Source of the DNA: a virus
Taxonomy: Duplodnaviria > Heunggongvirae > Uroviricota > Caudoviricetes
Direction: 5' to 3' (one strand)
DNA: 64,000 nucleotides
IMG/VR virus record: IMGVR_UViG_3300029656_000140
In this document: one piece after another, positions 1 through 64,000 of the stretch
How the letters are laid out: each line of letters opens with the position of its first letter
How positions within the stretch are numbered: the stretch's first letter is position 1
Translations under genes and position numbers: made by a program
The notes under the pieces: model-generated
Told to the model about the DNA's origin: nothing
The model's database searches: none
The model's input: the letters and a program-made list of their open reading frames with translations, nothing else

Positions 1-513
1 AGATGATAACCTCTTTCCTTTTTTATAGTGGTTTAAGTATAACACTGTGTTGGGGTGAAGGCAATATTACTTATTGTTCTCTTTCAGCATCCGTAACTTC
101 ATACCCCATCAAGTATTCCACCTAAAACCGCAAAATCATTCGTCGTTAGATAATCCTGAATTTTCAAACCGATATAGCTTTCCTTTATATACATATCACC
201 ACCTGCGTTCGGTTAGAGGAGATTCCTTTACTACGCATCTCCCCGGCGAAATACAAAATGTCGGTGTAAAATGTTCATTTACCACTACATATAGTGTTTA
301 CCTGTTTTTGAGCATAAAAAATAGGCCGCCAACCAAAAGATTGACGACCTAAAAAGCGGTGCAAAAAGCTCACTTATTTAATTGTTAGACTCTCGCCCAC
401 TTGGTTTCCGTTCCTGCCTGCTAATTTTCAGCAAGCTGGAAAGTGACCAAGTGGGCTTCTTTTTTGGAGATTTTTTCAGCAGCAGCTTCTCTCCCTGCTT
501 CGCCACACGCCCC

Positions 514-1008
514 TCACACTGCCCCACTGTCGGCTTTTTCTTCCGAGGTGGGATTGTTTTGCGCTGGGGAACTTTCTTCCCGACACAGGGCAAACGTGGG
601 GCTTCCCGTTTCGTCCAGCACTCTGCCGTTTTCGATTGGCAGCGCCTCCTGAATTTGAAAGCTGACCAGCTTCTGCTCCGGGAACGGATTCCCGATCATG
701 CGGTAAGACCTGCGCTTGCTCCAGTGGGCATTTTTGTAAACCATCCGGACGAAGGCCACGCACTTGATTTCACAGCTGCTGAACTCATTCAGCTTTCCCA
801 CTCGATGCGCACCGGCATCCCCTGCTTTGCATGCCTGCACTGCAATCTGATTCATTTGGGGATTGTATAAAAAACGATAGTGTGACGGCCAGCCGAGCGT
901 TTCAAGTGTGCTGCGGAAAATCGTGATCCGGCCTTCGTCAATACTGAATGTCATTCCCAGAACTCCGGCGTGCCATATTTTCTGTTCCTGTTCTTTCAAT
1001 CTGCTCAC
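514..1008 (-). CDS. small protein resembling the C-terminal domain of clostridial large serine recombinases (DUF4368-like), GTG start
   Basis: The motif ITIFRSTLETLG...IAVQ aligns by eye with the C-terminal domain of the recombinase at 1695-3566 (ISNGRLRFNTACL...VAIR) and with ORF 1055-1741. The start codon is GTG. Confidence 0.4.
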   Translation of the reverse strand: MSRLKEQEQKIWHAGVLGMTFSIDEGRITIFRSTLETLGWPSHYRFLYNPQMNQIAVQACKAGDAGAHRVGKLNEFSSCEIKCVAFVRMVYKNAHWSKRRSYRMIGNPFPEQKLVSFQIQEALPIENGRVLDETGSPTFALCREESSPAQNNPTSEEKADSGAV

Positions 1009-1054
1009 CTCCTAAAATTGGGCGCACTTCTCCCTTGGTGTCTTATTCCTGCTT

Positions 1055-1741
1055 TTAATCAGCTCCGGTACCGGGAGCCTTCCCCGTCAGGATGCCCATT
1101 GACACATATCCGTCCATCTGCTTGACCTCGGATTCTTTCAGATGCTCTTCCACTGGCACGCCAAAAGTACCTGCAATATCATCCGGGTAAAATCCCTTTC
1201 TGGTATCCGCAGGCTTTGTTTCCTGTGTTGTATTCTGGGCAGCACCTTTCTTACGCTTCTGAGGCTCATGGAAAATCTCAGGTACAAGCAAATCAAAAAC
1301 GTACAGAGTTTCCCCCTCGAAAGAAATCCTGTAGCCCAGCATCTTGTATCGGCACTCGCTGTCCCAGCCCATTTCTTTATAGACCAATTCCGAAAAAGGC
1401 TTACAGGACATCTTCCGGCTCTTACGCTTGTCCGGCTTTGCGATGCACCAGCGCAGAGCATCCTTGTCATTTTCATCACAGCCACGCACAACAATGCGCT
1501 TCAAATCGCTATTGAACATGACGTGGACATAAACCACATCTTCCAGCCCGGTGATGCAGGCTGTGTTGAATGTGATGCTGTCCTTGCGGATCACAATTGC
1601 AGGGTCACGAAGATGCGCGAACAGTTCTTTTCGGACGACCTGGTATCCGTCATACGAAAATGTACTCTCCAGTTCTTCAGCTTTTGCATCTCTATCAGTT
1701 TCCAATGCCTGCTGCGGCATCATCGCTCTGTTTTCTTCCAT
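1055..1741 (-). CDS. standalone DUF4368-like protein (recombinase C-terminal-domain homolog)
   Basis: 228 aa. The stretch SITFNTACITGLEDVVYVHVMFNSDLKRIVVRGCDENDKDALRW aligns with the C-terminus of the adjacent serine recombinase (LRFNTACLKKFEDVEYVELLLNSVDRCVAIRPCEKSNPNAIRW). It overlaps the recombinase 3' end. Confidence 0.5.
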   Translation of the reverse strand: MEENRAMMPQQALETDRDAKAEELESTFSYDGYQVVRKELFAHLRDPAIVIRKDSITFNTACITGLEDVVYVHVMFNSDLKRIVVRGCDENDKDALRWCIAKPDKRKSRKMSCKPFSELVYKEMGWDSECRYKMLGYRISFEGETLYVFDLLVPEIFHEPQKRKKGAAQNTTQETKPADTRKGFYPDDIAGTFGVPVEEHLKESEVKQMDGYVSMGILTGKAPGTGAD

Positions 1742-3566
1742 CTATGTCAATCCATCCTTCCATTATTTCTTCTGCCTCATGGAGCAAAGCATTCAGCCCC
1801 TCTGCGGTAAATATGTTCAATTCCTTAATTTCAGATGCCGGCCGGAGCACATCCCAATTCCCGGCATAATGCTCCTGCCGCAAAATGCCAACCTGTGCAA
1901 TGCTCGTGATTGGCTGTCCAAAAGTTCCTGCCCATTCAGGCGGGAAAATGTAAATCGTCTGTCTTATTGTTTTTCCCTCCGTATCTTCTTCCTTCGGCGG
2001 CAGAACGATTTTTTCAACTTTGATCATTTCCGGCTCATCCAGTTCAAAGAGCATCAGCTTATCGTCTCCCTGCTCCACAAGCTGTCCCCGGAAGCGGTAC
2101 TTCAAATTCTCATCCCACTCCATAATGTCAAAAAGGGCTTTTGCCAGACCGCGGCAGCCAAGTGTACTGGCACACCAGCGTCCTTGTTTCAGCCTGCCCC
2201 AGCGAATGGCATTCGGATTGCTCTTCTCACATGGACGAATGGCAACACAGCGGTCAACCGAATTCAGAAGCAGTTCTACATACTCCACATCCTCAAACTT
2301 TTTCAGGCAGGCAGTATTAAAGCGCAGCCTTCCATTTGAAATCGTCATCGCTGGATTCTGCAAGGTTGCAAAATACTGTGCCCGGACGACTTCATATCCT
2401 GTAAGATCCAGACGGTTCATTACCTCTGCCGTGTCGTGCCTCTCTTCCTGCATGACGCTTTCAGATGCTTCTCGATACTCTTCCGCAGAGAAACCTGTCC
2501 AGTCTTTATCAAAAGGCACATATCCACGGAGGATGCCATCGTCCACTACACTCAAAACCGGCAAAGGATGATTTTTCTTTTTATATGTCCGGGATGCACG
2601 CAGGTGATTGGCTGCGTTGAAAACATCTCTGGAGACAATTGCCTCGTGGTGATCTCGCTGGCGGTACTGCGTCCGGTCGTTATGGTTCTTCTTTGCCTTA
2701 TGGGTAAGGAAGTTTGGTGTGAAAGTCTTTCTCGCCAGTACATCTCCACAATGGCGTTCATTTGCAATGATGCCGGCAACAGTACCGGGATTCCACTCCG
2801 TGTTCCCCAGCTTCGTCTTCCGCTCGTAATCTGTCAGGAGTTCTGCAATATCTTTCAGTGAAAAACCGTTCAGGTACAGATAATAAATGACTTTTACCGT
2901 CTGTGCCTCTTCTGGATTCACCACAAGATTGCCATCTTCGTCCTGATCGTACCCCAACAAAGCAGGCGTGAGAAACAGTCCTCGGCTGAACCGGCGGTCA
3001 ATGGACCAGTTCATAATGATCGACTTGGAATGAGATTCTTCCTCTGCCACTGATGCCAGAATGGTCAAAATCATGCGGCCGTTGCTGTCCAGCGTATAGA
3101 TATTGTCTGCTTCAAATTTCACACCAACAGGTGGATCAAGATTTTTCAGTGTTTCAATGACAGAAAGGCAGTCCACAATGTTTCTGGCAAAACGGGCAAT
3201 GGACTTTGTAAGAATCAAATCAATCTTCCCGGCCTTGCAGTCTTCGATCAACTGCTGCATCCCCTTGCGATGCGCCAGTGAAGTGCCACTAATACCTTCA
3301 TCGTCATAGATGCCCACAAACTCCCATCCCGGCTGCGCCTTGATGTAATCGGTGTAATAATTTTTCTGAAGTTCGTAAGAAGAAGTCTGCTCATCATTAT
3401 CCGTGGAAACACGAACATAGGCAGCGACACGACGAATAGAGGTGCTCTCTCCAAGCCCCTCCACTGCTTTTGCCGGAATGACCTCCAGTTCGGAGGTATC
3501 CACGCCTTTATATCGATCTCTGATTCTTTGCTTGCGGTCTACCGCTTCTGTTCCACTGCTTATCAT
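1695..3566 (-). CDS. large serine recombinase (resolvase/invertase catalytic domain + recombinase domain + zinc ribbon + C-terminal DUF4368-like domain)
   Basis: Catalytic N-terminal domain RVAAYVRVSTDNDEQ...SIARFARN with the active-site serine. ATG at 3566 follows the RBS GAGAGGAAG. The longer ORF start at 3683 has no RBS. Confidence 0.9.
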   Translation of the reverse strand: MISSGTEAVDRKQRIRDRYKGVDTSELEVIPAKAVEGLGESTSIRRVAAYVRVSTDNDEQTSSYELQKNYYTDYIKAQPGWEFVGIYDDEGISGTSLAHRKGMQQLIEDCKAGKIDLILTKSIARFARNIVDCLSVIETLKNLDPPVGVKFEADNIYTLDSNGRMILTILASVAEEESHSKSIIMNWSIDRRFSRGLFLTPALLGYDQDEDGNLVVNPEEAQTVKVIYYLYLNGFSLKDIAELLTDYERKTKLGNTEWNPGTVAGIIANERHCGDVLARKTFTPNFLTHKAKKNHNDRTQYRQRDHHEAIVSRDVFNAANHLRASRTYKKKNHPLPVLSVVDDGILRGYVPFDKDWTGFSAEEYREASESVMQEERHDTAEVMNRLDLTGYEVVRAQYFATLQNPAMTISNGRLRFNTACLKKFEDVEYVELLLNSVDRCVAIRPCEKSNPNAIRWGRLKQGRWCASTLGCRGLAKALFDIMEWDENLKYRFRGQLVEQGDDKLMLFELDEPEMIKVEKIVLPPKEEDTEGKTIRQTIYIFPPEWAGTFGQPITSIAQVGILRQEHYAGNWDVLRPASEIKELNIFTAEGLNALLHEAEEIMEGWIDIDGRKQSDDAAAGIGN

Positions 3567-3576
3567 GTACTTCCTC

Positions 3577-4557
3577 TCATTCTTCCGGCTGTATGCTCCA
3601 GTACCACTGGCGCATCTTCCGATAACTTCGGATGCCGAGCTCCTTCTTTGTGTTTTCTGCTGTCCTGCGGCTGATGCCTTCATCGCTCATCCGCATATAA
3701 ATTTCTCTGGATCTCATATCTCCTTCAGAAAGCAGCTTTTTGATTAGATAGGCCGCTTTCTCAGACTTTGACTCAAAATTTGGTGTTTCCGGCTCCGCTA
3801 TTGGGTCCGGTGCAATCTCACACTCCAGCCAATGAAATCCTTCTTCTGCAGTTATCGAAAAACGGATTTCTCCATCGGATGGAGCCAGACTGTTTTTTAT
3901 CTGCCGGACAATGCGAACATCTGCGTTCTCTGGATCTCGTTCCACCTGCAGGACACTCCGGGCGGCCGCCACTACATCAATACTGCCAAGGCTCCGATAC
4001 AGACCTTTTGTTCCCTCTTTTTTGTTGAGGTGGCCGATCAGCACAATGGCGCAGTCATATACGGATGCCCACATGCCAAGACGCTGCATCAGCTTTCTGG
4101 CTCTGCCTGCAATCTGGAGGTCAGAATCGCTTCCAAGATACGCCTGTATCGGGTCGATGACTACCAGCCGAGGCCGGAATTCTATAATAGCCTGCCGGAT
4201 GCGTTCATCATCCAGTGTCAGGCCACTGTATGTTTCTTCATTTATAAAGGCCACATTCCTGCAATCTGCCCCACACTTTTCCAGCCGGGGCTTGATGGTA
4301 TCTGATACACCATCTTCTGAGCACTGGTAAATGACCCTCTGTGATAATCCAACGGCTTTGCCATCCGGCAGCTTTCCGCCTTTTGATAACTCTGCTATCA
4401 GATTCATCATCATTGTGGACTTACCGTCACCGGGGTCTCCTTGCAGTAATGTGATCTTCCCAACTGCAATGAACGGATACCACAACCAGCGAACGGCAGT
4501 CGCTTGTACATCACTATATAATGTAAGAATTCCTGTTTCTCCTTTGTTCGCCATCAT
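3577..4557 (-). CDS. RecA-like AAA ATPase (AAA_25/RepA-like) of integrative elements
   Basis: Walker A motif GDPGDGKST and Walker B LVVIDPIQ. It sits immediately upstream of the serine recombinase in the same operon. Confidence 0.75.
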   Translation of the reverse strand: MMANKGETGILTLYSDVQATAVRWLWYPFIAVGKITLLQGDPGDGKSTMMMNLIAELSKGGKLPDGKAVGLSQRVIYQCSEDGVSDTIKPRLEKCGADCRNVAFINEETYSGLTLDDERIRQAIIEFRPRLVVIDPIQAYLGSDSDLQIAGRARKLMQRLGMWASVYDCAIVLIGHLNKKEGTKGLYRSLGSIDVVAAARSVLQVERDPENADVRIVRQIKNSLAPSDGEIRFSITAEEGFHWLECEIAPDPIAEPETPNFESKSEKAAYLIKKLLSEGDMRSREIYMRMSDEGISRRTAENTKKELGIRSYRKMRQWYWSIQPEE

Positions 4558-4619
4558 CGTTCCTTTCTGTGTGCAGTCTTTCCCTCATTTACATTATAAG
4601 GGTTGCATGATGATTTGAC

Positions 4620-4670
4620 TGCCACCTGTTGGGTGGCACATCATCGTTTTTGCCACCTAATAGGTGGCAA
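4620..4670. promoter_or_regulatory. two palindromic operator sites, TGCCACC-N5-GGTGGCA, 32 bp centre to centre
   Basis: Copies are tgccacctgttgggtggca (4620-4638) and tgccacctaataggtggca (4652-4670). They lie in the divergent region between the XRE gene and the ATPase-recombinase operon. Confidence 0.6.
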
Positions 4671-4737
4671 AATAGCCTTAGACCACACTACGGATAGAGG
4701 TGTGGCCTTTTGCGGTCTTAAATTCCTCTGTATCCAG

Positions 4738-4767
4738 TTGCTATGTATTTTTTCCTGCGAGATAATC
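4738..4767 (+). promoter_or_regulatory. sigma-70-like promoter for the XRE gene (TTGCTA, 17 bp, GATAAT)
   Basis: ttgcta-tgtattttttcctgcga-gataat lies ~40 bp upstream of the RBS AAGGAGGA and the ATG at 4806. Confidence 0.45.
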
Positions 4768-4805
4768 GTATTGCCTTATGCGGGTAAACATAAGGAGGAC
4801 CACAC

Positions 4806-5147
4806 ATGGCATTAGATTATTCTGCACTAGGAAAACGCATCAGCAATTTCCGTAATGCATCTGGGTTAACACAGGAACAGTTCGGCGAAAAGCTGAATAT
4901 GTCCCGAAAACATATTAGTCAGGTTGAGGCTGCTATCAGCCGTCCCAGCCTTGAAACACTGGTTGATATCGCCAATCTGCTCGGTATTTCAACCGATGAT
5001 CTTCTTGTTGACAGTCTGACCCACTCAGCATCTACCGCTGATTCCGAGATTCACCGTCTGCTTTTAGACTGCAATGCAATTGAGCAGGAAATTCTCACCC
5101 GGATGGTAAAAGAGATGAAAGCGATTTTATACGGTTTGGGAATCTGA
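4806..5147 (+). CDS. XRE-family (Cro/CI-type) HTH transcriptional regulator
   Basis: The HTH reads LGKRISNFRNASGLTQEQFGEKLNMSRKHISQVE. The RBS is AAGGAGGA. Confidence 0.85.
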   Translation: MALDYSALGKRISNFRNASGLTQEQFGEKLNMSRKHISQVEAAISRPSLETLVDIANLLGISTDDLLVDSLTHSASTADSEIHRLLLDCNAIEQEILTRMVKEMKAILYGLGI

Positions 5148-5385
5148 TTTTGTAACTCGTTGACTACATAACATAAAAGCCCGCATAAGCCACAGCTGCA
5201 CTTCGGATCACACCGGGGTGCTGTCTGTGGTTCATGCGGGACGAGGCAAAAAAAGCCCACCAGCGTACCATGTAAGATTCCACACAGTGCGCCGGTGGGC
5301 TGGTGAACGAGTTTTCAATCTTCGTTCCGATCTCTCGGACAGGTTTTATGTCTCTGCCCCGACATAAAGTTTATTTTCACTTATG

Positions 5386-6048
5386 CTACTTAGTATTGTC
5401 TACACCGTTGTTATCCTCTGCTTCTAGTCGCGGTAAAGTTCCCCAATCATCCGGGTATTTGAGTTTATCATAATCTATCTTTTTGGCTCGATAGATAATT
5501 TGACTAAACACACTCTCCTCTGCATCTTTTATATATGTAGCAATAATTCTGTAGGAATCCTTTATATTGTCCCGGATATCTCCCTCAAGTAATGTATCCG
5601 GAACATAGTCTCCAGTTCCCGTAACATCACGGAAGCCAAGTGCCCATTTTACACCGCCGACAAGTTTTTCGGTGTATAACAACGGATGTGAATTATTATA
5701 ATTTCCCATCATACTTGCAGACAGGTTAGCATTTTTAAAGGCAAAAGGCAAAACTGCCAGCTTTTGATGTGTCGTTCCTTTCCCCGCAAAGTCAATATCG
5801 GTTTCTTTCAATCGACCATCAATACAGAAATTATAAAAATCAAGATGCGACCATGTACTATTTGTAAGTTCCAGTCCTGTAAGATGATGAAAGTTACTAG
5901 CATCAAATCCAACCTCAAGCGATGAAACCTTCTTATGTTTATCGGTAACTACAAAGAGTAATCGCTTTCCAACAAAATTATTTTTGTACAGCCTCGCTGC
6001 TGATATTGCTATCGAAACTGCCTCTTTCTTTGTGTACTTCTTTCCCAT
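5386..6048 (-). CDS. hypothetical cargo protein in a low-GC island; candidate defence/abortive-infection or toxin-like protein
   Basis: 220-aa ORF in a ~38% GC segment set in ~55% GC DNA. No motif I can assign, although FHHLTGLE is conserved-looking. It converges on the XRE gene. Confidence 0.55.
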   Translation of the reverse strand: MGKKYTKKEAVSIAISAARLYKNNFVGKRLLFVVTDKHKKVSSLEVGFDASNFHHLTGLELTNSTWSHLDFYNFCIDGRLKETDIDFAGKGTTHQKLAVLPFAFKNANLSASMMGNYNNSHPLLYTEKLVGGVKWALGFRDVTGTGDYVPDTLLEGDIRDNIKDSYRIIATYIKDAEESVFSQIIYRAKKIDYDKLKYPDDWGTLPRLEAEDNNGVDNTK

Positions 6049-6126
6049 TCTGTATATTCCAATTCATTTATGTAAAAATTTAAAGGGAGACTACAACACC
6101 GCAGTGCTGTGCGTCTCCCTTTATGA

Positions 6127-6235
6127 CTGATTTTATCGTTGTCCGCCAACACTCCAGCCCATACGTCTGGATTCGCTATCAGGTTTTATCGTTGCCTGCC
6201 AACCCTCCGGCCTATGCATCCGGATTCACTATCGG
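6127..6235. repeat. two-copy imperfect tandem direct repeat (~53 bp, ~80% identity)
   Basis: ttttatcgttgtccgccaacactccagcccatacgtctggattcgctatcag is followed by ttttatcgttgcctgccaaccctccggcctatgcatccggattcactatcgg. Confidence 0.6.
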
Positions 6236-6346
6236 ATTTAAGGTGTCAGCCACACCAGCAGGATGTCGCCTGCTTTCCTACTCATAGTATACTCGATAAA
6301 CAGCTTTTTATCAACTGGTTTTGAAAATTTTCTTTTGAATTTTCTA

Positions 6347-6748
6347 TTAACTTCTGTCCCACCGCAAACTCCTATACGCATCCAGCACGAACTCCAAAAA
6401 ATGGGGACTCATCTGCTCCACCATGCTCTTACCATCCACATTCCCCAGCATGGTCACACCAGCTTTTGACAGGTCATCGTCTCTCTTCTCCAGTTCCTTG
6501 ATGCTATCCGCCACGGCCGCATCGATGAAGGCAGCGAGCTTTGCTCCGTCAACATTGCTTTGCACTGGCATCGGTGCGCCATCTTCACCGACAAGCTGAA
6601 TCACCTTCGGATCAAGAACCTTCTCCAGTTTCTCCAATGCCTCCTGCTCCGGCATCCGCCGCAGATACCCTTTCATCGCACTCACGACCATCAGTTCCAT
6701 CTGGGTCGTTGCATAATCCTCAACTGACAGCCACGCTAATTTCTTCAT
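6347..6748 (-). CDS. small hypothetical protein, last gene of the recombinase pair operon
   Basis: ATG at 6748 (MKKLAWLSVEDY) follows the RBS AGGAGAGAG. It lies directly downstream of recombinase B. Confidence 0.55.
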   Translation of the reverse strand: MKKLAWLSVEDYATTQMELMVVSAMKGYLRRMPEQEALEKLEKVLDPKVIQLVGEDGAPMPVQSNVDGAKLAAFIDAAVADSIKELEKRDDDLSKAGVTMLGNVDGKSMVEQMSPHFLEFVLDAYRSLRWDRS

Positions 6749-6897
6749 ATCGCTCTCTCCTGCTATGTGTATTTCTGTACTCTCACCATATAACAGAATT
6801 CTGCACATAGCAATGGGTTCGACAAAACAATTCCCCATAAAACAAAAAAAATCCCCACCAGACAAGACCAAATGTCTCATCCAGTGGGGAATCCGCG

Positions 6898-9102
6898 TCA
6901 TGCTTCCTGCTCCTGTACTTCTCTCTCCAGTGCTTTTCGTTTCCGGATCATCAGCGTGTTCGCTGTCTTTTCCTTTCTCTTTTCCCGGTGGTACCGGATG
7001 CAGAGTCCATTGACCTGCCAGCCATCCATCAGCACCTCGACCGTCTTGTTTGGGTTACACCTGCGGAATCCGATAAATGCCATCAGCGTCCGGCTGTTGC
7101 CTGTGCTCGTCAGCTTCACACCAAAGTTCGTCATGTAGGTGATCACATCTCCGTCAACGATGCCTTCCTTGATAAATGCAAAGTAGATACCTTTTTCAAA
7201 TTCCAGAAAATCCGGAGCCTGTTCTACACGGTCGGCTCCCATCTTCCTCTTTCCTCTTCGGATGTCGCTCATGATTTTGCTTCGTGCCTTCCCGCCAAGG
7301 TCACGCAGGCAGCTTCCATCCGTGTCCAGACCGTTGACGTTCAGCTTCATGCCGGCCTTGTTGACTTCGGGCAGGGCTTCCAGACAGCGGATGAAGAACT
7401 CATAGTTGTTTTTCATTTCCGAAAGAAGCTGTTCTTCCTGGCTGAGCTGCTGCCGTTCCTCCTGCTGCTCATCCAACCGAATCCGCAGATCATCTACCAG
7501 TCTTTCGTAGGTTTCGACCTCTGGGCTGGTTTTCTGTCGGCCACGCTCCACTGCTTCCTTCAGCTTGCCCTGCATCTGTGCCAGCTTTCCCTCCAGCTGC
7601 TGAATCTGTTCCTCCAGTTCTGCTTTCCTGGAAGAATCCCGTTCTGCAATGTGCTCCTGCACCTTCTGGTAGGCCATCCGGAATTCCGAATCGATCCATG
7701 CGTTTTCTCCATTTTCCTCACGGTCACGCTTGATGGCATACAGCATTTCCATGAAACTCTGCTTGACTGCCGTTTCGTACACAAAATGGGAAGGGCACTT
7801 TGCGTCTCCCTCGCCCATGTAGGTCGGATGCCAGGCAACATCTGGGTCTGCCTTTCCCATGAAAGGGCCATCGTTGGTCGGAGACGCATCTTTCTGACTG
7901 GAACACCGCCAGACCGGGTAGGTGTAATAATATCGCTCATAATAATCATCCGGCGAACTGCCCTGCGCCATTAATTCATCTCGGCAGGCATCCAGACTTC
8001 TGTCATCCTCAAAGTGCGTGGCTCTTGCCTGCAGGGTTCTGCGGTAAAGGGGTTCTCCGCATTTTCCGCATACCAGATTGTCAAAAACATCCTTGCCCAC
8101 CCGCTTGGCAGGCTTTTTGTCCTTCTGCCCTTTACGGCTGGCGCTCCTTCTTTCCAGAACTTCCTGTGCCCTCGTCCATGTCGTTCTGCTGATGATCGGG
8201 ACGTGATGGTCTGTTACATAGAACTTCGGGGCTTCTCCGTTGTTCGGGATTGATTTATGGCTGAGAAAATCGACCGTGACTGTTTTCTGCATTTCGCAGT
8301 CGCCCACATACTTCTCATTTCTCAGGATGAAGGTCACACTCTCTCCCTGCCATTTTGTACCTTTGGGTGAAAGGATGCCTTTCTCATTCAGTTCCTTGCT
8401 GATTTTGTATGCAGACTTTCCCAGAAGGAACTCCTCAAAAATGAACCGCACCACCCTGGCCTGTTCTTCTACGATGACCCAGTCCTTATTGTTTGCACCA
8501 TCCGTGTAGCCGTAGACCGACCTGGGATTTCCAAAAGCGATGCCTTCCTGAAACATCTTTTGGATGCTCCAGCCGATATTCTTGGAAATCGAATTGCTTT
8601 CTTCCTGTGCCAAAGCCGAAAGGATGGTCAGGAGCAATTCGCCAGATGCATCCAGCGTATCGATGTTCTCCTTTTCGAAGTACACACCGATTGGCGGGTC
8701 ACACTGCCGAAGCTGTCTCACGCAGTTCAGCGTATCGACCGTATTTCGTGCAAATCGGGAAATGGACTTTGTAATGATGTAATCGATCTTTCCGTCCAGC
8801 GCATCCTGCATCATCTGATTAAACTCGGTGCGGTGGTTACGGTTGGTGCCGGAGATTGCTTCATCTGCATACATTCCGGCAAAAGTCCAGCCTTCTTTTT
8901 CATTGATCAGCTTCGTGTAATAGCTTTTCTGCCCCTCATACGAAGTCTGCTGGGTAAGCTCATCGGTCGAAACACGGCCGTAAGCGGCAACCCGAATGTC
9001 CTTTGCCTTTTTCAGCTGACCGCCGGCCGACACTCTCCGCTTCGTTGCCGGAATCACCTGCACATTGTTTGCAACCGTCCCTTGTGTCATTTGTCTGTTC
9101 AT
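6898..9102 (-). CDS. large serine recombinase B
   Basis: Catalytic motif RVAAYGRVSTDELTQ...KSISRFARN, zinc ribbon CGKCGEPLY, and a coiled coil. ATG at 9102 follows the RBS AAGGAGGA. The TTG at 9105 listed in the ORF track is less likely. Its start overlaps the upstream recombinase stop in TGATG. Confidence 0.9.
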   Translation of the reverse strand: MNRQMTQGTVANNVQVIPATKRRVSAGGQLKKAKDIRVAAYGRVSTDELTQQTSYEGQKSYYTKLINEKEGWTFAGMYADEAISGTNRNHRTEFNQMMQDALDGKIDYIITKSISRFARNTVDTLNCVRQLRQCDPPIGVYFEKENIDTLDASGELLLTILSALAQEESNSISKNIGWSIQKMFQEGIAFGNPRSVYGYTDGANNKDWVIVEEQARVVRFIFEEFLLGKSAYKISKELNEKGILSPKGTKWQGESVTFILRNEKYVGDCEMQKTVTVDFLSHKSIPNNGEAPKFYVTDHHVPIISRTTWTRAQEVLERRSASRKGQKDKKPAKRVGKDVFDNLVCGKCGEPLYRRTLQARATHFEDDRSLDACRDELMAQGSSPDDYYERYYYTYPVWRCSSQKDASPTNDGPFMGKADPDVAWHPTYMGEGDAKCPSHFVYETAVKQSFMEMLYAIKRDREENGENAWIDSEFRMAYQKVQEHIAERDSSRKAELEEQIQQLEGKLAQMQGKLKEAVERGRQKTSPEVETYERLVDDLRIRLDEQQEERQQLSQEEQLLSEMKNNYEFFIRCLEALPEVNKAGMKLNVNGLDTDGSCLRDLGGKARSKIMSDIRRGKRKMGADRVEQAPDFLEFEKGIYFAFIKEGIVDGDVITYMTNFGVKLTSTGNSRTLMAFIGFRRCNPNKTVEVLMDGWQVNGLCIRYHREKRKEKTANTLMIRKRKALEREVQEQEA

Positions 9103-11204
9103 CAATACTTCCTCCTTATCATGCCGGGCTGCTGATAGCCCTCAAATACGCTGTCACACTCCACATCCGTGCAGGTGTCATCAAACCAGTGGATTCTAAA
9201 ATGTTTCGGTGAAAAAATGGTAACGGAAAGCACAAAGGCTTTCACATACGTTCCAACTGCTTCATCCAGAAACATCTGCGTCCCTCCCGCCAGAGAATCC
9301 AGCCATTGCAGCGTTTTCTCCCGGATTTCATAGGTCTGCTCCAGCTTCTTCCAGTAATCTTCCATGTACCGGACCTGTTCGGCCTGCTGCTGGGCTTCGT
9401 GTTCCAGCTTCTCCAGCTGTTCCTCTTCGTTGAGAAGTCTGTCTTCTAATTCTGTGACCGCTTCTTTTTCTATCGGTTCTCCCAGCACCTCACTTCTCAC
9501 TTTTAAGGCTTCTTTTTCTGCCTGAATATCCCGGATGTGCTGGTGGGCATCCCGAATGCTATAGTTCACTGCAGACAGCTGGCGTTTCAGAAAATCCCCT
9601 TCCTGCTCCATCTGGTCGAAATCATGGATCTCTCTCAGCTTCTCACTCAGATTCCTTAATGCCTGATTTCTCACATTATCAATAGGAGCTTTGGAGATCA
9701 TCTGCATAACCTCATGAACTTCTGCATCCATCTTCTCAACCAGCTTGAATTTTTCGGCAAATGCCTTGCGAAGCAGCGCCTGGATCTGCTCTTCATAAAC
9801 CGGCTCCATCCGGCAGCGCTTCTGTCCCTGTTGGGCGAGCTTCGTTGCACACCGCCAGATGGTTGTCCTTGTTGTGGAATGGCCTTGAAAATACCGTCCG
9901 CATTCTCCACACAGCAGGAGTTTGGAATAGTTCCTTTCGTTTCTTCCTTTTTCAATACCCCTGTACTTTGCCGTGTATACCTTCCAGACTTCCTGTGCTT
10001 CCTGCCACAATTCTTCCGAAATGATAGCCGGATGATGATTTCGTATCAGGTATTTCGGCTTTTCCCCCTTATTGACCTTCTGTTTACGCCCATTCCTGTG
10101 ATCGGTGTAGGTCTTCTGACAAAGTACAGAACCGCAGTAACGAACGTTTGCGATCATGTACCGAACATCCGTTGCCGTCCACCCCCGCTTATCTTCTTCC
10201 TTTAGTGTGCCAGCTGGCAGCACAGTTGGCTTCCGCTTTTGCCGCTGTCTGCATCCGCTGTTCGGCGGCTGGATATGCATGGCATCCAGCTTCTGGGCGA
10301 TTTGTGTGAAGCCTAATTCTTCTTTTGTAAAAAGTCGGAACACCATCCGAACAATCTCTGCTTCTTCCGGGATGATGAACACTGCCCGGTATCGGTATCC
10401 GTTCTCGTTCACTGTATACTCCCCTTTGCGGAATTCGTATCCGTAGATATCCTTGTTGCAGACATTTCCGGCCGGAAACCTTTTCTGATTGCTCCATGCA
10501 ATGTTTGCTGAAATCGAACGGCTCTCTTCCTGGGCAATGGCGGCCAGCGTAGTAAGAATGAACTCGCTGTAAGCATCCGCTGTATCCATCGCTTCCCGCT
10601 CAAACAGAATCGTGACATTGTTTTCCTTTAAGGTCCGTAATGCCACAAGAAAGTCCTGCGTGTTTCGGGCAAAACGGCTGATGGACTTACAGAGCACTCG
10701 GTCAATCTTCCCCTGCTTGCAGTGCCGGAGCAAACGGTTGAATCCTGTCCGTCCTTCCCTGCTTGTTGCGGAAATGCCATGATCGGAATAAATGCCGGCA
10801 GATGTCCATCCCGCATTTCCTGCCAGGAGTGACATAAAGTAGCGTTCCTGCATTTCATACGAATCTTCCTGTGCCGGATTGGTGGAGGAAACACGGATAT
10901 ATGCGGCGACCCGAACAGCCTTCTCTTGGCTTGCTGCTGGCACCGTCGGCATTGCCGGCCGGCATTCCTGCATCACATCGGATGCGAGCTGGGAGAAGTC
11001 TTCCATACTCTCCGGCTCATTCACCGGCATTTCTTTTACTGGTGCATAGCTGGTTACGGGCGGCTTCTTTTTCTCAGCCCTGACTTTTTGCATGGCGGCA
11101 AGGATCTGCGCCACCGATTCACTCTGTTCTGCCTTTTTCTTACCTTTTGCTTCCGGCAGCTTCATCTTTGACATAAGATCATTCAGAAAAGCATTTGAAT
11201 CCAT
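9102..11204 (-). CDS. large serine recombinase C
   Basis: Catalytic motif VRVAAYIRVSSTNPAQ...KSISRFARN. ATG at 11204 (MDSNAFL) follows the RBS AAGGAGAGG. It is translationally coupled to recombinase B. Confidence 0.9.
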   Translation of the reverse strand: MDSNAFLNDLMSKMKLPEAKGKKKAEQSESVAQILAAMQKVRAEKKKPPVTSYAPVKEMPVNEPESMEDFSQLASDVMQECRPAMPTVPAASQEKAVRVAAYIRVSSTNPAQEDSYEMQERYFMSLLAGNAGWTSAGIYSDHGISATSREGRTGFNRLLRHCKQGKIDRVLCKSISRFARNTQDFLVALRTLKENNVTILFEREAMDTADAYSEFILTTLAAIAQEESRSISANIAWSNQKRFPAGNVCNKDIYGYEFRKGEYTVNENGYRYRAVFIIPEEAEIVRMVFRLFTKEELGFTQIAQKLDAMHIQPPNSGCRQRQKRKPTVLPAGTLKEEDKRGWTATDVRYMIANVRYCGSVLCQKTYTDHRNGRKQKVNKGEKPKYLIRNHHPAIISEELWQEAQEVWKVYTAKYRGIEKGRNERNYSKLLLCGECGRYFQGHSTTRTTIWRCATKLAQQGQKRCRMEPVYEEQIQALLRKAFAEKFKLVEKMDAEVHEVMQMISKAPIDNVRNQALRNLSEKLREIHDFDQMEQEGDFLKRQLSAVNYSIRDAHQHIRDIQAEKEALKVRSEVLGEPIEKEAVTELEDRLLNEEEQLEKLEHEAQQQAEQVRYMEDYWKKLEQTYEIREKTLQWLDSLAGGTQMFLDEAVGTYVKAFVLSVTIFSPKHFRIHWFDDTCTDVECDSVFEGYQQPGMIRRKY

Positions 11205-11382
11205 ATCGTCCTCTCCTTTCGTCAGATTTTCCTTCCGAAAGGAAAACGTGTGGTAATGCCACCGCCTTTTCCTATCTTCGGGTAGTGACATATTTGCTCT
11301 ATCCGGCACTTATAGCAAGTGATATCCGAACTATAAATCGTAGAATATCTGCCCCTATAATCGGGCAGAACTGACGATTGCG

Positions 11383-11417
11383 TTGTATGTAAAAGGCTCT
11401 CCTTTTCAGGAAAGCCC
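11383..11417 (-). terminator. intrinsic terminator after the endolysin gene
   Basis: Transcript GGCUUUCC-UGAAAA-GGAGAGCC followed by UUUUACAUAC. Confidence 0.55.
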
Positions 11418-11424
11418 ATGAAGG

Positions 11425-12897
11425 TCAGATACGTGCTGCGAAGTCAAGTGCGATCCAGCCTGCACCGGATTTCAGCTTGCCCCAGCCTTTCACAGAACCA
11501 GCACCAGCAGATTCTGTCACGATGGTGAACACGCCCCTTCCGGTGTAATAACCGGTCTTGCCGTAGTTTGTGCCTGGTCCTTTACGGATGTTGAGGTCAT
11601 TGATGGACACTCGAACCGCATACGGCACAGATGCAGTCTGGTTCACAGGATAGACCGCCTTGCCGGCCGGATCAAAAACCGTATACCCCGGATTCGCATC
11701 CGCACACTGCTTCGCATAGGACAGATCATGGAACGCCCCTTTCTGGGAAGCTGCATTCTGCCAGCTCTTACGCACACGATACCAGCCAGAGATGTTACCT
11801 CCCTGGTTCTGGGCTGAGGCATTATACTGTGTCATGTTCCAGCGTTCGATGATATTGCAGAGATTCTGCACATAGGTGTGGCTGGTGGCATAGCCGCCAT
11901 CCTTGATGATCTGCACAGCCTTCTTGTAATCCGTGCATCCTGCCAGACCTTCATAACGTTTCCTGCTGCCATTCATCGCACCGAGCAGATATGCCGCATG
12001 GTCGGCAATGGAGTCCTCCACACAGGCGTACTTTCGGAAATCAGCGGTGATCGTGACATAGCTGCCATCGGCATTCTGCTCCTGCGTTTTCTTGGTATAG
12101 ACCGACTTGCCATCCCAACTGCTGCCGCTCCAGCTGTTCCCGGAAAGCGAGGTCTTCATGCCAAAGCAGTTATTAGCATTCTGTGCCAATTCACTCTTAC
12201 CGTAGCCGGACTCCAGAATAAACTGCGCCATCGACACGCAGGCAAGGATGCCGAACTGCTTCTGGTTTTCGGTAAACAATGGACCGATCTCTGCCACTGC
12301 CTCGGCTTCAGACAGGTTCTTAAGGGAAGATGCCTGCAGGCCGGATGAAGATGAACCGCCAAGTGCCGCCGTCACCCTTGCTGCCAGATCACCCAGACGG
12401 GCGTACAGCCAGTTTCCGGGACAGCTTTTGTTGGCAAACCAGCGATGAACAGTCAGGATCATCTCGTCTGCTGCCGGAGCGTAGTTGAGGGTTTTATTCT
12501 TGTCGCCCAGCCACAGCAGTTTCTTCTTGCCGTTACGTTTGCAGATATCGATGCAGAGCTTAACGAGCGAGTTATATACGGCGCTGTTCATCGCATACGG
12601 CTCATTCATGTCGCTGGCACATTCGATGGTGACTGCTCTCTGGTCATTGGAATTGCTGGACGAGCACCAGCTGCGGTTCTTCTCCTCCACACACAGAGAA
12701 ACCCGGCCGTCCGTGCCAATGCCATAGTTGCAGCTGGCCTGACGGGTCGGGCTGGTAAAACATCCGCAAATGCTCTCCGCAGAAAGCTGACCTACCACGC
12801 AATGCGGCGTGATGCGGTCAATGCTGTGTGTTCTCTGCCCGGAATGGTTCGGGGAGAGTTTGGTATAAACAACGAGTGGACTATTGGTGTATCCCAT
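11425..12897 (-). CDS. endolysin: N-acetylmuramoyl-L-alanine amidase (Amidase_2) + glucosaminidase + ~48-aa wall-binding module + SH3
   Basis: Amidase_2 motifs HSIDRITPHCVVG...AVTIECASD, glucosaminidase FILESGYGKSELAQNANNCFGMK, and a C-terminal SH3. ATG at 12897 follows the RBS AGGAGGA. The ORF-track N-terminal extension has no RBS. Confidence 0.85.
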   Translation of the reverse strand: MGYTNSPLVVYTKLSPNHSGQRTHSIDRITPHCVVGQLSAESICGCFTSPTRQASCNYGIGTDGRVSLCVEEKNRSWCSSSNSNDQRAVTIECASDMNEPYAMNSAVYNSLVKLCIDICKRNGKKKLLWLGDKNKTLNYAPAADEMILTVHRWFANKSCPGNWLYARLGDLAARVTAALGGSSSSGLQASSLKNLSEAEAVAEIGPLFTENQKQFGILACVSMAQFILESGYGKSELAQNANNCFGMKTSLSGNSWSGSSWDGKSVYTKKTQEQNADGSYVTITADFRKYACVEDSIADHAAYLLGAMNGSRKRYEGLAGCTDYKKAVQIIKDGGYATSHTYVQNLCNIIERWNMTQYNASAQNQGGNISGWYRVRKSWQNAASQKGAFHDLSYAKQCADANPGYTVFDPAGKAVYPVNQTASVPYAVRVSINDLNIRKGPGTNYGKTGYYTGRGVFTIVTESAGAGSVKGWGKLKSGAGWIALDFAARI

Positions 12898-12962
12898 ATC
12901 GATTCCTCCTAAAAAATTGAGACCCGGATCACTCCGAGTCTCATGTGTTTGTGTTATTGTGT

Positions 12963-13670
12963 TTAAGGGATCAGCAGCTTCATGCCGACCCGGATGGCAT
13001 TGGAGGTCAGGCCGTTCAGTGCACGGATATCGGCACAACGGCTGCCATCCCCCAGTTCCTTCTCTGCAATCTTCCAGAGGTTGTCGCCCGGAACAACGGT
13101 GTAGATCTTGCTGGCGGTAAAGGCATAGGTATCCGCACTGTTGAGAACATAGGCCAGACCGCTCGCCGCTTCCGGGCATTTAATCTTCAGCCAGCCGGCG
13201 CAGAACTCCACGATCTCGATCAGCGTATTCTTCTTATAGATAGCCACAACCTCTGCACTGGTATCCGGCATTTCCCGGATATTCATAAGGGTCTTGAGTT
13301 TGCCATAGGCGATCGCTGCCGGGAGTTCCTCTGCAGTCGGATACTCTTCCTTTCCGGGTCCCTCTTTCTGCTCATCCGTCACAGGGGTGTCCTTCTCTTC
13401 CAAAGATTCCTCTTCCGGTACTTTCCCTTCCGGCTCGTCCATAACAGGCTTTTCCTCCGCTTCTTCTGCACCTGTGACCGGCACAGCCTCCTCCGGGTAG
13501 ATCACATTGCCGTCATTATCAAATACACGGCTGCCGGGATTCTCATCGCACTTGGCTTTTGCATTCGCCAGCAGACGGTATGCGCCAAACTGGGATGCTT
13601 CATCCTCCCAGTCCTCACGCACACGGTAGTAGCCGGTCGTCAGCTTTGCGGGATATTCTTTCATACTCAT
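12963..13670 (-). CDS. cell-wall-binding protein without catalytic domain (shared ~48-aa module + SH3 + LysM)
   Basis: The N-terminal YYRVREDWEDEASQFGAYRLLANAKAKCDENPGSRVFDNDGNVIYP is homologous to GWYRVRKSWQNAASQKGAFHDLSYAKQCADANPGYTVFDPAGKAVYP in the endolysin. The C-terminal LysM reads YTVVPGDNLWKIA...GMKLLIP. Confidence 0.7.
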   Translation of the reverse strand: MSMKEYPAKLTTGYYRVREDWEDEASQFGAYRLLANAKAKCDENPGSRVFDNDGNVIYPEEAVPVTGAEEAEEKPVMDEPEGKVPEEESLEEKDTPVTDEQKEGPGKEEYPTAEELPAAIAYGKLKTLMNIREMPDTSAEVVAIYKKNTLIEIVEFCAGWLKIKCPEAASGLAYVLNSADTYAFTASKIYTVVPGDNLWKIAEKELGDGSRCADIRALNGLTSNAIRVGMKLLIP

Positions 13671-13724
13671 GGTCCGTTCCTCCTAAATAAAATGTGGGAG
13701 AGGCTTATCGCCCCTCCCGGTTGA

Positions 13725-14147
13725 TTACTGCTTGTCGATTTTGTCCTGATCGCGCTCGTCTTTCAGCTGTGCCAGCATCTCCTTGAGCTTCTCCGGCACC
13801 GGAAGACCGATCACTGCTGCATTTTCGAGACAGCTCAGGCCCTCGTTTGCCAGATAGAAGAACACTACAGCGGTGCGGATGGCGGCTCCATTCTGGAGGA
13901 TCTGTGTGTCAATGATATTGGCAATACCAACCAGCACAAAGATACATACCTTCTTGGCGATACCCTTAAAGCCAACTTCAGAAGAAAGCTCATGCTTGAT
14001 TGCTGCCGCCAGCACCCCGGTGAAGTAGTCACAGACCACGAACACTACAAGTGCATACAGGAAGCCGTCAAACCCGCCGAAGAACCAGCCCAGGAAACCA
14101 CCCAGGCCTGCGAACATCCATTCAATCTTGTCGATCACATTCTGCAT
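13725..14147 (-). CDS. phage holin
   Basis: 140 aa with several transmembrane stretches (FAGLGGFLGWFFGG, LYALVVFVVC, IFVLVGIANII) and a charged C-terminus. It heads the lysis cassette. ATG at 14147. Confidence 0.7.
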   Translation of the reverse strand: MQNVIDKIEWMFAGLGGFLGWFFGGFDGFLYALVVFVVCDYFTGVLAAAIKHELSSEVGFKGIAKKVCIFVLVGIANIIDTQILQNGAAIRTAVVFFYLANEGLSCLENAAVIGLPVPEKLKEMLAQLKDERDQDKIDKQ

Positions 14148-14250
14148 AATTCCGTCCTTTCCGCCCGTATCCGGGCAATAAAAATAGACAGCCGAAGCTG
14201 CCCTTTGATATGGATTATATATAAAAACACGGACAAGCCGTGGGATTTGA

Positions 14251-16614
14251 TTATCGATAGCTGGCAATCACTGCACTGGCATTGAACACTCCGATCTTCT
14301 TTGCGCCTGCCGCATTCGGATGCAGACCATCAATCAGGTAGCGGCCATTGGCATTCTTTTTCTCGTAGATGTCACAGATACCACAGCAGAAAGTATCAAT
14401 GACTTCCAGAGACATCCTGCCGGCAAGAAGTTTCAGATAATCGCCTTTCGCCTTGGACTGTGCATAGCTCCGGGTCGTGATATAGCCCTGAATCGGCGTA
14501 CAGATATAAATCTTCGCCGCCGGGTACAGCTGCTGAAGTTTTTCGATGCTGTACCGGAATGCTGATGCAAACGCCCTGCGGTCCAGCTCTTCGATGGCGA
14601 CCATTTCATTCTCTGAAGTGAAAGAGCCTTCCATATCGCCGGAAGGAACACCATCATTCGTACCACAGGCGATCAGGATCATATCAAAGTCGGCGTAGGC
14701 AGTCACTTCCTTGTAGTGAGGGCTGGTCTTGTCCTTGCCTCGGATGAGTTTTTCCACCTGATTGCCCATGACATTGTTGTGGTTCTGATCCGGTCCGGAA
14801 AAGACCGGGTTGCCATCGTAAACGCTGTCCTCATAATCGCACCATCTGGCACTGGATACCGACAGGTTTACAAACCGCTCCGGCTGGATGATCTCATTGA
14901 AGTATCTTACCCAGCCACGCTCCGATGTGTTCAGTGCCGTGATGCTGTCTCCCAAAAACAGGATCTTCTTTCCGGTGAACGCAGATTTCTGCTTCATGAC
15001 CACCTGCATATCCGTAGACACGGAACTGATCGTTTTGGAAAGGTTCTGCATATTCGCATCTGCTGTTTTGATCGCATCCGCATTTACACTGACCTTTTCC
15101 GACAAGGCAGCAAGCTCCTTTGTATTGGTGTCAGCCTGCTCATGAAGGAGGCTGTAATCTTCCCCAAAGTAGCTGCCCTTCACATTGAAGTAATGTGCCT
15201 TCACGTTGGACATGGTCATATCGTAGGTGCTGTTCTTCGTGAACACGATCTGGATATAGTCATCCTTATACCCGGCATCTTCCAGCTTTTTGGATGGGAT
15301 TTCAAGCGTGATCCTCTTTGGTTTTCCATCTGTAGAAGCAATCGACCCAAGGTTTACCAGCTTTGAACCAACCACATAGTAGTGCATCAGCTGGTCGTTG
15401 CAGTAATCCATCTCGACATAAAGCTTATCAAACCGCTCCGCACGGGGAACTTTGATGCCGCCGCCATGATACCCGCTCTCATATTCTGTCAAAAAATGAT
15501 GGATGGTGGCTCCTTCATCCACGATCTCCCATTTTCCTTTGGAAAAGACACAGGGCTGGAATGGAACTTCAAGGCTCTGTGACATCAGCGCATCCCGTGC
15601 AAGTTTTGCCGCGCTTACACAGGCATCTGCGAGTTTATCCTTTGTAACGGTAGCATCCAGGAGTTTCTGTCCGTCCACCGATTTATCCCGAAGCATCGTG
15701 CCGGACAGCGTATGGTCGCCAAACGGCATCCTGCCATCCACCTTGAACGGAAAGTAGCCATAAGACCGTTCCGGATATTTACAGTCCACTACAAAAACAA
15801 TGATATCATTCTCTTTTGGAGAATCCGACCAGTCCGCTGTCACCAACGTCCCTTCCACTGTATCGTAGGAGATATAGGTCAAAAGAGCATCCGGGTTATA
15901 TGGAACCGGCTCTGGTTTCGTAAGCAGCTTATTCCCCTTCGCACCCAGATAGATAAAGTTCCCAGAAAACTCCAGCTGATGCTCTGTGGTATTCAGATTG
16001 ACTGCTCCTGTATAAGAGAAAGGCATACCGTTGGCATAGAACTTATCGGCTCTGGACCGTAAGTGTGCACCAAATGAGTCATAGGTCTTCCCTGCCGAAT
16101 CGACCCGCGCATCCAGAGTCTCCTTGTCCGTAGTCTTACCGGATGCAATGCTGTTCATCCTGGAATTCAGGGATGCTGCACTCTGCTGCATGGCCGTCCG
16201 TCCATCCTCCAGCTGCTTCTGAGCATCTGCCACCTTCTTCGCCAGCGTAGTGGTCGTATCACTCAGGCTGTCATTCACGTTCTGCACCGTATCCGTGAGT
16301 TTTTGGGTGACCCTTTCTTCCGTTTCGGACACATTTTTACTGATGCGGCTTTCTGTTTCTGTCAGTTCCGTATGGACGTCCTCTGCTGTCCGGGTCAGAT
16401 GATCCTCTGCCAGCCTGATCTGCTCACTGAACTGACTGCATACAGACCAGTAGTGTTCATTAAAGATTTCCGTTCCAGCCGGGACCGGCAGCTTGGAGAT
16501 ATAGCTGACACCAGTTTCTTGACACAGCACGATGATCAGTTCCTCGTACTCTTTTGTCTTGTCCCAGATGCCGCCATGCTTCGGGACGATGCGTCTGCCA
16601 ACATACTTAGGCAT
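14251..16614 (-). CDS. tail fibre / receptor-binding protein with C-terminal SGNH (GDSL) hydrolase domain
   Basis: The N-terminal ~100 aa are homologous to the upstream fibre (PKYVGRRIVPKHGGIWD). The C-terminal domain carries KILFLGDSIT, GTND and DGLHPN. The RBS is GAGGGGAGGTG. Confidence 0.75.
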   Translation of the reverse strand: MPKYVGRRIVPKHGGIWDKTKEYEELIIVLCQETGVSYISKLPVPAGTEIFNEHYWSVCSQFSEQIRLAEDHLTRTAEDVHTELTETESRISKNVSETEERVTQKLTDTVQNVNDSLSDTTTTLAKKVADAQKQLEDGRTAMQQSAASLNSRMNSIASGKTTDKETLDARVDSAGKTYDSFGAHLRSRADKFYANGMPFSYTGAVNLNTTEHQLEFSGNFIYLGAKGNKLLTKPEPVPYNPDALLTYISYDTVEGTLVTADWSDSPKENDIIVFVVDCKYPERSYGYFPFKVDGRMPFGDHTLSGTMLRDKSVDGQKLLDATVTKDKLADACVSAAKLARDALMSQSLEVPFQPCVFSKGKWEIVDEGATIHHFLTEYESGYHGGGIKVPRAERFDKLYVEMDYCNDQLMHYYVVGSKLVNLGSIASTDGKPKRITLEIPSKKLEDAGYKDDYIQIVFTKNSTYDMTMSNVKAHYFNVKGSYFGEDYSLLHEQADTNTKELAALSEKVSVNADAIKTADANMQNLSKTISSVSTDMQVVMKQKSAFTGKKILFLGDSITALNTSERGWVRYFNEIIQPERFVNLSVSSARWCDYEDSVYDGNPVFSGPDQNHNNVMGNQVEKLIRGKDKTSPHYKEVTAYADFDMILIACGTNDGVPSGDMEGSFTSENEMVAIEELDRRAFASAFRYSIEKLQQLYPAAKIYICTPIQGYITTRSYAQSKAKGDYLKLLAGRMSLEVIDTFCCGICDIYEKKNANGRYLIDGLHPNAAGAKKIGVFNASAVIASYR

Positions 16615-16747
16615 AGAACACACCTCCCCTCAGCACAGAAGAGATCAGATTACTGCACAGGTCAGATAATCCGATACCCCCCCCCGAATTTTCAGACAAT
16701 TATTACGGTTCATCATAGCTTTTCCTTTCTCCGGGATATTCCCGGCA

Positions 16748-19700
16748 TTACTTCATATCCTGTAGTGCCAGTGTATACTTGACCAACGCATACAGCTGAT
16801 AGCCCCATGCGCAGTGTGCGTAGTTGTTCGGATGCCAGTTGGGGCCTCCGTACTGACCCCGGCCGTATGCCATGTGCAGTACCCTGCCACTCTGTCTGCC
16901 AACCGAATCCGCAGACACATAATCCAGTGTAGGATAACTCTCCACGGCAGGCTGGATCAGATGCCCACTGCATACATAGACACCGTTTGCCTCATCCTGC
17001 AGTTCATCGCAGAAATACTGGTAGATGCTCACATTCTTGCTGTGAAGTCCGCCCAGCGTGATCTCAGAAGCCCGGTACTCCGGGTATTTTGCCGGGAAGT
17101 AAGTGCCGGTCTCATCAATGGACATGAGGATCACGATGATATCCGGATACTCACGCTTGATCGTTTTCACGATATCCGGGATATTGGCTTTGTACTCTGC
17201 AAGGGAACTGTTGTGGTTTAAGTTGATCACCACATGGGTCGGCGTGCACAGGTCATAAGCGTTGGCATCTTTCACTTCCGTGCCTGCGGTTTCGCCGGGG
17301 ATAAGCCGGGTCATGCCGTTATCCGCCAACGTCCTGTATTTATCCAGACAAGCCTTCAGTGAGAAGCCCTTCGTCTTTTCATCGTAGAACGGGTTAATAT
17401 TAGATGCGCTCTCAAAAGTTGCAAGGTTCAGATCTTCTGCACTCCAGCCGCCCTTACCCATCGCATAGTTCACAACCGTCTTTCCATCCAGCTTGAACGA
17501 GGACGAGGAGCCGTAATGCTTCCCATTCACTGTTCCCGGCATGCCGACCATCAGACAGCGGTATTCGGTTTCTGCCGCTTTCGCGTCCTTGCGATCCAGA
17601 TCAAACAGGTAGCGCACCCACGACCAATAGTGGGTCGGAAGATCCGCATCTGTTTTCCCAACACCGGCCAGATACCCATCCGTCACACTGTCACCGATAA
17701 CAAGGATCTTCGGGAACTGGTTCTTTCCCATACTGGCCAAGGTGCTGCGGTGCTTGAATTTGAGTTTCTGCGTCTTATAGACATCTGACACAAACGATTT
17801 CTCTACCGTCTGTTCCAGAACATCCTCCCCGCTGTTGACTGCCGTGTTGGTAAACGGTGAATACAAGTCAAAGCGCTCCTCCATCTCCGTACCAAAACCA
17901 GCCGCTCTATCCTTCCAGCCGGTCTCAGCGATCAGATGGTCCACCCAGACTGAAACATGATAGTTTCTGGCGGTCGAAAGGTTATTGCAGACCGTATACA
18001 CCGGAGCCACCGGGACAAGGCGAAGGTCTTTCTTTTCCGGCACGGCCACCAGCTGATCCAGCCGGGTCGTCAGATCTGTCAGCTGCTTTTTCTGGTTATC
18101 CGCCTCCGTCTGCAGGGAGTTCACTTCCTGTTTCAGATCATCCAGCGGCTTATAATCCGTGTATGCTTCGTATACATACTCCGTTCCCTCAACAACGCAG
18201 AGCTTCTGTCCGGAAGAGGCCATATAGAAGAACATCACATAGGCATCGCCTTCCTGATAGGTGTACTGGTCATTGGCATCTACATAACGGAGCACCTTCT
18301 TCGCCTTGTCAAACACGACCTGGCTGGTTACACCGTTCGTGCCGGAGCCTTTGGTCACAAGACCTTTCTCGCTGACCGGGATATAATCCGTGGAACCATA
18401 TCGGAGATTGTCTGCATGATACTGAATGATGGACGAGTGTACAAAAGCAAACCATCCCGGACGATACCTGGAAGGGTCGAGCAGGTTCCGGCTATGGACT
18501 GCATCCAGCTTTCCGGATGCCAGGGTATCCGTGTATTCCCGCTCATCCTTGAAAGCCTGTCCTACAACGGCGGCATCCGCAGCCATGCCGGAATAGGATA
18601 GCGTCGTATCTACCTTACCTGTACCAATCAGGATCTTGCCCATAAAGACGATCTGGCGGTTTTTGTAATCATACTCCACATTCCCGGACGGTTCATTGCT
18701 GAAGAAATCGTTGCAGATTTCTTTTCCAGTACTCGGACGCACCGGATAATAGAGCACCTTGTCTGTGCTGCGCACACGCAGTCTGTATGCTCCTTCATCT
18801 ATAAATCGGTGCAGGAGCAGGACAATCTTGTTGTCTCCCTTCACCAGTTCTACCGTCTGGCGGAACACCTCGCCTTCTTCCGATTCAAGCATGGCAGTCA
18901 GGATCGTCTCCCCAATGGTTCGGAGTGTGAACTGGATTTCCTGTACAAACGAGCTTTGCAGAACAGTCAGCGGCACATAGTAGGTCTGGAGTACCGGGCT
19001 GCTGCCTTCCCAGATATTGCTGACACCGGGATATAAAAAGGGCAGATCCAGACTGGTCATCGTTTCCTTTGCCAGTGCATCATCCGCACTTCGCAGTGCT
19101 TCGATCTCGATTGCCATCTTTTTCTGATTCTGTCGCTCCTTCTGAACCTGATTCCACAGCTTTACAGACTCTCCGCACACCTTCAGGCTCAGGTCCTTCG
19201 CATAGGAGCTTGCCCGGATCTGGAATACCCCTTCCGGGATCTCCAATTCCTTTTCTTTGTACTCCTGCGGCTGTTCTGTGTCCCTGGAATCCAGAATGGA
19301 TGCCACAAACGTACCATTGGCATCATAGCCTGCAACTCCGATCCAGTTGAACACCTGCCCGGTATAGTAGACCTTCTGGCAGGCGGTATCTACCGGGATC
19401 AGTGCTGTCGTCTGGACATGCTCAAACTTCTGCGTTTCTCCGTTGATCGTGTTGACTGTAATGCCTTCTGTCAGTTCGCCGGTCGCATCATAGTTTGCAT
19501 CCACCTTGGATTCCTGCAGTGCATCCAGCCCTTCTTTTGCTTTCGGATAGATGGAACGGATCGCTGCTCCAAGATTTTCAAAGGTATTCCCCTCCGAATC
19601 CACTCTTGCATCAAGGACTTCTGTGTCAGAGGTTCTCCCTTTTGCAATCTGGTCCATCCGGGCATTCAGAGCCTTGTTTGTCTGTGCGACATTCTGGGCG

Positions 19701-20146
19701 TTCTGATTCATCTGCTGCTCTGCCGCTGCGACTTTTGCAGTCAGATCCGATTTTGCATTCTCCACACGCGCAGTCACACGGTTTTCTGTCTCGGACAGGC
19801 TGGTGTTTACCTTACTTTCTGTGCTGGAGAGACTTTCATTGATACGGCCTTCCGTGTCGGATACATTTTTGTTGATCCGGTTTTCTGTTTCCGAAAGCTC
19901 TGAGCGGATATCTTCGGCCGTCTGGGTCAGATGCTCCTCTGCCTCTGCGATCTGCTCACTATGCAGGCTGAACAGGCTCCAATACTTCTCATCACTCAGA
20001 GCCGTTCCTTTCGGCACTGGAAGATTGGAGATAAAACTGTTGCCGCTGTCTGCATCCAGTACGATCTGCAGCTCTTCATATTCTTTCCGGATGTCCCATT
20101 CGCCTGCATGTTTGGGAACGATCCGGCGGCCTGTGTATTTTGCCAT
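16748..20146 (-). CDS. large tail fibre / receptor-binding protein (1132 aa) with C-terminal SGNH hydrolase domain
   Basis: The N-terminus (AKYTGRRIVPKHAGEWD) is paralogous to 14251-16614. The C-terminal domain carries KILVIGDSVTDG and a catalytic His in HPNNYAH. Confidence 0.75.
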   Translation of the reverse strand: MAKYTGRRIVPKHAGEWDIRKEYEELQIVLDADSGNSFISNLPVPKGTALSDEKYWSLFSLHSEQIAEAEEHLTQTAEDIRSELSETENRINKNVSDTEGRINESLSSTESKVNTSLSETENRVTARVENAKSDLTAKVAAAEQQMNQNAQNVAQTNKALNARMDQIAKGRTSDTEVLDARVDSEGNTFENLGAAIRSIYPKAKEGLDALQESKVDANYDATGELTEGITVNTINGETQKFEHVQTTALIPVDTACQKVYYTGQVFNWIGVAGYDANGTFVASILDSRDTEQPQEYKEKELEIPEGVFQIRASSYAKDLSLKVCGESVKLWNQVQKERQNQKKMAIEIEALRSADDALAKETMTSLDLPFLYPGVSNIWEGSSPVLQTYYVPLTVLQSSFVQEIQFTLRTIGETILTAMLESEEGEVFRQTVELVKGDNKIVLLLHRFIDEGAYRLRVRSTDKVLYYPVRPSTGKEICNDFFSNEPSGNVEYDYKNRQIVFMGKILIGTGKVDTTLSYSGMAADAAVVGQAFKDEREYTDTLASGKLDAVHSRNLLDPSRYRPGWFAFVHSSIIQYHADNLRYGSTDYIPVSEKGLVTKGSGTNGVTSQVVFDKAKKVLRYVDANDQYTYQEGDAYVMFFYMASSGQKLCVVEGTEYVYEAYTDYKPLDDLKQEVNSLQTEADNQKKQLTDLTTRLDQLVAVPEKKDLRLVPVAPVYTVCNNLSTARNYHVSVWVDHLIAETGWKDRAAGFGTEMEERFDLYSPFTNTAVNSGEDVLEQTVEKSFVSDVYKTQKLKFKHRSTLASMGKNQFPKILVIGDSVTDGYLAGVGKTDADLPTHYWSWVRYLFDLDRKDAKAAETEYRCLMVGMPGTVNGKHYGSSSSFKLDGKTVVNYAMGKGGWSAEDLNLATFESASNINPFYDEKTKGFSLKACLDKYRTLADNGMTRLIPGETAGTEVKDANAYDLCTPTHVVINLNHNSSLAEYKANIPDIVKTIKREYPDIIVILMSIDETGTYFPAKYPEYRASEITLGGLHSKNVSIYQYFCDELQDEANGVYVCSGHLIQPAVESYPTLDYVSADSVGRQSGRVLHMAYGRGQYGGPNWHPNNYAHCAWGYQLYALVKYTLALQDMK

Positions 20147-20166
20147 ATTACCCCTTTCTGTCAGCC

Positions 20167-20847
20167 TTACACTGACACATCATCCTCGCCATATTCCACG
20201 ACCAGATGTCCTTCTTCATCGGTTGTGAATATCAGCCCAAGGTCGCATTTTGTTTCAAATGCAAAATAGCCATCCTCCGTGATCGATCCTTCCACGATTT
20301 CACGGCACAGCTTTTCTACGGAACTGGACTCCGATCTATCACTCAGTCCCAGACCGTCATCCGACTCAAAGCCAAAGCAGCCTGCCTTGTCTATAAACAG
20401 ATTTCGGATGCCATCCCGAACAGCTTTCAGGAATGCTGCAAATGTGTAAGTGGCGATCTTGCCGTTATTGATAGCCGCCCTCTCCACCTTTAACGTAAGA
20501 GAGAAGGAGCCAAGGACATCACCTTCTGTGCTGAGCATAACAACATCCAGCGGAAAACGTCCGGCCTGCGCCGTCATGAAGGTCGTGATCGTAAAGAGGA
20601 CTGCCCCCTTCTCAACGAATACAAGGTCTGGCGCAGTTTCACTCGTGTAATGGAAGATCGTGCCGTCCGGCCGGGTACCGGAACAGGCCACAATACAATT
20701 CTGCGGCACGGTATATTCCACAGAGTTGTTATACAAAACACAGCGAACTTTTCTCGCCTTGTTGTCATACTGCTTGACCGGAACCGTCACCGGGATCAGA
20801 TTCTCCGTCAGCGACAATTCCACTTCCTGATAAATGCCTGTGACCAT
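20167..20847 (-). CDS. phage tail/baseplate protein (BppU-like?)
   Basis: The position between Tal and the fibres suggests a tail role. I recognise no strong motif. Confidence 0.45.
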   Translation of the reverse strand: MVTGIYQEVELSLTENLIPVTVPVKQYDNKARKVRCVLYNNSVEYTVPQNCIVACSGTRPDGTIFHYTSETAPDLVFVEKGAVLFTITTFMTAQAGRFPLDVVMLSTEGDVLGSFSLTLKVERAAINNGKIATYTFAAFLKAVRDGIRNLFIDKAGCFGFESDDGLGLSDRSESSSVEKLCREIVEGSITEDGYFAFETKCDLGLIFTTDEEGHLVVEYGEDDVSV

Positions 20848-22769
20848 TACGAGCTCCCTCCTTCCTGATCCGTCTCCTTATTATCTGTTTCCTCTTTGTT
20901 TTCCGTATCCTTATCTTCACTACCCGGCTTTTCGGTATCCGGGGTTTCAGGCTCGGTCGGTGTGGACGGTTCCGTTGGCTCTGGATCAGGTTCTTCCGGT
21001 TCATATCCAATCGTCTGCCACTGTTCTCCATCCCACAGTTTTAACCGAAGGTTCTTCTTATCGACCCAGAAGGAATCCTCTGCCGGATCTTCCGGCGCAC
21101 TTTCGGACACAGGGATATACGGCTGATACTTCGCATCCAGTTCCTTCTGCAAATCATCTGAGATTTCCGTGAGGGTGCTGTACCGCCTATCCAGTTCCTC
21201 ATACAGTTCTTTGGACAGCTTCTTTGCCGTTTCATACCGCTGATCGAGCGTTTTCTGAAGTTCTGCAGAAATAGCGGTCGCTGTTTTGTACCGCTCATCC
21301 AGTTCCTCCAGCAACTCCTCGGAAAGCTCGGCTGCTTTCTTGTAACGGTCGTCCAGTTCCTTGAGTGTCTGCTCCAGCAGGATTGCTGTTTTGACTGCGG
21401 AATCATCTGACTCCCAGCCATATCCCCATGTCTTCCCGCCATCTGTGGAAACAAAAAATCCGGCCGGGCTATTCTTCCACGCAACCGTTGACTGTTTCAG
21501 AGTTGCTGCGTTGAATGCGTACCGAGTCGTATTCCCCTTACTGTCCGTCTCATTTTTATAATGAAGGCCGAACAGTGCAGCAAACAACGCACCATCATAG
21601 ATAATGGAGGCCGAAATGCCGCCCATCTGCTCTCCCACTGCTGTTTCCACACGGACTGCGGTATCGTATGCGGCGGTTGCTGTATTTCGGATACTGTTAA
21701 GGGAGCTTGTCAGGGAGGAATTTCGGCTGCTGACCGTAGAATTCGACAGCGTGATGCTGTTATACCGTTCCAAAAGCGAGTCATATTCGGTTTCTGTAAC
21801 CTTGGAACTGGCTTCAATGCCCAGCTTCGAAATATACACATGAACCGTATCACAGAGCGAGACCTGTTCTGCCTGTACAACATCCTCATATCCGGGTGTA
21901 TTCCAAAGCTGAATGAAGTCGATTTTAATGTCGACCTCCGGCTCTGTCAGGCTGGTCGTATCAATATAGTCCTGTGCATACTCTCGCAAAGCCGCTTCCG
22001 ATGGCTTTTCCTGAAAGGCACTGGTGCAGTCCAGCACCGTAATCTTCTGATACGGCACAGATTTTCGGCTGACCATGACCACTTTTTCTGGCAGTTCCAT
22101 AACCACCTGCGTTTCGTTGTCTACCCAGTACGGATGCACTCCTGTAATGGTATTCTCGATGGATTTCTCCATCTTGAAATCCGTCAGATTTTTGCCGTAG
22201 ACGATATGAACGTTGTGGTCCGCACCTCTGGCTCTGTGAAACTTGACTGTGTAGCGGTCCCACTCGAACTCTCCTCCAAAAGTATCCAATACCGAACCAT
22301 CCATACCGCCCAGACAGTTACGGAAAGATGCCGGAACGGACACAGTAAACATCGCACTGGATGCCACATCTGTCCAAACTGAGAACGGACAGTCGGAAGC
22401 CGCATGGCTTTTCAGCCCCTGCACCGCTCCTGCGCACCCACTCACTGAGAACGGGGAAACTGTAATAAAGTTGAGCTGATAGGAAATATGCCGTGCCTGA
22501 ACTTCCAGCTTTCCATCGATCGGAGTCGTGATCTTGTAGATTCGGAACGGCTGCGGCTGCATCGTATCAGATGGTTTGGCAAGGATGACGTTTCCCTCCT
22601 CCAGCATCTCTGCATGGATGCCATCTGCCGGACAGATGAGCTTCAGCTCATAGCTGCCGTTTCGTTTTTCAGTCACGGTACAAGACTGTGCATCTGCCAG
22701 CTTTCCAATGCCGTTATTATCAAATTTCATTTCTCTGGAATCATATAAACATGGGATCACTGGCTGCAC
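20847..22769 (-). CDS. tail-associated lysin / tail endopeptidase (Tal) N-terminal-domain protein with a C-terminal coiled-coil repeat and acidic tail
   Basis: It follows Dit. The C-terminus carries ~5 ELDxRY heptad repeats and a PEEPDPEPTEPSTP...DQEGGSS tail. The ORF-track start at 22769 is GTG with the RBS too close, so the true start is probably the GTG at 22760. Confidence 0.7.
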   Translation of the reverse strand: MQPVIPCLYDSREMKFDNNGIGKLADAQSCTVTEKRNGSYELKLICPADGIHAEMLEEGNVILAKPSDTMQPQPFRIYKITTPIDGKLEVQARHISYQLNFITVSPFSVSGCAGAVQGLKSHAASDCPFSVWTDVASSAMFTVSVPASFRNCLGGMDGSVLDTFGGEFEWDRYTVKFHRARGADHNVHIVYGKNLTDFKMEKSIENTITGVHPYWVDNETQVVMELPEKVVMVSRKSVPYQKITVLDCTSAFQEKPSEAALREYAQDYIDTTSLTEPEVDIKIDFIQLWNTPGYEDVVQAEQVSLCDTVHVYISKLGIEASSKVTETEYDSLLERYNSITLSNSTVSSRNSSLTSSLNSIRNTATAAYDTAVRVETAVGEQMGGISASIIYDGALFAALFGLHYKNETDSKGNTTRYAFNAATLKQSTVAWKNSPAGFFVSTDGGKTWGYGWESDDSAVKTAILLEQTLKELDDRYKKAAELSEELLEELDERYKTATAISAELQKTLDQRYETAKKLSKELYEELDRRYSTLTEISDDLQKELDAKYQPYIPVSESAPEDPAEDSFWVDKKNLRLKLWDGEQWQTIGYEPEEPDPEPTEPSTPTEPETPDTEKPGSEDKDTENKEETDNKETDQEGGSS

Positions 22770-22775
22770 CTCCCC

Positions 22776-23552
22776 TCAGAGCGTCCACCAACGGGGAATG
22801 ACTTCCACCGCCGTGATACCGCCTGTCCATGTGATCTGTGTCTTTCCCTCCGGCAGTTCTGGGAAGTCATCCGAAAGGATGGTCTCATTGCAGAAGCCGG
22901 AAGCGTTGTAAGCGTTGTGCGTCTCACAGTTGAGCAGCACATAGTCTTTGATGCTGTGGATGGTGATCTTCTCTTCCCCCACATACAGCTCGCCGCCACT
23001 GTCTCCGTAAACCTTGAAGATGGGCTGTGCAGGAAAAGCGAAGGGGTTCTTTAAGGTCGACCTGCCATCCAGCCGGATTTTCCGCTGCCCGTCCACGCTC
23101 CACCTCTGGGGCTTACAGTTAAATGCCAGCTCCATCTCAGCGGCTTTCTGAGCAGTCACATCAAAAGCAAGGGCATCCTTGCAGACCGCCATCCGAAAGA
23201 AATCCGGGTCGTAGGTATCCTGCAATTTCTGATACCCCACCGGCGACAGAAGCCATGCCTTGACTGCTGCTGTCTTAGCTGGCAGTCCGTTGAAGAAAAA
23301 AGCTTTATACTTGATATCCACGTTCTGATATCTGCGGCGGCCTGCCTTTGCATTCTCGGTGAGGATGTCTCCGTTCCTGCCGGGTACGGAGGTGCTCTCC
23401 ACATCCGCAGCCGGGGAATCATATACACCGGGACCAGACAAATATAATAGGAAATCTTTGCTGGACTTCCCGGCAAACGACAGATACTGTCTGGCATATC
23501 TGTCTTTTAACTGAAACTGTGATACTGTTTGCTTTGGGGTGTTATAGCCCAT
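22776..23552 (-). CDS. distal tail protein (Dit)
   Basis: Placed between the tape measure and Tal, with a siphovirus Dit-like sequence. ATG at 23552 has RBS spacing 8. The ATG at 23558 is too close to the RBS. Confidence 0.8.
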   Translation of the reverse strand: MGYNTPKQTVSQFQLKDRYARQYLSFAGKSSKDFLLYLSGPGVYDSPAADVESTSVPGRNGDILTENAKAGRRRYQNVDIKYKAFFFNGLPAKTAAVKAWLLSPVGYQKLQDTYDPDFFRMAVCKDALAFDVTAQKAAEMELAFNCKPQRWSVDGQRKIRLDGRSTLKNPFAFPAQPIFKVYGDSGGELYVGEEKITIHSIKDYVLLNCETHNAYNASGFCNETILSDDFPELPEGKTQITWTGGITAVEVIPRWWTL

Positions 23553-23566
23553 ACGCATCTCCTCCT

Positions 23567-26500
23567 TTACTTGAAGACCGAATCATCCTCATGGATCATG
23601 CCGTTGATCTTATCCGCAACGGTCTGTGCGAGTTCATCGTCGTTCCGGGCATTATAACCGTTGACTGTGATATACACACCGCCAAGGTTGGTCGTCCGGG
23701 TGGTGCCACCTCCGGCCAGAGCCGCCTGCGGGAAGTTCCAACCGGAGCCATCGAAATGTGGCAAAGTCAGTTCCGGCAGACTGAAGGAGCTGATGCCCTC
23801 CATACCCTGCTGTACCTTTGCTGCCATCGACCTGATCTGGCTGATCAGTCCGCCTTCGCCTTTCTTGATGCCGCCGGAAAGCAGCTTCATGAAGTCGGGC
23901 ATATAGGTGTCGGCATCTGCCAGCGGTCCTTCATCCGGCACAGAGAAGTGCAAGAATGAGCGGATGCCATTTGCCACACTCTTGACCGCATTGCCGACCC
24001 AGCTCACGCCTTTCTTGATACCGCCCGCGATACCGCCAACGATGTCCTTGCCCCAGCTGACTGCCGAAGAAGCCACGTTCTTGATACCACCCCAGATGGA
24101 CGATGCCACATTGCCAATAGCCGATGCCGCATTGGAGATACCATTCTTAATGACATTCACACCATTCGAGAATGCCGACGTAACCTTGTTCCAGATATTT
24201 GTGACACCTTCCCGGAAGCCATCGCAGTTTTTCCAGAGAGCGGTAAGTCCAAGACCGATGCCGCCAACGGCTGCCACTGCGATACCTGCAGGACCCGCCA
24301 AGCCGGCAAGTGCTGTGCCTGCGGATGCGAGGAACCCACCTGCGGAGCTTGCTACGCCTGCAAGGGCTGTACCCGCGCCAGCGGCCAGACCGGATACAGT
24401 CGTACCCACAGATCCGAGCAGACCGGAAAGCGTTGTGCCGACTGTCCCGGCAATACCGCCCAGCGAAGAACCGATAGATGATACGATACCGGAAAGACTG
24501 CCGCCTAAGCCGCCGATCTTCGACACTACACCGGAAAGCAGCCCACCCAGATTCGACAGGATTCCCCCACCGCTGGAGCCAAGGCTTCCCAGCTTCGAGA
24601 TGATGCCGGAGATTCCCTCTCCCAGACCGCCCATTTTGGAGGTCAGCCCAGAGATCAGATTGCCAAACTTCGACACGATCTGACCTCCATCTGCACTGCC
24701 GATCTTCGACAAGAAATCTCCGATGTTGGACAACAGACCACCGCCGTTCTCTGTACCGAGGACATTGCCAAGGTTCTGCATCGTATTTCCGAGATTTCCG
24801 ATGGTGTTCTTCATGGAGCCGAGCTTGTCCACTAGACCCGTGACCGTATTGACCGTGTCACCGACCTTGCTGATGCCGTTGCCCAGGCTCTTTAGGAAAT
24901 CCGAGTTGAAGGTATCGCCAAGACTGCGGATCGCATTTCCAAGAGAACTGGTCTGAGAACTCAGCTCTCCAACGGAATCCTTCATATCCGCAAAGCCCTG
25001 CTTCACTTCATCGCTCATGCCGCCGACTGCGGTTTTGGTGATACCCTGCAGGTCAGTCCAGATCTGCTGGAACTGTGTTTTCAGACCGGAAAGCCCGGAC
25101 ATCAACTGGGACTGGATACCGCTGCCCACATCCCTTGCAGCACTACCGATACCGCTCTGACTTTTCTTGATCGTGGTAGCAAAACTGCCGACCACGGAAT
25201 CCATCCAGTCGCCCAGAGAATCTACCGGGGTCGTGAGGTTGTTGCTCATAGACCCGGCTAGTCCCTGCACGGCTTTCACCACCGACTTGACATTTTTCTT
25301 AATGCCGGTCGCCAGCAGCTTCATGAAGTCCGGCATATAGGTATCTGCATCAGACAGAGGTCCTTCATCTGGTACAGAGAAATGCAGCAGGCTTCTGACC
25401 CTGCTTGCGACATTTTCTGCCGCTGCGATCACGGAACCGGCTGCTGCCCGGACACCTGACGCCATCTGGGAACAGATATCTGCACCCCAGCGGTATGCCG
25501 AAGAAGCAATCGAACCGAGCGAGTTAAAGCTACTCCTGATGCTTGCAACACCAGAAGAAACCGTGCTGCGCAGGCTGGACATTGCCGAAGACACCGTAGA
25601 CTTGATGCTGTTGAAGGCAGAGGTCGTGGTAGATTTCAGTGTGTTCCAGCCGCTTGTGACCGTACTGCGAACTGCGGATACAGAGGAAGCTGTAAGACTC
25701 TTGATGCTGTTCCATGCAGTCGTGATGACTGTTTTGATACCATTCCAGCTGGTATTTGTCAGGTTTTTCACCGCATTCCATGCGCTGGTCATGGACGTTT
25801 TTACAGAAGCGCTCGCAGAGGTGGTAAGGGATTTAATCCCGTTCCACGCTGTGGTAATGACCGTTTTAATTCCGTTCCAGCTGGTCGTTGTCAGCGACTT
25901 CACCGCATTCCATGCACTGGTCATGGACGTTTTCACTGCTGCTGTCGCAGAGGTCACATTGGATTTCACCGCCGAGAAGCTGTTCTGGATACTGGACTTG
26001 ATGGTATTCCATGTGCTGGCGGTACTGGTCGTAATGGAACTCCATGCGGATCTCATCGCAGCACTTACACCTGCCGTTCCGGTTTTCACCGTCTGGCTGA
26101 TGGCTGCCCAGCTCTTACTGTATGCCTGCTCCACACCCCTCATGGAGTTGGTGATGGAGGTAGACAGCGTGGTGGACAGGTTCTCCGCCGCCGCAGTCAC
26201 AAGGCTGGTGTTGGTCGTGATACCGTTTGCCAGACCCTGCATGAAGTCCGGCATCCAGCTTTCCATATCTGCCAGAGGTCCTTCATCCGGCACAGAGAAG
26301 TGCAGGAAGGAACGGATACGGTCTGCCACTCCCGATACAGCACTTGCCACATCTTGAATCCTCGACTGGATACCGGACACAATGTTGCCGATCATGTCAG
26401 AGCCCCACGAGAACGCCTGTCCAGCCAGACCCTTGATAAAGGAAACTGCACTGTTAAAACCGTTCGTGATGGTGGACTTGATACCGGAAATCGTAGAGGA

Positions 26501-29476
26501 AATCCCGGATTTCATCGAGTTAAAAGCTGTGGTCGCCGCGCTCTTAATGCTGTTACTGAGGGACGATACCGTGGATTTCATGGCATTCCAGCCGGAAGAA
26601 ACTACCGATTTGATGCCATTTACTACACCGGAGATCTTGCTGCTGATGGCATTCCAGATGGAAGAAACCGTGGACTGGATCGCAGAAAGGACAGTCGAGA
26701 TGACCGTTTTGATCGCATTCCATGCCGTACTCATCCGGGTCTGGATGCCAGTCAGCAGCGGAGACAGGAACGACACAATGGCGTTCCACACCGTCGTCAC
26801 TGCAGTCTGGATCGCAGTCAGCACCGTGGAGATGGCTGTCTGGATTGCCGACCAAACCGTAGAGAAAGTCGTCTGCAATCCAGTCAGCATTGGAGTCACG
26901 AAGGCAACGATGGCGTTCCAGATGGACGTGATCTTCGTCTGAATTGCGGTCAGTGCTGCGCCGATCAGGATCTGGATCGCCTGCCAGATGGTTTCAAACA
27001 GATATTTGAACGCATCCAGCAAAGGCTTGATGGTGTTATAGATTCCGTTCCATACTGTGGTGATCGTGATGCTGATGGAGTTCATGACCGTAGAGATTGC
27101 GGTCGAGATTGCCATCCACACAGTTGTCACCGTGGTATGGATCGTATTCAGCACGGAAGAAACTGCTGTGGAAATGGCCGTCCAGATGGTGCTGAAAGTC
27201 GTCTGGATACTCGTAAGGACCGTCGTAAAAAAGCTCGAAACTGCTGTGAACACAGTCGTTGCTACACTTTGGATGGTAGAAACCGTGTTTGAAAAGAAGC
27301 TGCTGATTCCGCTCCACACGGTCTCGAAGAAGCTCTTGATACTGCCCCAGACCGTCTGCCAGTCCGTACCGAACAGACCGAGGAACACATCCAGTGCGCT
27401 CTTTAGTGCGGTAAGCGTCGTGGAGAATACAGACTTCACACCGTCCCAGATGCTGGAGAAGATGCCTTTTACTGCTTCCCATGCGCCGCTCCAGTTGCCG
27501 GAGAACACATTGGAAAAGACATCAAATAGACCGAGCAGTGTATCCAGAACCGTACTCAATACCGTAGCCACAATCTGGAACGCTCCCTCAAACAGCGGTG
27601 CAAGCACCTGACAGAAGCCATCCCATACTACCTTCAGTACCTCAGTGACATCCTTAAAATCAAAGCCCAGCCCATTGATCCGCTGTGTCAGCTGGTCGCA
27701 GAAGCCTTTCACCTTGGAAACGATGTCGTTCCAGATGCCGGTAATGGCAGTACGGAACTCCTCGTTGGTGTTCCAGAGATTCATGAACGCCGCCACCAGT
27801 GTACCGACGACCGCCACCACTGCTACGACCGGGCCGGACAGACCACCCAGAACCACACCCAGCTTGCTGAACACACCGCTGGCACTGCCCACATGGGTGA
27901 TAAGAAGCCGGACACCCTTTGCAAGAGAACTGAATCCCCGCATCGCTGTGCCGACGGTCGATATGGTCTTGCCAAGCACAATGAGCAGCGGACCAATGGA
28001 TGCTGCCAGGAGTCCGATCTTGACGATCGTTTCTCTGGTACTTTCATCCATGCTGTTGAGCTTGTCCACGAACTGCTGCACGGCAGATACGATCTTACGG
28101 ATGATCGGCATCAGGATATCGCCAAAAGAAATAGCCAGCTCCTCCAGCTGAGATTTCAGGATGGTGAGCTGACCATTTAAGTTATCCTGCATGGTTTCTG
28201 CCATGCTCTCGGATGCGCCATCGCAGTTTTCAATGGCTCCACGCAGTTTGTTGATGTCCGTCTCGCTGGAATTCATCAGGGCAAGGAAGCCGGACATGGC
28301 ATTCTTGCCGACCAGTGCCTCTGCGTTGGCGGCCTTCTCAGATTCCGACAGCCCGGAGAATGCCACACGGCAGTCCGCAAGGATGTCGTTCAGGCTTCTC
28401 ATGCTGCCATCTGCGTTGCTGGTCGCAATCGTAACCTCACCGATGTTCTTGCCCACAAAGGTCACTTCACCGGAAAGGTTGTTCATGATGGTACGAAGGG
28501 AAGTACCAGCCTGTGAAGCCTTGATACCACTGTTTGCCATCAAACCGATGGCTTCTGCGGTATCCTCTGCCGAGAACCCCAGTGCACCGGCGATAGGTGC
28601 GCAGTACTTGAACGTCTCGCCCATCATGGAGACATTGGTGTTCGCATTGGAGGAAGCGGCTGCAAGAATATCTGCAAAATGCCCGGAATCCTCAGCAGAT
28701 AAGCCGAAAGCAGTAAGAGCATCGGTTACGATATCCGAAGTCGTGGCGAGGTCTTCACCCGAAGCGGCCGCGAGGTTCATGACGCCCTCGATGCCGTTCA
28801 GCATGTCAGAAGTCTTCCATCCGGCCATGGCCATGTATTCCATCGCCGAAGCTGCCTCGGATGCAGAGAACTTGGTCTTTGCACCCATCTCACGGGCTTT
28901 CGCTCGGAGCTGGTCAAAGTCATCCCCGGTCGCACCGGAAATGGCAGAGACCTTACTCATCTCGGAATCAAAATCGGCTGCGGTCTTCACTGCGGCAGTG
29001 CCAAGACCCGTCACAGCGGCAGTCACCGGAAGGAACTTCTTGCCTACATTCTCCACAGAAGATCCGATGTTCTGGAGCTTTTCTCCAGCTTCATCGATTT
29101 TGGCAAGAGTCGCATTGGTAGTAGCCGCCTGATCCTGTAAGGATCGCAGATTCTGTTCGGTCTCCACGATCTCACGCTGAAGAGCATCGTACTGCTGCTG
29201 GGTGATCTCACCATTGGCAAGCTGCTCATTGGCCTGCTGTGCGGCAGTCTTCAGAGTTGCCAGCTTTTCCTTGGTAGCTTCAATGGCATCCTTAAGCATC
29301 TTCTGCTTCTGGACGACCAGTTCTGTATTGGAAGGGTCCAGTTTCAGGAGTTTGTTGACATCCTTCAGTCCGGACTGCGTCCCCTTGATTGACTTGTTTA
29401 CACTTTCCAGTGCTTTGGAGAGCTTTGTGGTATCGCCGCCAATCTCAACGGTGATGCCCTGGATTCTGGATGCCAT
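23567..29476 (-). CDS. tail tape measure protein (1970 aa)
   Basis: The N-terminus is TP901-type (MASRIQGITVEIGGDTTKLSKALESV). The protein is long and repetitive. ATG at 29476 follows the RBS AAGGAGGTGG. Confidence 0.9.
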   Translation of the reverse strand: MASRIQGITVEIGGDTTKLSKALESVNKSIKGTQSGLKDVNKLLKLDPSNTELVVQKQKMLKDAIEATKEKLATLKTAAQQANEQLANGEITQQQYDALQREIVETEQNLRSLQDQAATTNATLAKIDEAGEKLQNIGSSVENVGKKFLPVTAAVTGLGTAAVKTAADFDSEMSKVSAISGATGDDFDQLRAKAREMGAKTKFSASEAASAMEYMAMAGWKTSDMLNGIEGVMNLAAASGEDLATTSDIVTDALTAFGLSAEDSGHFADILAAASSNANTNVSMMGETFKYCAPIAGALGFSAEDTAEAIGLMANSGIKASQAGTSLRTIMNNLSGEVTFVGKNIGEVTIATSNADGSMRSLNDILADCRVAFSGLSESEKAANAEALVGKNAMSGFLALMNSSETDINKLRGAIENCDGASESMAETMQDNLNGQLTILKSQLEELAISFGDILMPIIRKIVSAVQQFVDKLNSMDESTRETIVKIGLLAASIGPLLIVLGKTISTVGTAMRGFSSLAKGVRLLITHVGSASGVFSKLGVVLGGLSGPVVAVVAVVGTLVAAFMNLWNTNEEFRTAITGIWNDIVSKVKGFCDQLTQRINGLGFDFKDVTEVLKVVWDGFCQVLAPLFEGAFQIVATVLSTVLDTLLGLFDVFSNVFSGNWSGAWEAVKGIFSSIWDGVKSVFSTTLTALKSALDVFLGLFGTDWQTVWGSIKSFFETVWSGISSFFSNTVSTIQSVATTVFTAVSSFFTTVLTSIQTTFSTIWTAISTAVSSVLNTIHTTVTTVWMAISTAISTVMNSISITITTVWNGIYNTIKPLLDAFKYLFETIWQAIQILIGAALTAIQTKITSIWNAIVAFVTPMLTGLQTTFSTVWSAIQTAISTVLTAIQTAVTTVWNAIVSFLSPLLTGIQTRMSTAWNAIKTVISTVLSAIQSTVSSIWNAISSKISGVVNGIKSVVSSGWNAMKSTVSSLSNSIKSAATTAFNSMKSGISSTISGIKSTITNGFNSAVSFIKGLAGQAFSWGSDMIGNIVSGIQSRIQDVASAVSGVADRIRSFLHFSVPDEGPLADMESWMPDFMQGLANGITTNTSLVTAAAENLSTTLSTSITNSMRGVEQAYSKSWAAISQTVKTGTAGVSAAMRSAWSSITTSTASTWNTIKSSIQNSFSAVKSNVTSATAAVKTSMTSAWNAVKSLTTTSWNGIKTVITTAWNGIKSLTTSASASVKTSMTSAWNAVKNLTNTSWNGIKTVITTAWNSIKSLTASSVSAVRSTVTSGWNTLKSTTTSAFNSIKSTVSSAMSSLRSTVSSGVASIRSSFNSLGSIASSAYRWGADICSQMASGVRAAAGSVIAAAENVASRVRSLLHFSVPDEGPLSDADTYMPDFMKLLATGIKKNVKSVVKAVQGLAGSMSNNLTTPVDSLGDWMDSVVGSFATTIKKSQSGIGSAARDVGSGIQSQLMSGLSGLKTQFQQIWTDLQGITKTAVGGMSDEVKQGFADMKDSVGELSSQTSSLGNAIRSLGDTFNSDFLKSLGNGISKVGDTVNTVTGLVDKLGSMKNTIGNLGNTMQNLGNVLGTENGGGLLSNIGDFLSKIGSADGGQIVSKFGNLISGLTSKMGGLGEGISGIISKLGSLGSSGGGILSNLGGLLSGVVSKIGGLGGSLSGIVSSIGSSLGGIAGTVGTTLSGLLGSVGTTVSGLAAGAGTALAGVASSAGGFLASAGTALAGLAGPAGIAVAAVGGIGLGLTALWKNCDGFREGVTNIWNKVTSAFSNGVNVIKNGISNAASAIGNVASSIWGGIKNVASSAVSWGKDIVGGIAGGIKKGVSWVGNAVKSVANGIRSFLHFSVPDEGPLADADTYMPDFMKLLSGGIKKGEGGLISQIRSMAAKVQQGMEGISSFSLPELTLPHFDGSGWNFPQAALAGGGTTRTTNLGGVYITVNGYNARNDDELAQTVADKINGMIHEDDSVFK
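23887..26320 (-). repeat. three dispersed intragenic direct repeats (~85 bp) inside the tape measure gene
   Basis: The DNA catgaagtc(c/g)ggcat...ggtccttcatc(c/t)gg(c/t)acagagaa(g/a)tgca occurs at 23887-23975, 25321-25400 and 26240-26320. Each copy encodes LHFSVPDEGPLxDxxxxMPDFM. Confidence 0.8.
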
Positions 29477-29619
29477 TTGCGTAACCACCTCCTTGCAGGC
29501 ATGAAAAAAGCCCATCTGCACGAAGCAGACAGGCTAAAGGAAAAAATGCTATTAGCTGTGTATCAAAGTCATCCTTTCAGCATACAATATATTTATCAGT
29601 AAATTTATCGACTAACCGG

Positions 29620-29648
29620 TTGATATTTTTGCAAACGTGTGCTATAAT
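29620..29648 (+). promoter_or_regulatory. near-consensus sigma-70 promoter for the TA moron (TTGATA, 17 bp, TGcTATAAT)
   Basis: ttgata (29620-25), a 17-nt spacer, then tataat (29643-48) preceded by TGc. It is followed by the RBS AAAGGAG. Confidence 0.6.
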
Positions 29649-29674
29649 GCAATCAAAGAAAGGAGTTGACGATT

Positions 29675-29998
29675 ATGGCTTCTGTTATGAGTGCTATTAC
29701 TAACACTGTTCCAATCACCCAATTCAACCGTGGTCTTGCCGGAAAAATATTTGAAGATGTCAAGCAGTGCGGTGCCAAGGTTGTTATGAAAAACAATGCT
29801 GCCGAATGCGTTCTCATCTCCCCGGACGAATATGTCCGTTTAATGGATGAATTAAATGATGCTCGTCTGCTGGCTGTTGCTTCTGAACGTATGGCACACT
29901 TTGATCCCACCTCTTTGATTTCTGAGGAAGAAATGAACCGCCGTCTCGGTGTTACAGAAGACGATCTCGCCGGTTTTGACGAGGTAGAAATCGAATGA
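29675..29998 (+). CDS. Phd/YefM-family antitoxin
   Basis: The sequence VPITQFNRGLAGKIFEDV...VVMKNNAAECVLISPDEYVRLMDEL is typical Phd/YefM. Its stop overlaps the toxin start in ATGA. Confidence 0.8.
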   Translation: MASVMSAITNTVPITQFNRGLAGKIFEDVKQCGAKVVMKNNAAECVLISPDEYVRLMDELNDARLLAVASERMAHFDPTSLISEEEMNRRLGVTEDDLAGFDEVEIE

Positions 29999-30330
29999 GC
30001 TGGAAAGTTGAATACCTCCCTGAAGCAGAAAAAGACCTCAAAGGTTTAGATGGTAGCCAGCGCAATCTTGTTCTGAAAGCCATCAAAAAAGTTCAGCAAA
30101 ATCCACTGCCTGTTGATGAACAGGGCTACGGCAAACCGCTCGGCAATCACAACAGCACTAACCTTGCAGGACTTCTGAAAATCAAACTCCGCTCTGCGGG
30201 TCTGCGCATTGTCTATCAGCTTCGACGTACTGAGACATCTATGATGATTATTGTCATTGGAGTCCGTGCTGATGAAGAAGTGTACGAACTTGCCCAGAAG
30301 AGAGTTCTGAAGCACGAAAAGTCCGATTGA
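29995..30330 (+). CDS. RelE/ParE-family toxin
   Basis: LKIKLRSAGLRIVYQLRRTETSMMIIVIGVRADEEVY matches the RelE/ParE core. Confidence 0.8.
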   Translation: MSWKVEYLPEAEKDLKGLDGSQRNLVLKAIKKVQQNPLPVDEQGYGKPLGNHNSTNLAGLLKIKLRSAGLRIVYQLRRTETSMMIIVIGVRADEEVYELAQKRVLKHEKSD

Positions 30331-30430
30331 CTTTTTCTGCCTAATCGACTATACTTTGATGATGATCAGGTTTCGGTAACCTTGCGAGGTCCGATACCGG
30401 GAAGATGACCTTCGGGCCACCTTCTTTCTC

Positions 30431-30462
30431 CCCCAGTTGTGCACGGCTGGGGGATTTTTTAT
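30431..30462 (+). terminator. intrinsic terminator after the TA operon
   Basis: cccccag-ttgtgcacgg-ctggggg followed by atttttt. Confidence 0.7.
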
Positions 30463-30475
30463 ACCCATCACCAGA

Positions 30476-30532
30476 CGATTGTGCTTATTTCGTTCACAAT
30501 ATAAGCACGGTCGTCTGTTTTTTGCTTTAGAA
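30476..30532 (+). terminator. second long hairpin plus T6 (back-up terminator)
   Basis: cagacgattgtgcttat...ataagcacggtcgtctg forms a ~17-bp stem with 2 mismatches, followed by tttttt. Confidence 0.5.
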
Positions 30533-30718
30533 TCGGTCAAAGTCCGCCTGACTTGCCAGTTCCTTGTACGGATAATCGTCATTCTGCCGTTCTGTGAACA
30601 TATCATTGACCAACCCGATGGTCAGCAGGTCTAGGTCGGCAATGCTGATACCGAGCTGTACACAACGCAGCAGAAAGAGCGGGGTGGTCATTTCCCGCTC
30701 ACTTTTGCGAGGTTTTTT
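30527..30718 (-). CDS. gpT-like extension reached by a -1 programmed frameshift (G-T fusion)
   Basis: The mRNA heptamer A_AAA_AAC (rc of 30712-30718) is in frame as AGA AAA AAC. The -1 frame stays open for ~60 codons to 30527. A possible stimulatory hairpin AGCGGG...CCCGCU lies ~12 nt downstream. Confidence 0.55.
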   Translation of the reverse strand, partial: KKPRKSEREMTTPLFLLRCVQLGISIADLDLLTIGLVNDMFTERQNDDYPYKELASQADFDRF

Positions 30719-31068
30719 CTGGATTCCACCTCCGTCTGCACATTCAGACCCCACAGTTCGATCAGCTGGGGCAGAATCTGGTAGATGGAAAATGTGTTAA
30801 ACTGGTCAAGGAACTCCTCCGGGCTGTCCGGCACATTGGCCGGGTCTGCATGACGGGCCATCAGCCATGCCAGGTCCTCAAACATTTCCAGACTGAACAG
30901 GTCGAGGTTGGAATTGTCCTCGTCGTTCTCTCCCACGCTCTTTTCCAGCTGGCGCAGGTCCTTGTAGATGTCACGGCCAAACTTGATGCGGTACAGGCGA
31001 GGCACAGCGGCACTTGCCTTAAAGGTGACTTCCTTGCCATCGATCTCAATTTTCTTTGTAACTGCCAT
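30688..31068 (-). CDS. tail assembly chaperone (gpG-like)
   Basis: A 126-aa acidic protein between the major tail and tape measure genes. RBS GGAGGA. It ends in a slippery site. Confidence 0.65.
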   Translation of the reverse strand: MAVTKKIEIDGKEVTFKASAAVPRLYRIKFGRDIYKDLRQLEKSVGENDEDNSNLDLFSLEMFEDLAWLMARHADPANVPDSPEEFLDQFNTFSIYQILPQLIELWGLNVQTEVESRKNLAKVSGK

Positions 31069-31101
31069 AATCGTAATCCTCCATAAATTTCATGTAAAAT
31101 T

Positions 31102-31121
31102 GGCAGAGCCGAAGCCCTGCC
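31102..31121 (-). promoter_or_regulatory. UUCG-tetraloop hairpin downstream of the SPFH gene (copy 2 of a duplicated element)
   Basis: The transcript GGCAGGGC-UUCG-GCUCUGCC is followed by CAAUUUUAC. The 18-nt core gcagagccgaagccctgc is identical to 31989-32006. Confidence 0.55.
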
Positions 31122-31135
31122 GTATATCGTGTTTC

Positions 31136-31963
31136 TTACTCTGCCGGGTCAATGCTGACCAGTGCATTACCGCCACTCACAGTGGGCAGCTTTCCATCCC
31201 ACTTCTGAACCTTCTGGTAATCGATCAGCGTATCGGACAGGCTTTCTGCCAGTTTGCGGTTTGCCTCTGCCTGTGCTTCTGCGGCAATAGAAGTCTTCTG
31301 GGCTTCCGCCTCTGCATTGGTGATCGCCACCTGCTTATCCGCTTCTGCCTTGGCAATAGCAGCTTCATTCTCGATCTTCTGCTTATCTGCGTTCTGCTGT
31401 GCAATGGACTTCTGCTGGATGGCTTCGTTGTAGGCATCCTCGAAATTCATGTCGTTGATGACGACCTTGTTCACAAACACAACGTCCTCGCCATACTTCT
31501 GCACAAGAGATTCTGCCAGCTTCTGCTGTGCCAGAGGCTCGATCTTGGTGCGGTTCGTCACCTCATTGGGGGCAAGTTCAGCCATCGCAGACTTGATTGC
31601 CGATGCCACCAGCTCGTCACCGACCAGATTCTTGATGTCTGACACATTCGCATACAGCCATGCACTCTTCTCAGGAAGCACCTGATAGGTCACGATGACA
31701 TCAGCGGCATACACAGGAGTCTTGTCGGAGGCTTCGCCCCAGACCTGTGCTTCGATGTGTTTATCCTGCTGCTTGTTGTTGACCTTGTGAATGCTCTGCA
31801 CAAAGGGGATGCAGAAGTTGAGCTTGCCGCTCTGGATGGTGGTCTCCTGGATCTGGCCGAAGCTGGTCTTCACGCCCGTGTAACCGGTGGGGATGATGTG
31901 GAACGAGCAGACAGCCAGTACCAGAACGATGATCACTGCGAACAAAGGAAAAATCTTCTTCAT
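31136..31963 (-). CDS. membrane-anchored SPFH/band-7 (prohibitin/stomatin-like) protein; moron in the tail module
   Basis: N-terminal transmembrane helix MKKIFPLFAVIIVLVLAV, then an SPFH domain and a coiled coil (AEAEAQKTSIAAEAQAEANRK). RBS AAAGAGG. ATG at 31963. Confidence 0.8.
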   Translation of the reverse strand: MKKIFPLFAVIIVLVLAVCSFHIIPTGYTGVKTSFGQIQETTIQSGKLNFCIPFVQSIHKVNNKQQDKHIEAQVWGEASDKTPVYAADVIVTYQVLPEKSAWLYANVSDIKNLVGDELVASAIKSAMAELAPNEVTNRTKIEPLAQQKLAESLVQKYGEDVVFVNKVVINDMNFEDAYNEAIQQKSIAQQNADKQKIENEAAIAKAEADKQVAITNAEAEAQKTSIAAEAQAEANRKLAESLSDTLIDYQKVQKWDGKLPTVSGGNALVSIDPAE

Positions 31964-31988
31964 AATCGTATACCTCTTTATAATAATG

Positions 31989-32008
31989 TAAGCAGAGCCG
32001 AAGCCCTG
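31989..32008 (-). promoter_or_regulatory. UUCG-tetraloop hairpin downstream of the major tail protein gene (copy 1)
   Basis: The same 18-nt core gcagagccgaagccctgc is followed by an AU-rich run. Confidence 0.55.
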
Positions 32009-32025
32009 CAGTGTGTGTCGGTCAC

Positions 32026-32640
32026 TTAGCCCTGCGGCTCCTCGGTGTGACTGGTGTCTTCGGTGTCCACAGCTTCCGCCTGCGGCTCGTAGACCGCATC
32101 GTACCACTTGTTATAGACATCATCGGTGGTGTTGGTACCGGTCTTCGCCTTGACATAACCGTTTGCCAGAGGGGTTGCCTGCAGGTTCAGGGTGTCCGTC
32201 TTGACTTCCTTGCTGTCCTCATTGGTCTCACCCTCGATAGACGGACGGCTTGCCACACAGTTGTACAGCACATGACGGATGTGACGCTGGTCGCCATCAA
32301 ACTCGAACAGAAAAGCAAAATGCTCCAGTTCCACATTGGCGTTCTCTGCAAGCACGCCGTTGCCATCCAGCTCCTCGTGCATAATGTCCGTGAGGAAGCT
32401 CTCCGGGATCAGCGCGATCTCCAGATCACCCTCGTAGCCGGAGTTGTTATTCACGACATAGTAGGCGATGTTGTCCGCATAGAACGGTTCAATCTCGCCA
32501 TTGGCATCCATAGAAAGACTGACTGCACCGGGGATGCGGACCGGCTTTGCATAGGTGACACTGCCATCTTCGTCAAAGGTCGCCTTGGCATAATGGCAGT
32601 TTTTCAGGCCAAATTTGACCTTATTGCTTTGCTTCGACAT
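32026..32640 (-). CDS. major tail protein
   Basis: Its position, ~200-aa size and siphovirus major-tail-like sequence fit. RBS AGGAGGAA. An expression-boosting hairpin follows it. Confidence 0.75.
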   Translation of the reverse strand: MSKQSNKVKFGLKNCHYAKATFDEDGSVTYAKPVRIPGAVSLSMDANGEIEPFYADNIAYYVVNNNSGYEGDLEIALIPESFLTDIMHEELDGNGVLAENANVELEHFAFLFEFDGDQRHIRHVLYNCVASRPSIEGETNEDSKEVKTDTLNLQATPLANGYVKAKTGTNTTDDVYNKWYDAVYEPQAEAVDTEDTSHTEEPQG

Positions 32641-32671
32641 AGGTTATTCCTCCTATCGTCCTGCGGCTGGC

Positions 32672-32989
32672 TTATACGGTCAGCTCATACAGGACTTCAT
32701 ACATCTTTTCGGTTTCGATCCAGACCTCGCTTTTCTCATAGTAGAGTTCGTGTGCGGTCAGGACTTCTTCAATGCTTGCTTCCATATCCGGGTCTTTGTA
32801 ATCGGTGTACACCTCAATGTCCAGCCGGTTGAAATGGTGGTACACAAGGTTGTCCGCACCGAAATTCTCGGCTTTCGGATACAGGAAGCAGATAAACGGT
32901 GGATCAGGGCTCTCCCCTTCTGCGAAATGGTCATACGCATAAGGAAGCCCCATCTCCTCCATCAGAGCTTTTACTTCTTCGTGGGTCAT
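32672..32989 (-). CDS. small tail-associated hypothetical protein (tail terminator/DUF3168-like position)
   Basis: Gene order and the RBS AAGGAGAAA support it. Confidence 0.45.
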   Translation of the reverse strand: MTHEEVKALMEEMGLPYAYDHFAEGESPDPPFICFLYPKAENFGADNLVYHHFNRLDIEVYTDYKDPDMEASIEEVLTAHELYYEKSEVWIETEKMYEVLYELTV

Positions 32990-32999
32990 TGGTTTCTCC

Positions 33000-33377
33000 T
33001 TACTTTAGTGCCTTTTCGATGAGAGACTGGAGCTGCTCGATGCCGGCCTGCTCTGCCGGAGCGATATGGGGTCTTCCTGCCACCCGTCCGCCGCCGCGCT
33101 TGGCATGACCTTTTTCCAGCAGATGTGCCAGCTGGTAGCGGTTCTTGGAATGCACCACCATCTGAAGGCTCTGGCTGGATTCGGACTGTTTGGTCGCCAC
33201 CCAGCTTCCTTTGTATGCACCCGTTCTGGACGGTGCATTGGCCGAGATCTGGTCTTTGACCGTTTTGGCAGACTTACGGACAGCACTCTTCACCTGCGTA
33301 GAAGCAAGGGTCGCATATTCTTTTAAGCCCTCGTTGATGGCATCTGCCATCTCATCAATGCTGACGGTTCTGCTCAT
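33000..33377 (-). CDS. HK97 gp10-family tail-component protein
   Basis: The C-terminal region GHAKRGGGRVAGRPHIAPA is typical of the HK97 gp10 family. Confidence 0.65.
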   Translation of the reverse strand: MSRTVSIDEMADAINEGLKEYATLASTQVKSAVRKSAKTVKDQISANAPSRTGAYKGSWVATKQSESSQSLQMVVHSKNRYQLAHLLEKGHAKRGGGRVAGRPHIAPAEQAGIEQLQSLIEKALK

Positions 33378-33708
33378 CCGGCTGCCTCCTTTCCAGTCTG
33401 CAATGAATCTTCAGGATCTTCTTCTGATAGTTCATCGGGTCAACGGATTCGATATTGTAGAGCTGATCTCGGAAGCGGATGCGGTAACCTGTTGATGTGA
33501 GATTTCTGGTCTCACTGCACCAGCGAACTGTAAACACCACGCTCTTCTGTTCGGCTGTGACCTCACCTTCTTCTTCCTGTGCCTGATAGGTCGAAGCGTA
33601 GGCAAAGCAGGTGAAATATTCCTCCCATGTGTTCCGATGGTTTCCGACCTTATCGGTCACGACCGTGCTTTTCTCGATTGTGATCCGCTCATTCAGTTTC
33701 TCGATCAT
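33355..33708 (-). CDS. head-closure / head-tail adaptor protein
   Basis: Position and size match head-closure proteins. Confidence 0.55.
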   Translation of the reverse strand: MIEKLNERITIEKSTVVTDKVGNHRNTWEEYFTCFAYASTYQAQEEEGEVTAEQKSVVFTVRWCSETRNLTSTGYRIRFRDQLYNIESVDPMNYQKKILKIHCRLERRQPDEQNRQH

Positions 33709-34046
33709 CAGAACACCCCCTCCCTCACAGCAAACAGAATGGAACGAAGCGTCAGCATCAGCTGCTTATGGTCGGCTTCGTCCCGGTGCTCATAGAGATA
33801 TCCCAGTGCATACAGAATCGCCACACGGCAGGTGCTGCGCAGGGCTTCCAGTTCCCTTGTGGGCTGTACTCCGTTCTCGGCATCCCGGTCAGCGGCATTA
33901 ACTGCCTCCCACTGGTCTTCCGATAAACGTCCCACGTCCTTACACATCTGCTCCGCAGAAGATAAAAGGATGCCGATCAGGGCATCCTCATCGCTGCTGT
34001 CCACGCGGAGATAGGTCTTCGCTTCGTAAAGCGGGATCAGTGCCAT
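33708..34046 (-). CDS. head-tail connector (gp6-like) protein
   Basis: It sits immediately after the major capsid gene. RBS AAGGAGGAG. Confidence 0.6.
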   Translation of the reverse strand: MALIPLYEAKTYLRVDSSDEDALIGILLSSAEQMCKDVGRLSEDQWEAVNAADRDAENGVQPTRELEALRSTCRVAILYALGYLYEHRDEADHKQLMLTLRSILFAVREGVF

Positions 34047-34072
34047 AATCGGCTCCTCCTTTCCAGACTTTC

Positions 34073-35278
34073 TTAGCCCTGCGGTGCCATCTGCAGAAGC
34101 TGTACGGCTTCGGGCAGGATCAGCTTGCCATCCACACGCTGGGTGGTCAGGAAACCGACCTGATCAGTACGGGCATACAGCTCGTTCAGACGGCGGAAGG
34201 TGCGGTTCTGGCGGTCAGCCACCCAGTAGTAGCTGTAATCGCCAAAGGCCATGACCTTGCTGCCACCCTTGATCTCCGGCATGAAGGCGGAAGTCTTCAG
34301 CGGACGGTTCAGCAGGGTATCCGGCTTGCCGATCTCCAGACCCGGCTTCCAGATATAGTTGCCGTTGTTGTCCTTGATGGTCATCAGCTGCAGCACCAGG
34401 GCTTCGTTGCAGAGGAACTGTGCCTTCTTGCGGTACGGAGCCTTCAGTGCATAGTAGAGCTTGAAGATCTCATCGAAGGTAACGGCATCCTTCTGGGCAG
34501 CGGTCACACCGACCTTGGCACCGCCGGTCTCAGCCAGCAGACCCAGAGGCTTGCCCACACCGTCACCGGTGATAAAGGCGCGCTCCTCTGCGTTGCCCAT
34601 ACGCACACCGAAACGGCGGGCAATATAGGTGGCGAGGTCAAAAGCGGAGTCATTCAGCAACTCATTGGAGATCTTGATCATAGTGCCCAGCTTGTATGCA
34701 GACAGCATGGTCTGGCCGAAGGTAGTATCGCTCTCCGGGATCTCCTCACCCTCATCGATCCAGCTTGCCTCACCGGTATCCTCTGCGATGGGGATCTTAC
34801 GGGTGCCGGAGCTGGTGCGGATGACCGTTGCCAGACCACGGAAGATGTTGTTCTCCTCCAGTGCCTCCACCAGCTTCTTCTCGAACTCATCGGGGACGGT
34901 AAAGCCGCCCTCGGTGTCCTCACCCACAGACAGGGCATTGCGGACCTCGCCGTAATGGCCACGGTTGCGGATCATGTTCCAGAAGTTCTCGGCATACTCG
35001 GCAGTGGCGGTCGGCTTGACATCCTTCTTGGCACCGTTCTTCGGGTCAGCATGGACAGGACTGGAAGTCGGTGCGGACAGCTGTGCCTCGATCTGTGCCT
35101 GCTGCTCCAGACGCTCGATCTCTGCACCCAGGTCCTTGACCTCCTGTGCCATCTTGTTGTACTGCTCCACGGCCTCAGCCTTTACCAGACCGTTCTCGCC
35201 GCGGTTCTTTTCCAGAAAGTCCTTGGTCTGCTCCCAGAGAGTGTTGCGCTTGGTGCGCAGTTCCAAAATCTTACTCAT
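34073..35278 (-). CDS. HK97-family major capsid protein
   Basis: 401 aa. An N-terminal delta-like coiled coil is followed by a conserved HK97 MCP core (GFTVPDEF, FITGDGVGKP). Confidence 0.9.
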   Translation of the reverse strand: MSKILELRTKRNTLWEQTKDFLEKNRGENGLVKAEAVEQYNKMAQEVKDLGAEIERLEQQAQIEAQLSAPTSSPVHADPKNGAKKDVKPTATAEYAENFWNMIRNRGHYGEVRNALSVGEDTEGGFTVPDEFEKKLVEALEENNIFRGLATVIRTSSGTRKIPIAEDTGEASWIDEGEEIPESDTTFGQTMLSAYKLGTMIKISNELLNDSAFDLATYIARRFGVRMGNAEERAFITGDGVGKPLGLLAETGGAKVGVTAAQKDAVTFDEIFKLYYALKAPYRKKAQFLCNEALVLQLMTIKDNNGNYIWKPGLEIGKPDTLLNRPLKTSAFMPEIKGGSKVMAFGDYSYYWVADRQNRTFRRLNELYARTDQVGFLTTQRVDGKLILPEAVQLLQMAPQG

Positions 35279-35335
35279 AGTGTTTGTCCTCCATAGATTG
35301 ATTTGTGGTGATATAAAAAACAGCCTGAATGCACA

Positions 35336-36235
35336 TCACTTCATGCACTCAAGCTGTTTCATCAGGATATTGTAGGGGATGCTACCATCCTCGGTCTTGC
35401 CGTCCAGATCAAGGACAGGGCCGGAATTGGCAGGTGGTTCTGCCGGAGGGGTCGGCTCTGCGGACAGTTTCGGGTCAGCAGTAGGCTCCTTCGGCTCAGT
35501 GTGTTTCTGGCCCACATCTTCCGGCTTCACACCCAGACGGTTCAGGACGATTAGATCCATCTGACGGCTGGAGAAAAGGTGCCCTGCCGTATCCTTCTGG
35601 AACGGCTTCTTTTCTTCGCCCTCGCCCGGTTCACTGTCAGGGTCTTCTTCCGGATTCTCCGGGTCTGCCGGGTCACTGTCCGGCTCCTCCTCTTTCTTTG
35701 CAAAGAGAATCTCGTCTGCGAAGCCCAGCTCCACAGCCTTCTTTGCATTCATCCAGGTCTCATTGCTCATGAGGTTGGCAATACGGGCGTGGCTGAGTCC
35801 GCTCTTTGCAGCATAGGCATTGATGATGCTCTCCTTGACTTCGGTCAGTACCTCAATGGCTTTCTCCATGTCCTTGGTGTTGCCCATCGCAACCGTGCTG
35901 GGGTCATGGATCATCAGCATGGCAACAGGACTCATCTGAACAGTATCACCGGCCATTGCCACAACAGATGCAGCAGATGCCGCAATTGCATCGATCTTGA
36001 CCGTGATGCTGCCCTTGTAGTCCTTAAGCATGGTATAGATCTCGGCAGCGGCGAACACATTTCCGCCCGGACTGTTGATCCAGACGGTCACATCCCCCTC
36101 GCCGGATTCCAGCTCATCCCGAAACATCTGCGGCGTGATCTCATCACCCCAGAATGATTCCTCATCGATGGGACCTTCCAGCCGGAGGATTCTGGTGTCG
36201 TCACTGTTTTTGATCCAGTTCCAGAATTTCTTCAT
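35336..36235 (-). CDS. ClpP-family prohead maturation protease
   Basis: VWINSPGGNVFAA...IDAIAASAASVVAMAG is a ClpP-like Ser-protease core. A charged C-terminal tail follows. Confidence 0.85.
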   Translation of the reverse strand: MKKFWNWIKNSDDTRILRLEGPIDEESFWGDEITPQMFRDELESGEGDVTVWINSPGGNVFAAAEIYTMLKDYKGSITVKIDAIAASAASVVAMAGDTVQMSPVAMLMIHDPSTVAMGNTKDMEKAIEVLTEVKESIINAYAAKSGLSHARIANLMSNETWMNAKKAVELGFADEILFAKKEEEPDSDPADPENPEEDPDSEPGEGEEKKPFQKDTAGHLFSSRQMDLIVLNRLGVKPEDVGQKHTEPKEPTADPKLSAEPTPPAEPPANSGPVLDLDGKTEDGSIPYNILMKQLECMK

Positions 36236-37629
36236 TGGGTTCTCCTTCCTGTTTTTTGAGGCTTACTCTCACTCAGCCGGTTATCGCTGTCAGGTTCTTC
36301 TTCCGGGTCGGGCTGTGTTTCTTTCGGCTGATTCTGCTGGACTGCGGCAGCTTTATTCTGCTGTGCCACTCCTGCATCTTTCAGCTTCACATAGCCGCCG
36401 TTCAGGTAGTAGTCGTCACCACCCTCCTCTGCCGGGATGAGATCCATGTTCTCCAGACGATGCACATCATTCGGAGAGAGGAAGCCGTTGCTGATGCCAG
36501 TCGCATAACCGTTCATCCGGCTCTGGTAGTCGCCACGAAGCAGACCGTCCACATTGAATTTCGGGAAGTAGGTGTCCTGCTCCTCTTCCAGCAGCAGATC
36601 CTTAATGATGCCCTGCTCAATGCGGACAAGCCACGGGGTCAGGGAGTGCATCACGAAGTTCAGCGACTGGTATTCAATGTTGGAGAAGGTCGCCCTGGAC
36701 AGATCGGCTACCAGATGCGGAGGCACACGGAAGATACGGCAGATCTCCGTCACGGAAAACTGCTTCGTTTCCAAAAACTGGCTGTCCTCCGGTGGCAGGG
36801 AGATCGGTTTGTAGGCCATGCCCTCTTCCAGCACAGCCACACGATGGGCATTGGAAGCACCGCCATAAGCCGCTTCCCAGCTATCCCGGATACGGTTCGG
36901 GTCTTTCACAACGCCGGGATGTTCCAGCACACCACTGGGCTGTGCGCCGTTCTTGAAGAAAGAGGAACCGTATTTGTCCACTGCAATGGAAGTGCCGAGG
37001 CTGTTCTTCATCATGGCAATTGGTGAAAAACCGATCAGACCATTGAATCCAAGTCCCGGCACATGAAAAATCTCGTCCCGGCGGAAGTAAAGGTCTTTAT
37101 TCTGCTCTCCCGGAACTTCATCCGTGTATGCGTGGTAGATATAATAGAGCTCGCCGCTCTCATCCCGGTCCACTTCGACATTTTCCGGTAAAAGCGGATA
37201 CAGACCCAGTACCGTGTTCTTGCCATCCCGGACGATCTGTGCATAGGCATTGCCCCAGAGGAGCAGATGGGTCATCAATGTTTCCCAGAAAACAAAGGAT
37301 GTCATCTCCGGGTTTGGCTGGCGATATAAAATCTTATACAGCGGATGATCCCGTGCCTTTTCCTTGTTGCCGTTATCGTCCGTCACCCGATACAGATGCA
37401 GCGGCAGTGCCGCAATGGACTCTGCCAGCAGACGGACACAGGCATACACAGTCGGGATCTGCATGGCAGCTTTTTCATCCACCTGCTCCCCGGCATTGGA
37501 ACGGCCAAATACAAAGGTCTGCCCGGAATCGCGGACGTTATCCGTGACCTTCGGCAGGCCTTCTTTTGGTTGTTCTGTTTTGGGAGAATCCCTTGAGTTC
37601 TCAAACCCCATCCATTCCCAGAATCCCAT
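36232..37629 (-). CDS. portal protein (HK97 family)
   Basis: Size and sequence are portal-like, and the gene lies between terminase and protease. Confidence 0.9.
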   Translation of the reverse strand: MGFWEWMGFENSRDSPKTEQPKEGLPKVTDNVRDSGQTFVFGRSNAGEQVDEKAAMQIPTVYACVRLLAESIAALPLHLYRVTDDNGNKEKARDHPLYKILYRQPNPEMTSFVFWETLMTHLLLWGNAYAQIVRDGKNTVLGLYPLLPENVEVDRDESGELYYIYHAYTDEVPGEQNKDLYFRRDEIFHVPGLGFNGLIGFSPIAMMKNSLGTSIAVDKYGSSFFKNGAQPSGVLEHPGVVKDPNRIRDSWEAAYGGASNAHRVAVLEEGMAYKPISLPPEDSQFLETKQFSVTEICRIFRVPPHLVADLSRATFSNIEYQSLNFVMHSLTPWLVRIEQGIIKDLLLEEEQDTYFPKFNVDGLLRGDYQSRMNGYATGISNGFLSPNDVHRLENMDLIPAEEGGDDYYLNGGYVKLKDAGVAQQNKAAAVQQNQPKETQPDPEEEPDSDNRLSESKPQKTGRRTQ

Positions 37630-37844
37630 TAAGCCTTATCCCCTTTCTCCAGTTCCGGCAGACCGGCAAGGCTGGTACCGAGGGACGCAACACCCGCCAC
37701 GATTACTGCACTGCCGACCGCCATCCAGTCCACCGTGCCGCCGGGCATCTGTGTCACGACCAGGGCCGCGCCGGTCTGGAACATTGTCTTTGCAGCACGG
37801 ATGCCGGCTGCCTTCCACCATTCTGCACTCATCAGATACTTCAT
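37629..37844 (-). CDS. small membrane protein (holin-like?)
   Basis: 71 aa with two hydrophobic helices. It lies between TerL and portal. Confidence 0.4.
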   Translation of the reverse strand: MKYLMSAEWWKAAGIRAAKTMFQTGAALVVTQMPGGTVDWMAVGSAVIVAGVASLGTSLAGLPELEKGDKA

Positions 37845-37867
37845 TGTGTTTCCTCCAAATCTTCATA

Positions 37868-39493
37868 TCAAAAAACGATCATGTCACGTTCGTCATAGAC
37901 GCTTCCCTGCTGCTGTCCTTCGTTTCGGATGCAGCGATCCAGTGCCATGATCGCAGCGACGATACCATCGATCTTCTCCGGCGATTTTGCCTTTGTCGGC
38001 TTGATATTGCCTGCCGGGTCGGTATCCACGACCACATTCCCCGCCATCCATGCCATGACCGGGTTGCCGCCGTGGGTAATACGCCCTTCCATCAGGAGCT
38101 TGTAGAACTCTTTGGTAGGCGGGCTCATATCTTTAAAACCCTGACCGAAAGGCACGACCGTAAATCCCATCCCCTCAAGGTTCTGGGTCATCTGCACCGC
38201 ACCCCATCGGTCAAAGGCAATCTCCAGAATGTGATAGGTCTTACCCAGCTCCTCAATGACCTTCTCAATGAACCCGTAGTGAATCACATTTCCCTCGGTC
38301 GCCATCAGGTAGCCCTGCTGATACCAGACATCATACGGAACGGATGCCCTGCGCACACGCTGGGGGATCGTATCCTCCGGTATCCAGAAAAACGGAAGCA
38401 TGATGTATTTCTCTTCCGGGATTCTGGGCGGGAACATCAGCACAAAAGCCGTGATGTCTCCGGTGCTGGACAAGTCCAGCCCTCCATAACAGTCACGGCC
38501 TTTGAGGGCTTCCATATCGATTGGCTGGTTGCCGAGGTCATAGATGTGTTCCGGGATGAACCGGGTCAGCGAGGATACCCACATATTCAGACGGAGCTGC
38601 TTGAACACGTTCTCCTCTGCCGGGTTGTCCAGTGCTTCCTGATACGCATCCCGGACACGCTGGATCTGAATGGTCTGTCCGAGGGAAGGATTGGCTTTAT
38701 ACCAGTTGACTTCATCGTGCCAGTCATCTTCATCTGTCAGTCCATAGACCACGGGGTAAAAGGTGTGGTCGATCTTACGGCCAGCCAGCAGGTCAAGGGC
38801 TTTCATGTGGAGCTCGTAGCAGATGCTCTCCTTGTCCGTGCCAGCCGTGGTGATCAGGAAGAACAACGGCTGTTCACGGGCATCACCTGAACCTTTGGTA
38901 AGGACATCGTAGAGTTTTCGGTTTGGCTGGGCATGAACCTCATCCAGAACAAGACCTGACACATTCAAGCCGTGCTTCGTACCAACTTCGGCAGACAGAA
39001 CCTGATAAAATCCTGCGTTCCCGTAGTTCACGATGCGCTTGGTGGCTGCCATGATCTTGCACCGTTTCAAAAGTGCCGGGGTCATCTGCACCATCTGATG
39101 GGCAACATCAAAGACGATGGATGCCTGCTGGCGGTCAGCTGCAGCACCATAGACTTCGGCAGATGGCTCATTATCGGCAAAAAGCAGATACAAGGCCACC
39201 GCAGCGGCAAGCTCGGATTTTCCGTTTTTCTTGCCGATTTCGACATAAGCCGTGCGAAACTGACGGTTCCCTTTTTCGTCCACGATGCCGAACACATCCC
39301 GGATGATCTGCTCCTGCCACGGAAGCAGCCAGAACCGCTTTCCTGCCCACTTACCTTTGGTGTGTCGGAGGTTCTCAATAAAGGTTACTGCCCGATCTGC
39401 TTTTGCGGCATCGTAATGGCAGCTGGGAAGCATGAACCGACTTGGTTTATAGTCCTTCAGTTTCGGATAGTTTTTCGGTCTGCACTCTGCCAT
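37868..39493 (-). CDS. terminase large subunit
   Basis: Terminase_1-like ATPase and nuclease domains, 541 aa. Confidence 0.9.
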   Translation of the reverse strand: MAECRPKNYPKLKDYKPSRFMLPSCHYDAAKADRAVTFIENLRHTKGKWAGKRFWLLPWQEQIIRDVFGIVDEKGNRQFRTAYVEIGKKNGKSELAAAVALYLLFADNEPSAEVYGAAADRQQASIVFDVAHQMVQMTPALLKRCKIMAATKRIVNYGNAGFYQVLSAEVGTKHGLNVSGLVLDEVHAQPNRKLYDVLTKGSGDAREQPLFFLITTAGTDKESICYELHMKALDLLAGRKIDHTFYPVVYGLTDEDDWHDEVNWYKANPSLGQTIQIQRVRDAYQEALDNPAEENVFKQLRLNMWVSSLTRFIPEHIYDLGNQPIDMEALKGRDCYGGLDLSSTGDITAFVLMFPPRIPEEKYIMLPFFWIPEDTIPQRVRRASVPYDVWYQQGYLMATEGNVIHYGFIEKVIEELGKTYHILEIAFDRWGAVQMTQNLEGMGFTVVPFGQGFKDMSPPTKEFYKLLMEGRITHGGNPVMAWMAGNVVVDTDPAGNIKPTKAKSPEKIDGIVAAIMALDRCIRNEGQQQGSVYDERDMIVF

Positions 39494-39978
39494 CAGCTTC
39501 CACCTCCTCCCAGCAGATTTTCCATCTCATCGGTAGCATCCGCAGGACCGCCGTCCGAAGCAATGATGCGGCTTCGGGAGGACGGGGTCAGGCCGAACTG
39601 CTCTGCGAACTTGTTCATAATCTTCAGATAGGTCTGGGCGATGGACACCTGCGGCACCTGCTGCCAGTAGCCGGACGGGGTCTTGACAATGGTGCCGTGC
39701 TGGGTGATGAACTCCTCTGCCTCCTTCCATCGGGCATATGCCTGACAGTAACCGGCAAAGGCCGCCATATCCACTTCGGTCAGGATGCCGATGGCTTCCA
39801 TCTGTTTTGCAAGTCTGCGCCACTCTTTCTTTGCTTCCGGCTCCAGCCACTTCGGACAGGCCGGTGCTTTCTTGTTGGGCTTCGGTTCGCTGGTGTTAAG
39901 CGGATGCTTGCCCGGATTGCCTTCCAGCTCCTTCATGGCGGTCGGCTTTGGTTTTCTGCCTCTGGTAGTCATTGGCAT
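39493..39978 (-). CDS. terminase small subunit, P27 family
   Basis: MPMTTRGRKPKPTAMKELEGNPGKHPL is a typical P27-family N-terminus. Confidence 0.8.
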   Translation of the reverse strand: MPMTTRGRKPKPTAMKELEGNPGKHPLNTSEPKPNKKAPACPKWLEPEAKKEWRRLAKQMEAIGILTEVDMAAFAGYCQAYARWKEAEEFITQHGTIVKTPSGYWQQVPQVSIAQTYLKIMNKFAEQFGLTPSSRSRIIASDGGPADATDEMENLLGGGGS

Positions 39979-39984
39979 CTCCTC

Positions 39985-40100
39985 CTTTCTGCAAAAATGG
40001 GTAAAGAAAAAGGACCTCCAAAGAAGTCCTTAAAATATCATTTTCCCAAACGGGAAACTTTTTCGTATGAATAGTAAATAGTTTCCCATTTTGACAACTT
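39985..40100 (-). promoter_or_regulatory. structured leader upstream of terS: alternative pairings GGGAAAC / GTTTCCC / GGGAAAA plus a terminator-like hairpin and U-tract
   Basis: The minus-strand transcript reads GGGAAACUAUUUACUAUUCAUACGAAAAAGUUUCCCGUUUGGGAAAAUG...AAGGACUUCUUUGGAGGUCCUUUUUCUUU. It is a possible attenuator or antitermination target for late-operon control. Confidence 0.35.
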
Positions 40101-40163
40101 TATATAAAACACATCGGATACGAGGCACAGCCCCTTTTCGGGGCGTGTACCTTTTGGGTGCTG

Positions 40164-40541
40164 TTATGCGTTGGGGTTGGCTTCCTTCCAAGCCTCGTAC
40201 TCATCGACCAGCTCCGCTTCCTCGATGACCTGCCAGACGCTGCAGAAGCGGCTTCTCTGCTGCTCAATCTCCGCTTCTGTCCAGTCTTCCGGCTTGCGGC
40301 TCATGTCGTGGTAGGCATCCATCTCCGCTTTCGTCCGGAAGAAAAGGATCTGCTTCAGCTTCAGCGTTTCCTCGTTGTTCCGCAGGCTGTACCGCTTGTC
40401 TTCCGCCGCCCTGCAAAGGCTTCCGAGGTCGTTGCAGCTGAGGGTCATGTCCTGCTTGAAGGCGATCTCGATGCCGATCAGCTTCTTCTCGGTGTCGGCT
40501 TCCTTAATGTTCTTGAGGTAGGTTTTTGCTTTGTTCGTCAT
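40164..40541 (-). CDS. hypothetical protein (first accessory cassette gene)
   Basis: RBS GGAGGA. Cassette copy 1 lies upstream. Confidence 0.5.
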   Translation of the reverse strand: MTNKAKTYLKNIKEADTEKKLIGIEIAFKQDMTLSCNDLGSLCRAAEDKRYSLRNNEETLKLKQILFFRTKAEMDAYHDMSRKPEDWTEAEIEQQRSRFCSVWQVIEEAELVDEYEAWKEANPNA

Positions 40542-40594
40542 GGTCTGTATCCTCCGTGTGTTTTGTTTTCCGTAGGGCTTTTCCCTTCGTTGTG

Positions 40595-40650
40595 ACTGTA
40601 TATTACCGTCACCGCCCGGACATAGCAAGCGGCTATGCTGCACGATCATA
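40595..40650 (-). promoter_or_regulatory. conserved promoter cassette copy 1 (-35 TTGCTA, 17 bp, -10 TAATAT, AGCCGCTTG box)
   Basis: The minus strand reads GATCGTG...TAGCCGCTTGCTATGTCCGGGCGGTGACGGTAATATACA. Confidence 0.6.
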
Positions 40651-40740
40651 CACACCTCTTTTTGTCGGATTTATGTGTATTTACACGCCGGAGAAATCCG
40701 CCACTACGAGCAAAAGCCCCCGAAGGAGCTCTGCCTTTTT

Positions 40741-41025
40741 TCAGTGTGCGTTCTTGATGCACCACTCGATCGCGTGACCGGCATCCGTGTAGGTCTCATT
40801 GGAAATCTTCAGAAGCTCCAGTCGGCACTCAATCGGTGACCAGCCTTCCTCTGGGTCTTCGACAAATCCGTATACCGCTCCCTCCAGCATGCCATTCCAG
40901 TTCATCTGGGCAACCAAAACCCGGTCACCGAACTGCATGATGCTGTCGTAGCAAGGTCTGAGTCGGTCGTAGAAACTCTCTATGCTGATGTTGTTTTCTG
41001 GAAAGTCGATCAAAGGCTTTTTCAT
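40741..41025 (-). CDS. hypothetical protein
   Basis: Has its own cassette. A UUCG hairpin terminator lies downstream at ~40700-40730. Confidence 0.5.
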   Translation of the reverse strand: MKKPLIDFPENNISIESFYDRLRPCYDSIMQFGDRVLVAQMNWNGMLEGAVYGFVEDPEEGWSPIECRLELLKISNETYTDAGHAIEWCIKNAH

Positions 41026-41074
41026 GATAAAATCCTCCGTGTTTTCGTTTTTCCCTTGGGGCTTTCCCCTTTCG

Positions 41075-41130
41075 GTATGTGCATATTACCGTCAGGTGCA
41101 AAGGATAGCAAGCGGCTAAAGTACACGATC
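41075..41130 (-). promoter_or_regulatory. promoter cassette copy 2
   Basis: The minus strand reads GATCGTGTACTTTAGCCGCTTGCTATCCTTTGCACCTGACGGTAATATGCAC. Confidence 0.6.
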
Positions 41131-41160
41131 TTCTGCCCGGAATACCAGGCAGAATGTACG

Positions 41161-41358
41161 TCACTCTGCGTCCTGCTCCATGAGTTCCACAACGGTATCG
41201 TAGAAGAACTGCGGGTCATATGCCAGCGGTTCCCGTCCGGCTTCCTTGTCTATCCTGATCTGGTCTTCCACCATATCCTCGGCATCCCCCAGTGTGAAGG
41301 CATCCTTATCGCGATCATCCATGTGGTTGTAGATTTTATCCATCATCCGTTCTCCCAT
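41161..41358 (-). CDS. small acidic hypothetical protein
   Basis: ATG at 41358 follows the RBS GGAAGGA. Confidence 0.45.
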   Translation of the reverse strand: MGERMMDKIYNHMDDRDKDAFTLGDAEDMVEDQIRIDKEAGREPLAYDPQFFYDTVVELMEQDAE

Positions 41359-41486
41359 GTGTTTTTCCTTCCTGGCGCATCCACACCCCCACATCTGCCC
41401 CCGTCTGGGGCGTTGTCGGTTCATTCGGATCGTTTTGCCACCCGTGGCACAAGCCCCTGTGTGGGGCTGTGTCGGGGGCTGTCGGT

Positions 41487-41678
41487 TTATCTGGTCATCC
41501 GTCCCAGCAGGTAGGCTTCCTCCATTGCTTTCTGGATGCTCCAGACCGGAACCTCAATAAAGTCCTCGCTGTCATTGTCGCGGGCTTTCAGGTCGCCCCG
41601 ACTGTCTACCGCTGCCATCAGGCGCTTGGCGATCTCCAGCAGGGCTTTTTCCTCTTCCTTGGTAATGTTCTTCTTCAT
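41487..41678 (-). CDS. small hypothetical protein
   Basis: RBS AACGGAGGAAACC. Confidence 0.45.
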   Translation of the reverse strand: MKKNITKEEEKALLEIAKRLMAAVDSRGDLKARDNDSEDFIEVPVWSIQKAMEEAYLLGRMTR

Positions 41679-41714
41679 GGTGGTTTCCTCCGTTTTTCTT
41701 GGGTTTCCGTTTCG

Positions 41715-41770
41715 GTATGTGCATATTACCGTCTATGTCACACACTATCAAGCGGCTATACTACACAAAG
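41715..41770 (-). promoter_or_regulatory. promoter cassette copy 3
   Basis: The minus strand reads TAGCCGCTTGATAGTGTGTGACATAGACGGTAATATGCAC. Confidence 0.6.
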
Positions 41771-41848
41771 ATAGCCGCCCGGAACTGTGCGTATTACAGC
41801 AGAAGAAAAGGGCTGCCGTTACCGGCAAGCCCCATGTGTTTCTCTGGC

Positions 41849-42298
41849 TTAGTAGTCTTCTTCGTCCTCGTAATCTTCCTCTTCGCCCCAGTCATCTTCC
41901 TCTTCATCCCAGCTGTCATCCTGGTCTTCTTCCTCATCCTTGAAGTCCCACATATCTTCGGTCGGCTGGTTTCTAAGGTCTGGGTTCTGCTCAACATAGT
42001 CGGCAACCGCTCCGCAAAGGATGTCCAGAACCTTTTCGTAGGCTTCCTCACTGTAGACTGCCCAGGCATCTGCAGTCAGCTTTGCGATTTTGTCGTTGCC
42101 CTTGGCTCCAAGGAACCGCCCTGCAGGGTTGCAGGTTTCCTTGCCGTAGCCGATGCCCAGCTGGTCGCCGTCGTTGTAAAAGCGGTATCCGATGCGGCTC
42201 ATTGCCCTTACCAGCTCCCCTGCGAGGCTGTCTGCCTTGCCCGTATCCGGTACCAGTTCCTTGAAAAGTTTATTGATGCGGTCTTCGTTCTTCGTCAT
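41849..42298 (-). CDS. hypothetical protein with extremely acidic C-terminal tail (DNA-mimic candidate)
   Basis: The C-terminus is DEEEDQDDSWDEEEDDWGEEEDYEDEEDY. ATG at 42298 follows the RBS GGAGGA. Confidence 0.5.
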   Translation of the reverse strand: MTKNEDRINKLFKELVPDTGKADSLAGELVRAMSRIGYRFYNDGDQLGIGYGKETCNPAGRFLGAKGNDKIAKLTADAWAVYSEEAYEKVLDILCGAVADYVEQNPDLRNQPTEDMWDFKDEEEDQDDSWDEEEDDWGEEEDYEDEEDY

Positions 42299-42342
42299 TG
42301 TCGTATCCTCCAGAATGTTGTTTTCGGTTTTTCTCCCTTTCG

Positions 42343-42398
42343 GTATGCACATATTACCGTCACTTTCGCACACTATCAAGCGGCTAAACTACACGATC
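42343..42398 (-). promoter_or_regulatory. promoter cassette copy 4
   Basis: The minus strand reads TTTAGCCGCTTGATAGTGTGCGAAAGTGACGGTAATATGTGC, a perfect TTGATA-17-TAATAT. Confidence 0.65.
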
Positions 42399-42508
42399 AT
42401 CAAGCCCTGTAATTGTCATATTTATGTGCTTTTCATGCCAGCTTTCGGAAGACAGACACGAGCAAAAGGCTGGTCATTTCCAGCCCCTTGCGCCTGTCGG
42501 TCTTGCCT

Positions 42509-42769
42509 TTAGCGGATGATTTCGAGGTAGCTTACGTTGCCCCAGCAGTCCGTTCCCTTGAAGCGGATGCGCTTGTCGTTCTCCCTGTCGAGGGTGAATT
42601 TCCGAAGGAGCTTCATCTTCTGGATGCGGTTCAGAAGGTCCTTGCCGTTCTTCGCATCCTCAACGGCATCCCTGATCTCGACCACCGCACTGTCGCTTCC
42701 GTACCAGAGGTTGCTGAGTGCCTCTGGAATTCCGTTTGCAAGATAAAGGTTGATTTTTGTGTAGGTCAT
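42509..42769 (-). CDS. hypothetical protein
   Basis: It is co-transcribed with 42785-42991. Confidence 0.45.
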   Translation of the reverse strand: MTYTKINLYLANGIPEALSNLWYGSDSAVVEIRDAVEDAKNGKDLLNRIQKMKLLRKFTLDRENDKRIRFKGTDCWGNVSYLEIIR

Positions 42770-42784
42770 GTTTTTGTTCTCCTC

Positions 42785-42991
42785 TCAAAATGTCATCGTT
42801 TCCAGAATCTCATCCGCGCCTGTTTCCCAGTCGTGGCGGCTAAGTTCGATTTTGCTGTACATCTCTGCGCTGTCCGGCTCATCGAAAAGCCGGAAGCATT
42901 CTCTTGCCAGCTCCTCGCTGGTGTGCTGCTGGATTTCATCCGGCTGTCCATCCAGCCGTGTAAAGATAATCTCGTAAGTGTAGCGTTCCAT
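42785..42991 (-). CDS. small acidic hypothetical protein
   Basis: RBS AAAGGGG. Cassette copy 5 lies upstream. Confidence 0.45.
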   Translation of the reverse strand: MERYTYEIIFTRLDGQPDEIQQHTSEELARECFRLFDEPDSAEMYSKIELSRHDWETGADEILETMTF

Positions 42992-43014
42992 GTTCTTTGC
43001 CCCTTTCGTTTTGG

Positions 43015-43070
43015 TAGCTGTATATTACCGTCACTGCCGGACACTATCAAGCGGCTAAAGTACACGATCA
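43015..43070 (-). promoter_or_regulatory. promoter cassette copy 5
   Basis: The minus strand reads TTTAGCCGCTTGATAGTGTCCGGCAGTGACGGTAATATACAGC. Confidence 0.6.
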
Positions 43071-43131
43071 TCTGCGCCCTGAACTGGTGGATTTATGTGT
43101 TTATCCGGGGAGGTTTCCCTCCCCGTTTTTC

Positions 43132-43308
43132 TTAGCTGAACATCTCTGCCGTGTCATCGTCGATCCAGAGGTGCATGCCGTCTGCTTCCATGATTGCGTG
43201 GTCTTCATGAACCTCGGTGATGATTCCTTCCCGGCTTCCGCTTCCGTCGAATTCGTCCCAGTGCCATGTTGTCTTTCTCCCTTTTTTCCATGTTCTCCAA
43301 TCAGCCAT
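43132..43308 (-). CDS. small hypothetical protein (W-rich, acidic C-terminus)
   Basis: ATG at 43308 follows the RBS AAGGAGGA. Confidence 0.45.
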   Translation of the reverse strand: MADWRTWKKGRKTTWHWDEFDGSGSREGIITEVHEDHAIMEADGMHLWIDDDTAEMFS

Positions 43309-43329
43309 TCTGCTGTCCTCCTTTGCTTT

Positions 43330-43395
43330 TTGTAGCTGTATATTACCGTCACCGCCCTGTGATAGCAAGGCCATAAAACGTCATATTATCAACGA
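43330..43395 (-). promoter_or_regulatory. promoter cassette copy 6 (variant with GGCCTTGCTAT box)
   Basis: The minus strand reads GATCGTTGATAATATGACGTTTTATGGCCTTGCTATCACAGGGCGGTGACGGTAATATACAGC. Confidence 0.55.
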
Positions 43396-43517
43396 TCTTC
43401 GCCCCTCATGTTTGGTACATATATGACCCCTGATTGACTTGCTATATATGTGTTTCTGCGGCATTATACACACAACGAAAGCAAAGAAAACCAAACCAAA
43501 AACGGAGGACAAAAACC

Positions 43518-43775
43518 ATGAAAAAGACCATTACAGAAGTTGAAACCGCAATCGAAAACCGCATCGCAGAGCTTGAAGAAGAATACGAGCTGGACATTTA
43601 CGACCGCAACGACATCCGGGAAGAAGAATACCAGAAAGCCGGATGGCGGCACGACCCTTTCCCAGAGGAGCTTGAGGAAGAGGAAGAGGACGAAGAAGAG
43701 GAAGAGGATTGGCACTACCACAGCATGGAGGAACGACTGAACGAGGTCGGCATGAGCATGAGGGATTTCTTCTAA
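43518..43775 (+). CDS. small poly-glutamate acidic protein (DNA-mimic candidate), the only plus-strand gene in the island
   Basis: It contains ELEEEEEDEEEEEDWHYH. RBS AACGGAGGA. A hairpin follows at 43792-43809. Confidence 0.5.
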   Translation: MKKTITEVETAIENRIAELEEEYELDIYDRNDIREEEYQKAGWRHDPFPEELEEEEEDEEEEEDWHYHSMEERLNEVGMSMRDFF

Positions 43776-43791
43776 GGAATCCCAAGAGGCT

Positions 43792-43835
43792 CCCCAGCAG
43801 AGGCTGGGGCTCTGCCTCGTATCCCCCGTTTTGGT
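43792..43835 (+). terminator. putative terminator after the acidic plus-strand gene
   Basis: ccccagc-agag-gctgggg, then a T-rich tract ~18 nt later. This is a weak call. Confidence 0.35.
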
Positions 43836-43973
43836 TTGGTATGATACACAAAACCGCTGCCAGATGTTTGTGTACATTATGGCGGCGGTTCTCCTTGCTA
43901 TCGTTGCTTTCCAGAGGTAATATACAGTAAACTGGAAGGGGGTTCTCATTCTTTTGAGGCCCCCATTTTCCGT

Positions 43974-44165
43974 CTAATCGGCTTCGCCCTGTATTGCCTC
44001 ATGCATCACCCTGCGGTTATGCGCTCTGGCTTTCTTTTTCAGGTCCCTTTTCCATCTGCGGATGGTCACCGCCTTGCAGTGGTTTCTCGACCATTCGTAT
44101 TCATTCAGAATGTATCTGCCGCCGTGTTCCCTCTCGCCATAAGCCGGCATCTTTCTGTGTCCCAT
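43974..44165 (-). CDS. small basic hypothetical protein
   Basis: A K/R-rich 63-aa ORF at the end of the cassette-7 operon. Confidence 0.35.
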   Translation of the reverse strand: MGHRKMPAYGEREHGGRYILNEYEWSRNHCKAVTIRRWKRDLKKKARAHNRRVMHEAIQGEAD

Positions 44166-44236
44166 AGGCCCCTCCTGTTAAACCAAGCCCTCCCGGTCTT
44201 TTCTGGCCGAGAGGGTATTTTTCTGATCGTGGTATC

Positions 44237-44608
44237 TTATTCCGGCTTCGTTCCGTCATCCATCTGGATGACTGCCATCTGCCCGAACATGCTGACGAAT
44301 GCCTCCGGCACCCAGAAGCGTTCCCTGAATTTCCTGAGCAGGTCCTGGGGCAGCTCTGCGAAATCTTCCTCGCCCAATCCGCAGATGAAGAAGTTTCCCT
44401 TGATAGGCTGCTCCAGTTCCGGGATGTATCTGCTGAATGACTTCTCGGTGAACAGACCGTTGTCATCGGTGACCAGGGCGGCACGTTCTTCCCACGGGTA
44501 GGTGGCTGTGATGCAGTCGCAGTCGAGGATGCGGTAGAACTCTTTCAGGGAGTTTTCAATGTCCACCACCTGCGGATGCTCCATCGGTTTGATCAGAAGA
44601 ACTTTCAT
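44237..44608 (-). CDS. DUF3846-like protein
   Basis: MKVLLIKP...GNFFICGLGEEDFAELPQDL matches the DUF3846 pattern. Confidence 0.55.
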   Translation of the reverse strand: MKVLLIKPMEHPQVVDIENSLKEFYRILDCDCITATYPWEERAALVTDDNGLFTEKSFSRYIPELEQPIKGNFFICGLGEEDFAELPQDLLRKFRERFWVPEAFVSMFGQMAVIQMDDGTKPE

Positions 44609-45072
44609 TCGACCCATCCCCCTTTCACGATTGCCCAGTCTGCAAGATGCATCTTCTGCTGTCCGCCCCATGCAATGTCCTCTAATGCTTCCTCCGTTCC
44701 GCAGCGGTTGCAAATCTGGATGTCCGCCCTTCGGCTGAGTGCCTGCTGCTGATGGTCGTAGCAGTCAGGCTTTGCTCCGCACCTGGGGCAACGTGGGCCG
44801 GTCTGTCGCGTTTTACCAAAGTGGTCGAGCGACACCTTGACCTCGGCATCCGTTGCCACACGGTGGCAACTGTCCGCGCCGTAGGCAACATTAAGATGGC
44901 TTCCGGTGTCCCAGTTCACCAAGATGTTTCCGGCATCATCGACCCCGTTGCAGGTTCCCTGCGTTCCGATGGGCGGTGCCTGCCTATCATCCATCTCATC
45001 GAGGACGATCCGGCATCTGACCGGGAACTCTTTTCTCAACTTCTTGACCATTTTCTGATCTGCGAAATTCAT
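44605..45072 (-). CDS. DUF4314-like protein with C-terminal Cys4 zinc ribbon
   Basis: RIVLDEMDDRQAPPIGTQGTCNGVDDAGNILVNWDTGSHLNVAYGADSC is DUF4314-like. CPRCG...CNRCG follows. Confidence 0.55.
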   Translation of the reverse strand: MNFADQKMVKKLRKEFPVRCRIVLDEMDDRQAPPIGTQGTCNGVDDAGNILVNWDTGSHLNVAYGADSCHRVATDAEVKVSLDHFGKTRQTGPRCPRCGAKPDCYDHQQQALSRRADIQICNRCGTEEALEDIAWGGQQKMHLADWAIVKGGWVE

Positions 45073-45554
45073 GCCTGCACCTCCTCGATCATCCGCTGGG
45101 CGGCATCCTTATCCATGCATTCCTTCAGCGCACCTTCGAGGATGTGCATCGGGAAGTGGAATGCCTTGTAGCCGTCATGCAGGACTTTGTAGTAATACCG
45201 GCTCGGTGAGCGGCGTCCGAAGTCGTTCTCCATGATGTAGACCATTGCGGTCACCATCTCCGGCTCTGCCCCTTCCCGGAGCAGTTCGATGTTCAGGTCT
45301 TCCTTGCGGTAGTAGTTCGGGTAGCCCTCATAGAGGTCGAGGTTTCCTTCGTCCCTTTCCGAGATCTCCCACACCAGAACCGGCGTATTCTTCTTCGGGT
45401 TCGGCGCGATGGTAGCGCAGCCCCGGAACAAAAGCTCCCAGCCGGCCAGCACCGCCTGTCCTGCGATTCGGGCATCCGGACACCGGTATGCCATCTGCTC
45501 TACCGACAGGTTGCTGCCGTAGGCAATGTAGTATTTCTTGTTCTTCATATTCAT
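45069..45554 (-). CDS. gamma-glutamyl cyclotransferase (GGCT/AIG2-like) family protein 1
   Basis: YYIAYGSNLSVEQM...AGWELLF...VLVWEISERDEGNLDLYEGYPNYY is the GGCT/AIG2 signature. Confidence 0.75.
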   Translation of the reverse strand: MNMKNKKYYIAYGSNLSVEQMAYRCPDARIAGQAVLAGWELLFRGCATIAPNPKKNTPVLVWEISERDEGNLDLYEGYPNYYRKEDLNIELLREGAEPEMVTAMVYIMENDFGRRSPSRYYYKVLHDGYKAFHFPMHILEGALKECMDKDAAQRMIEEVQA

Positions 45555-45594
45555 TCGCTCCCTTCAAGCTCTGTTTTCTTCCGCTCTTGTCTGG

Positions 45595-45645
45595 CGGTAT
45601 GGTATATATCACTCTTTTGCCCTGATTTATCAAGGCCGATGAGTT
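45595..45645 (-). promoter_or_regulatory. promoter cassette copy 7 (subtype B: GGCCTTGATA...AGAGTGATATAT)
   Basis: The minus strand reads GGCCTTGATAAATCAGGGCAAAAGAGTGATATATACC. Confidence 0.5.
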
Positions 45646-45686
45646 TCATATCCTGCACAATGTTTTCTGCCTGTGATCGTGTACTT

Positions 45687-46217
45687 TTACACCATCCGCA
45701 GTTTCTTCAGATACCGGACGGCTTCTGTTCGTCCGATACTGGCGGCAAGCCCTCGCTTCAGTGTGTCTGTCGGAAACTCCCAATCGCTGTATCCTCCACA
45801 GAGCAAATCGAAATACTCGGCATCCGGGCAGCCAAGCTGCCGCTCCTCGTGCATCACATAGGCCATGCAGGTCTTCGGCTTCTTCATGCGGTTACCGCTC
45901 ATGTTCCAGACGGGAAGCTGGAACTGCTTCTTGTAGTAGTACCGCGGGAAGCCCTCGTACCGGTCCAGCAGAAGCTCATCGTATTCCGAGAGTTTCCAAA
46001 CCACAGCCGGTACGCTTTCGTTGGCATCCTGCTCGATGGTAGCGTAGCTCCCGGTCTTACTCTTCTTGAACAGGAGCCGGTAGCCGTAGATCTCAGTCAC
46101 ACCGACCGGCACTGCATAGGGGCATCTCCGTCCCATCCGTTCCATGTCGAGGTTGCTTCCGTAGGCAAGATAGAACTTGGATGGCGTCCGGCTGATCATT
46201 TCAAACTGCTCATTCAT
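45687..46217 (-). CDS. GGCT/AIG2-like family protein 2 (paralog)
   Basis: FYLAYGSNLDMERM...YGYRLLF...AVVWKLSEYDELLLDRYEGFPRYY. ATG at 46217 follows the RBS GGGAGGACGG. Confidence 0.75.
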   Translation of the reverse strand: MNEQFEMISRTPSKFYLAYGSNLDMERMGRRCPYAVPVGVTEIYGYRLLFKKSKTGSYATIEQDANESVPAVVWKLSEYDELLLDRYEGFPRYYYKKQFQLPVWNMSGNRMKKPKTCMAYVMHEERQLGCPDAEYFDLLCGGYSDWEFPTDTLKRGLAASIGRTEAVRYLKKLRMV

Positions 46218-46449
46218 CCGAACCACCGTCCTCCCTGCCCATAAATTCCACACCCTGAAAATCTTCCTTTTCAAGTTCGATCTGGCTGTCCTGCCACCAG
46301 TCCTCCGCCATGCGCTCGGCTTCCTGGACGGTTGGCTCTTTCATTTCGGATTCATACACCGTGATGGTTCTCTGGTAGGTTTCGGTGATGGTCACCTTGA
46401 ATGCCCTTCCCATCTGGGTGATTTCATTTTTTACCGTGCTTTTTTTCAT
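46210..46449 (-). CDS. DpnD/PcfM-like small protein
   Basis: FKVTITETYQRTITVYESEMKEPTVQEAERMAEDWWQDSQIELEKEDFQGVEF matches the DpnD/PcfM pattern. Confidence 0.65.
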   Translation of the reverse strand: MKKSTVKNEITQMGRAFKVTITETYQRTITVYESEMKEPTVQEAERMAEDWWQDSQIELEKEDFQGVEFMGREDGGSDE

Positions 46450-46516
46450 AATCCTGCACCTCCTTCTACCACCTCAAGGGCGGTTTCCCGCCCAAAAGGT
46501 GCCCGTGCATTCCGGC

Positions 46517-47452
46517 TTATTTGTTCCGCCAGGATGCGTTGCCCTCCATGTTCCGCAGAAGGATTTCCCTTGCCGTTGCAAATTCCTCACCGATGAATCC
46601 CAGCCTCAGCATCCAGCACCGCATTGCGTATTTGTCGTTGTCGGTCTGCTGGGGTCTTGGGCTTGCCGTTCTGACCATCTTGGCAAGCTGGCTCATTGCA
46701 AGGCAAAGCTGGATGTAGGCTTTCATCTCACCGGCATGCAGTCCGTTGCGCTTTCCATCCGCAGGGTCGGCAAATTGGAAAAGCCGAAATTCAATGGTTC
46801 CCTTTGTGAAAGTGGCATGCAGGTTCAGCATGTGGTATCGGCTTGAATTGTAGTGTTGGCTTCTGCCGTAGTCGGCTCCATTGCCCTCGTACCAGATGTC
46901 TGCAAGCTGGCTCATGGTGGTCGGCTTCTCGCGGTTCAGCCGTTCAAGAAAGCGGTGGTTGACCACCTGGCAATAATGTCCGGTGCGCCCCGCATCGATG
47001 CGGATGGCTCTGCCAATCTGTCGCTCATGCGCCGCCATGATGTTTACCAGATTCCGCAGGGTCTTTGCAGTGTGGTCGCCTTTTCCGATGTGAATGTGGA
47101 CTCCGCAGCCGCGACTTGGTCCACTTTTTCCTCCTGCCTTGCGGAGCAGCCGGATGATGTCCTGCAGGGTTTCGATGTCCTCGTAGATGAGGATCGGGGT
47201 GACCAATTCGCATTTCTCAGCGTCCGGTCCGTTGATGCTCACATCCCTCTGGAACTTCCAAACTCTGCCCTGCTGGTCTTTGCAAGCCCAGCTGGAATAT
47301 CCGTACTCGCTGGCGGCATTCCATGCTCTGGTTCCGAAGTATTCGGCAACCTTTCTGGCAGCCTTTTCTCTGGTGATGTTGTTCATCTCGATCTCAACCC
47401 CGATGGTCTGCTTCTTCATGGCTTCAATCTGCTCTCTCGTTTTATCGTTCAT
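46517..47452 (-). CDS. amidoligase (GCS2/glutamine-synthetase-like carboxylate-amine ligase, Amidoligase_2-type)
   Basis: IGVEIEMN (GxExE strand), CGVHIHIG and GTIEFRLF are hallmarks of the family. ATG at 47452 follows the RBS AAAGGAGAA. Confidence 0.75.
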   Translation of the reverse strand: MNDKTREQIEAMKKQTIGVEIEMNNITREKAARKVAEYFGTRAWNAASEYGYSSWACKDQQGRVWKFQRDVSINGPDAEKCELVTPILIYEDIETLQDIIRLLRKAGGKSGPSRGCGVHIHIGKGDHTAKTLRNLVNIMAAHERQIGRAIRIDAGRTGHYCQVVNHRFLERLNREKPTTMSQLADIWYEGNGADYGRSQHYNSSRYHMLNLHATFTKGTIEFRLFQFADPADGKRNGLHAGEMKAYIQLCLAMSQLAKMVRTASPRPQQTDNDKYAMRCWMLRLGFIGEEFATAREILLRNMEGNASWRNK

Positions 47453-47489
47453 GGTATGTTCTCCTTTGCTTTTTCCTTGTTTTCCGTTT

Positions 47490-47550
47490 CGGTATGTGCA
47501 TATTACCGTCTTACGCACACGATAGCAAGGCCATAAAAGAACATATATTC
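47490..47550 (-). promoter_or_regulatory. promoter cassette copy 8
   Basis: The minus strand reads ATGGCCTTGCTATCGTGTGCGTAAGACGGTAATATGCAC. Confidence 0.6.
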
Positions 47551-47683
47551 GACAAATATGAGGTCGAAAGATCGTGTACATTTCTGCGGTTTATCCGCTT
47601 GATAATGTACATTTTCAGAGTTATTATCGGTACAATGGAAGAGGGTCTCGCATATTTCCGGCCCCCATTGGGGACTTGGGAGC

Positions 47684-48775
47684 TTACGCTCCCGCCTCCA
47701 GCATCTGCGCCGTGTCTGCCCCACAGTCGGGCTGTGTCGGCTGGTTTTCTTCCTGTTCGACCGTTTCCCCTGTGGCAGGATCGCTGTTCTGTGCCGCCAG
47801 TTTCGCGGCTTTCAGGGCATCCCGTTTTGCCTTTTCCCTTGCAAGAAACTTCTGTGCTTCCTCATCCGTGCGGAAAGCCGCATGGCCGGAAAGGTTCTCC
47901 ATGAGGATCTTGCGTGTCTCTTTGAAATCCGGACCGTTCATCCCCAGCCGCAGGAGCCATGTGCGGAGTGCGTATTTCTCATTCTCATCGTTGACATCCT
48001 TTGCCTGGATACGTTTCTGGCTGATGGCCTGCTGGTTCATCAGGATGGCAAGGTGGCCAAAAGCCGTTAGGTGATCATAGTCGGAAGCCGTCGGGAATCC
48101 TGTGAAGGAAACCTTTTCTTCTGTGATCACCAGACCTTCCATCGCAGTTCCGCACTGTGCTTCGTAACTCTTAAGCGCCTCGATGAAGTTTGCCACCGTG
48201 TAAGTACAGCTGTCATCCCGCAGTGTTTCGACCAGATCGGTTTCCACATGGAAGTGCCCACCCGTTGCCTTGCTGATGAGTCGGCCCCGGCTGTAGATGA
48301 GGTTGACCAGATTGCGAAGGCTCACGCCGTTATGCTGGCTGGTGGGGAAAGCAAGTTCCAGATCCAGCGGCACTTCTTCCGGCTGGTCTTCTGCTTCCGG
48401 CTGCTCTTCGCTTTCCGATTCCTCTGCATCCGGCTCATCCTCTGTTGCACCATCCTCTGCCGTATCATCCGGCTCCTCTTCGGTCACAGGCTCCGCTGTC
48501 AAATTCTCAGTCGGCTCTGTGTTTTCCGGCTGGTCATCCGTGCTCTCAATGCTCTCGCCGCCGCGGATCAGTCCCTCATTCAGCAGGGTCGTCAGCAGCT
48601 CGGCATCTGCATTCTCCGGCTCGACCAGAAGATTGCCGTCCCGGTCGATGGTGTAGTTGCCGATGTCATAAGCATACAGCGGTGCTCTGGTGTAGTAAGG
48701 ATGGATACCCGTCAGCTCCTCCATGCGATTTGCAAGTGTCTTACGGTCTGCTATGTTCAATTCAAATTTCAACAT
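47684..48775 (-). CDS. divergent amidoligase paralog with ~80-aa acidic low-complexity insertion
   Basis: The C-terminal half aligns with 46517-47452 (NEKYALRTWLLRLGMNGPDFKETRKILMENLSGHAAFR versus NDKYAMRCWMLRLGFIGEEFATAREILLRNMEGNASWR). It carries GGHFHVE. RBS AAAGGGG. Confidence 0.6.
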   Translation of the reverse strand: MLKFELNIADRKTLANRMEELTGIHPYYTRAPLYAYDIGNYTIDRDGNLLVEPENADAELLTTLLNEGLIRGGESIESTDDQPENTEPTENLTAEPVTEEEPDDTAEDGATEDEPDAEESESEEQPEAEDQPEEVPLDLELAFPTSQHNGVSLRNLVNLIYSRGRLISKATGGHFHVETDLVETLRDDSCTYTVANFIEALKSYEAQCGTAMEGLVITEEKVSFTGFPTASDYDHLTAFGHLAILMNQQAISQKRIQAKDVNDENEKYALRTWLLRLGMNGPDFKETRKILMENLSGHAAFRTDEEAQKFLAREKAKRDALKAAKLAAQNSDPATGETVEQEENQPTQPDCGADTAQMLEAGA

Positions 48776-48829
48776 AATTCATTGCCCCTTTCGTTTTCTT
48801 CTGTTTTTGTGCATCCCGATGTTCTTTTC

Positions 48830-48880
48830 GGTAGCACATATATCACTCTGAACCGGTCAAATATCAAGGCCATTTCCCGA
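48830..48880 (-). promoter_or_regulatory. promoter cassette copy 9 (subtype B)
   Basis: The minus strand reads GGCCTTGATATTTGACCGGTTCAGAGTGATATATGTGC. Confidence 0.5.
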
Positions 48881-48999
48881 TATTCTTCATGTTCGACTAA
48901 TTACACAAGGGACTGCGAAATCTGTTGTGTAAATAGGACCAATATGTAAGCCCACCATATCACCAGGTCGCTTTCTACCTAGTAATATAGCGGGCCAGT

Positions 49000-51129
49000 T
49001 TATTCTTCCAGACCTGCACACCATGCGATGCCGGCCAGAACAAAAAATGCGTTGGCCAGGCATATGCCGTTGCCCCAGATACGGTACTCTGCCGAATCTG
49101 TATACGGGTCAGCCAGCCATTTCCGGATCTGTTTCTCCGTTTTCGGCTTCTTGGCGTGGGTCACGATCTTGCGGTGCGTTTCAAACGCATCTGCCCAGAA
49201 CGTCAGCTCTTCTTCGGTCGGATCTTCTGTTCCAAGGTTCCGGCACCACCAGTCCGGGAAGCCCTGCAGTCTGGCACACTCGGTCGGTGTCAAGCGGCGG
49301 ACGGTATAGGTCACAGGTGCAGGCTGTGCTTCCGGGTTGTCGATGACCAGACGGTCATTGAAAACGTCCTGCCCGTTAAAGCCGCTGGGATGTGCCCCGG
49401 TTGCCACGGTTCCCATGACACCCTCGTTCAGATGCGGCACCGGCGCGATGGTGGTCGGGTCTTTGTAGTCCCGTGCCATCAGGGTCGGTGCGACTTCTTT
49501 TTCCACCTGCATATAGGAGCCGGTGGTCATGGCATACACATCCTCCGGTGCGCAGACTGCATGGCGGTCAGTGGCATCCAGTGTAAAGCAGACATCCTCA
49601 TTGACGCCATCTCCCTGCGGACCGTTCTCATCCTTGCGGCCGATCATGTTGCCCTGCAGGACGAAGGTCTGCTGCTTCATCCCCGGCTCTGCTGCAAGTG
49701 CCGCTGACTTCTCTCCCAGATCCCGGACTTCATCCCTCTGGTTCTGGGTAAAGGCGACCGGCTCTACCACACAGATACCGCCCTGATTGCAGGTCGGATC
49801 TCCACCACTGCGGTCTAGTGTCCGGGAGGTCTCCGCTTCATAGAAGCCGCTATGCGGATTATCGGACATCATGGAGTGGCTGGCTTTAGAGCAGACACCG
49901 TAGCATTTCGGAACGAACAGTGTCTGGTCGTTGTTGCAGCCGAGGGTAGCTGACTTTTCTTCCTGCCAGATAGCGCCCTTGCCACCGCCTTCACACCCGG
50001 AACGGATCTTCAATGTGACCGCCGGAGAGTTTTCAACTTCTTTCACCGGGCTTTCCACTGAATTTTCAACAGCGTCCATGACCATCGGGACATTACCGCC
50101 ACCCGTACCACACCGGCTTGTCAGTGTCTGTACCTTACCGTCCTCGGAAATCTTCACCCGGCTGTCCGCAGGATGATTTTCCAGTGCGATGGCGGCCGGC
50201 ACGACACCAGCCCGGAGGGTCGGTGACCGTTCCTCTTCGTATCCAATGCTTCTGGCATTTGCGGAATGCTCGGTACAGAAACCAGCGGCTTCCATAACAC
50301 ACGGCGGATGATGTGCCTCCGCACGGAGGGTGGCTGTCACCTCTTCCGTCACATCCATCCTCTCTACGCCCTGATCGTTCAGACAGAGCCGTCCTCCTGC
50401 TCCACTGCAGCCTGTCTCTCCAGCGCCGCTTTCAGCACCGGCGGCAGCTCTTTGCCACGCACGGAAGCTCTCCGCAGAATACCGAGACACGCCTTCGGAC
50501 TCAAATAATACCTTTGGGGCACTCTGGTCTGCAAAATCTGCGACAAGGTAGATACGTTTTCTTCTTTGGGGAACGCCCCACCATTGTGCATCAAAAACTC
50601 GATACGCGACGCTCCATCCGTCTCCCACGTAGTAGTCAGCGTCGGGCCATCCTTTCTTCTCAGGCGCAGGCACCGAGGCGGACGGTTCTTTAACACCGAT
50701 GACGGCTTCGAGGACTGCTTTGAAGTCCTGTCCTTTGTTTGAGGAGAAGGCCCCTGGCACATTCTCCCACACGATAAATCTTGGTTTTTCTCCATTGGTC
50801 TTACACCTCATTTCCTTCACGATTCGGATTGCTTCGTAAAACAGGCTGGACCGTGAACCATCCAGACCGTCCCGCTTACCCGCGATGGACATATCCTGAC
50901 AGGGACTGCCAAAAGTGATGATGTCTACAGGAGGTAGGTCTGCACCGCTGATGGCAGACACATCTCCATAATGCTTCACCTGCGGCAGACGCTTGGTCGT
51001 GACCCGGATGGCAAACGGCTCGATCTCACTGCTCCACACCGGAGTGATCTGCCCGGTCAAAAGCCCGCCCAATGGAAAACCCCCGGAGCCATCAAAGAGG
51101 CTGCCGAGGGTCAGCTGTTTATTCTCCAT
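49000..51129 (-). CDS. DNA (cytosine-5)-methyltransferase with a very large variable/target-recognition insertion
   Basis: Motif I LFDGSGG, motif IV GSPCQDMS, motif VI ENVPG, and C-terminal RLTPTECARLQGFPDWW. About 400 aa lie between the ENV region and the C-terminal motifs. Confidence 0.85.
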   Translation of the reverse strand: MENKQLTLGSLFDGSGGFPLGGLLTGQITPVWSSEIEPFAIRVTTKRLPQVKHYGDVSAISGADLPPVDIITFGSPCQDMSIAGKRDGLDGSRSSLFYEAIRIVKEMRCKTNGEKPRFIVWENVPGAFSSNKGQDFKAVLEAVIGVKEPSASVPAPEKKGWPDADYYVGDGWSVAYRVFDAQWWGVPQRRKRIYLVADFADQSAPKVLFESEGVSRYSAESFRAWQRAAAGAESGAGETGCSGAGGRLCLNDQGVERMDVTEEVTATLRAEAHHPPCVMEAAGFCTEHSANARSIGYEEERSPTLRAGVVPAAIALENHPADSRVKISEDGKVQTLTSRCGTGGGNVPMVMDAVENSVESPVKEVENSPAVTLKIRSGCEGGGKGAIWQEEKSATLGCNNDQTLFVPKCYGVCSKASHSMMSDNPHSGFYEAETSRTLDRSGGDPTCNQGGICVVEPVAFTQNQRDEVRDLGEKSAALAAEPGMKQQTFVLQGNMIGRKDENGPQGDGVNEDVCFTLDATDRHAVCAPEDVYAMTTGSYMQVEKEVAPTLMARDYKDPTTIAPVPHLNEGVMGTVATGAHPSGFNGQDVFNDRLVIDNPEAQPAPVTYTVRRLTPTECARLQGFPDWWCRNLGTEDPTEEELTFWADAFETHRKIVTHAKKPKTEKQIRKWLADPYTDSAEYRIWGNGICLANAFFVLAGIAWCAGLEE

Positions 51130-52390
51130 CAGCGACCTCCCTTTCCGGCTCGAAGGTCGCCACTTCCTCGAACTTCAGCTTCTGACTGTCACGGATGACA
51201 TACACATCATCGTAGTGACCCTCGCTGTGTTCGATATAACGCTTCACGATCACATCCACGAACTTCGGGTCCAGCTCGATGCCTCGGCACACACGGTCGG
51301 TTTCTTCGCAGGCGATCAGGGTAGAACCGCTGCCAAGGAACGGATCAAGGACGATACCGTTTGTCATAGTGGAATTGCGGATCGGATAGCTCATCAGGCC
51401 GATGGGCTTCATGGTCGGATGGTCCTTGTTGGACTTCGGCCGGTCATACTCCCAAATGGTCGTCTGCTTTCGGTCGGAATACCACTGGTGCTTTCCCTTC
51501 TGCTTCCAGCCGTAGAGACACGGCTCGTGCTGCCACTGGTAAGGACTTCGTCCCAGCACCAGAGCATTCTTCTTCCAGATACAGCACCCGGACAGGTAGA
51601 ACCCGGCATCCTTGAATGCCTTTCTAAAGTTCAGCCCTTCCGTATCTGCATGGAAGATGTAGATGGAGCCGTCATCCGCCAGATGACCATGCATCTGCTG
51701 GAATGCTGCCAGAAGGAACTGGTAGAATTCCGAGTCACCCATGTTGTCGTTCAGGATCTTGCCAGCCGTTTCTTCCACATCCACGTTATAAGGGGGATCG
51801 GAAAGTACCAGATTTGCCTTGGTGCCGTCCATCAGGGTATCGTAGCATTCTGGCTTGGTGGAATCGCCGCACAGAACGATGTGCTTACCCAGATGCCAGA
51901 GGTCGCCCTCTTTGGAGAAGCACGGCTGCTTCAGCTCCGATTCCACATCGAAGTCATCTTCCTTGACCTCTTTGCTGTGGACCTTGTTGAACAGCGTCTC
52001 GATCTCAGGCGGGTCAAAGCCTGTCTTACCGAGGTCGAAGTTGGAATCTTCGATGTCCTTGAGCAGGTCAGCCAGCAGAGAATCATCCCATGCACCCGTG
52101 ATCTTGTTGAGTGCGATGTTCAGGGCTTTCTCCCTGGTCTTGTCGATGTCCACCACCGCACAAGGCACTTCGGTGTATCCCAGCTCCATCGCTACGGTCA
52201 GTCTCTGGTGACCACCGATGATCGTCATGTCGGCATTGACCACCAAAGGATCTGCGAAACCGAACTCCGTGATGGAATTCTTGATCTTCTCGTACTCTTT
52301 ATCCCCCGGCTTCAGCTTTTTCCGGGGATTGTATGCAGCCGGCTTGAGTACAGACACCGGCAGCATCTTTAGTTCAGCAGTCGCTTTCAT
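51119..52390 (-). CDS. ParB-like nuclease domain fused to N6-adenine/N4-cytosine DNA methyltransferase
   Basis: The N-terminal ParB/Srx fold (KPAAYNPRK, IIGGHQRL) is followed by DPPY and the SAM-binding motif VLDPFLGSGST. Confidence 0.85.
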   Translation of the reverse strand: MKATAELKMLPVSVLKPAAYNPRKKLKPGDKEYEKIKNSITEFGFADPLVVNADMTIIGGHQRLTVAMELGYTEVPCAVVDIDKTREKALNIALNKITGAWDDSLLADLLKDIEDSNFDLGKTGFDPPEIETLFNKVHSKEVKEDDFDVESELKQPCFSKEGDLWHLGKHIVLCGDSTKPECYDTLMDGTKANLVLSDPPYNVDVEETAGKILNDNMGDSEFYQFLLAAFQQMHGHLADDGSIYIFHADTEGLNFRKAFKDAGFYLSGCCIWKKNALVLGRSPYQWQHEPCLYGWKQKGKHQWYSDRKQTTIWEYDRPKSNKDHPTMKPIGLMSYPIRNSTMTNGIVLDPFLGSGSTLIACEETDRVCRGIELDPKFVDVIVKRYIEHSEGHYDDVYVIRDSQKLKFEEVATFEPEREVADGE

Positions 52391-52411
52391 GTAAGCCCTC
52401 CCGTTTTAGAT

Positions 52412-52633
52412 TCACATGCGTATGACCCCGGAGAACGGCACGAAAAAGGAGCCGAACAAAAAGCCCGACTCCATCTCATCTCCATCTTCCTGCGGCTGTT
52501 CAGCCATCTCGCACCATTCCGGGTTTTCCCCGTTCACGGATGCCAGAACCTTATCTTCCGCATCGTCAATCGCATGTACACAGATACCCCCGGTGTTGAA
52601 CAATGGATACACACCGATAATTTTCTCACTCAT
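52412..52633 (-). CDS. small hypothetical protein
   Basis: ATG at 52633 follows the RBS GGAGGCGG. Confidence 0.4.
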   Translation of the reverse strand: MSEKIIGVYPLFNTGGICVHAIDDAEDKVLASVNGENPEWCEMAEQPQEDGDEMESGFLFGSFFVPFSGVIRM

Positions 52634-52925
52634 TCCTGTCCGCCTCCTTCTTCCTGCCCCGGTTGGCACAAGCCCGGCTGCAATATTTTCGTTCCAACCC
52701 GTACTGATGCCGGTAGGAAAACTCCCTGCCGCACACCGGGCAGATCTTCGACCGTACGGTCTTCCAGTTCTCCGGTTTCGGATGGGTGTTGTTCCACCGT
52801 GACCGGCATTCTGGTGAGCAGAATTTCCGTGGTCTGCCTTTATGATTCGGCACAATGGCTGTACCGCACTGAGGGCAGAACGAAAAAGCCATGTCCTTGA
52901 TCATCTCAGCCGTATAATCTTCCAT
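52626..52925 (-). CDS. double zinc-ribbon protein
   Basis: CPQCG...CSPEC and CPVCG...CSRAC. Confidence 0.5.
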   Translation of the reverse strand: MEDYTAEMIKDMAFSFCPQCGTAIVPNHKGRPRKFCSPECRSRWNNTHPKPENWKTVRSKICPVCGREFSYRHQYGLERKYCSRACANRGRKKEADRNE

Positions 52926-53139
52926 CTACCCTCACCTCACTCTCATTTTTCGCCGTTTCTTCGGCAGTTTCTTAGAAAAATCTCATAATTCATACGAAAA
53001 GCGGCGAAGTGGAAAACGGCCCCGTCCCGCCTGGTTGAATTGTTGTTGCGGCGGCCGATCTTCGCTCGCCCTCGCTCCTCCCGGAACAAGCTAAAATGTG
53101 CGAAAGCTCCCTGTTTACGAGAGGTTTCACACACTTTGG

Positions 53140-53180
53140 TTCATTTCGGGGAAAAAGAATGGCATCGAAACCGAAGCTCC
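53140..53180 (-). terminator. terminator-like hairpin + U-tract after HNH, inside a ~400-bp non-coding region
   Basis: The transcript GGCAUCGGAGCUUCGGUUUCGAUGCC is followed by AUUCUUUUUCCCC. Confidence 0.45.
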
Positions 53181-53326
53181 GATGCCTGTACATTTTCCTG
53201 TTTCATTTTGCGCCGTTAATCCTCTGACCCCCGGCCTATGAATTTTGCGGTTTTTCACAGAAAAGGGCGCAACGGTCTCCGTGTGACTTCACCGTAGAGA
53301 AGTGACCCCGGCCCCCGGCGGGGGTG

Positions 53327-53686
53327 TCAGTAGGTGTAGGTCGGGTTGATGTCTTCGGTCAGCGTCTTCTTATCGTGACAACTCTTGCAGAGAGACTGCC
53401 AGTTGTTCTGGTCCCAGAAAAGTTTCTGGTCTCCACGGTGCGGAACGATGTGATCCACCACCGTTGCCCGGACGTACTTGCCCTGCTTGGCACACTGCAC
53501 ACAGAGCGGATGAGCTTCCAGATACAACTTTCTGACTTTCTGCCACCGCCTGTTGTATCCACGCTTCGCTGCCGGGCGGGTCACCTCTGGATGGAGAGGC
53601 AGGTGCTTCTCACAGTAGAGCCGGCCGGCTTCCACCAGCTCTGGGCAGCCGGGGTGATGGCACGGTGTCTTTGGTCTGTATGGCAT
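53327..53686 (-). CDS. HNH endonuclease (phage packaging-associated type)
   Basis: CVQCAKQGKYVRATVVDHIVPHRGDQ...LCKSCHDKKT. Confidence 0.85.
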   Translation of the reverse strand: MPYRPKTPCHHPGCPELVEAGRLYCEKHLPLHPEVTRPAAKRGYNRRWQKVRKLYLEAHPLCVQCAKQGKYVRATVVDHIVPHRGDQKLFWDQNNWQSLCKSCHDKKTLTEDINPTYTY

Positions 53687-53689
53687 GGG

Positions 53690-54757
53690 TCAGTCCTCCC
53701 ACGGAAGACCAGCCTTACCGAAGTGACCGTAAGCACTGACCTTGTTGTAGTCTACATCCAGCAGTCCCAGACGCTGGATAATCCCCTGCGGGGTCAGATC
53801 GTAGCTGTCATGGACATAGGCTTCGATGAAGTCAATGGACTGGTGTTCCGTACCGAAGCACTCCACCGACACCCCCACCGGCTGCACCACGCCGATAGCG
53901 TAAGCCAGCTGGACTTCGCACTTGTCAGCGTAGCCCGCCTGCACGATGTCCTTGGCAATCTTCCTCGCCATGTATGCTGCGGAACGGTCCACCTTGGTGG
54001 GATCTTTACCGCTCAGAGCGCCACCACCCATGCGACCGATACCGCCGTAGGTATCGCACGCCAGCTTTCGACCAGTCACACCACAGTCGGCGTAGCTGCC
54101 GCCCAGCACGAAACGACCGGTCGGATTGACGAGCTTCGTAAAGTCACCGTCCAGACCGTATTCGCAGGCGGCCAATACCATCATGGATTCGATGATGTGC
54201 CGGAAGTCGCTGACCTCCACATCCGGGCTATGCTGCACGGAACAGAGGAAGGTGGTGATACGACCGGTGTCGTAATCGTAGCTGACCTGTGCCTTGGCAT
54301 CTGCACGGAACATCTTAGACGGATGGTTCTTCAGCAGTTGCAGGAACTTGGTGGCGACCATATACGGGATCGGCATCTGCTCTGCCGTCTCGTTGGTAGC
54401 GTAGCCATACATGATTCCCTGGTCACCGGCTCCGCCCTTATCCACACCAAGTGCAATGTCCGGGGACTGCTTGTCCACCAGAATGCCAATGCGAAGAAGC
54501 TCGGTCAGGTTCCACCCCAGCTTTTCGGCACCGATGCGGTTGAACACATCGTGGACGATCTGGTTGTAGTTTGGCCGATAGTCGGTGGTGACCTCACCGG
54601 CAATAAAAAGCTGGCTCTTTTTCAGCAGACACTCGATTGCCACACGGGCGTTCTTGTCATGCTGAAGGATGTCGGTCACAATGCCATCTGCGATCTGGTC
54701 ACAGATCTTATCGGGATGGCCATTGCTGACCTGTTCACAAGTGATGATCTTACTCAT
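53690..54757 (-). CDS. metK: S-adenosylmethionine synthetase (MetK), compact phage-encoded version
   Basis: SNGHPDKICDQIAD, GAGDQG and GGGALSGKDPTKVDRSAAY are MetK signatures. It is 355 aa. Confidence 0.85.
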   Translation of the reverse strand: MSKIITCEQVSNGHPDKICDQIADGIVTDILQHDKNARVAIECLLKKSQLFIAGEVTTDYRPNYNQIVHDVFNRIGAEKLGWNLTELLRIGILVDKQSPDIALGVDKGGAGDQGIMYGYATNETAEQMPIPYMVATKFLQLLKNHPSKMFRADAKAQVSYDYDTGRITTFLCSVQHSPDVEVSDFRHIIESMMVLAACEYGLDGDFTKLVNPTGRFVLGGSYADCGVTGRKLACDTYGGIGRMGGGALSGKDPTKVDRSAAYMARKIAKDIVQAGYADKCEVQLAYAIGVVQPVGVSVECFGTEHQSIDFIEAYVHDSYDLTPQGIIQRLGLLDVDYNKVSAYGHFGKAGLPWED

Positions 54758-55026
54758 GTTCTGTCCTCTCTTTCATGTATCACAAAGCAGGCCGTTTTTG
54801 CCCTTGCCCACAAATAGGCTCCCACAAAGACTGCCTGCCCTGTCTCTGTTCATGGTTTCCGTTCATTCTCTTATTTTCCTTTCTTCTCAACTCATGTAGC
54901 ATGTAGCAACCATGTAGCTGAATTTTATATAAGAAAGCTATAAAAGAAAGTAATAATAAAAAAGGTTATGAAATCTCGGCTACAAACCAGCTACATGCTA
55001 CAAAGCACCCAAAATCAGAAAAAAGG

Positions 55027-57456
55027 TCACAAAAGACTGTCCTTTGGCTTATATGCGTCCTGTACCGTCAGGTCTTCCGCTCCAGCTTCTACTTCCTTGA
55101 ACTTGCAGTCCATGATCAGCGTAGTCTGTCCGCCACCGCCTTTGGGGCGCTTTCGGACCACTTTGAAATGCACGCCGATAGCATTTTTAAAGTTCTTCTG
55201 ATTCTCTGAGGAATACCCGTTCTCCTCACACCACTTTGTGTACAGCTGGTATGCTGCTGCCGTCCGAAGTTCCGACCCATCCTCTTTTTCAAGCCACGCC
55301 TCAATGAACTGCCCGATCCGATCAGAATCATCCTTGTAATCTTCCGTTGCTTTCGTGACAGCCTGCGGAAGTTCCAAACCCCGCTGGCAGAACTTTTTGT
55401 ACCCTTCCAGACACCAGTTGAAAATACCTGACAGGTTCTCCGGCTTCGCAAACTGCCCCTTCAGCCCCTGGTCCTGTTCTCCCTCTTCAAAATGACGGTT
55501 AAATGGGATGATCTTCAGTCGGCCGGATTGGAACAAGGTCATATCATTGACATTAGGCAGGTAGTTCGTATTGATAAAAATCTTGAACACCGGCACAAAA
55601 TCAAAGCTGTTCTCATTTAGGAATCGGGCGTTGATGGTATCGTTGCCGGTCATTCTTTTTACGAGAGCTGCATTAAATGTGATCTTCTTCTCCGGCTCAG
55701 AGATATTTACAAATCTGAAGCCGACCAGACGAGCCACTTCTTCCGAAGGTCCGCCTGTGTTCCCACCACGGAATTTAGCTGCCAGCATATCCGGATTCGA
55801 TGTCTTTCCATAGTCGCCCATGATCTTCAGGAAGGTTTCCATTGCAGTGCCTTTGCCGTTTCGGGAAGTGGCACCGTAAAGGATAAACATACACTCCTGC
55901 GAGGTATCTCCTGTCAGGGCGTATCCCAAAGAACGCTGAAGGAAGTCTGCCAGATCTGCATCTCCACACATGACCTCCTTGATAAACGAGTGCCAGCGTG
56001 GACAGTCTGCATCCGGGTCATAGGTAATACCGGATTCCATTGTGAGATAATCCTCCGGCCGATGTTCCCTGAATTCCAGTGTCCGCATATCCAGCGTTCC
56101 ATTTTTGCAATTAAAGAAATACTTGTTCCTGTCGAATGCCTGCATGGAGATTGGATACACGGACATGGCATCTTTCAGCATCGTTTCCCGATTCTTACGC
56201 AGCTGCAGTTTTCGGACACGGTCGATGAACCGCTTCCTGGCATCCTCTTCGGTGATCGTCAAAGCAAACACATACAGCTTGTCAGCCAGCAGCTTTGCCA
56301 GTTCCGATACCTTGAGATTGCCTTTGTCCGGCCGCCAGACAGATCCGTCATAGACATACCAGCCTTTACGTTCACTGTTGTACCGGGCAATCTGCTTGAA
56401 ATAATCCGCAAACATATTGCCCATGCCGATCTCATTTCTGCCATACCGGGCATTTGTGTGCGGTGCCATTTCCTCCAGCGTGATCGTGATCTTGGTGAGA
56501 TCCGGCTGGAATTCGACATAGTCATCCTCATCCAGCTTGGAAAACTCCTCATCCACGATATCCTGTGCGTTGACCGGCATATAGACGGCCGAACAGGTAT
56601 TGACGGTATTGCGGATAGAGATCGCGCCGTAGGTCGAACCAGCCTGTTTTCTGTCCCACTTGTCGCGCATCAGGCCAGAGGTACGGAAAATGCGGTCCAT
56701 CTGCTCCTCATCACAGCCACACCAGAATGCCAGAATAGACAGCAATGCCATATCTGCATCCGACTGGCTACCGTAAAGGTCTTCCCAGTCACCGGCAAAG
56801 AGTTTTTTGAACTTTTCCGAGTTGCTGGCTTCATTGGCGTGCGCGATGACAGCCTCGTCGTCCAGGTACGAATGGTGCTGGAAATGTGTCTGCTGCACCT
56901 GCTTGTTTCGCTTCATCAGCGTGTCCAACAGTGTCGTCATTGCGGTTTCATCGTTCGGGATCTCACCTGTGCGGTAAACATCTCCCGTCACTGTGACGAA
57001 GCGGTTTGTCGCACCGGGCATATACACTTCCAGACCCTTGCTGCGGTTATTGATGTAGTAGACCGTCTTGTCATAGACGTAGTCTTCCGGCACACAAAAG
57101 AAACCTCGCAGTCCTTTGCCGGACGGAGATTTTTCCACGTAAGCCGTAGGAAAGATGGAAAGGACGGTATCCGCCGTATCGTTCAGCGTACCATCCTCCC
57201 GGATACAGTGGTCGATATCAAAAGCTCCGATTCCGTTGCCAACAGCAATACCGATACCGTCATAACCGCCCATCGCATAGGTGACAAGGGTATTCTTGAA
57301 ATCCGAAAATGTACGCAGGTCATTGATCTTTGCCCGTTCTCCCGTTGCCGGATTGTACGGCATCTTGGTCTTCTGGCCATTACGCTTTTCAAACTTCCAG
57401 ACACAGAAGCTGCAGGTCGTTTTCAGCTTGCCCGGAATGTTCTTGATGTCCATCAT
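55027..57456 (-). CDS. DNA primase/helicase (AEP prim-pol N-domain + D5_N + SF3 helicase; P4-type)
   Basis: The AEP motif GAFDIDHC and the Walker A YGATSRNGKGT are present. It is ~800 aa. Confidence 0.85.
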   Translation of the reverse strand: MMDIKNIPGKLKTTCSFCVWKFEKRNGQKTKMPYNPATGERAKINDLRTFSDFKNTLVTYAMGGYDGIGIAVGNGIGAFDIDHCIREDGTLNDTADTVLSIFPTAYVEKSPSGKGLRGFFCVPEDYVYDKTVYYINNRSKGLEVYMPGATNRFVTVTGDVYRTGEIPNDETAMTTLLDTLMKRNKQVQQTHFQHHSYLDDEAVIAHANEASNSEKFKKLFAGDWEDLYGSQSDADMALLSILAFWCGCDEEQMDRIFRTSGLMRDKWDRKQAGSTYGAISIRNTVNTCSAVYMPVNAQDIVDEEFSKLDEDDYVEFQPDLTKITITLEEMAPHTNARYGRNEIGMGNMFADYFKQIARYNSERKGWYVYDGSVWRPDKGNLKVSELAKLLADKLYVFALTITEEDARKRFIDRVRKLQLRKNRETMLKDAMSVYPISMQAFDRNKYFFNCKNGTLDMRTLEFREHRPEDYLTMESGITYDPDADCPRWHSFIKEVMCGDADLADFLQRSLGYALTGDTSQECMFILYGATSRNGKGTAMETFLKIMGDYGKTSNPDMLAAKFRGGNTGGPSEEVARLVGFRFVNISEPEKKITFNAALVKRMTGNDTINARFLNENSFDFVPVFKIFINTNYLPNVNDMTLFQSGRLKIIPFNRHFEEGEQDQGLKGQFAKPENLSGIFNWCLEGYKKFCQRGLELPQAVTKATEDYKDDSDRIGQFIEAWLEKEDGSELRTAAAYQLYTKWCEENGYSSENQKNFKNAIGVHFKVVRKRPKGGGGQTTLIMDCKFKEVEAGAEDLTVQDAYKPKDSLL

Positions 57457-58016
57457 GCCTGTGCCTCCCTTCCCATACAAGCCTGCATCGCAAACTGCTT
57501 TTTAACCGCAGCTTCGATCTCCTGCTTTTTCCTGGCCGAGGTCACACGGCAGAGCCGGTTGCACAGAACCATCTTGTCAATGGTCGTGATCTGCTCCACC
57601 AGCAGAATGGATTCTTCCAGTCCCTCATCCCGGAGCATTTCGCAGTCTCTCCCGGTGACCGGAATGTGTACCGGCAGCTCCAGCTTCTTCAGCTTGGAAC
57701 TCATCGGGATTACCGTGATAATCGGAGAATTGCGGTTTGCCATATCGTTGCTGATAACCAGCACCGGGCGGTTTCCGCTCTGCACCGAAGTGCCATAATG
57801 ATTCCCCAGTTCTGCAAACCAGATCTCATACTGCTTCGGTATCTTTGGTACCGGCCATCTGGTAAGCGGCATCTCCTGAAGCAGCACTCTATTAGGTGCC
57901 GGCTGACAGGAGGCTACTGCCCTTTTCTTGGTCTTCCCTCGCTGATTGATGTATTTATTAACGTGGATCTTTCGTCCATGTGCTGCTGACCGGGCATTCT
58001 TTTTCTTTCTCCCCAT
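57453..58016 (-). CDS. PemK/MazF-fold protein with basic N-terminal extension
   Basis: EIWFAELGNHYGTSVQSGNRPVLVISNDMANRNSPIITVIPMSS matches the MazF/PemK core. RBS GGAGGTGA. It is the first gene after promoter 58170-58205. Confidence 0.6.
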   Translation of the reverse strand: MGRKKKNARSAAHGRKIHVNKYINQRGKTKKRAVASCQPAPNRVLLQEMPLTRWPVPKIPKQYEIWFAELGNHYGTSVQSGNRPVLVISNDMANRNSPIITVIPMSSKLKKLELPVHIPVTGRDCEMLRDEGLEESILLVEQITTIDKMVLCNRLCRVTSARKKQEIEAAVKKQFAMQACMGREAQA

Positions 58017-58086
58017 TGGGATCTCACCTCCAGTTTGATAGCAAAAAGGCCGCTGAAGATGGAATCCTCATAGCGGCCACAAATGT

Positions 58087-58140
58087 AAAAAGGCATAAAA
58101 ACACCGGATGCTTTCCAGTATCTTTATGCCTTTGTTTTCC
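58087..58140. terminator. bidirectional hairpin terminator
   Basis: ggcataaa...tttatgcc with an inner stem ccggatgctttcc, flanked by T-runs on both strands. Confidence 0.55.
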
Positions 58141-58169
58141 TATTTTCCTAGTTTAAAGTATAGCAAAAA

Positions 58170-58205
58170 ACCGATGTACAGTTAAGACGGAAAAGTTCAA
58201 AAACG
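58170..58205 (-). promoter_or_regulatory. promoter of the replication operon (TTAACT, 17 bp, TGcTATACT extended -10)
   Basis: The minus strand reads TTAACTGTACATCGGTTTTTTGCTATACT. Confidence 0.5.
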
Positions 58206-58226
58206 GTTCATTTCCGTTCGTAAAGT

Positions 58227-58673
58227 TCAGTTTTTGCAGAACTTTTTTTCCAGCTGCCGCATCTGCTCCTTGCTGGAGAAAAGCTCTTCTGAAAACTGTT
58301 GCAGCCCGATTTTTTTATGATAAAAGACGGCTGTTTTTCCCATATGCTTCCCATTCTCAAATTCAACTGCTTTCAGAGGAATCCGGCCCAGACAGTGCTG
58401 TCTCACAACGATCTGCGCCTTACTGTCTCTGATCCGAAACGCCGCTGCATCAGCCAGCTCAAGCCACTCTCTTAGAGCTGTATACCTTGCAAGACCTTCT
58501 TCTGCCTGCCGGTCATACATTTCCTTTTCACCCGGATATTTAGAATCCGCAGCCATTTCAAGATCCTGCCTCCACTGCACTTGTGTTTCCTCCGCCAACG
58601 TTTTTACCCTGCTGTATTTCTGGCAGACTTCTTTTGCAAACTCCAGCATATCCTCTTCTGTTTCCTGTTTCAT
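58227..58673 (-). CDS. hypothetical protein
   Basis: ATG at 58673 follows the RBS GAGGAGGTGA. The GTG at 58685 in the ORF track is less likely. Confidence 0.45.
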   Translation of the reverse strand: MKQETEEDMLEFAKEVCQKYSRVKTLAEETQVQWRQDLEMAADSKYPGEKEMYDRQAEEGLARYTALREWLELADAAAFRIRDSKAQIVVRQHCLGRIPLKAVEFENGKHMGKTAVFYHKKIGLQQFSEELFSSKEQMRQLEKKFCKN

Positions 58674-58681
58674 ATTCCGTA

Positions 58682-59230
58682 TCACCTCCTCTGATAGCGG
58701 CCAATTGTGTCGGCCATTCCAATAAGGGCATTTTCTTTCTCCCGGGCTACCGTTCTCCGGGTCAGCAATTTCCCCTCCGCCCCCGTGATTTCCGACTGCT
58801 TCTTCCCATCCACAAACAACTGCTCCGCCACAAGCCGGGTCTGGCCGCGCAGACTGCGAAGCCCGATCTCAAAGAGTTCGATCTGCTCACAGACTTCATA
58901 GTAAGGTTCCAGAAACTGCTCCGTGCGCTGTGTCTGCACTTCCCGGTTCATGGATGCCAGCACCTTATCGCAATTAAGGACCGTTCGTTCCACCGGGTTC
59001 GACAAGCCGCTTGTCTGCACCCGTTCGGATTCCTCATGTGCGCCCTGTGACAGTTTATAGATGATTTCTTCTTTCGTGTAAAACCACGATTTGGATTCTT
59101 CATACTGCTGTCGGAGCAGCTCCCGTCTGCGGACCAAACAGCGATAGGAATCGGCCAGTTTTTTGACCAGCTCCAGACAATCCACCTGTCCAGGTTCATT
59201 GGCAGATGCTACATTCTTTTCCTCAGCCAT
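58682..59230 (-). CDS. sigma-70-family (region 4-containing) phage transcription regulator, ArpU/ECF-like
   Basis: The C-terminal LRSLRGQTRLVAEQLFVDGKKQSEITGAEGKLLTRRTVAREKENALIGMA resembles sigma region 4. Confidence 0.5.
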   Translation of the reverse strand: MAEEKNVASANEPGQVDCLELVKKLADSYRCLVRRRELLRQQYEESKSWFYTKEEIIYKLSQGAHEESERVQTSGLSNPVERTVLNCDKVLASMNREVQTQRTEQFLEPYYEVCEQIELFEIGLRSLRGQTRLVAEQLFVDGKKQSEITGAEGKLLTRRTVAREKENALIGMADTIGRYQRR

Positions 59231-59265
59231 TGTTCGTCCTCCTTTCTGACCGATCCGATTGGTAC

Positions 59266-59577
59266 TTAGCTTGGTGCTTTACCAGCGGCTTTCTTCTTTC
59301 TCCGCTTAGCTGCTTCCTGACGCACCCTCTCCTGCACCCCTTCGATCAGCCGGTCCGCATCCAGATCCGTAAGTGTCTCATACCACGGAGAGTGAAAGAA
59401 TCGCTCCAATCTTTCTTTCTCGTGCATCGCATCCTGGTTCCTTGGATTGACATCCAGCCGGTGAAGCGCCCACTTATAATCCTTGACCGCCTGCAGGATG
59501 ATGGCATTTGCCAGATTCTCATAGCAGGCCATATTTTCACTGACGGCAACTTTTGCAGCACTTCTTACTCTGCTCAT
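59266..59577 (-). CDS. hypothetical protein
   Basis: An ORF in the replication operon with a basic C-terminus. Confidence 0.4.
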   Translation of the reverse strand: MSRVRSAAKVAVSENMACYENLANAIILQAVKDYKWALHRLDVNPRNQDAMHEKERLERFFHSPWYETLTDLDADRLIEGVQERVRQEAAKRRKKKAAGKAPS

Positions 59578-60272
59578 TTTTCAACGCCTCCCATCCTGTC
59601 ATACCAAGGTGCCGGCACCTTATCCGGAGCAGTTCCGTACTTGAAAACATAGATTGTGTGCCACGCGGTCTCATACAAAAGATCCAGCAAACGGCGGTTT
59701 GCTTCCGGCAGTTCATTTGCTTTCTTGATGAACTGCTCGATAAAGTGCTCCCGGTTCGCATTCCCCAGATTCTGGCTCTTTTCCTTTGCAATGACCGCCT
59801 CTGCAAACTGAAAACAGATCTTTTTGTACTGCTGGACACAGTCGTATTTCCACGTGAGTGCATCCAGCAGGACCTTTCGTTTTCCGTCCGGAGTGAGCTT
59901 GGGCATATTCTGGATCTTGGATTTCTGATACAATTCCATAGCCTGTTCTTCCTTACAGAATTCCTGCTGCATCCAGAGCTCACTTGCCCGGATATGGCAC
60001 ATCAGAAGTTCCACTTCATGCTCATAGGCTTCCTTCATGAGAAGATCCCGGTTCATCCGCAGGTCTGCTGCCCTGCGGAGCGGATTCGTACCAAAGAGTT
60101 CACAAAGGAGTCCCTTATCGCCAATCGGCCGAAACATTGCCCAGGGGATGAAGAATCCCTCCTCATCTCTTTTGACTTTCATTGCCGTTACCGGCTTGGG
60201 CTTTTTATAACGATAATCGCTCTCCTCTGCCGGACGGCGGTCCTCTGCATTCAAAAACAGATACTTTTTCAT
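59574..60272 (-). CDS. hypothetical protein
   Basis: ATG at 60272 follows the RBS AGGAGAGAA. Confidence 0.45.
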   Translation of the reverse strand: MKKYLFLNAEDRRPAEESDYRYKKPKPVTAMKVKRDEEGFFIPWAMFRPIGDKGLLCELFGTNPLRRAADLRMNRDLLMKEAYEHEVELLMCHIRASELWMQQEFCKEEQAMELYQKSKIQNMPKLTPDGKRKVLLDALTWKYDCVQQYKKICFQFAEAVIAKEKSQNLGNANREHFIEQFIKKANELPEANRRLLDLLYETAWHTIYVFKYGTAPDKVPAPWYDRMGGVEK

Positions 60273-60280
60273 ATTCTCTC

Positions 60281-61663
60281 CTATCTCCCCAGCTGTGCCT
60301 TTACCGCTGAGATCAGTTTTTCCTGTGTCGTGTCCTTCTGCTCCAAAGCCGCTATGACATCCTCGTCCACCGTGTCCTTGGTGATGATATGGTGGATGGT
60401 GACCACATCTGTCTGCCCCTGCCGCCAGAGTCTGGCATTGGTCTGCTGATACAATTCCAAGCTCCATGTCAATCCAAACCAGATCAGAATGTGTCCGCCC
60501 TGCTGGATATTCAGACCATGTCCGGCCGATACCGGGTGGATCAGGGCAACCGGGATATTCCCCGCATTCCAGTCCTTGATGTCGGTGCTGCTCTTGATGT
60601 CCCGCACCGGAATCTTTTGCTTTGCCAGATGCTCCATGATGCGCTGGCGGTCATGCTTGAACCAGTACGCCACCAGAACCGGCTGCCCATTAGCAGCTTC
60701 GATCAGGTCTTCCAGTGCCTCCAGTTTGTGGTCATGGATGATACGAGCTTTTCCGTTCTCATCGTAGACAGCGCCATTGCTCATCTGCAACAGCTTTCCT
60801 GTCAGTGATGCGGCATTGGCAGCATCTATGTCACCATCTTTCAACGGGATCAACAGGTCCTTCCGAAGCATATCGTAGAGTTCCCGCTCCGGTGCACTCA
60901 TCTCCACCTCATACCGGCTTGGAATACAGTCCGGCATATGGAGGTAATCCAGTGCTTTCATGGAAATCGTGATATCCGAGATCCGCTGGTAGATCAGCTC
61001 CTCTGCTCCTTCTCTGGGCTTGTATTGGAACACAACACCCGTGGAAGGATTCATGGAAGAGGCCTTGAAATAAGCCTCCCTGTACCGGCCGATGAATTTG
61101 CCAAGCCGCTCCCCGCCATCCAGAATCCCGATCTCCGCCCAAAGATCCATGAGACCATTGGAAGAAGGGGTGCCGGTCAATCCAACCCATCGTTTCACAT
61201 ACGGGCGGACTTTCCGCAGGAATTTAAAACGCTGGGACTGGTAGTTCTTGAACGATGACAGCTCATCGATCACGACCATGCCAAAATCCCAGCGCATTCC
61301 GTTTTTCTCATAATACTCCACCAGCCATTTGATATTTTCACGGTTGATGACATAGATCATCGCCGGATGGTGGAGTGCTGCAATGCGAGTCTTTGTATCA
61401 CCTACGATGACAGAAATATCCAGGCCTTGCAGATGATCCCACTTTTCGATCTCTGCCGGCCATGTATCACGGGCCACACGCAGCGGCGCAATGATCAGGA
61501 CCTTGCTGACCTCGAAGGTCTCCAGCATAAGGTCTTTGATGGCTGTTAATGTGATAACGGTCTTTCCTTAACCCAAGCCCATATCCAGAAAAAGGGCTGC
61601 GACCGGGTGTGTTTTGATATACTCCGTACAGTAACTCTGATAATCATGAGGAATGAACTTCAT
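60281..61663 (-). pseudogene. SNF2-family helicase interrupted by one in-frame TAA inside the Walker A motif
   Basis: MKFIPHDYQ...LFLDMGLG-TAA-GKTVITLTAI...DExx VIDELSSFKN...LTGTP...helicase C domain. The two ORFs (61568-61951 and 60281-61528) are in the same frame. The stop lies at 61568-61570. Confidence 0.7.
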
Positions 61664-62079
61664 TTGGGCATCACCTCCTTCCCGGCATCCTGTGCCCGTG
61701 TTTCCGGCTTCTCGCTTTGTGTATTTCCCTGCGGCAATGTAACCGCCGGCAGCTCCGGGATCTTTGCTCCGATCCCCTGTGGGATAGGCTCGCCCGGTTT
61801 CCAGCAAATCAACGCATGGATAGCAGGCTGGATCTGTTCCGGGCGGTCTACGCAGAATACCGGAAAGCCCAGTGCCTCCAGCTGCAGTCTGCGTTTTCTC
61901 TGAAGGATACGCATCTGCTTGCCGGGAGCTTTCAGTTCCACAAAAGCACACTTGCCGCCGAGCAGCAAAACCAGTCGATCCGGCACACCGTTCATGCTCT
62001 GGCTGGTGAATTTAAGGGCCTGCCCACCGGCGGCCCTGACTGCTTCCACAAACTGCTTTTCGACTTCATTCTCCCTCAT
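61660..62079 (-). CDS. VRR-NUC domain nuclease
   Basis: MRENEVEKQFVEAVRAAGGQALKFTSQSMNGVPDRLVLLLGGKCAFVELKAPGKQ. ATG at 62079 follows the RBS GAGGAGG. Its stop overlaps the SNF2 start in ATGA. Confidence 0.65.
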   Translation of the reverse strand: MRENEVEKQFVEAVRAAGGQALKFTSQSMNGVPDRLVLLLGGKCAFVELKAPGKQMRILQRKRRLQLEALGFPVFCVDRPEQIQPAIHALICWKPGEPIPQGIGAKIPELPAVTLPQGNTQSEKPETRAQDAGKEVMPK

Positions 62080-62311
62080 CCGGCTTCGCCTCCTCTGCCC
62101 GCCAGACACCGATGCGTGGGCGTTTCTTTTCCTGGTGTTCCCTTTTCGGGTGTTTCCTTTGGCGTTGCTTCTTCCTGCGTTCTTCCCGAACCACATTGCC
62201 GATGGCTTCATTGGCAGTCGGGTCCGGGTGGCTGTGACTGACTTTCCTGTTCGGGGAGCTTTCCTCTTTGTGTTCTGTGATCCAGTGAATGACATCTTCC
62301 ATACCGTCACC

Positions 62312-63379
62312 TCACTGATTGATCTGCTTCCACTGCTGCGGCTCCATCGTGGCTACCTGCCAGCCGATGCCTTCCAGTGTGGTGGCGCGGTCATAGGAAA
62401 CAACGTCCTGCGATGCGCGGGTCACCGCATTAGACAGACCGTACAGAGAAAGATCGCCGCCTTCAATGAGGTACTTGAGGATGCCTTCCTGCTCCTCGGC
62501 ATTGATGCCATAACTCTGGGCAGTCAGCTGCACCACATCCTGCACCTTACCGGTGATCGGTACTGCCATAGATTCCTGCAGGCGGCCGACCACCTGAGAA
62601 AAGCGAGCCTCATCGATGGCAGCCATCGTGGTATCGCGGAGTTTTAGCAGGAATGCCTTGTCTTCCGCTTCCATCGTCTCATCCGAATACAGGGCGAAGC
62701 TGTCCTCCACTGCTTTTGCCTGCCGGCCCACATGGTGACGGCGTTCGCCCATGTCATTGACCACCATACCGTTGGTGCAGACCAGACGATATACCAGCGG
62801 CTGAATGGACACAGCTCCCAGTCCGACCTCGGAGTTGGAGATCATCACACCAGCCTGGACGATATCACCCTTGCGGACTTCCATCTCCAGACGGTGATTG
62901 ACCACCTTGAGATACAGACGGTTCTCCGTTACCTCGCAGGACATGACCTCATACTGGTCGTTACCTGCAAACAGCGGCAGGACAGCTGTGGCAATCTCCA
63001 TGTTGTCGATACGGCGGTATCGTTCCGACAGCAGTGCGCGGGCTACCTGTCCGGCACCGTAATCCATCGAACGGACCATGTAAGAGCTGGGCTTGTCCGC
63101 AAACCAGCTGTTCACGTTCTCGGCAAGAAGTTCCGGCTTCTGCGCCTGCATGAGATCATAGTATTTGGCCGGGATACCCAGTGCCGATGCCACCTGACGA
63201 TGGAACAGGGAGGTCGTACCAAACACCTCCTGCTGGCTGGTCGTAAGATGGTTGATCTCAAAGGTCTGTCCATCCTCCCGGAGGCGCATCCCCTGCGCCG
63301 GACTGATGAAGTCCTGCTTTGCCTGATTCTGACGGTTCAGTTCGACCAGGACTTCCTGCAAATTTCTTCCTGTTTTCAT
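62312..63379 (-). CDS. DUF932-family phage/plasmid protein
   Basis: Size and sequence resemble DUF932 / TIGR03299 proteins. RBS GAGAGG. Confidence 0.5.
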   Translation of the reverse strand: MKTGRNLQEVLVELNRQNQAKQDFISPAQGMRLREDGQTFEINHLTTSQQEVFGTTSLFHRQVASALGIPAKYYDLMQAQKPELLAENVNSWFADKPSSYMVRSMDYGAGQVARALLSERYRRIDNMEIATAVLPLFAGNDQYEVMSCEVTENRLYLKVVNHRLEMEVRKGDIVQAGVMISNSEVGLGAVSIQPLVYRLVCTNGMVVNDMGERRHHVGRQAKAVEDSFALYSDETMEAEDKAFLLKLRDTTMAAIDEARFSQVVGRLQESMAVPITGKVQDVVQLTAQSYGINAEEQEGILKYLIEGGDLSLYGLSNAVTRASQDVVSYDRATTLEGIGWQVATMEPQQWKQINQ

Positions 63380-63478
63380 AGCAATTTTCCTCTCTATCTC
63401 TGCGGCGCATATTTATACGCCTGTTTATGCGTCCGTGTCCTTCCGACAAAAACGCCGTGTTTTTATAACTACAAGTGC

Positions 63479-63817
63479 TTATAATTCCCGGTTGATCATC
63501 TGCTGGATGATCCGAACGGCACCCTGCATACGTCTGCGGTTCAGCCGGGTATCCTGCAGGAGTGTGTCCAGAGCATCCACCTCGTCCCGGATGTCAAAGA
63601 GGACTGACCGCTGATGGTCAGCAAGGTGTTCATTCTCCTGTTCCATGCGGTCGTACTCTTTTTCATAATCATCGATATCCTGCACATTGGTTTCGATATA
63701 TTCCTCGATCTCCCGGCGGAGTTCCTCTCCGGCATAGTCCTGCACCGCATCCAGCAGATCCCGGATGCCAAAGGGTGTAAGGAGTTTTCCGTCTTTCATT
63801 TTTAGAACGTGAGGCAT
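63479..63817 (-). CDS. hypothetical coiled-coil protein
   Basis: A 112-aa acidic ORF. Confidence 0.4.
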   Translation of the reverse strand: MPHVLKMKDGKLLTPFGIRDLLDAVQDYAGEELRREIEEYIETNVQDIDDYEKEYDRMEQENEHLADHQRSVLFDIRDEVDALDTLLQDTRLNRRRMQGAVRIIQQMINREL

Positions 63818-63830
63818 CTCGTTCCCCCTT

Positions 63831-64000
63831 TAATCCTTAAAGTAATAGCTGCCCTTATATCCGGCAGCATTCAGAGGAAGGTCTTTGCACCACTCCGGGT
63901 TAACAGACATCAGCTTGCAGACCTCATCCACTGTGTACTGATTCCTGGGTGCTTCGATGATGACTTCATCGTGAACGTGACCTACGATATTCAGACCATA
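63831..64000 (-). CDS. family-A DNA polymerase, C-terminal fragment (gene continues beyond window end)
   Basis: Translating the reverse strand gives ...YGLNIVGHVHDEVIIEAPRNQYTVDEV...GYKGSYYFKD*, which contains Pol-A motif C (HVHDEV). Coordinates are within ±1 bp because of a counting ambiguity near 63781. Confidence 0.6.

Follow-up and report, generated by a model that had tools for sequence, protein, structure and literature searches.

The window, meaning the whole 64-kb stretch of viral DNA (64,000 nucleotides) analysed here, holds an island of ~9 kb with accessory genes of a gut Clostridia prophage. The island lies between terS and two methyltransferase genes, as a preliminary description of this DNA had stated. 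It is built of tandem units, each with one to four small genes behind a promoter-plus-leader cassette; the description had called the units monocistronic, which applies to only five of the nine. Features are given below as the minus strand reads them, with predicted assignments of genes to cassettes.

51119-52390, ParB-N6 methyltransferase, flank of the island
49000-51129, C5 methyltransferase, flank of the island
Immediately upstream of P9, perfect inverted repeat TTACACAA-N16-TTGTGTAA
48819..48888, minus, cassette P9 (-35 start 48867; subtype B, GGCC-TTGATA-N12-AGAGTGATATAT, leader GTGCTACCGAAAAG), drives g1
47684..48775, minus, g1, 363 aa, acidic linker; matches phrog_2443 'amidoligase enzyme'
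47578..47647, plus, inverted cassette P+b (CCGC-TTGATA-N17-TATTAT; TAATAT in relatives), points at the g1 3′ end
47480..47549, minus, cassette P8 (-35 start 47528; GGCC-TTGCTA-N12-GACGG-TAATAT-GCACATACCGAAACGG), drives g2-g3-g4
46517..47452, minus, g2, Amidoligase_2
46210..46449, minus, g3, DpnD/PcfM-like
45687..46217, minus, g4, GGACT (gamma-glutamyl cyclotransferase-like)
45585..45654, minus, cassette P7 (-35 start 45633; subtype B), drives g5-g6-g7 and probably g8
45069..45554, minus, g5, GGACT paralogue
44605..45072, minus, g6, DUF4314
44237..44608, minus, g7, DUF3846
43974..44165, minus, g8, 63 aa, very basic, no family
43874..43943, plus, inverted cassette P+a (TTGCTA-N17-TAATAT), points at the g8 3′ end; hairpin plus T-run ~10 nt downstream
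43518..43775, plus, the island's only plus-strand gene, 85 aa, very acidic
43418..43487, plus, diverged inverted cassette P+c (TTGCTA-N17-CATTAT-ACACACAACGAAAGC), drives the plus-strand gene, divergent from P6
43320..43389, minus, cassette P6 (-35 start 43368), drives g9
43132..43308, minus, g9, 58-aa orphan
43106..43125, bidirectional GC hairpin after g9
43002..43071, minus, cassette P5 (-35 start 43050), drives g10-g11; GAAAGGGG is the actual RBS
42785..42991, minus, g10, 68-aa orphan
42509..42769, minus, g11, 86-aa orphan
42468..42487, minus, terminator hairpin after g11, GGGGCTGG-AAATGA-CCAGCC + TTTTGC
42331..42400, minus, cassette P4 (-35 start 42379), drives g12
41849..42298, minus, g12, 149 aa, acidic tail, no family
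41810..41833, minus, terminator hairpin after g12, GGGGCTTGCCGGTAACGGCAGCCC + TTTTCTT
41703..41772, minus, cassette P3 (-35 start 41751), drives g13 (and g14)
41487..41678, minus, g13, DUF6900
41161..41358, minus, g14, 65-aa orphan
41063..41132, minus, cassette P2 (-35 start 41111), drives g15
40741..41025, minus, g15, Nmad4 (nucleotide-modification-associated domain 4)
40710..40734, minus, UUCG-loop terminator hairpin after g15
40580..40649, minus, cassette P1 (-35 start 40628), drives g16
40164..40541, minus, g16, 125-aa orphan
40010..40031, minus, strong intrinsic terminator, 30 nt before terS, parts the island from the late operon
39493-39978, terS (Terminase_4), flank of the island

Most of the cargo is without annotation; g1 shares its C-terminal domain with the amidoligase g2. 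Judged from context, the cargo could plausibly serve in counter-defence. Elsewhere in the window lies a true moron, a toxin-antitoxin pair (29620-30330) whose promoter is unrelated to the cassette.

A repeated promoter-like cassette

Searching both strands of the 64 kb with TTG[AC]TA-N16-18-T[AG]ATAT returned the nine minus-strand copies of the preliminary description, exactly where it had placed them, one plus-strand copy at 43895, and no others. A PWM trained only on homologous copies from other contigs scored seven window copies at 64.6-92.8 bits (maximum over 20 shuffles, 1.2), with hits restricted to the island. It also detected plus-strand copies at 43895 (36 bits), 47599 (34) and 43439 (17), which makes three beyond the nine, all within the island. 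Both subtype-B copies (48867, 45633) were missed by this PWM. Subtype B (GGCCTTGATA-N12-AGAGTGATATAT) is a distinct, real family with 80 viral-contig stretches, and in other elements it is the predicted promoter of serine recombinase genes. The proposed division into two subtypes, copies 7 and 9 against the rest, holds on the -10 side but not upstream, where AGCCGC marks copies 1-5 and GGCC copies 6-9. Because the two groupings disagree, copies 6 and 8 are mosaics.

Each copy has TTG(A/C)TA, 17 bp, TAATAT and a conserved A-start, followed by a leader that is rich in purines and unstructured. All nine are co-oriented with the downstream ORF and lie 31-59 nt 5′ of a start codon with its own RBS; a stable GC-rich hairpin stands upstream of the copy. 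This anatomy, orientation and position fit the sigma-70/sigmaA type, as first proposed, repeated before successive small transcription units, and the cassette is probably a promoter recognised by the host's RNA polymerase and housekeeping sigma factor. The earlier term 'near-consensus' was too generous: 8-9 of the 12 bases in the hexamers agree with TTGACA/TATAAT, and scanning the region for generic promoters gave 9 sites versus 8.5 in shuffles, without enrichment. The exceptional feature is that one extended sequence recurs.

Across 266 unique copies from other contigs, a count inflated by their phylogenetic non-independence, conservation falls on the -35, the -10, G-14, C-36, an A seven nt past the -10 and CC.AAA.GG; the 12-nt spacer holds 0.03-0.7 bit. 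Ortholog alignments upstream of g12, g15, g16, g13 and g10 give the identical pattern. This footprint already contradicts the view that the repeats are remnants of a recent tandem duplication of one unit, without selected function, since the boxes are invariant while the spacer has diverged. Copies 1-5 are indeed alike over up to ~110 bp, non-functional-looking flanks included, but the copies precede cargo genes unrelated to one another, and the pattern persists between phages that are 66-75% identical and have hosts of different orders. We consider such an origin very improbable.

A tandem array adjoining terS, with ORFs gained and lost in cassette-like fashion, could also suggest DNA sites of a dedicated machine (integron-like attC, terminase-binding/pac repeats or replication iterons) rather than promoters. 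Yet orientation is strictly tied to the downstream ORF, the three inverted copies included; distance to start codons is fixed, whereas spacing between copies ranges from 318 to >4000 bp. There is neither an integron integrase nor an attC-like imperfect palindrome, and hairpin sequences are not conserved among units, which together make this account scarcely credible.

Leaders and hairpins

The leader is conserved, as the preliminary description said, but its GAAAGGG serves as the working RBS in unit P5 only; most units have a real GGAGG 25-40 nt further on. The leaders match no Rfam family, and no conserved structure was found in them. Conservation of C-36, of GACGG/AGAG before the -10, of the upstream inverted motif described below and of the 5′ ACCGAAAGG with which each leader is predicted to start exceeds what sigma needs. 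From this we infer two further layers: a common DNA-binding regulator and a 5′-terminal Shine-Dalgarno-like mRNA element of the STAB-SD type.

STAB-SD or polypurine 5′ mRNA stabilisers are known from Bacillus (cryIIIA, phage SP82), and in Firmicutes STAB-SD shields mRNA from 5′ exonuclease. The likeness lies in the Firmicute host, in a GAAAGG(G/A)G predicted to lie at the very 5′ end of the transcript and in the lack, in most units, of a start codon after it. Unlike these stabilisers, the element matches the anti-SD over only 6 nt, and in P5 it is itself the RBS in use.

GC-rich hairpins follow nearly every unit, but the UUCG loop ascribed to several is confined to 40710-40734. These hairpins may insulate units from one another, fully or partly; since a U-tract is missing from about half of them, that insulation could be leaky.

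Upstream motifs and regulation

The box AGCCGCTTG had been assigned to one common regulator. It is present in five of the nine window copies and ~40-45% of unique copies elsewhere (190/436), and since it is missing from many copies it is not such a site. The exact box AGCCGCTTGMTA occurs 5 times, always inside the island; with up to two mismatches there are 22 matches versus 8.0 ± 2.8 in shuffles. Far more general is a second inverted motif 5′ of the -35, TACACA...TGTGTA, or TACAC(A/G)...(C/T)GTGTA. Both halves occur in 166 of 452 unique cassettes versus 2.3 expected (~70-fold over shuffles), with the proximal half at -15 or -25 relative to the -35, one helical turn apart. This motif appears the better candidate regulator site, and a search of the window for the regulator gene identified none.

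A short site repeated at many promoters allows co-regulation at P1 C1 operators, L5 stoperators and Aca-controlled anti-CRISPR promoters, the last being strong promoters before small early counter-defence genes. Like these dispersed operator sets, the island repeats one short conserved site at many promoters; it differs in that conserved sequence spans the whole promoter and leader, and in that neither a repressor gene nor an Aca-like HTH gene turned up. The repeats might be primarily an operator array for one phage repressor, with units silent in the lysogen and released together, much as with the P1 and mycobacteriophage L5 sites. The motif's recurrence before cassettes with otherwise unrelated upstream sequences, and at P+a and P+b, points that way; GACGGTAATATACAG presumably resembles the phi105 operator GACGGAAATACAAG, a lead. 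However, about one third of cassettes lack the motif or have it in degenerate form, its spacing ranges from 16 to ~30 bp, and the island has no linked cognate HTH gene; the sole HTH found in the window (4806-5147) lies in a separate left-end element. Repression is compatible with the promoter reading and does not exclude it; as the repeats' primary role it is unlikely.

Classical sigmaA determinants do not include the invariant GACGG/GG and C-36, and dependence on a phage factor is conceivable. The cassettes might then be middle or late promoters that rely on an activator or sigma-like factor encoded by the phage; GACGG/AGAG, C-36 and the upstream motif would be the sites it recognises, and the island would be active in the lytic cycle only. 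The most invariant bases do fall outside canonical sigmaA determinants, the bipartite motif lies on one helical face ~60-70 bp 5′ of the predicted start, and the island is placed immediately before terS, the location of activator-dependent late promoters in Firmicutes phages; strong constitutive promoters aimed at the late operon would be a risk in the lysogen. But the terminator at 40010-40031 already isolates terS, and a good -35, optimally spaced, is normally missing from promoters that depend on an activator, whereas here the -35 and 17-bp spacing are nearly invariant. Natural variants drift to the sigmaA consensus (TTGACA; TATAAT; extended -10, TGG-TAATAT), subtype B serves recombinase genes in other elements too, and the window yielded no sigma, ArpU, RinA or Alt-like protein. 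Activator dependence is improbable.

Recombination and distribution

Homology breakpoints concentrate at P8, P6 and P5. A single P6/P5 chimera occurs in L055, L106, L029 and L261, where the whole g9 unit is missing; L162 has a single P3/P2 chimera and lacks g13-g14, and L027 has a P2/P1 chimera. Single chimeras where the window has two cassettes around a unit are direct evidence of cassette-to-cassette recombination, and their position exactly at unit-deletion junctions in relatives shows the outcome of that step. Precise absence of g10 from L102, L088 and L075 places a breakpoint at a plain gene boundary, so cassettes are not the sole recombination sites. Because units have 55-110 bp of cassette sequence in common, homologous recombination can exchange them, and it removes, adds or reorders whole units with genes and expression signals intact.

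Related phages carry the cassette, in at least 120 viral-contig stretches, 57 of them with three or more copies. Arrays occur in prophages (Ca. Heliusvirales) from cultured isolates (Faecalibacterium intestinale, Blautia) and from assemblies of Lawsonibacter, Wujia, Acetatifactor and Eubacterium; Clostridium phage NatCom_42228, also Ca. Heliusvirales, has diverged copies. First genes behind the cassette in related phages form 59 clusters or families, and unit order varies between lineages. With the chimeras at unit deletions, this bears out the proposed portability.

Relation to known systems

Strings of separately promoted units had been presumed foreign to phages, a premise contradicted by T4 early regions and by promoter-early stem-loop (PeSL) cassettes of T4-like myoviruses (Arbiol et al. 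2010, PMC2839356; Comeau et al. 2014, PMC4122927). PeSLs are the closest known system. Both combine a repeated sigma-70-type promoter with an adjacent stem-loop around small orphan genes, concentrate in hyperplastic regions and give units their own expression and insulation signals; in both, cassette-bounded indels between relatives leave one chimera, with crossovers between the -10 and SD or in the promoter. The sequences are unrelated, and the host lineages differ: a temperate siphophage of Gram-positive anaerobes here, lytic myoviruses of Proteobacteria there. Here the stem-loop lies upstream, outside the conserved repeat, and varies from unit to unit, the cassette adds a conserved 5′ leader and an upstream inverted motif, and one array adjoins terS instead of many hyperplastic regions. 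For PeSLs, further features are mini-circles and early timing; at the gut-phage cassettes, initiation, strength and timing are predicted from sequence.

Morons (Juhala/Hendrix; reviewed in PMC3594210) are likewise transcribed independently, each with a promoter and terminator of its own; they lie inserted among phage genes, and some relatives lack them. They have no common flank and are thought to move by illegitimate recombination, whereas one cassette is common to all units here and composition shows no contrast with the remainder of the phage (GC 0.49-0.56 versus ~0.52).

Interpretation

Each unit would comprise a GC-rich hairpin, TACACA...TGTGTA, -35 TTG(A/C)TA, 17 bp, -10 TAATAT, an A start, a leader and one to four small genes. 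The best explanation, to which we give a probability of about 0.7 as a whole, is that a temperate siphophage of gut Clostridia, a member of Ca. Heliusvirales, carries here a hyperplastic accessory region made of sigma-promoter-cassette units insulated by hairpins and reshuffled via cassette recombination. The repeated-cassette principle known from T4-like phages is here present in a different, very widespread phage group.

Nine predicted promoter cassettes in the accessory island

We propose, at a probability of roughly 0.7, that the cassettes repeated across the accessory island (40.5-48.9 kb) are host sigmaA-type promoters, each of which would be read by the host holoenzyme, and that they would double as homology patches through which insulated accessory units are shuffled as modules. 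Two further layers are likely on top of this: a co-regulator and an mRNA element at the 5′ end. The preliminary description had counted nine cassette copies between terS and the methyltransferases. Reading the minus strand of 40000-49500 with the pattern TTG(A/C)TA-N16-18-T(A/G)ATAT bears this out, positions included, as the search recovers nine co-oriented copies (P1-P9). The flanking genes are likewise as described: a Terminase_4 terS on one side, C5 and ParB-N6 methyltransferases on the other. The island holds sixteen minus-strand genes, numbered g1-g16 from the P9 side towards terS, and one + strand gene. The copies, by the start of their -35 element, and the genes behind them are:

48867, minus strand: P9, ahead of g1
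47528, minus strand: P8, ahead of genes for an amidoligase, a DpnD/PcfM-like protein and a GGACT protein
45633, minus strand: P7, ahead of genes for a GGACT protein, a DUF4314 protein, a DUF3846 protein and a basic 63-aa protein
43368, minus strand: P6, ahead of g9
43050, minus strand: P5, ahead of g10-g11
42379, minus strand: P4, ahead of g12
41751, minus strand: P3, ahead of the gene for a DUF6900 protein and g14
41111, minus strand: P2, ahead of the gene for an Nmad4 protein
40628, minus strand: P1, ahead of g16

The same pattern finds one copy on the + strand, at 43895, and none elsewhere in the 64 kb. With a position weight matrix trained exclusively on copies from other contigs, seven copies in the window reach 64.6-92.8 bits, against 1.2 for the best of 20 shuffles. 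The matrix adds + strand copies at 47599 and 43439, for three inverted copies in all (P+a, P+b and P+c), and detects none in the window outside 40.5-48.9 kb. All five exact occurrences of the 12-mer AGCCGCTTGMTA lie within the island; when as many as two mismatches are allowed, it has 22 matches, compared with 8.0 ± 2.8 in shuffles. The two subtype B copies, P9 and P7 (48867 and 45633), read GGCCTTGATA-N12-AGAGTGATATAT and belong to a widespread family of their own, present in 80 viral-contig stretches. P6 and P8 are mosaics in which a ‘GGCC’ upstream half is joined to a ‘GACGG’ downstream half, so that every combination of halves exists.

The cassette as a predicted promoter

All nine minus-strand copies and P+c are intergenic, upstream of a gene and co-oriented with it. 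Every copy carries a -35 element, either TTGATA (5/6 matches to TTGACA) or TTGCTA (4/6), and seven combine a 17-bp spacer with a TAATAT -10 element. The -10 register of subtype B is ambiguous, with a spacer of 16-18 bp and GATATA, ATATAT or TGATAT as candidates. A logo of 266 unique copies from relatives, among which the TTG is invariant, shows a near-invariant C at -36, TTG, TA, a G at -14 and TAATAT, then an A seven nucleotides past the -10 element, which is the likely transcription start, and CC.AAA.GG. In the same logo a 12-nt segment of the spacer is essentially unconstrained (0.03-0.7 bit). Alignments of orthologs upstream of five different genes reproduce this footprint; that the repeats arose by duplication and have no function is very improbable.

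Natural variants include TTGACA, TATAAT and TGG-TAATAT, each scored with one half of the promoter anchored and the other half read, and to judge by these sequences the variants drift toward the housekeeping-sigma consensus. It is unlikely, then, that the cassettes depend on an activator or on a phage sigma factor. Pfam and PHROGs searches of ~45 window ORFs found no regulator or sigma factor near the island. A generic sigma-70 scan finds no enrichment of promoter-like sites (9 vs 8.5 in shuffles). The consensus sequences of SigD, SigH, ECF and sporulation sigmas do not fit the cassette, nor do the boxes for Rex, CcpA, LexA and Spo0A.

Start codons lie 31-59 nt beyond the -10 element, in most units behind a GGAGG that belongs to the unit itself. 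P5 alone uses the conserved GAAAGGG as its working ribosome-binding site; at the 5′ terminus, GAAAGG(G) resembles the STAB-SD/polypurine stabilisers of Bacillus and may be an element of this type. Consensus folding of seven subtype-A leaders with RNAalifold yields no pairs, so we reject the idea that the leader acts as a riboswitch or attenuator. A search of the leaders and island against Rfam at E <= 1 returned no matches.

Two of the inverted copies, P+a (43874-43943) and P+b (47578-47647), point at the 3′ ends of genes (g8 and g1, respectively). Their -35 and -10 elements are kept in 22-23 unique relatives, with variable flanks. A hairpin and T-run follow within ~10 nt downstream of P+a, which could thus yield an RNA of ~50 nt; otherwise, P+a and P+b could give rise to antisense transcripts or transcriptional interference.

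An inverted motif upstream of the cassettes

The preliminary description had read a conserved upstream box, AGCCGCTTG, as pointing to one common regulator. This box is present in five of the nine window copies and in ~40-45% of unique copies elsewhere (190/436) and hence cannot be a universal operator. Convincing dyad symmetry was not found within the AGCCGC-TTG box. A GATC methylation switch in the upstream box was also discarded, as no more than about half of the copies contain GATC; the island as a whole is not enriched in GATC (36 sites vs 48 expected).

Far more general is a bipartite inverted motif, TACACA(A)...(T)TGTGTA, which is strongly enriched upstream of the -35 element in all cassette subtypes and recurs in cassettes with otherwise unrelated upstream sequences. 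Among 452 unique cassettes, 250 have the distal half, TACAC(A/G), ~50 bp upstream of the -35 element (55 expected), 286 have the proximal half, (C/T)GTGTA or TGTACA, at 15 or 25 bp (21 expected), and 166 have both (2.3 expected). P9 displays a perfect version, TTACACAA-N16-TTGTGTAA, at 48893-48924. The motif is a candidate site for a common regulator. It could even be that the array consists primarily of operators, a reading compatible with the promoter-and-patch explanation; we regard it as rather unlikely.

The sole XRE-type HTH found does not belong to the island. It is part of the left end of the window (1-6900), which resembles a separate small integrative element and is followed by genes of the phage itself:

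1695-3683: serine recombinase of the left-end element
3577-4557: AAA_25 ATPase of the left-end element
4806-5147, + strand: XRE-type HTH protein of the left-end element
5386-6048: PBECR4 nuclease of the left-end element
6898-11309: two large serine recombinases that belong to the phage itself
11425-13179: phage lysin

Units, terminators and cargo

The units had been described as monocistronic, which holds for five of the nine; the remaining units have several genes each. A stable GC-rich hairpin sits directly 3′ of the stop codon in nearly every unit. U-tracts follow the hairpins after g11, g12 and g15 and are absent after g9, g13, g14 and g16. Seen from the promoters, a hairpin of non-conserved sequence precedes almost every cassette by 30-90 nt, about half of them lacking a U-tract. 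UUCG-type terminators had been assigned to several units; the hairpins are there, but a UUCG loop is found only at 40710-40734. Enrichment in a terminator scan is mild (26 vs 15.5 in shuffles) because many hairpins lack U-tracts. On the methyltransferase side, a 20-bp near-perfect hairpin (48949-48996) comes right after the C5 methyltransferase stop codon, upstream of P9; the 135-nt stretch folded there has a dG of ~ -47 kcal/mol.

Most of the cargo has no assigned function in Pfam or PHROGs searches of the island ORFs. A counter-defence role for the cargo is plausible, given the Nmad4, DUF3846, DUF4314 and amidoligase-GGACT families, the acidic proteins and the adjoining methyltransferases and S-adenosylmethionine synthetase. 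We take these four families to be of kinds known from conflict systems. Extremely acidic segments occur in g12 (41849-42298; EEEDQDDSWDEEEDDWGEEEDYEDEEDY) and in the + strand gene (43518-43775; EEEEEDEEEEED), neither of which has a family match; they recall, by analogy, DNA-mimic anti-restriction proteins. The products of g1 and the amidoligase gene g2 (46517-48775) share a C-terminal domain, both match an ‘amidoligase’ PHROG or Pfam family, and two GGACT paralogues come after them. The same set, two amidoligases and a cyclotransferase, is listed together for Clostridium clostridioforme prophages (PMC11318856). Two more genes lie upstream of the methyltransferases (53690-54757 and 57453-58016), one for a full S-adenosylmethionine synthetase, the other for a protein in which a MazF/PemK-like toxin domain has a basic N-terminal extension of ~60 aa; the order of these genes is the same in Clostridium phage NatCom_42228.

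Distribution among phages and hosts

The cassette was sought in relatives and is present in prophages and in at least 120 viral stretches, rather than being absent as the preliminary description had allowed. An IMG/VR scan for CTTGMTA-N12-GACGGTAATAT accounts for these stretches, and when the pattern is relaxed, at least three copies are counted in 57 of the stretches among the matches listed. Among species-representative genomes, Faecalibacterium intestinale CLA-AA-H281 carries an array of seven copies, 93% identical to the window, and further arrays occur in Blautia sp. HCP28S3_G10, Lawsonibacter, Wujia, Acetatifactor and Eubacterium. The hosts thereby cover Oscillospirales and Lachnospirales. 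By our own estimate, chance alone should give ~35 single matches in 596 Gb, enough to explain isolated matches in unrelated phyla.

The window TerL is of the HK97/cos type, and the closest GenBank phage is NatCom_42228, a member of Ca. Heliusvirales; few phages of the human gut are more prevalent than those of this order (PMC9226167, PMC11283538). The gene order of NatCom_42228 matches that of the window (MazF-like gene, HNH, methyltransferases, island, terS), and two diverged cassettes retain the leader ACCGAAAGGGAAAAC. When the island was compared with GenBank phages by megablast, there was one partial match, the unannotated MT836278. In >20 viral contigs (L226-L290) the subtype B promoter, as CCTTGATA-N12-AGAGTGATATAT, stands in front of genes for large serine recombinases as well and is thus not restricted to the accessory island.

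Cassette-bounded recombination

Island content varies among relatives and unit order between lineages, with 59 different first-gene clusters behind the cassette across all fetched loci. Breakpoints of homology with the window cluster at P8, P6, P5 and some gene boundaries. The window segment P6-g9-P5 is replaced in two related loci (L055 and L106) by a single cassette whose upstream half is that of P6 and whose downstream half is that of P5, with the crossover inside the common GTGACGGTAATATACAGCTAC. Similarly, P3-g13-g14-P2 corresponds to one P3/P2 chimera in L162. An automated screen for chimeras reported P6/P5 in L029, L055 and L261, P3/P2 in L162 and P2/P1 in L027.

Such events recall the PeSL cassettes of T4-like phages, where cassette-bounded indels leave chimeric cassettes (PMC2839356, PMC4122927). 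Here too, a sigma-70-like promoter motif is repeated across many intergenic regions, the region is hyperplastic and rich in orphan genes, and indels between relatives are bounded by cassettes, with P6/P5, P3/P2 and P2/P1 chimeras. The stem-loop of PeSLs is part of a composite motif; the hairpins that precede almost every cassette here, 30-90 nt off and not conserved in sequence, may or may not be its counterpart. PeSLs belong to T4-like myoviruses, while this relative of Ca. Heliusvirales has an HK97-type TerL, a P27-type terS and serine recombinases; the cassette is thus an analogue of PeSLs, not a member by descent. The principle is already known; what is new is an unrelated sequence, a temperate Gram-positive gut phage order and additional conserved parts. 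A literature search found the cassette motif string in no relevant paper, and the 2024 paper on Ca. Heliusvirales, the sole one checked for this, mentions neither promoters nor intergenic repeats.

The g9 and g13-g14 units resemble morons in having their own predicted promoter and terminator and in being missing from otherwise syntenic relatives. Morons differ from the phage in nucleotide composition, but the island units do not. Elsewhere the window does contain a classical moron, which has no relation to the cassette family: a Phd/YefM-ParE-like toxin-antitoxin pair (29620-30330, + strand) oriented opposite to all surrounding tail genes, behind a near-perfect predicted promoter (TTGATA-N17-TATAAT, its -10 element extended by TGn). 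An integron cassette array was rejected, given that the window has no integron integrase, the repeats are predicted promoters oriented with genes and the hairpins are not conserved. That the repeats are instead sites for some DNA-level machine is extremely improbable.

Implications

Between the island and terS stands a strong intrinsic terminator (40010-40031), 30 nt ahead of the start codon of terS; an AT-rich inverted repeat, GGGAAACT...AGTTTCCC, comes before this terminator. Many relatives carry another allele of the inverted-repeat region, with homology breaking at 40101 and at 40031-40040. The region 40010-40101 may be a late-operon control region or a cos region. Should cos be located in the AT-rich stretch that immediately precedes terS, the island would be the end of the virion DNA that is packaged last and hence injected first. 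Island genes point back to that end, so a promoter for each unit would allow transcription on entry with no wait for a promoter 9 kb away; the plasmid ‘leading region’ (PMC11541004) would then be a counterpart. An exact-protein look-up of terS returned a single 639-nt contig, and the contig ends of the fetched loci are uninformative on cos or virion ends. We can only speculate that the cassette and TACACA...TGTGTA form a phage-wide regulon of a single candidate regulator that fires swappable counter-defence units on DNA arrival. Were this doubtful reading true, the cassette could be used to search all of Ca. Heliusvirales for new anti-defence genes, its cargo families numbering at least 59.

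More generally, the cassette offers a simple handle to harvest accessory, possibly counter-defence, genes from metagenomes. As predicted compact promoter/5′-UTR parts of natural origin, the cassettes may serve in Clostridia that are hard to manipulate, Faecalibacterium and Blautia among them, and the conserved upstream motif points to a candidate regulator. Finally, cassette-mediated modular shuffling, hitherto described for lytic T4-like phages, also shapes the accessory region of temperate Gram-positive gut phages.

Follow-up and report, generated by a model that had tools for sequence, protein, structure and literature searches.

A putative gamma-glutamyl ligation and cyclotransferase operon beside a degenerate amidoligase paralog in a Heliusvirales-type temperate phage

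Results

Gene content of the locus

The 64,000-nucleotide stretch of viral DNA analyzed here (hereafter the window) belongs to a Heliusvirales-type temperate siphophage, a prophage of gut Clostridia. An ORF check of the window found all five genes that had been singled out in an earlier note, namely, two amidoligase-like genes (AL1 and AL2), two GGCT-like genes (GGCTa and GGCTb), and a DpnD/PcfM-like gene, on the minus strand. These genes and the features around them are listed below.

40741–41025, minus strand: Nmad4-domain protein (Pfam Nmad4, 8.3e-20), close to the terminase genes; backbone context
44237–44608, minus strand: DUF3846 protein (Pfam DUF3846, 8e-22, from residue 36 of the long ORF)
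44605–45072, minus strand: DUF4314 protein (Pfam DUF4314, 1.4e-25) with a C-terminal Cys4 zinc-ribbon-like segment
45069–45554, minus strand: GGCTa, GGCT-fold protein, derived copy (Pfam GGACT, 5.9e-12)
45687–46217 (longest ORF to 46274), minus strand: GGCTb, GGCT-fold protein, ancestral-type copy (Pfam GGACT, 3.1e-9)
46210–46449, minus strand: DpnD/PcfM-like small acidic protein, 79 aa (Pfam PF14207, 29.2 bits, cutoff 25)
46517–47452, minus strand: AL1, active-type Amidoligase_2 enzyme, 311 aa, pI 9.4
47500–47529, minus strand: sigma-A-like promoter motif (CTTGCTA and TAATAT on either side of a 17-nt spacer whose last bases are GACGG)
47684–48775, minus strand: AL2, amidoligase paralog predicted to be catalytically dead, 363 aa, pI 4.3
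49000–51129, minus strand: Dcm-type C5 DNA methyltransferase (Pfam); backbone context
51119–52390, minus strand: ParB-N6/N4 DNA methyltransferase (Pfam); backbone context

The methyltransferase pair (49000–52390) lies directly upstream of AL2, and a locus comparison showed that the gene order ParB-methyltransferase, Dcm, AL2 recurs in related loci. Dcm has been reported in 67% and MetK in 59% of Heliusvirales genomes (PMC11283538). Synteny showed that the Nmad4 protein is kept in related phages both with and without AL1 and GGCT, and DUF4314 is likewise a backbone gene, which occurs in a Streptococcus phage block lacking AL1 and GGCT.

AL1 and its degenerate paralog

AL1 matched Pfam Amidoligase_2 with an E-value of 8.4e-54 (183.5 bits, cutoff 22). 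The GVEIE, HIHIG, and TIEFR motifs, which the earlier note had taken as amidoligase hallmarks, are present in AL1 and map to E20, E22, H119, H121, E221, and R223, each at least 90% conserved among 66 diverse homologs; the placement in this family was thus borne out. Every residue conserved at this level across the 66 homologs is kept in AL1. Structure prediction gave a confident model with a GS/GCL fold, and the C-terminal three-helix domain, which is specific to the subfamily, is shared with AL2. By sequence, neither AL1 nor other Amidoligase_2 members matched any solved structure, solved GCLs included, and we know of no Amidoligase_2 member whose substrate has been established.

AL2 had no match in Pfam, PF14395 included. 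A family-to-family comparison using hhalign identified it as a collinear, full-length homolog of AL1 (probability 100%, E-value 6e-59), and the match persisted after removal of the shared C-terminal domain (99.9%, 4.6e-33), against an E-value of 0.19 for a reversed-sequence control. AL2 also matched PHROG 2443 (4.9e-39). It is therefore a divergent paralog, as had been proposed, although its acidic insert is 66 aa long (aa 72–137; 29 Asp or Glu and no Lys or Arg) rather than approximately 80 aa; this insert and the C-terminal tail are predicted to be disordered. In all 66 orthologs of AL2 examined, E20, H119, H121, R156, E221, and R223 are lost and the Y201–H212 block is deleted. Judged by these residues, AL2 cannot carry out ligation, and AL1 is the sole predicted catalytically competent ligase of the two; the locus has two amidoligase homologs, as the earlier note stated, but not two enzymes. 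The AL2 family is large, although neither Pfam nor NCBIfam has a model for it, and it is widespread in the absence of AL1, following Dcm even in phages without the ligase and GGCT. AL2 is part of the backbone that these phages conserve from the methyltransferases to the terminase.

GGCT paralogs and the DpnD-like gene

GGCTa and GGCTb both exceed the Pfam GGACT gathering score and share 33% sequence identity (E-value 6e-29), which confirms that they are two paralogous proteins of the GGCT/AIG2 fold. GGCTb matched PHROG 2520 (8.5e-36), and GGCTa matched human GGCT (2pn7) in a phmmer search (3.4e-5) with the YGSNL motif and the catalytic Glu aligned. Both motifs are kept in 111 of 111 orthologs; GGCTb has YGSNL and the equivalent of Glu98. 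The position aligned with human Tyr105 is Tyr in GGCTb and in single-copy GGCTs, whereas 43 of the 49 A-type (GGCTa) copies have Arg. The most likely start of GGCTb is the ATG at 46217, which is preceded by a GGAGGA ribosome-binding site and gives an 8-nt overlap with the DpnD stop.

The DpnD/PcfM-like gene separates AL1 from GGCTb and does not, as first described, separate the two GGCT genes. It was found in 61 of 63 loci with at least two GGCTs, compared with none of 28 loci with one or none.

Operon structure and promoter

The −35 (TTGCTA, 47528–47523) and −10 (TAATAT, 47505–47500) elements of the promoter motif lie 48 nt upstream of the AL1 start codon. The motif has seven exact matches in the window, all on the minus strand, with 0 expected in 100 shuffles, and most related loci of the "long" layout have the AL1 copy in the corresponding position. 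Stop and start codons overlap by 8 nt at DpnD/GGCTb and by ATGA at both GGCTa/DUF4314 and DUF4314/DUF3846. DUF3846 probably starts with the ATG at 44608, which overlaps the stop codon of DUF4314. From these overlaps, DUF4314 is predicted to be translationally coupled to GGCTa, and DUF3846 to be the last tightly coupled gene. AL1, DpnD, GGCTb, GGCTa, DUF4314, and DUF3846 thus form a predicted accessory, moron-like operon with its own conserved sigma-A-like promoter; AL2 is transcribed upstream of this operon and separately from it.

Co-occurrence and mobility of the ligase and cyclotransferase genes

Among 97 distinct related loci with enough downstream sequence, AL1 is followed by a GGCT in 96 and by two GGCTs in 66, and AL2 precedes AL1 in 86; the loci are not independent because they represent one phage lineage, picked by AL1 similarity. 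The two GGCTs and the AL2 copy are therefore normal for the lineage, as is their site beside the methyltransferases and MetK, which the earlier note had called unusual. Nearly all of 45 phage-database records with this GGCT have AL1 a few hundred bases away. AL1 and GGCT lie before DUF4314 in the long layout and after it in the short layout, which lacks DpnD and DUF3846 yet retains AL1 and GGCT; otherwise syntenic Streptococcus phages lack the pair. The pairing recurs in unrelated phages, namely, the Gram-positive phages Bacillus 035JT001 and Arthrobacter Salgado and the Gram-negative podophages LUZ24, phiEco32, and RIO-1. The "anti-defence island" remains conjecture: PADLOC models matched 0 of 8 scanned operon and neighbor proteins, and the analysis turned up no anti-defence protein of a known kind.

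Discussion

Proposed function

The function that we tentatively favor as the most likely is ATP-dependent formation of a gamma-glutamyl-amine bond, followed by cyclotransferase removal, with a small-molecule amine as the substrate. AL1 would be an ATP-dependent carboxylate-amine ligase of the glutamate-cysteine-ligase/glutamine-synthetase fold that most likely takes L-glutamate, phosphorylates its gamma-carboxylate, and couples it to a primary amine, most likely an amino acid, polyamine, or other metabolite. In the GGCTs, the free alpha-amino group would attack the gamma-glutamyl amide, releasing 5-oxoproline and the amine, and each paralog probably serves a different gamma-glutamyl substrate. 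The gamma-glutamyl group could thus be a transient handle or protecting group; alternatively, the pair might simply convert glutamate to 5-oxoproline at the expense of ATP. For AL2, the C-terminal domain that AL1 also has may support a role in scaffolding or binding. We infer glutamate as the acid substrate, as well as which amine is used, when expression takes place, and how the phage benefits.

To our knowledge, all characterized GGCT-fold enzymes have small-molecule substrates, and the ligate-and-cleave logic of the earlier note appears reasonable, its family assignments being correct. No additional pathway enzymes are conserved across the loci between the ligase and the cyclotransferase; a protect-and-deprotect pathway would therefore need to borrow host steps. 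With a constitutive promoter, a net drain of glutamate to 5-oxoproline would presumably harm a lysogen, and the basic pI and extra conserved C-terminal domain of AL1 might indicate that its partner is a macromolecule and not a metabolite. The searchable literature contains annotation-level mentions of the pair and no experimental characterization, in agreement with its description as predicted only.

Alternative functions

An unlikely alternative is that the ligase attaches an amino acid to an amine of a peptidoglycan or teichoic-acid precursor, such as the Lys or DAP epsilon-amine of UDP-MurNAc-peptide, and that gamma-glutamyl intermediates are trimmed or recycled by the cyclotransferases; the cell surface would then be altered after infection or in the lysogen, and superinfection would be blocked. 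Envelope modification has been proposed for the podophage cassette with Amidoligase_2, GGCT, GATase, and ATP-grasp (PMC5498523; gene list in PMC3890496) and again for Clostridium prophages (PMC11318856), and the moron-like promoter of an operon in a temperate phage is consistent with it. However, the podophage hypothesis is itself a proposal, and the ATP-grasp, GATase, and COOH-NH2_lig members were not found in the window scan. Moreover, L-Ala blocks the alpha-amine of D-isoglutamate in the peptidoglycan stem peptide and thereby puts it out of reach of GGCT chemistry, and inspection of the translations (by eye, not with a signal-peptide predictor) showed no membrane or secretion features.

We consider it improbable that AL1 mono-gamma-glutamylates lysines of a host or phage protein, with the GGCTs as erasers and AL2 as a subunit that targets, regulates, or serves as a decoy. 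The opposite pI values of AL1 (9.4) and AL2 (4.3) and their shared conserved C-terminal domain suggest a common partner or heterodimer, and AL2 stands ahead of AL1 in most loci. Against this, we know of no GGCT-fold enzyme that acts on intact proteins, and because AL2 is widespread without AL1, its main role cannot be that of an AL1 subunit.

DNA or nucleotide hypermodification, in which an amino-acid adduct on a base is built or trimmed together with Dcm, the ParB-N6/N4 methyltransferase, MetK, and Nmad4, is very improbable. The operon adjoins two DNA methyltransferases and MetK, the block includes a "nucleotide modification associated" domain (Nmad4), and thymidine-hypermodification clusters in viral metagenomes co-occur with amidoligase and amidotransferase genes (PMC8989533). 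However, the methyltransferases, AL2, DUF4314, and Nmad4 remain together where AL1 and GGCT are absent, so this neighborhood reflects the backbone rather than the cassette; the pair has other contexts in the Bacillus and Arthrobacter phages, and no hydroxymethylase, 5-hmdU kinase, aGPT-Pplase, or TET/JBP was found among the scanned window ORFs.

Finally, Pup-like attachment of a small neighbor (DpnD, DUF4314, or DUF3846) to target lysines through a C-terminal glutamate, akin to the peptide tag of the earlier note, is extremely unlikely despite the GS-like fold common to AL1 and PafA, the GGSDE C-terminus of the window DpnD, and the terminal Glu of DUF3846 in 44 of 45 orthologs, because a cyclotransferase depends on a free alpha-amino group and is therefore unable to act on a glutamyl residue in which that group is part of a peptide bond. 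In addition, the DpnD C-terminus varies (V, E, D, M, A, or G), no Pup-like C-terminus is conserved among the small neighbors, no Dop-like deamidase is present, and the short layout keeps AL1 and GGCT without DpnD or DUF3846.

Comparison with known systems

Compared with pupylation (PafA, Dop, and Pup), the window has no Pup-like tag, AL2 has lost its catalytic residues, unlike the active Dop, and the removal enzyme has an unrelated fold and needs a free alpha-amine. In the gamma-glutamyl cycle, GCL acts first and GGCT then yields 5-oxoproline; AL1 is much smaller (311 aa) and has no detectable similarity to solved GCLs. In butirosin biosynthesis, a protective gamma-glutamyl group is added by BtrJ and removed by BtrG, which has the GGCT fold, and in ergothioneine biosynthesis, it is added by EgtA, a GCL-family ligase, and removed by EgtC. 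In both, the group is put on by an ATP-dependent ligase and taken off by an enzyme dedicated to that step, a likeness of mechanism rather than membership: BtrJ belongs to the ATP-grasp enzymes and EgtC to the Ntn hydrolases, unlike the window enzymes, and the intermediate enzymes are encoded alongside, whereas none is conserved in the window lineage. BtrG is also mentioned as the partner of BtrH (PMC8430323).

Arthrobacter Salgado (gp97–gp99) and Bacillus 035JT001 (gp41/gp45) encode an amidoligase and GGCT together, as in the window, and in Salgado GGCT, amidoligase, and a glutamine amidotransferase (GATase) are adjacent. Their ligases have 23 to 27% identity to AL1 and lack the C-terminal domain, the matches ending near residues 223 to 267, and a tblastn search with AL2 returned neither phage. 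The podophage "peptidoglycan modification/gamma-glutamyl" cassette (phiEco32, LUZ24, PaP3, tf, RIO-1, and PSA-HP1) has Amidoligase_2, AIG2/GGCT, and two ligase-like genes and lies in an early-gene region (PMC3890496; PMC5498523). Its seven genes include COOH-NH2_lig (PF14395), class-II GATase, and ATP-grasp, all three absent from the window; AL2 has no PF14395 match and is predicted to be dead.

The pairing of Amidoligase_2 with an AIG2/GGCT neighbor in Firmicutes phages and prophages was reportedly predicted by Iyer, Abhiman, Burroughs, and Aravind in Mol Biosyst in 2009, and the Pfam family description of PF12224 (Amidoligase_2) presumably mentions the same neighborhood. The window locus has the same families, order, and element type, AL1 passes all family tests run, and we found no difference in kind. 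The gene pair, predicted years ago, is very common in these phages, and to that predicted system the window locus adds a derived second GGCT, a DpnD-like gene, and an adjoining degenerate ligase paralog.

An intact ligase and a predicted pseudoenzyme

The genes of the locus are as follows.

51119-52390, minus strand, ParB-MT (ParB-N6/N4 methyltransferase)
49000-51129, minus strand, Dcm
47684-48775, minus strand, AL2 (363 aa), paralog of AL1
46517-47452, minus strand, AL1 (311 aa), amidoligase
46210-46449, minus strand, DpnD (DpnD/PcfM-like protein)
45687-46217/46274, minus strand, GGCTb (gamma-glutamyl cyclotransferase-fold, AIG2/GGACT)
45069-45554, minus strand, GGCTa (gamma-glutamyl cyclotransferase-fold, AIG2/GGACT)
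44605-45072, minus strand, DUF4314 protein
44237-44608, minus strand, DUF3846 protein

AL1 matched the Pfam Amidoligase_2 profile (PF12224) over its full length (183.5 bits, threshold 22; E = 8.4e-54; 244 of 245 profile positions), which bears out the earlier note's placement of 46517-47452 in the amidoligase family, and it has the GS/GCL catalytic fold. AL1 was aligned with 65 homologs of 34-64% identity, taken from a search that gave 4320 clusters at E ≤ 1e-3. The conserved set consisted of G18, E20, E22, R63, W65, D70, E82, H119, H121, R156, Y201, R205, Y206, N210, H212, E221, and R223, every one of which is present in AL1; among them, E20, E22, H119, H121, R156, R205, N210, H212, E221, and R223 were at least 90% conserved among the 66 aligned sequences. 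No solved structure gave a sequence match to AL1 or to its family profile, and domain fusions were uninformative, with no second Pfam domain in the 10 longer Amidoligase_2 homologs scanned.

AL2 matched no Pfam or NCBIfam model, and its BLASTP similarity to AL1 was confined to the last 67 residues, although PHROG 2443 spans AL2 end to end. No Pfam match was obtained for 39 members of the AL2 family even at E up to 1, by which the podophage ligase COOH-NH2_lig (PF14395) was rejected as an identity for AL2. In a profile-profile comparison, 66 AL2 orthologs aligned with 72 AL1 orthologs over 250 collinear columns (probability 100%, E = 6e-59). When the shared C-terminal domain was removed, AL2 still matched the AL1 core with a probability of 99.9% (E = 4.6e-33; reversed control, E = 0.19), and the N-terminal and middle parts of AL2 aligned separately, each at the expected AL1 positions. 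These alignments indicate that AL2 is a true paralog of AL1. Its acidic segment, which the earlier note put at about 80 residues, is a true insertion but a shorter one of about 66 residues (72-137), with 29 D/E and no K/R, and its length varies among orthologs. Across the 66 AL2 orthologs, the catalytic residues were substituted (E20 to K, H119 to E/T, H121 to A/S, R156 to L, E221 to S/T, and R223 to T) or deleted (R63 and the entire Y201-H212 block), whereas the C-terminal G285, G288, and R295 were invariant (n = 66). The earlier view of two amidoligase paralogs is thus right as to paralogy but not as to two ligases: AL1 is the only one of the two predicted to be catalytically competent, and AL2 is a conserved, predicted pseudoenzyme.

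Large protein searches run once with AL2 and once with its profile gave mostly near-identical sequences (at least 83% identity); for diversity, the AL2 set drew on the fetched loci and on a third search that started from short homologs. This short AL2-like family is a large one, with at least 8000 scored candidates, some of which may be AL1 proteins picked up by the C-terminal domain that both share; the best 120 of these at least 8000 matches were all full-length proteins of 227-262 aa, and no Pfam or NCBIfam model matched the family. Its members are named "virulence protein" by NCBI, and AL2 homologs in phages of Streptococcus, Erysipelothrix, Gardnerella, and C. botulinum, where no full-length AL1 match was found, are annotated "virulence(-related) protein."

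Other arrangements were seen elsewhere. In another phage (locus L203, 6001-9716), Amidoligase_2 forms the N-terminal domain of a 956-aa protein whose gene is followed by one for a class-II GATase-like protein, a single case; the pair lies in the head-morphogenesis region beside the portal and a 1226-aa MuF-like protein, a placement that hints that some amidoligases may be virion-associated. In a Wujia chipingensis contig (L171), the AL1 ortholog is split into 10621-11247 and 14680-15030 by an insertion of ~3.4 kb, probably a mobile element, in an otherwise intact operon. Interrupted (intron-like) amidoligase genes were also considered and rejected; the two-piece tblastn matches spanning 1.5-1.8 kb were the AL2 C-terminal domain and AL1, encoded by adjacent genes.

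Cyclotransferases and DpnD

The two GGCT/AIG2-fold paralogs that had been recognized at 45-46 kb were confirmed: GGCTa and GGCTb scored 46.7 and 37.9 bits, respectively, against the Pfam GGCT/AIG2-like (GGACT) model PF06094 (threshold 22.8), matched PHROG 2520 (9.5e-42 and 8.5e-36), and are 33% identical to each other. GGCTa, aligned with human GGCT (2pn7), keeps the YGSNL substrate-binding motif and the catalytic Glu98. Among 111 orthologs of both paralogs, Y, G, and E were invariant and S, N, and L nearly invariant, and by these residues both enzymes look active. The position aligned with human Tyr105 is usually Arg in A-type GGCTs, whereas Tyr is kept in B-type and single-copy GGCTs; this fits A-type GGCT being a derived copy with altered specificity.

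The gene at 46210-46449 matched the full 46-position DpnD/PcfM profile (PF14207; 29.2 bits, threshold 25; E = 9.1e-7), in agreement with the family assigned earlier, but it sits between AL1 and GGCTb and not between the two GGCT genes. It is translationally coupled to GGCTb. No NCBIfam model matched any of the seven proteins searched or the short AL2 homologs.

A cassette on a phage backbone

The window genes are all on the minus strand and together make up a temperate siphophage, with three large serine recombinases, a lysin, tail genes including a 1984-aa tape-measure protein, capsid, ClpP protease, portal, TerL, TerS, and a run of small genes. On the other side of the AL1/GGCT region are Dcm, ParB-MT, MetK, a D5-type primase-helicase, an SNF2 helicase, and a DUF932 protein. 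The nearest annotated relatives are Ca. Heliusvirales gut phages, and the nearest genome match is a Clostridium fessum prophage, whose neighboring genes are 86-100% identical; further relatives occur in Blautia (including Blautia faecis), Faecalibacterium, Lawsonibacter, and Selenomonas. Phages of this lineage occur widely in the human gut (PMC11283538).

Several other features of the window were recorded.

1695-3683, 6898-9105, and 9102-11309: serine recombinases (Resolvase and Recombinase domains) at one prophage end, the latter two adjoining and overlapping
5386-6048: PBECR4 nuclease-domain protein, between large serine recombinases
31136-32107: SPFH/Band-7 domain protein (E = 6e-17) between capsid and tail genes, an unusual site for this domain
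40741-41025: Nmad4 ("nucleotide modification associated domain 4") protein of 94 aa (Pfam, 8e-20) near the terminase genes, which in related phages, of the gut and of Streptococcus, keeps its place beside TerL
41849-42379, minus strand, and 43434-43775, plus strand: small proteins without a family match, with extremely acidic D/E-rich tails, which could be DNA-mimic-like; the second is the sole plausible plus-strand ORF of its region
57453-58016: PemK/MazF-type toxin-domain protein (E = 1e-20), directly upstream of and overlapping the D5-type primase-helicase (55027-57480)

The comparison covered 108 distinct AL1 genes of viral contigs and genomes; for 97 of these, at least 1.5 kb of downstream sequence was available. 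As these loci were picked by AL1 similarity and share common ancestry, the counts describe one lineage and not independent events: a GGCT gene lay within 3 kb of AL1 in 96 of the 97 loci (two copies in 66, one in 29, and three in 1), DpnD accompanied AL1 in 61 of 63 loci that have at least two GGCTs and in 0 of 28 that have one or none, and AL2 was directly upstream of AL1 in 86 of the 97. The AL1-GGCT co-occurrence that the earlier note proposed to look for in other phages is thus found, both here and in unrelated phages. By contrast, neither the duplication of both enzyme types nor the placement beside methyltransferases and MetK is unusual, as had been supposed; both are the norm in this lineage, as the GGCT and AL2 counts and a published account (PMC11283538) show.

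Two layouts recurred. The long layout is ParB-MT, Dcm, AL2, AL1, DpnD, GGCTb, GGCTa, DUF4314, and DUF3846, and the short layout is ParB-MT, Dcm, AL2, DUF4314, AL1, and GGCT, then Nmad4 and TerL. The Streptococcus phage loci examined had TerS, ParB-MT, Dcm, AL2, DUF4314, Nmad4, and TerL, with no AL1 or GGCT. Because the two layouts recur and the Streptococcus block lacks AL1 and GGCT, we assign AL2, DUF4314, Nmad4, and the methyltransferases to the backbone, the methyltransferase-to-terminase block, and regard AL1 plus GGCT (with or without DpnD and the second GGCT) as a mobile cassette found at two different backbone positions. The AL2-like family travels with DNA methyltransferases beside terminase genes in many Firmicutes phages. 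The following AL2-like genes, located directly after Dcm and between TerS and TerL, belong to Streptococcus phages without the active ligase.

Locus L138, 4581-5264
Locus L195, 6001-6735
Locus L199, 6001-6684

Promoter and transcription unit

A 30-nt motif, CTTG(A/C)TA-N12-GACGGTAATAT, is built like a sigma-A promoter, with TTGCTA or TTGATA followed after a 17-nt spacer by TAATAT. Exactly seven copies, all exact matches on the minus strand, were found in the window, with 0 expected by chance.

40600-40629, minus strand, promoter motif
41083-41112, minus strand, promoter motif
41723-41752, minus strand, promoter motif
42351-42380, minus strand, promoter motif
43022-43051, minus strand, promoter motif
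43340-43369, minus strand, promoter motif
47500-47529, minus strand, promoter motif

Six of the copies are each followed by a small gene, at 40.5-43.4 kb, and the seventh is 48 nt upstream of AL1. Each is embedded in a repeat of ~90 nt, in which GACGG, which is invariant, and GTGTAnTTTAGCCG upstream point to a possible regulator-binding site. A generic promoter scan missed the repeated promoter because each hexamer matches at only 4/6 positions. The number and position of the motif are conserved across dozens of related phages, and most related loci of the long layout have the AL1 copy in the same position.

At DpnD/GGCTb, GGCTa/DUF4314, and DUF4314/DUF3846, the stop codon of one gene overlaps the start codon of the next. 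Because of these overlaps downstream of AL1 and the promoter upstream of it, AL1 through DUF3846 most likely form a single transcription unit; AL2 is part of the preceding unit, together with the methyltransferases. An Rfam search of 39-56 kb gave no riboswitch or other RNA match, even at E up to 1.

Possible chemistry and rival explanations

GCL/GS-fold ligases phosphorylate the glutamate gamma-carboxylate and then add an amine, and GGCT-fold enzymes cyclize a gamma-glutamyl residue with a free alpha-amine to 5-oxoproline and release the amine. The locus holds an intact ligase of the first fold and intact enzymes of the second that are co-inherited and most likely co-transcribed, and the simplest joint reading is that a mono-gamma-glutamyl amide would be made by AL1 and later removed by the GGCTs. 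A small-molecule amine would be the favored target of AL1 because all characterized GGCT-fold enzymes, to our knowledge, act on small molecules and because AL1 is closest to the GCLs. The outcome could be either a gamma-glutamyl handle of the transient kind seen in butirosin and ergothioneine biosynthesis or a glutamate-to-5-oxoproline shunt driven by ATP.

A protein writer-eraser pair with AL2 as an adaptor is a rival explanation. We also considered that AL1 and the GGCTs might write and erase a single gamma-glutamyl group on a macromolecular amine (a lysine of a host or phage protein, or an amino group of DNA or a nucleotide) as a new system for host takeover or counter-defense; AL2, with its acidic disordered insert and the C-terminal domain common with AL1, would then be the targeting or decoy subunit. 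We judge this proposal improbable. None of the PADLOC defense-system models matched the proteins scanned (8/8 without a match). Modification of a cell-envelope precursor, the hypothesis published for the podophage cassette, is a further rival. DNA hypermodification by the ligase and cyclotransferases is weakened, since the methyltransferase and Nmad4 neighborhood persists without the cassette and the window ORFs scanned included no hydroxymethylase, kinase, or TET genes. Pup-like tagging is likewise weakened by the GGCT chemistry and by DpnD C-termini that vary (V, E, D, M, A, G); no conserved GGE/GGQ was found at the C-termini of DpnD, DUF4314, and DUF3846.

Should the product be a new metabolite or a new mark on macromolecules, it would be important for gut phage-host biology, and a true macromolecular writer-eraser would be a modification system unknown till now in one of the most widespread human-gut phage lineages; a simple glutamate-to-5-oxoproline shunt would be a modest metabolic curiosity.

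Comparison with known systems

The AL1/GGCT module is real and conserved. An Amidoligase_2-AIG2 neighborhood was reportedly predicted by Iyer in 2009, and the window locus is a member and an ordinary representative of it. Since then the pairing of amidoligase and cyclotransferase has stood as a computational prediction: in the searchable literature we found neither an experiment that tests it nor experimental work on the Amidoligase_2 or GGCT proteins of any phage, nor biochemical data for any Amidoligase_2 family member. The window locus is the smallest form of the pair, with one ligase of predicted active type plus GGCT, and its close relatives in prophages of cultivable human-gut Clostridia, together with the wide spread of the phage lineage in the gut, make it a practical entry for biochemistry. 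Beyond the literature found, the locus adds that the second "ligase" is a widespread predicted pseudoenzyme tied to the phage backbone, that DpnD is linked to the second GGCT copy, and that the cassette has a conserved promoter.

Annotation of Amidoligase_2 and GGCT genes is routine in PHROGs, and prophages of Clostridium clostridioforme have been listed with similar pairs (PMC11318856). Independent support comes from the unrelated Bacillus phage 035JT001, which has an amidoligase and a GGCT as here, from Arthrobacter phage Salgado, and from the podophages LUZ24, phiEco32, and RIO-1, whose cassette has both Amidoligase_2 and GGCT. In Salgado, the GGCT, amidoligase, and glutamine amidotransferase (GATase) genes are adjacent and are the last three at the right genome end (L206, 3192-5768); GGCT and glutamine amidotransferase stand side by side there, and the partner types therefore co-occur and do not replace each other.

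AL1 and GGCT were likened to the pairs GCL plus GGCT and BtrJ plus BtrG but belong to neither. Pupylation has a Pup-like tag with a C-terminal Gly-Gly-Glu/Gln and a Dop-type paralog, unlike this locus, in which AL2 is without catalytic residues. Another comparison is with the seven-gene podophage cassette, of which the window locus is a reduced version: the cassette includes COOH-NH2_lig (PF14395), a class-II GATase, and an ATP-grasp enzyme, whereas the window has just its Amidoligase_2 and GGCT, with DpnD, DUF4314, DUF3846, Dcm, and ParB-MT as their neighbors.

What the first reader, a model, noticed from the sequence alone, without database searches (positions are those of the whole stretch)
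49000..54757. Phage-encoded SAM synthetase (MetK) beside two DNA methyltransferases and an HNH nuclease
A compact but motif-complete MetK lies in the same transcription unit as a ParB-N6/N4 methyltransferase and a C5-cytosine methyltransferase. The C5 enzyme carries an unusually large (~400 aa) variable/target-recognition insertion. Encoding the SAM-producing enzyme next to two SAM-consuming orphan methyltransferases suggests the phage boosts methyl-donor supply so that its DNA is rapidly self-methylated against restriction. That is the opposite strategy to the SAM-degrading enzymes of T3-like phages. The oversized C5-methyltransferase variable region may specify several target sites.
Basis: partly seen in the sequence, partly recalled or inferred. 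Interest (0 to 1): 0.6.

Follow-up and report, generated by a model that had tools for sequence, protein, structure and literature searches.

The report
Phage SAM synthetase beside DNA methyltransferases
A temperate gut-bacterium phage carries its own SAM-making enzyme next to two DNA methyltransferases, an arrangement already described in other phages; the less ordinary part is that its cytosine methyltransferase holds about nine short swappable cassettes that probably read several DNA target sequences.

Summary
On the minus strand lie a 355-aa MetK with all three MetK domains and every catalytic residue, a 119-aa HNH endonuclease, two small genes, a ParB-N/N6_N4 methyltransferase and a 709-aa C5 methyltransferase with about 400 aa between motifs VIII and IX.

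The same gene order was described in Streptococcus prophage Phi1207.3 in 2014, with the same methyl-donor idea. For Ca. Heliusvirales gut phages, the lineage of this window's nearest annotated relatives, Dcm is reported in 67% and MetK in 58.9% of genomes, again linked to restriction evasion. About 60 related IMG/VR contigs keep the module. No function has been tested.

"One transcription unit" is unproven: a 401-nt gap with a terminator-like hairpin separates MetK-HNH from the methyltransferases. The HNH most likely serves DNA packaging.

What I add concerns the C5 variable region. It is an array of about nine 33-39-aa cassettes, each with a Thr-Leu core. Near-identical relatives (698-821 aa) differ by whole cassettes. 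More distant homologues carry the cassettes in different combinations and orders. This resembles the tandem target-recognition domains of multispecific Bacillus phage methyltransferases, on a larger scale. Specificity is untested and the AlphaFold model of this region is uninformative.

The parts
53690..54757 (-). Short-form phage MetK (S-adenosylmethionine synthetase), 355 aa
   Evidence: Three MetK Pfam domains. TIGR01034 equivalog at 391.5 bits against a 309.4 cut-off. phrog_1569 matched end to end, E 1.7e-133. The GHPDK, GAGDQG, DAK, D..G.TGRK, DTYGG and GGGA.SGKDP.KVDRS motifs align with E. coli MetK. It shares three internal deletions and a short C-terminus with the Streptococcus and NatCom phage MetKs.
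53327..53686 (-). HNH endonuclease, 119 aa, starting 3 nt after the MetK stop
   Evidence: PF01844 E 9e-10. phrog_144 E 5e-38. CxxC...H-N-H...CxxC is visible in the sequence. The same MetK-HNH pairing occurs in Phi1207.3, NatCom_42228 and 12/111phiA.
52926..53326 (-). 401-nt gap without a convincing gene; terminator-like hairpin at 53186-53161 followed by a T-run
   Evidence: Sequence read. Terminator-like site found, where 20 such sites were found against 13.7 expected, so the evidence is weak. No Rfam family matched.
52626..52925 (-). Zinc-ribbon protein, 99 aa, with two CxxC...C pairs
   Evidence: phrog_1271 and phrog_2308, E about 1e-17. Weak zinc-ribbon Pfam hits. Conserved at this position in relatives.
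52412..52636 (-). Small acidic ORF, 74 aa; its ATG overlaps the zinc-ribbon stop (ATGA)
   Evidence: Sequence. The same ORF is found in relative L009 at 10605-10829. No family hit.
51119..52390 (-). ParB-N domain fused to a beta-class N6/N4 amino-methyltransferase, 423 aa; DPPY motif, so probably m6A
   Evidence: PF02195 and PF01555. phrog_498 E 1e-186. Nearest solved relative is the adenine methyltransferase DpnA, E 9e-13. SDPPYNV precedes DPFLGSGST in the sequence.
49000..51129 (-). C5-cytosine DNA methyltransferase, 709 aa, overlapping the upstream methyltransferase gene by 11 nt
   Evidence: PF00145 E 2e-41. TIGR00675 at 142 bits against a 100.65 cut-off. Motifs I-X in order. The catalytic domain is modelled at pLDDT above 90. 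Near-identical 709/710-aa proteins are abundant in gut metagenomes, and one is named by NCBI 'DNA cytosine methyltransferase [Blautia obeum]'.
49312..50493 (-). Variable region of the C5 methyltransferase (residues 213-606): about nine cassettes of 33-39 aa with T-L cores at residues 267, 304, 335, 372, 395, 437, 481 (A-L), 516 and 549
   Evidence: Cassette list. Leave-one-out HMM test. Whole-cassette indels of 32, 39 and 40 aa among relatives whose N-terminal domain is mostly 90-100% identical. Cassettes in different combinations and orders among homologues. Single cassettes matching otherwise unrelated phage methyltransferases. pLDDT below 50 in the AlphaFold model.
49090..49257 (-). About 55-aa helical insertion between motifs IX and X of the C5 methyltransferase (residues 625-680)
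   Evidence: Helices at 639-657, 665-673 and 678-686, with block-mean pLDDT of about 87-97 over 631-680. Absent from Javan51 and M.HhaI in the alignments.

Best explanation
This is a conserved self-methylation module of a temperate siphophage of gut Clostridia. The phage resembles Ca. Heliusvirales, and its host is probably Blautia-like. The module sits between the replication genes and the packaging genes.

Inferred mechanism:
1. During lytic growth the phage expresses a short-form MetK that makes S-adenosylmethionine from ATP and methionine. No SAM riboswitch was detected in front of the gene, so it may escape the feedback that controls host metK in Firmicutes.
2. SAM is consumed by two orphan methyltransferases. 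One is a ParB-N-fused beta-class amino-methyltransferase, probably N6-adenine. The other is a C5-cytosine methyltransferase.
3. Together they methylate newly replicated phage DNA before packaging, so that the next host's restriction enzymes do not cut it.
4. The C5 enzyme recognises several targets. Its variable region is an array of about nine TRD-like cassettes, each with a Thr-Leu core, and these cassettes are gained, lost and reshuffled between related phages.
5. The HNH endonuclease probably acts with the P27-type terminase in DNA packaging rather than with the methyltransferases.

Shown here: gene identities, intact catalytic motifs, conserved synteny and the cassette structure. Inferred: enzyme activities, timing of expression, the effect on the SAM pool, the methylation targets and the anti-restriction role.
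For: - MetK has all domains and catalytic residues and passes the equivalog cut-off.
- No Rfam family, including SAM riboswitches, was found in 40000-60000.
- Both methyltransferases have complete motifs.
- The order MetK-HNH-Zn-ParB-MTase-C5 is kept in about 60 IMG/VR contigs.
- The same order occurs in NatCom_42228, where MetK is 61% identical, and in Streptococcus Javan51 and Phi1207.3, where MetK is 55-58% identical.
- Many relatives carry a third methyltransferase in the same slot.
- Whole-cassette indels occur among near-identical enzymes. A 12-nt direct repeat flanks one cassette.
- Cassettes occur in shuffled order in homologues.
- The T-L/T-V cores resemble those of the bispecific M.SPbetaI.
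- P27-type TerS, TerL, portal, ClpP protease and HK97-type capsid are all present. From my own knowledge (Kala et al. 2014), this gene set goes with packaging HNH proteins.
- Published statements of the same hypothesis: PMC4260502 and bioRxiv 10.1101/2023.08.29.555303.
- A review states that Bacillus temperate phages array multiple target recognition domains in one polypeptide (PMC12707154).
Against: - No activity, expression or methylation data exist for this phage.
- A 401-nt gap with a terminator-like hairpin separates MetK-HNH from the methyltransferases.
- AlphaFold gives pLDDT below 50 across the whole cassette region, so there is no structural support.
- Similarity of the cassettes to an experimentally defined TRD (M.SPbetaI) is not significant: pairwise E 0.22, and hhalign aligns only the catalytic domain.
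- Two of nine cassettes fail the leave-one-out test, and two scores are inflated by overlap.
- The genome still strongly avoids GGATCC, CCCGGG, CCWGG, GGWCC and GGCC, which would be unnecessary if those sites were self-methylated.
- Some MetK-bearing phages have no adjacent methyltransferase, for example IMGVR 517045.
- In S. agalactiae the prophage metK affected host aggregation and biofilm (PMC8223999), which points to a different role.
- The HNH gene lies about 13 kb from the terminase genes, not next to them.
Confidence: 0.6

Rival explanations
1. MetK is a lysogenic-conversion or auxiliary metabolic gene. It changes host physiology (SAM-dependent quorum sensing, polyamines, cell-surface or biofilm traits) and does not feed the phage methyltransferases.
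For: Deleting and complementing the prophage metK of S. agalactiae 12/111phiA altered chain length, aggregation, glycocalyx and biofilm (PMC8223999). Viromics papers list metK as an auxiliary metabolic gene. Some phage MetK genes have no methyltransferase next to them.
Against: Here metK lies inside the replication-to-packaging block on the lytic strand, 3 nt from HNH. It is not in a moron or lysogeny region. The adjacency to one to three methyltransferases is conserved in lineages whose MetK proteins are only 55-76% identical to this one. The S. agalactiae complementation was partial and confounded by secondary mutations, as that paper itself reports.
Confidence: 0.15
2. The long C5 variable region does not confer multiple specificities. 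It is a flexible or scaffolding region with one functional TRD, the remaining cassettes being inactive 'pseudo-domains', or it gives relaxed, near-nonspecific methylation.
For: AlphaFold predicts the region with pLDDT below 50. There is no significant match to the TRDs of M.SPbetaI. From my own knowledge, inactive pseudo-TRDs are documented in Bacillus phage enzymes (Lange et al. 1991). Continued avoidance of many GC-rich palindromes argues against very broad protection.
Against: Cassettes are conserved at 95% identity or more across hundreds of metagenome copies. They are gained or lost as precise 32-40-aa units that keep the reading frame. They occur in many orders and combinations. Each keeps the T-L core typical of C5 TRDs. 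A dispensable linker would not be expected to behave this way.
Confidence: 0.3
3. The methyltransferases serve phage DNA transactions, such as marking replicated DNA for packaging or regulating late genes, as Dam does for P1 pac sites. They do not serve restriction evasion, and MetK merely ensures cofactor supply for that.
For: The module sits immediately before the packaging genes and next to an HNH packaging-type nuclease. The ParB-N domain suggests site- or nucleotide-dependent DNA engagement, and PMC12704722 reports this fusion as phage-enriched with unknown role. A review notes that orphan phage methyltransferases may regulate viral cycles (PMC12707154).
Against: The number of methyltransferases in the slot varies (two or three) and the TRD cassettes turn over rapidly among close relatives. 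That pattern fits an arms race with diverse host restriction systems. A fixed internal regulatory signal would not be expected to vary so.
Confidence: 0.15

Closest known systems
Streptococcus pyogenes prophage Phi1207.3, orf29-orf33 (PMC4260502), and the related Javan, phiD12 and phiNJ3 Streptococcus prophages
   Same: Same gene order and sizes: SAM synthetase (353 aa), HNH (121 aa), ParB-DNA methylase (410 aa), C5 methylase, lying between the replication genes and the terminase. The short MetK form has the same deletions. The same methyl-donor hypothesis was stated in 2014.
   Different: Their C5 methylase is 388-417 aa with a short variable region, against 709 aa here. MetK is only 55-58% identical. 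The hosts are Bacilli, not Clostridia. There is no amidoligase/GGCT cluster downstream.
Ca. Heliusvirales gut phages, e.g. Clostridium phage NatCom_42228 (bioRxiv 10.1101/2023.08.29.555303)
   Same: Same module with the same neighbours: MazF-like gene, MetK, HNH, small genes, ParB-MTase, long C5 methyltransferase (640 aa), amidoligase, GGCT. The paper reports Dcm in 67% and MetK in 58.9% of genomes and links both to restriction-modification evasion.
   Different: MetK is 61% identical. The C5 enzyme lacks three of the window's cassettes. GenBank annotates the MetK as 'peptidase' and the long C5 enzyme as 'hypothetical protein'. The cassette architecture was not described.
Multispecific C5 methyltransferases of Bacillus temperate phages (M.SPRI, M.Phi3TI/M.SPbetaI, M.Rho11sI, M.H2I; Trautner laboratory)
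   Same: These are orphan phage C5 enzymes with an enlarged region between motifs VIII and IX. That region is made of tandem target-recognising domains of about 40 aa, each with a T-L/T-V core (PMC12707154 and PMC8936443; M.SPbetaI sequence). From my own knowledge, domains can be deleted or swapped.
   Different: The Bacillus enzymes are 439-503 aa with 2-4 TRDs (sizes and numbers from my own knowledge). M.SPbetaI has 185 aa between motifs VIII and IX, against 418 aa and about nine cassettes here. Sequence similarity in the variable region is not significant. No specificity data exist for the gut-phage family. The Bacillus phages are not known to me to carry MetK beside the methyltransferase, and SPbeta mtbP has none nearby.
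T3/T7-group SAM lyase ('SAMase')
   Same: It is also a phage manipulation of the SAM pool connected with restriction and BREX defence (bioRxiv 10.1101/2023.02.27.530186; PMC12707154).
   Different: The direction and logic are opposite. It destroys SAM and inhibits host MetK to disable SAM-dependent host defences. The protein is unrelated.

Membership tests
MetK / methionine adenosyltransferase (TIGR01034; PF00438+PF02772+PF02773) | Three MetK domains in order, scoring above the curated cut-offs | tested here: met
   All three Pfam domains are above gathering scores. TIGR01034 equivalog at 391.5 bits against 309.4.
MetK / methionine adenosyltransferase (TIGR01034; PF00438+PF02772+PF02773) | Catalytic and ligand-binding residues: GHPDK (His14/Asp16/Lys17), Glu42, GAGDQG (Asp118), Lys165, Asp238, Arg244/Lys245, Lys265/Lys269/Asp271 (E. 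coli numbering, from my own knowledge) | tested here: met
   All are conserved in the alignments to E. coli MetK. They fall in invariant columns of A4.
MetK / methionine adenosyltransferase (TIGR01034; PF00438+PF02772+PF02773) | Methionine adenosyltransferase activity | not testable with these tools
   Needs an enzyme assay or metK complementation.
C5-cytosine DNA methyltransferase (PF00145 / TIGR00675) | Motifs I (FxGxG), IV (PCQ with the catalytic Cys), VI (ENV), VIII (QxRxR), IX and X in canonical order | tested here: met
   Found at residues 12, 76, 122, 188, 611 and 686. PF00145 E 2e-41. TIGR00675 at 142 bits against 100.65. Catalytic domain pLDDT above 90.
Multispecific phage C5 methyltransferases (SPR/Phi3T/SPbeta type) | Enlarged variable region between motifs VIII and IX, in an orphan phage-encoded enzyme | tested here: met
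   418 aa here, against 185 aa in M.SPbetaI. No restriction endonuclease domain was found among the ORFs tested in 45000-58000; the only nuclease there is the small HNH.
Multispecific phage C5 methyltransferases (SPR/Phi3T/SPbeta type) | Variable region built of contiguous, separable modules of about 40 aa, each with a T-L/V/I core | tested here: met
   Nine cassettes of 33-39 aa. Whole-cassette indels of 32, 39 and 40 aa among close relatives. Shuffled order among homologues. Leave-one-out similarity for 5-7 of 9 cassettes.
Multispecific phage C5 methyltransferases (SPR/Phi3T/SPbeta type) | Sequence homology of the modules to experimentally defined TRDs | tested here: inconclusive
   M.SPbetaI 356-375 (FTVNTIDRHGV) aligns with window 510-529 (FTLDATDRHAV) at E 0.22 only. 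hhalign aligns the catalytic domain alone. The cassette HMM gives E 0.19.
Multispecific phage C5 methyltransferases (SPR/Phi3T/SPbeta type) | Each module confers methylation of a distinct DNA target | not testable with these tools
   Needs 5mC methylome profiling of the cloned enzyme and of cassette-deletion variants.
ParB-N fused beta-class N6/N4 DNA methyltransferase (PF02195+PF01555) | N-terminal ParB-N domain, then an amino-methyltransferase with motif IV (D/S-PPY) before motif I (FxGxG) | tested here: met
   PF02195 at residues 6-89 and PF01555 at 193-382. SDPPYNV lies upstream of DPFLGSGST. phrog_498 E 1e-186. The fusion is reported as phage-enriched (PMC12704722).
Packaging-associated HNH endonuclease of HK97-like phages (Kala et al. 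2014, from my own knowledge) | Small HNH protein in a phage with P27-type TerS, TerL, portal, ClpP-type protease and HK97 capsid | tested here: met
   PF01844. PF05119, PF03354/PF20441, PF04860, PF00574 and PF05065 are all found at 34073-39978.
Packaging-associated HNH endonuclease of HK97-like phages (Kala et al. 2014, from my own knowledge) | HNH gene adjacent to the terminase genes or cos site | tested here: not met
   HNH ends at 53327 and TerS starts at 39978, about 13 kb away. The cos position is unknown.

The most novel reading that the evidence does not exclude
The 709-aa enzyme belongs to an unrecognised, very abundant family of hyper-multispecific C5 methyltransferases in gut Clostridia phages. 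These would carry the largest known arrays of target-recognition cassettes: about 9 here and up to about 12 in relatives of 821 aa. The cassettes would be exchanged combinatorially between phages by recombination at short junction repeats, giving each phage a different multi-target 5mC shield. The co-encoded feedback-free MetK would be needed to meet the resulting methyl demand.
Probability: 0.3. Interest if true: 0.6.

Novelty: new member of a known kind. Interest (0 to 1): 0.33.

Why it matters
The MetK-plus-methyltransferase module is already in the literature as an untested hypothesis, so this copy adds little by itself.

The cassette array would matter more if confirmed. It would extend the tandem-TRD principle from two to four domains, as in the Bacillus phages, to about a dozen. 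It would offer a natural library linking about 35-aa modules to DNA motifs, useful for predicting and engineering C5 methyltransferase specificity. It would also help explain host range and 5mC patterns in a very common gut phage lineage. Those 5mC methylomes have been largely missed, because SMRT sequencing detects 5mC poorly (PMC10477858).

Tried and rejected
1. Self-BLASTP of the variable region found no internal repeats. The cassettes are too short and divergent, so I used anchored HMMs instead.
2. AlphaFold2 with a 59-sequence alignment modelled the catalytic domain well but left residues 213-600 below pLDDT 50. I ran no fold search, because matches on that region would be meaningless.
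3. I compared the enzyme with the bispecific M.SPbetaI, fetched from NC_001884, by BLASTP, hhalign and the cassette HMM. TRD-level similarity was not significant.
4. I suspected a frameshift between the zinc-ribbon ORF and the overlapping 147-aa ORF. I rejected this: there are two separate small genes with an ATGA overlap, and the same pair occurs in L009.
5. An Rfam scan of 40000-60000 for a SAM riboswitch or other RNA in the gaps found nothing.
6. 'Phage' metK hits from Helicobacter and Acinetobacter records are host-flank genes next to ndk, tktA and similar genes. I did not count them as phage MetK.
7. PHROG scans of ORFs at 40164-44713 for other SAM-using enzymes, such as radical SAM or other methyltransferases, found none.
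8. Literature searches for a characterised long gut-phage C5 methyltransferase or an experimentally tested phage MetK-methyltransferase link found none. The only experiments on a prophage metK concern host phenotypes (PMC8223999).


Full report
**What is in the sequence**

The window is a temperate siphophage with essentially all genes on the minus strand. It has a serine recombinase at 1695-3683. It also has a P27-type small terminase, large terminase, portal, ClpP-type protease and HK97-type capsid at 34073-39978, and a D5/NrS-1-type primase at 55027-57480.

Read in the direction of transcription, the flagged region contains these genes:
- MetK, 54757-53690, 355 aa.
- An HNH endonuclease, 53686-53327, 119 aa, starting 3 nt after MetK.
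- A 401-nt gap.
- A zinc-ribbon protein, 52925-52626.
- A 74-aa ORF whose ATG overlaps the zinc-ribbon stop, 52636-52412.
- A ParB-N/N6_N4 methyltransferase, 52390-51119, 423 aa.
- A C5 methyltransferase, 51129-49000, 709 aa, overlapping the previous gene by 11 nt.

**MetK**

The protein has the three MetK Pfam domains and passes the NCBIfam metK equivalog cut-off, 391.5 bits against 309.4. It aligns over its full length with E. coli MetK at E 1.6e-92. The GHPDK, GAGDQG, DAK, D-x-G-x-TGRK, DTYGG and GGGA-x-SGKDP-x-KVDRS segments are all conserved. "Motif-complete" therefore holds.

"Compact" also holds. Relative to E. coli MetK, the protein lacks 5, 4 and 3 residues at three internal positions and has a short C-terminus. 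The Streptococcus phage Javan51 and Clostridium phage NatCom_42228 proteins share exactly these deletions. The longer MetK of Faecalibacterium phage FP_Brigit does not. The protein matches phrog_1569 end to end, a 346-position profile labelled "unknown function". This is therefore an established phage lineage of MetK rather than a recent host capture.

No Rfam family, including SAM riboswitches, was detected in 40000-60000. In Firmicutes the host metK is typically controlled by a SAM riboswitch (my own knowledge). On that basis a phage copy without one could escape feedback. This is inference.

**How widespread, and what is already published**

A tblastn search of 50,697 phage records finds the protein in 139 records, 90 of them Streptococcus phages, where it is already annotated as S-adenosylmethionine synthetase. 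The hits from Helicobacter and Acinetobacter records are host-flank genes.

Several published descriptions cover the same ground.
- Streptococcus prophage Phi1207.3 has orf29 (SAM synthetase, 353 aa), orf30 (HNH, 121 aa), orf32 (ParB-DNA methylase, 410 aa) and orf33 (C5 methylase, 388 aa). [quoted passage not shown]
- Javan51 has MetK, an adenine methyltransferase and a cytosine methyltransferase just upstream of the terminase genes.
- NatCom_42228, a member of Ca. Heliusvirales, has the order MazF-like, MetK (misannotated "peptidase"), HNH, small genes, DNA methyltransferase, a 640-aa "hypothetical protein" (the long C5 enzyme), amidoligase, GGCT. This is the same order as the window.
- The Heliusvirales paper reports Dcm in 67% and MetK in 58.9% of genomes. 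[quoted passage not shown]
- ParB-N/N6_N4 fusions are reported as enriched in phages and prophages (PMC12704722).

A scan of IMG/VR with the MetK found 402 related stretches. Nearly all of the roughly 60 loci among the best 80 with enough downstream sequence carry HNH, the zinc-ribbon gene, the ParB methyltransferase and the C5 methyltransferase in the same order.

It is nevertheless already in the literature, and I found no experimental test of it. The only experiments on a prophage metK concern host aggregation and biofilm in S. agalactiae (PMC8223999).

**Transcription unit and the HNH gene**

MetK-HNH and ParB-MTase-C5 each look translationally coupled. The 401-nt gap between the two pairs holds an 11-bp GC-rich hairpin followed by a T-run on the coding strand, at 53186-53161. 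The scan found 20 terminator-like sites against 13.7 expected, so this is weak evidence. Even so, a single transcription unit cannot be asserted.

The HNH protein matches phage HNH families (phrog_144, E 5e-38). It co-occurs with the terminase, portal, protease and capsid gene set that accompanies packaging HNH proteins (Kala et al. 2014, my own knowledge). I therefore read it as a packaging factor. It is not adjacent to the terminase genes, so that membership criterion is not met.

**The C5 methyltransferase variable region**

Motifs I, IV, VI and VIII lie in residues 12-193, and motifs IX and X at 611 and 686. Between motifs VIII and IX are 418 residues.

- *Not an outlier.* A full HMMER search of cluster representatives gives 3,994 proteins at E below 1e-30. 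Among the 86 best representatives with both motifs, the region spans 115-701 aa with a median of 314. Near-identical 709/710-aa copies are very abundant in gut metagenomes. One is named by NCBI "DNA cytosine methyltransferase [Blautia obeum]".
- *Cassette structure.* I count about nine units of 33-39 aa. Each has an acidic lead-in, a Thr-Leu core, often a Gly-rich loop, and a hydrophobic end. Examples are EEVTATLRAE, ERSPTLRAG, GKVQTLTSRCGTGGG, SPAVTLKIRSGCEGGG, EKSATLGC, ETSRTLDRSGG, EKSAALAAE, VCFTLDATDRH and EVAPTLMARDYK.
- *Similarity between units.* In a leave-one-out HMM test against 300 shuffles of the region, six units beat every shuffle and a seventh was reached by 2 of 300. Two of those scores are inflated by overlap with a neighbouring unit, and two units fail. 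At the DNA level, the T-L cores of U1, U2 and U9 share a 16-nt repeat.
- *Whole-cassette differences between close relatives.* The 45 distinct C5 proteins of at least 690 aa recovered from related viral contigs, mostly 90-100% identical in the N-terminal domain, range from 698 to 821 aa. They differ by precise blocks of 32, 39 and 40 aa, each carrying its own core: APPLAC, SGALIAT and ANTLNT. The 39-aa block is flanked in L009 by a 12-nt direct repeat, GCAGACCTT(T/C)GT, spaced 117 nt apart. The window has a single copy of this sequence.
- *Shuffling in distant homologues.* Among the 50%-identity representatives the same cassettes recur in many combinations and in different orders, for example U7-U8-U6, U5-U6-U1-U2-Xb and U8-U6-U3. 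Single cassettes also match otherwise unrelated phage methyltransferases, for example residues 365-410 at 59% identity in Faecalibacterium phage FP_Toutatis.

This is the behaviour described for the tandem target-recognising domains of the multispecific Bacillus phage methyltransferases (PMC12707154; PMC8936443).

The bispecific M.SPbetaI has 185 aa between motifs VIII and IX. It has two cores, SPTLTTMGGG and FTVNTIDRHGV, that resemble units U3 and U8.

**Limits of that inference**

- The similarity to M.SPbetaI is not statistically significant: E 0.22 pairwise, and hhalign aligns only the catalytic domain.
- AlphaFold2 models the catalytic domain at pLDDT above 90 but the whole cassette region below 50. 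Structure therefore neither supports nor refutes the TRD reading.
- Some cassettes may be inactive pseudo-domains.
- The genome still avoids several GC-rich palindromes strongly. Examples are GGATCC (0 observed, 12.5 expected), CCCGGG (1 vs 22.9), CCWGG (ratio 0.34), GGWCC (0.39) and GGCC (0.51). CCGG, by contrast, is abundant and not avoided (534 sites, ratio 0.98). Self-methylation, if it occurs, therefore does not cover everything. I did not control this composition against the host genome.

**Most likely mechanism**

I read this as a lytic-phase self-methylation module. MetK supplies SAM. The ParB-fused beta-class enzyme has a DPPY motif, and its nearest solved relative is the adenine methyltransferase DpnA, so it most likely makes m6A. 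The cassette-array C5 enzyme most likely methylates several cytosine targets. Progeny DNA would thus be protected in the next host.

Many close relatives insert a third methyltransferase (259 aa, PF01555) between the two. That fits a slot in which methyltransferase content turns over under selection from host restriction systems.

My confidence in the general reading is about 0.6. That the C5 enzyme has three or more specificities I put at roughly 0.45-0.5. That most cassettes are active I put at about 0.3.

**Novelty and score**

The headline finding, a phage MetK beside two orphan methyltransferases and an HNH gene, is a new member of a known and already interpreted module. The cassette architecture of the long C5 enzyme appears not to have been described, and GenBank records even call it "hypothetical protein". 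It is an enlarged variant of a principle known since the 1980s. Overall interest is modest at 0.33. It would be higher only if the cassette array proves to be a functional, combinatorially exchanged set of specificities.

Noticed in passing
window 45069-48775 (- strand): Directly downstream of the C5 methyltransferase lie four genes: an acidic 363-aa amidoligase-like protein (47684-48775), an Amidoligase_2 enzyme (46517-47581) and two AIG2/GGCT-like gamma-glutamyl cyclotransferases (45687-46274, 45069-45554). The amidoligase pair is syntenic with the methyltransferase module in about 50 IMG/VR relatives and in NatCom_42228. Their function is unknown. Whether they belong functionally with the methylation module was not examined.
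   Followed up: partly
whole window: Several restriction-type palindromes are strongly avoided. GGATCC is 0 observed against 12.5 expected, CCCGGG 1 against 22.9, AAGCTT 2 against 24.6 and CCATGG 1 against 22.3. CCWGG has a ratio of 0.34, GGWCC 0.39, GGCC 0.51 and CGCG 0.39. CCGG (534 sites, ratio 0.98), AGCT, TCGA and GCSGC are not avoided. The non-avoided sites could hint at which sites are self-methylated, but there was no host-genome control.
   Followed up: partly
L009 12106-12885 (and about 30 other IMG/VR loci): Many close relatives carry a third methyltransferase (259 aa, PF01555, DIPY motif) between the ParB methyltransferase and the C5 methyltransferase. The window phage lacks it.
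   Followed up: partly
window 52926-53326: This 401-nt stretch between HNH and the zinc-ribbon gene has no convincing gene. It contains a strong hairpin plus T-run at 53186-53161 on the coding strand and has no Rfam match. It could be a terminator, a regulatory RNA or a packaging (cos) site.
   Followed up: partly
window 49090-49257 (C5 methyltransferase residues 625-680): A confidently modelled three-helix insertion of about 55 aa lies between motifs IX and X of the C5 methyltransferase. It is absent from M.HhaI and from the Streptococcus phage homologue. Its role is unknown.
   Followed up: no
L009 14351-14362 and 14468-14479; window about 49654-49672: A 12-nt direct repeat, GCAGACCTT(T/C)GT (encoding QTFV), flanks the 39-aa cassette that is present in 29 of 45 relatives and absent from the window. 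This suggests cassette gain or loss by recombination at junction repeats.
   Followed up: partly
window 57453-58016 (- strand): A MazF-like toxin homologue (phrog_1936, E 4e-18) lies just upstream of the primase, with no obvious antitoxin identified. The same gene precedes MetK in NatCom_42228.
   Followed up: no
L001 (PV036444.1) and other NatCom records: The public annotation calls the MetK homologue 'peptidase' and the long C5 methyltransferase 'hypothetical protein'. PHROGs labels the phage MetK family phrog_1569 'unknown function'.
   Followed up: yes
L084 (Faecalibacterium phage FP_Brigit) 5001-9448: A longer MetK (392 aa, 44% identical) lies about 2 kb upstream of a protein with 'phage DNA adenine methylase-like' and GNAT-like domains (PF22555 + PF22559). 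This is another MetK pairing with a methylase-like protein, in an unrelated phage.
   Followed up: partly
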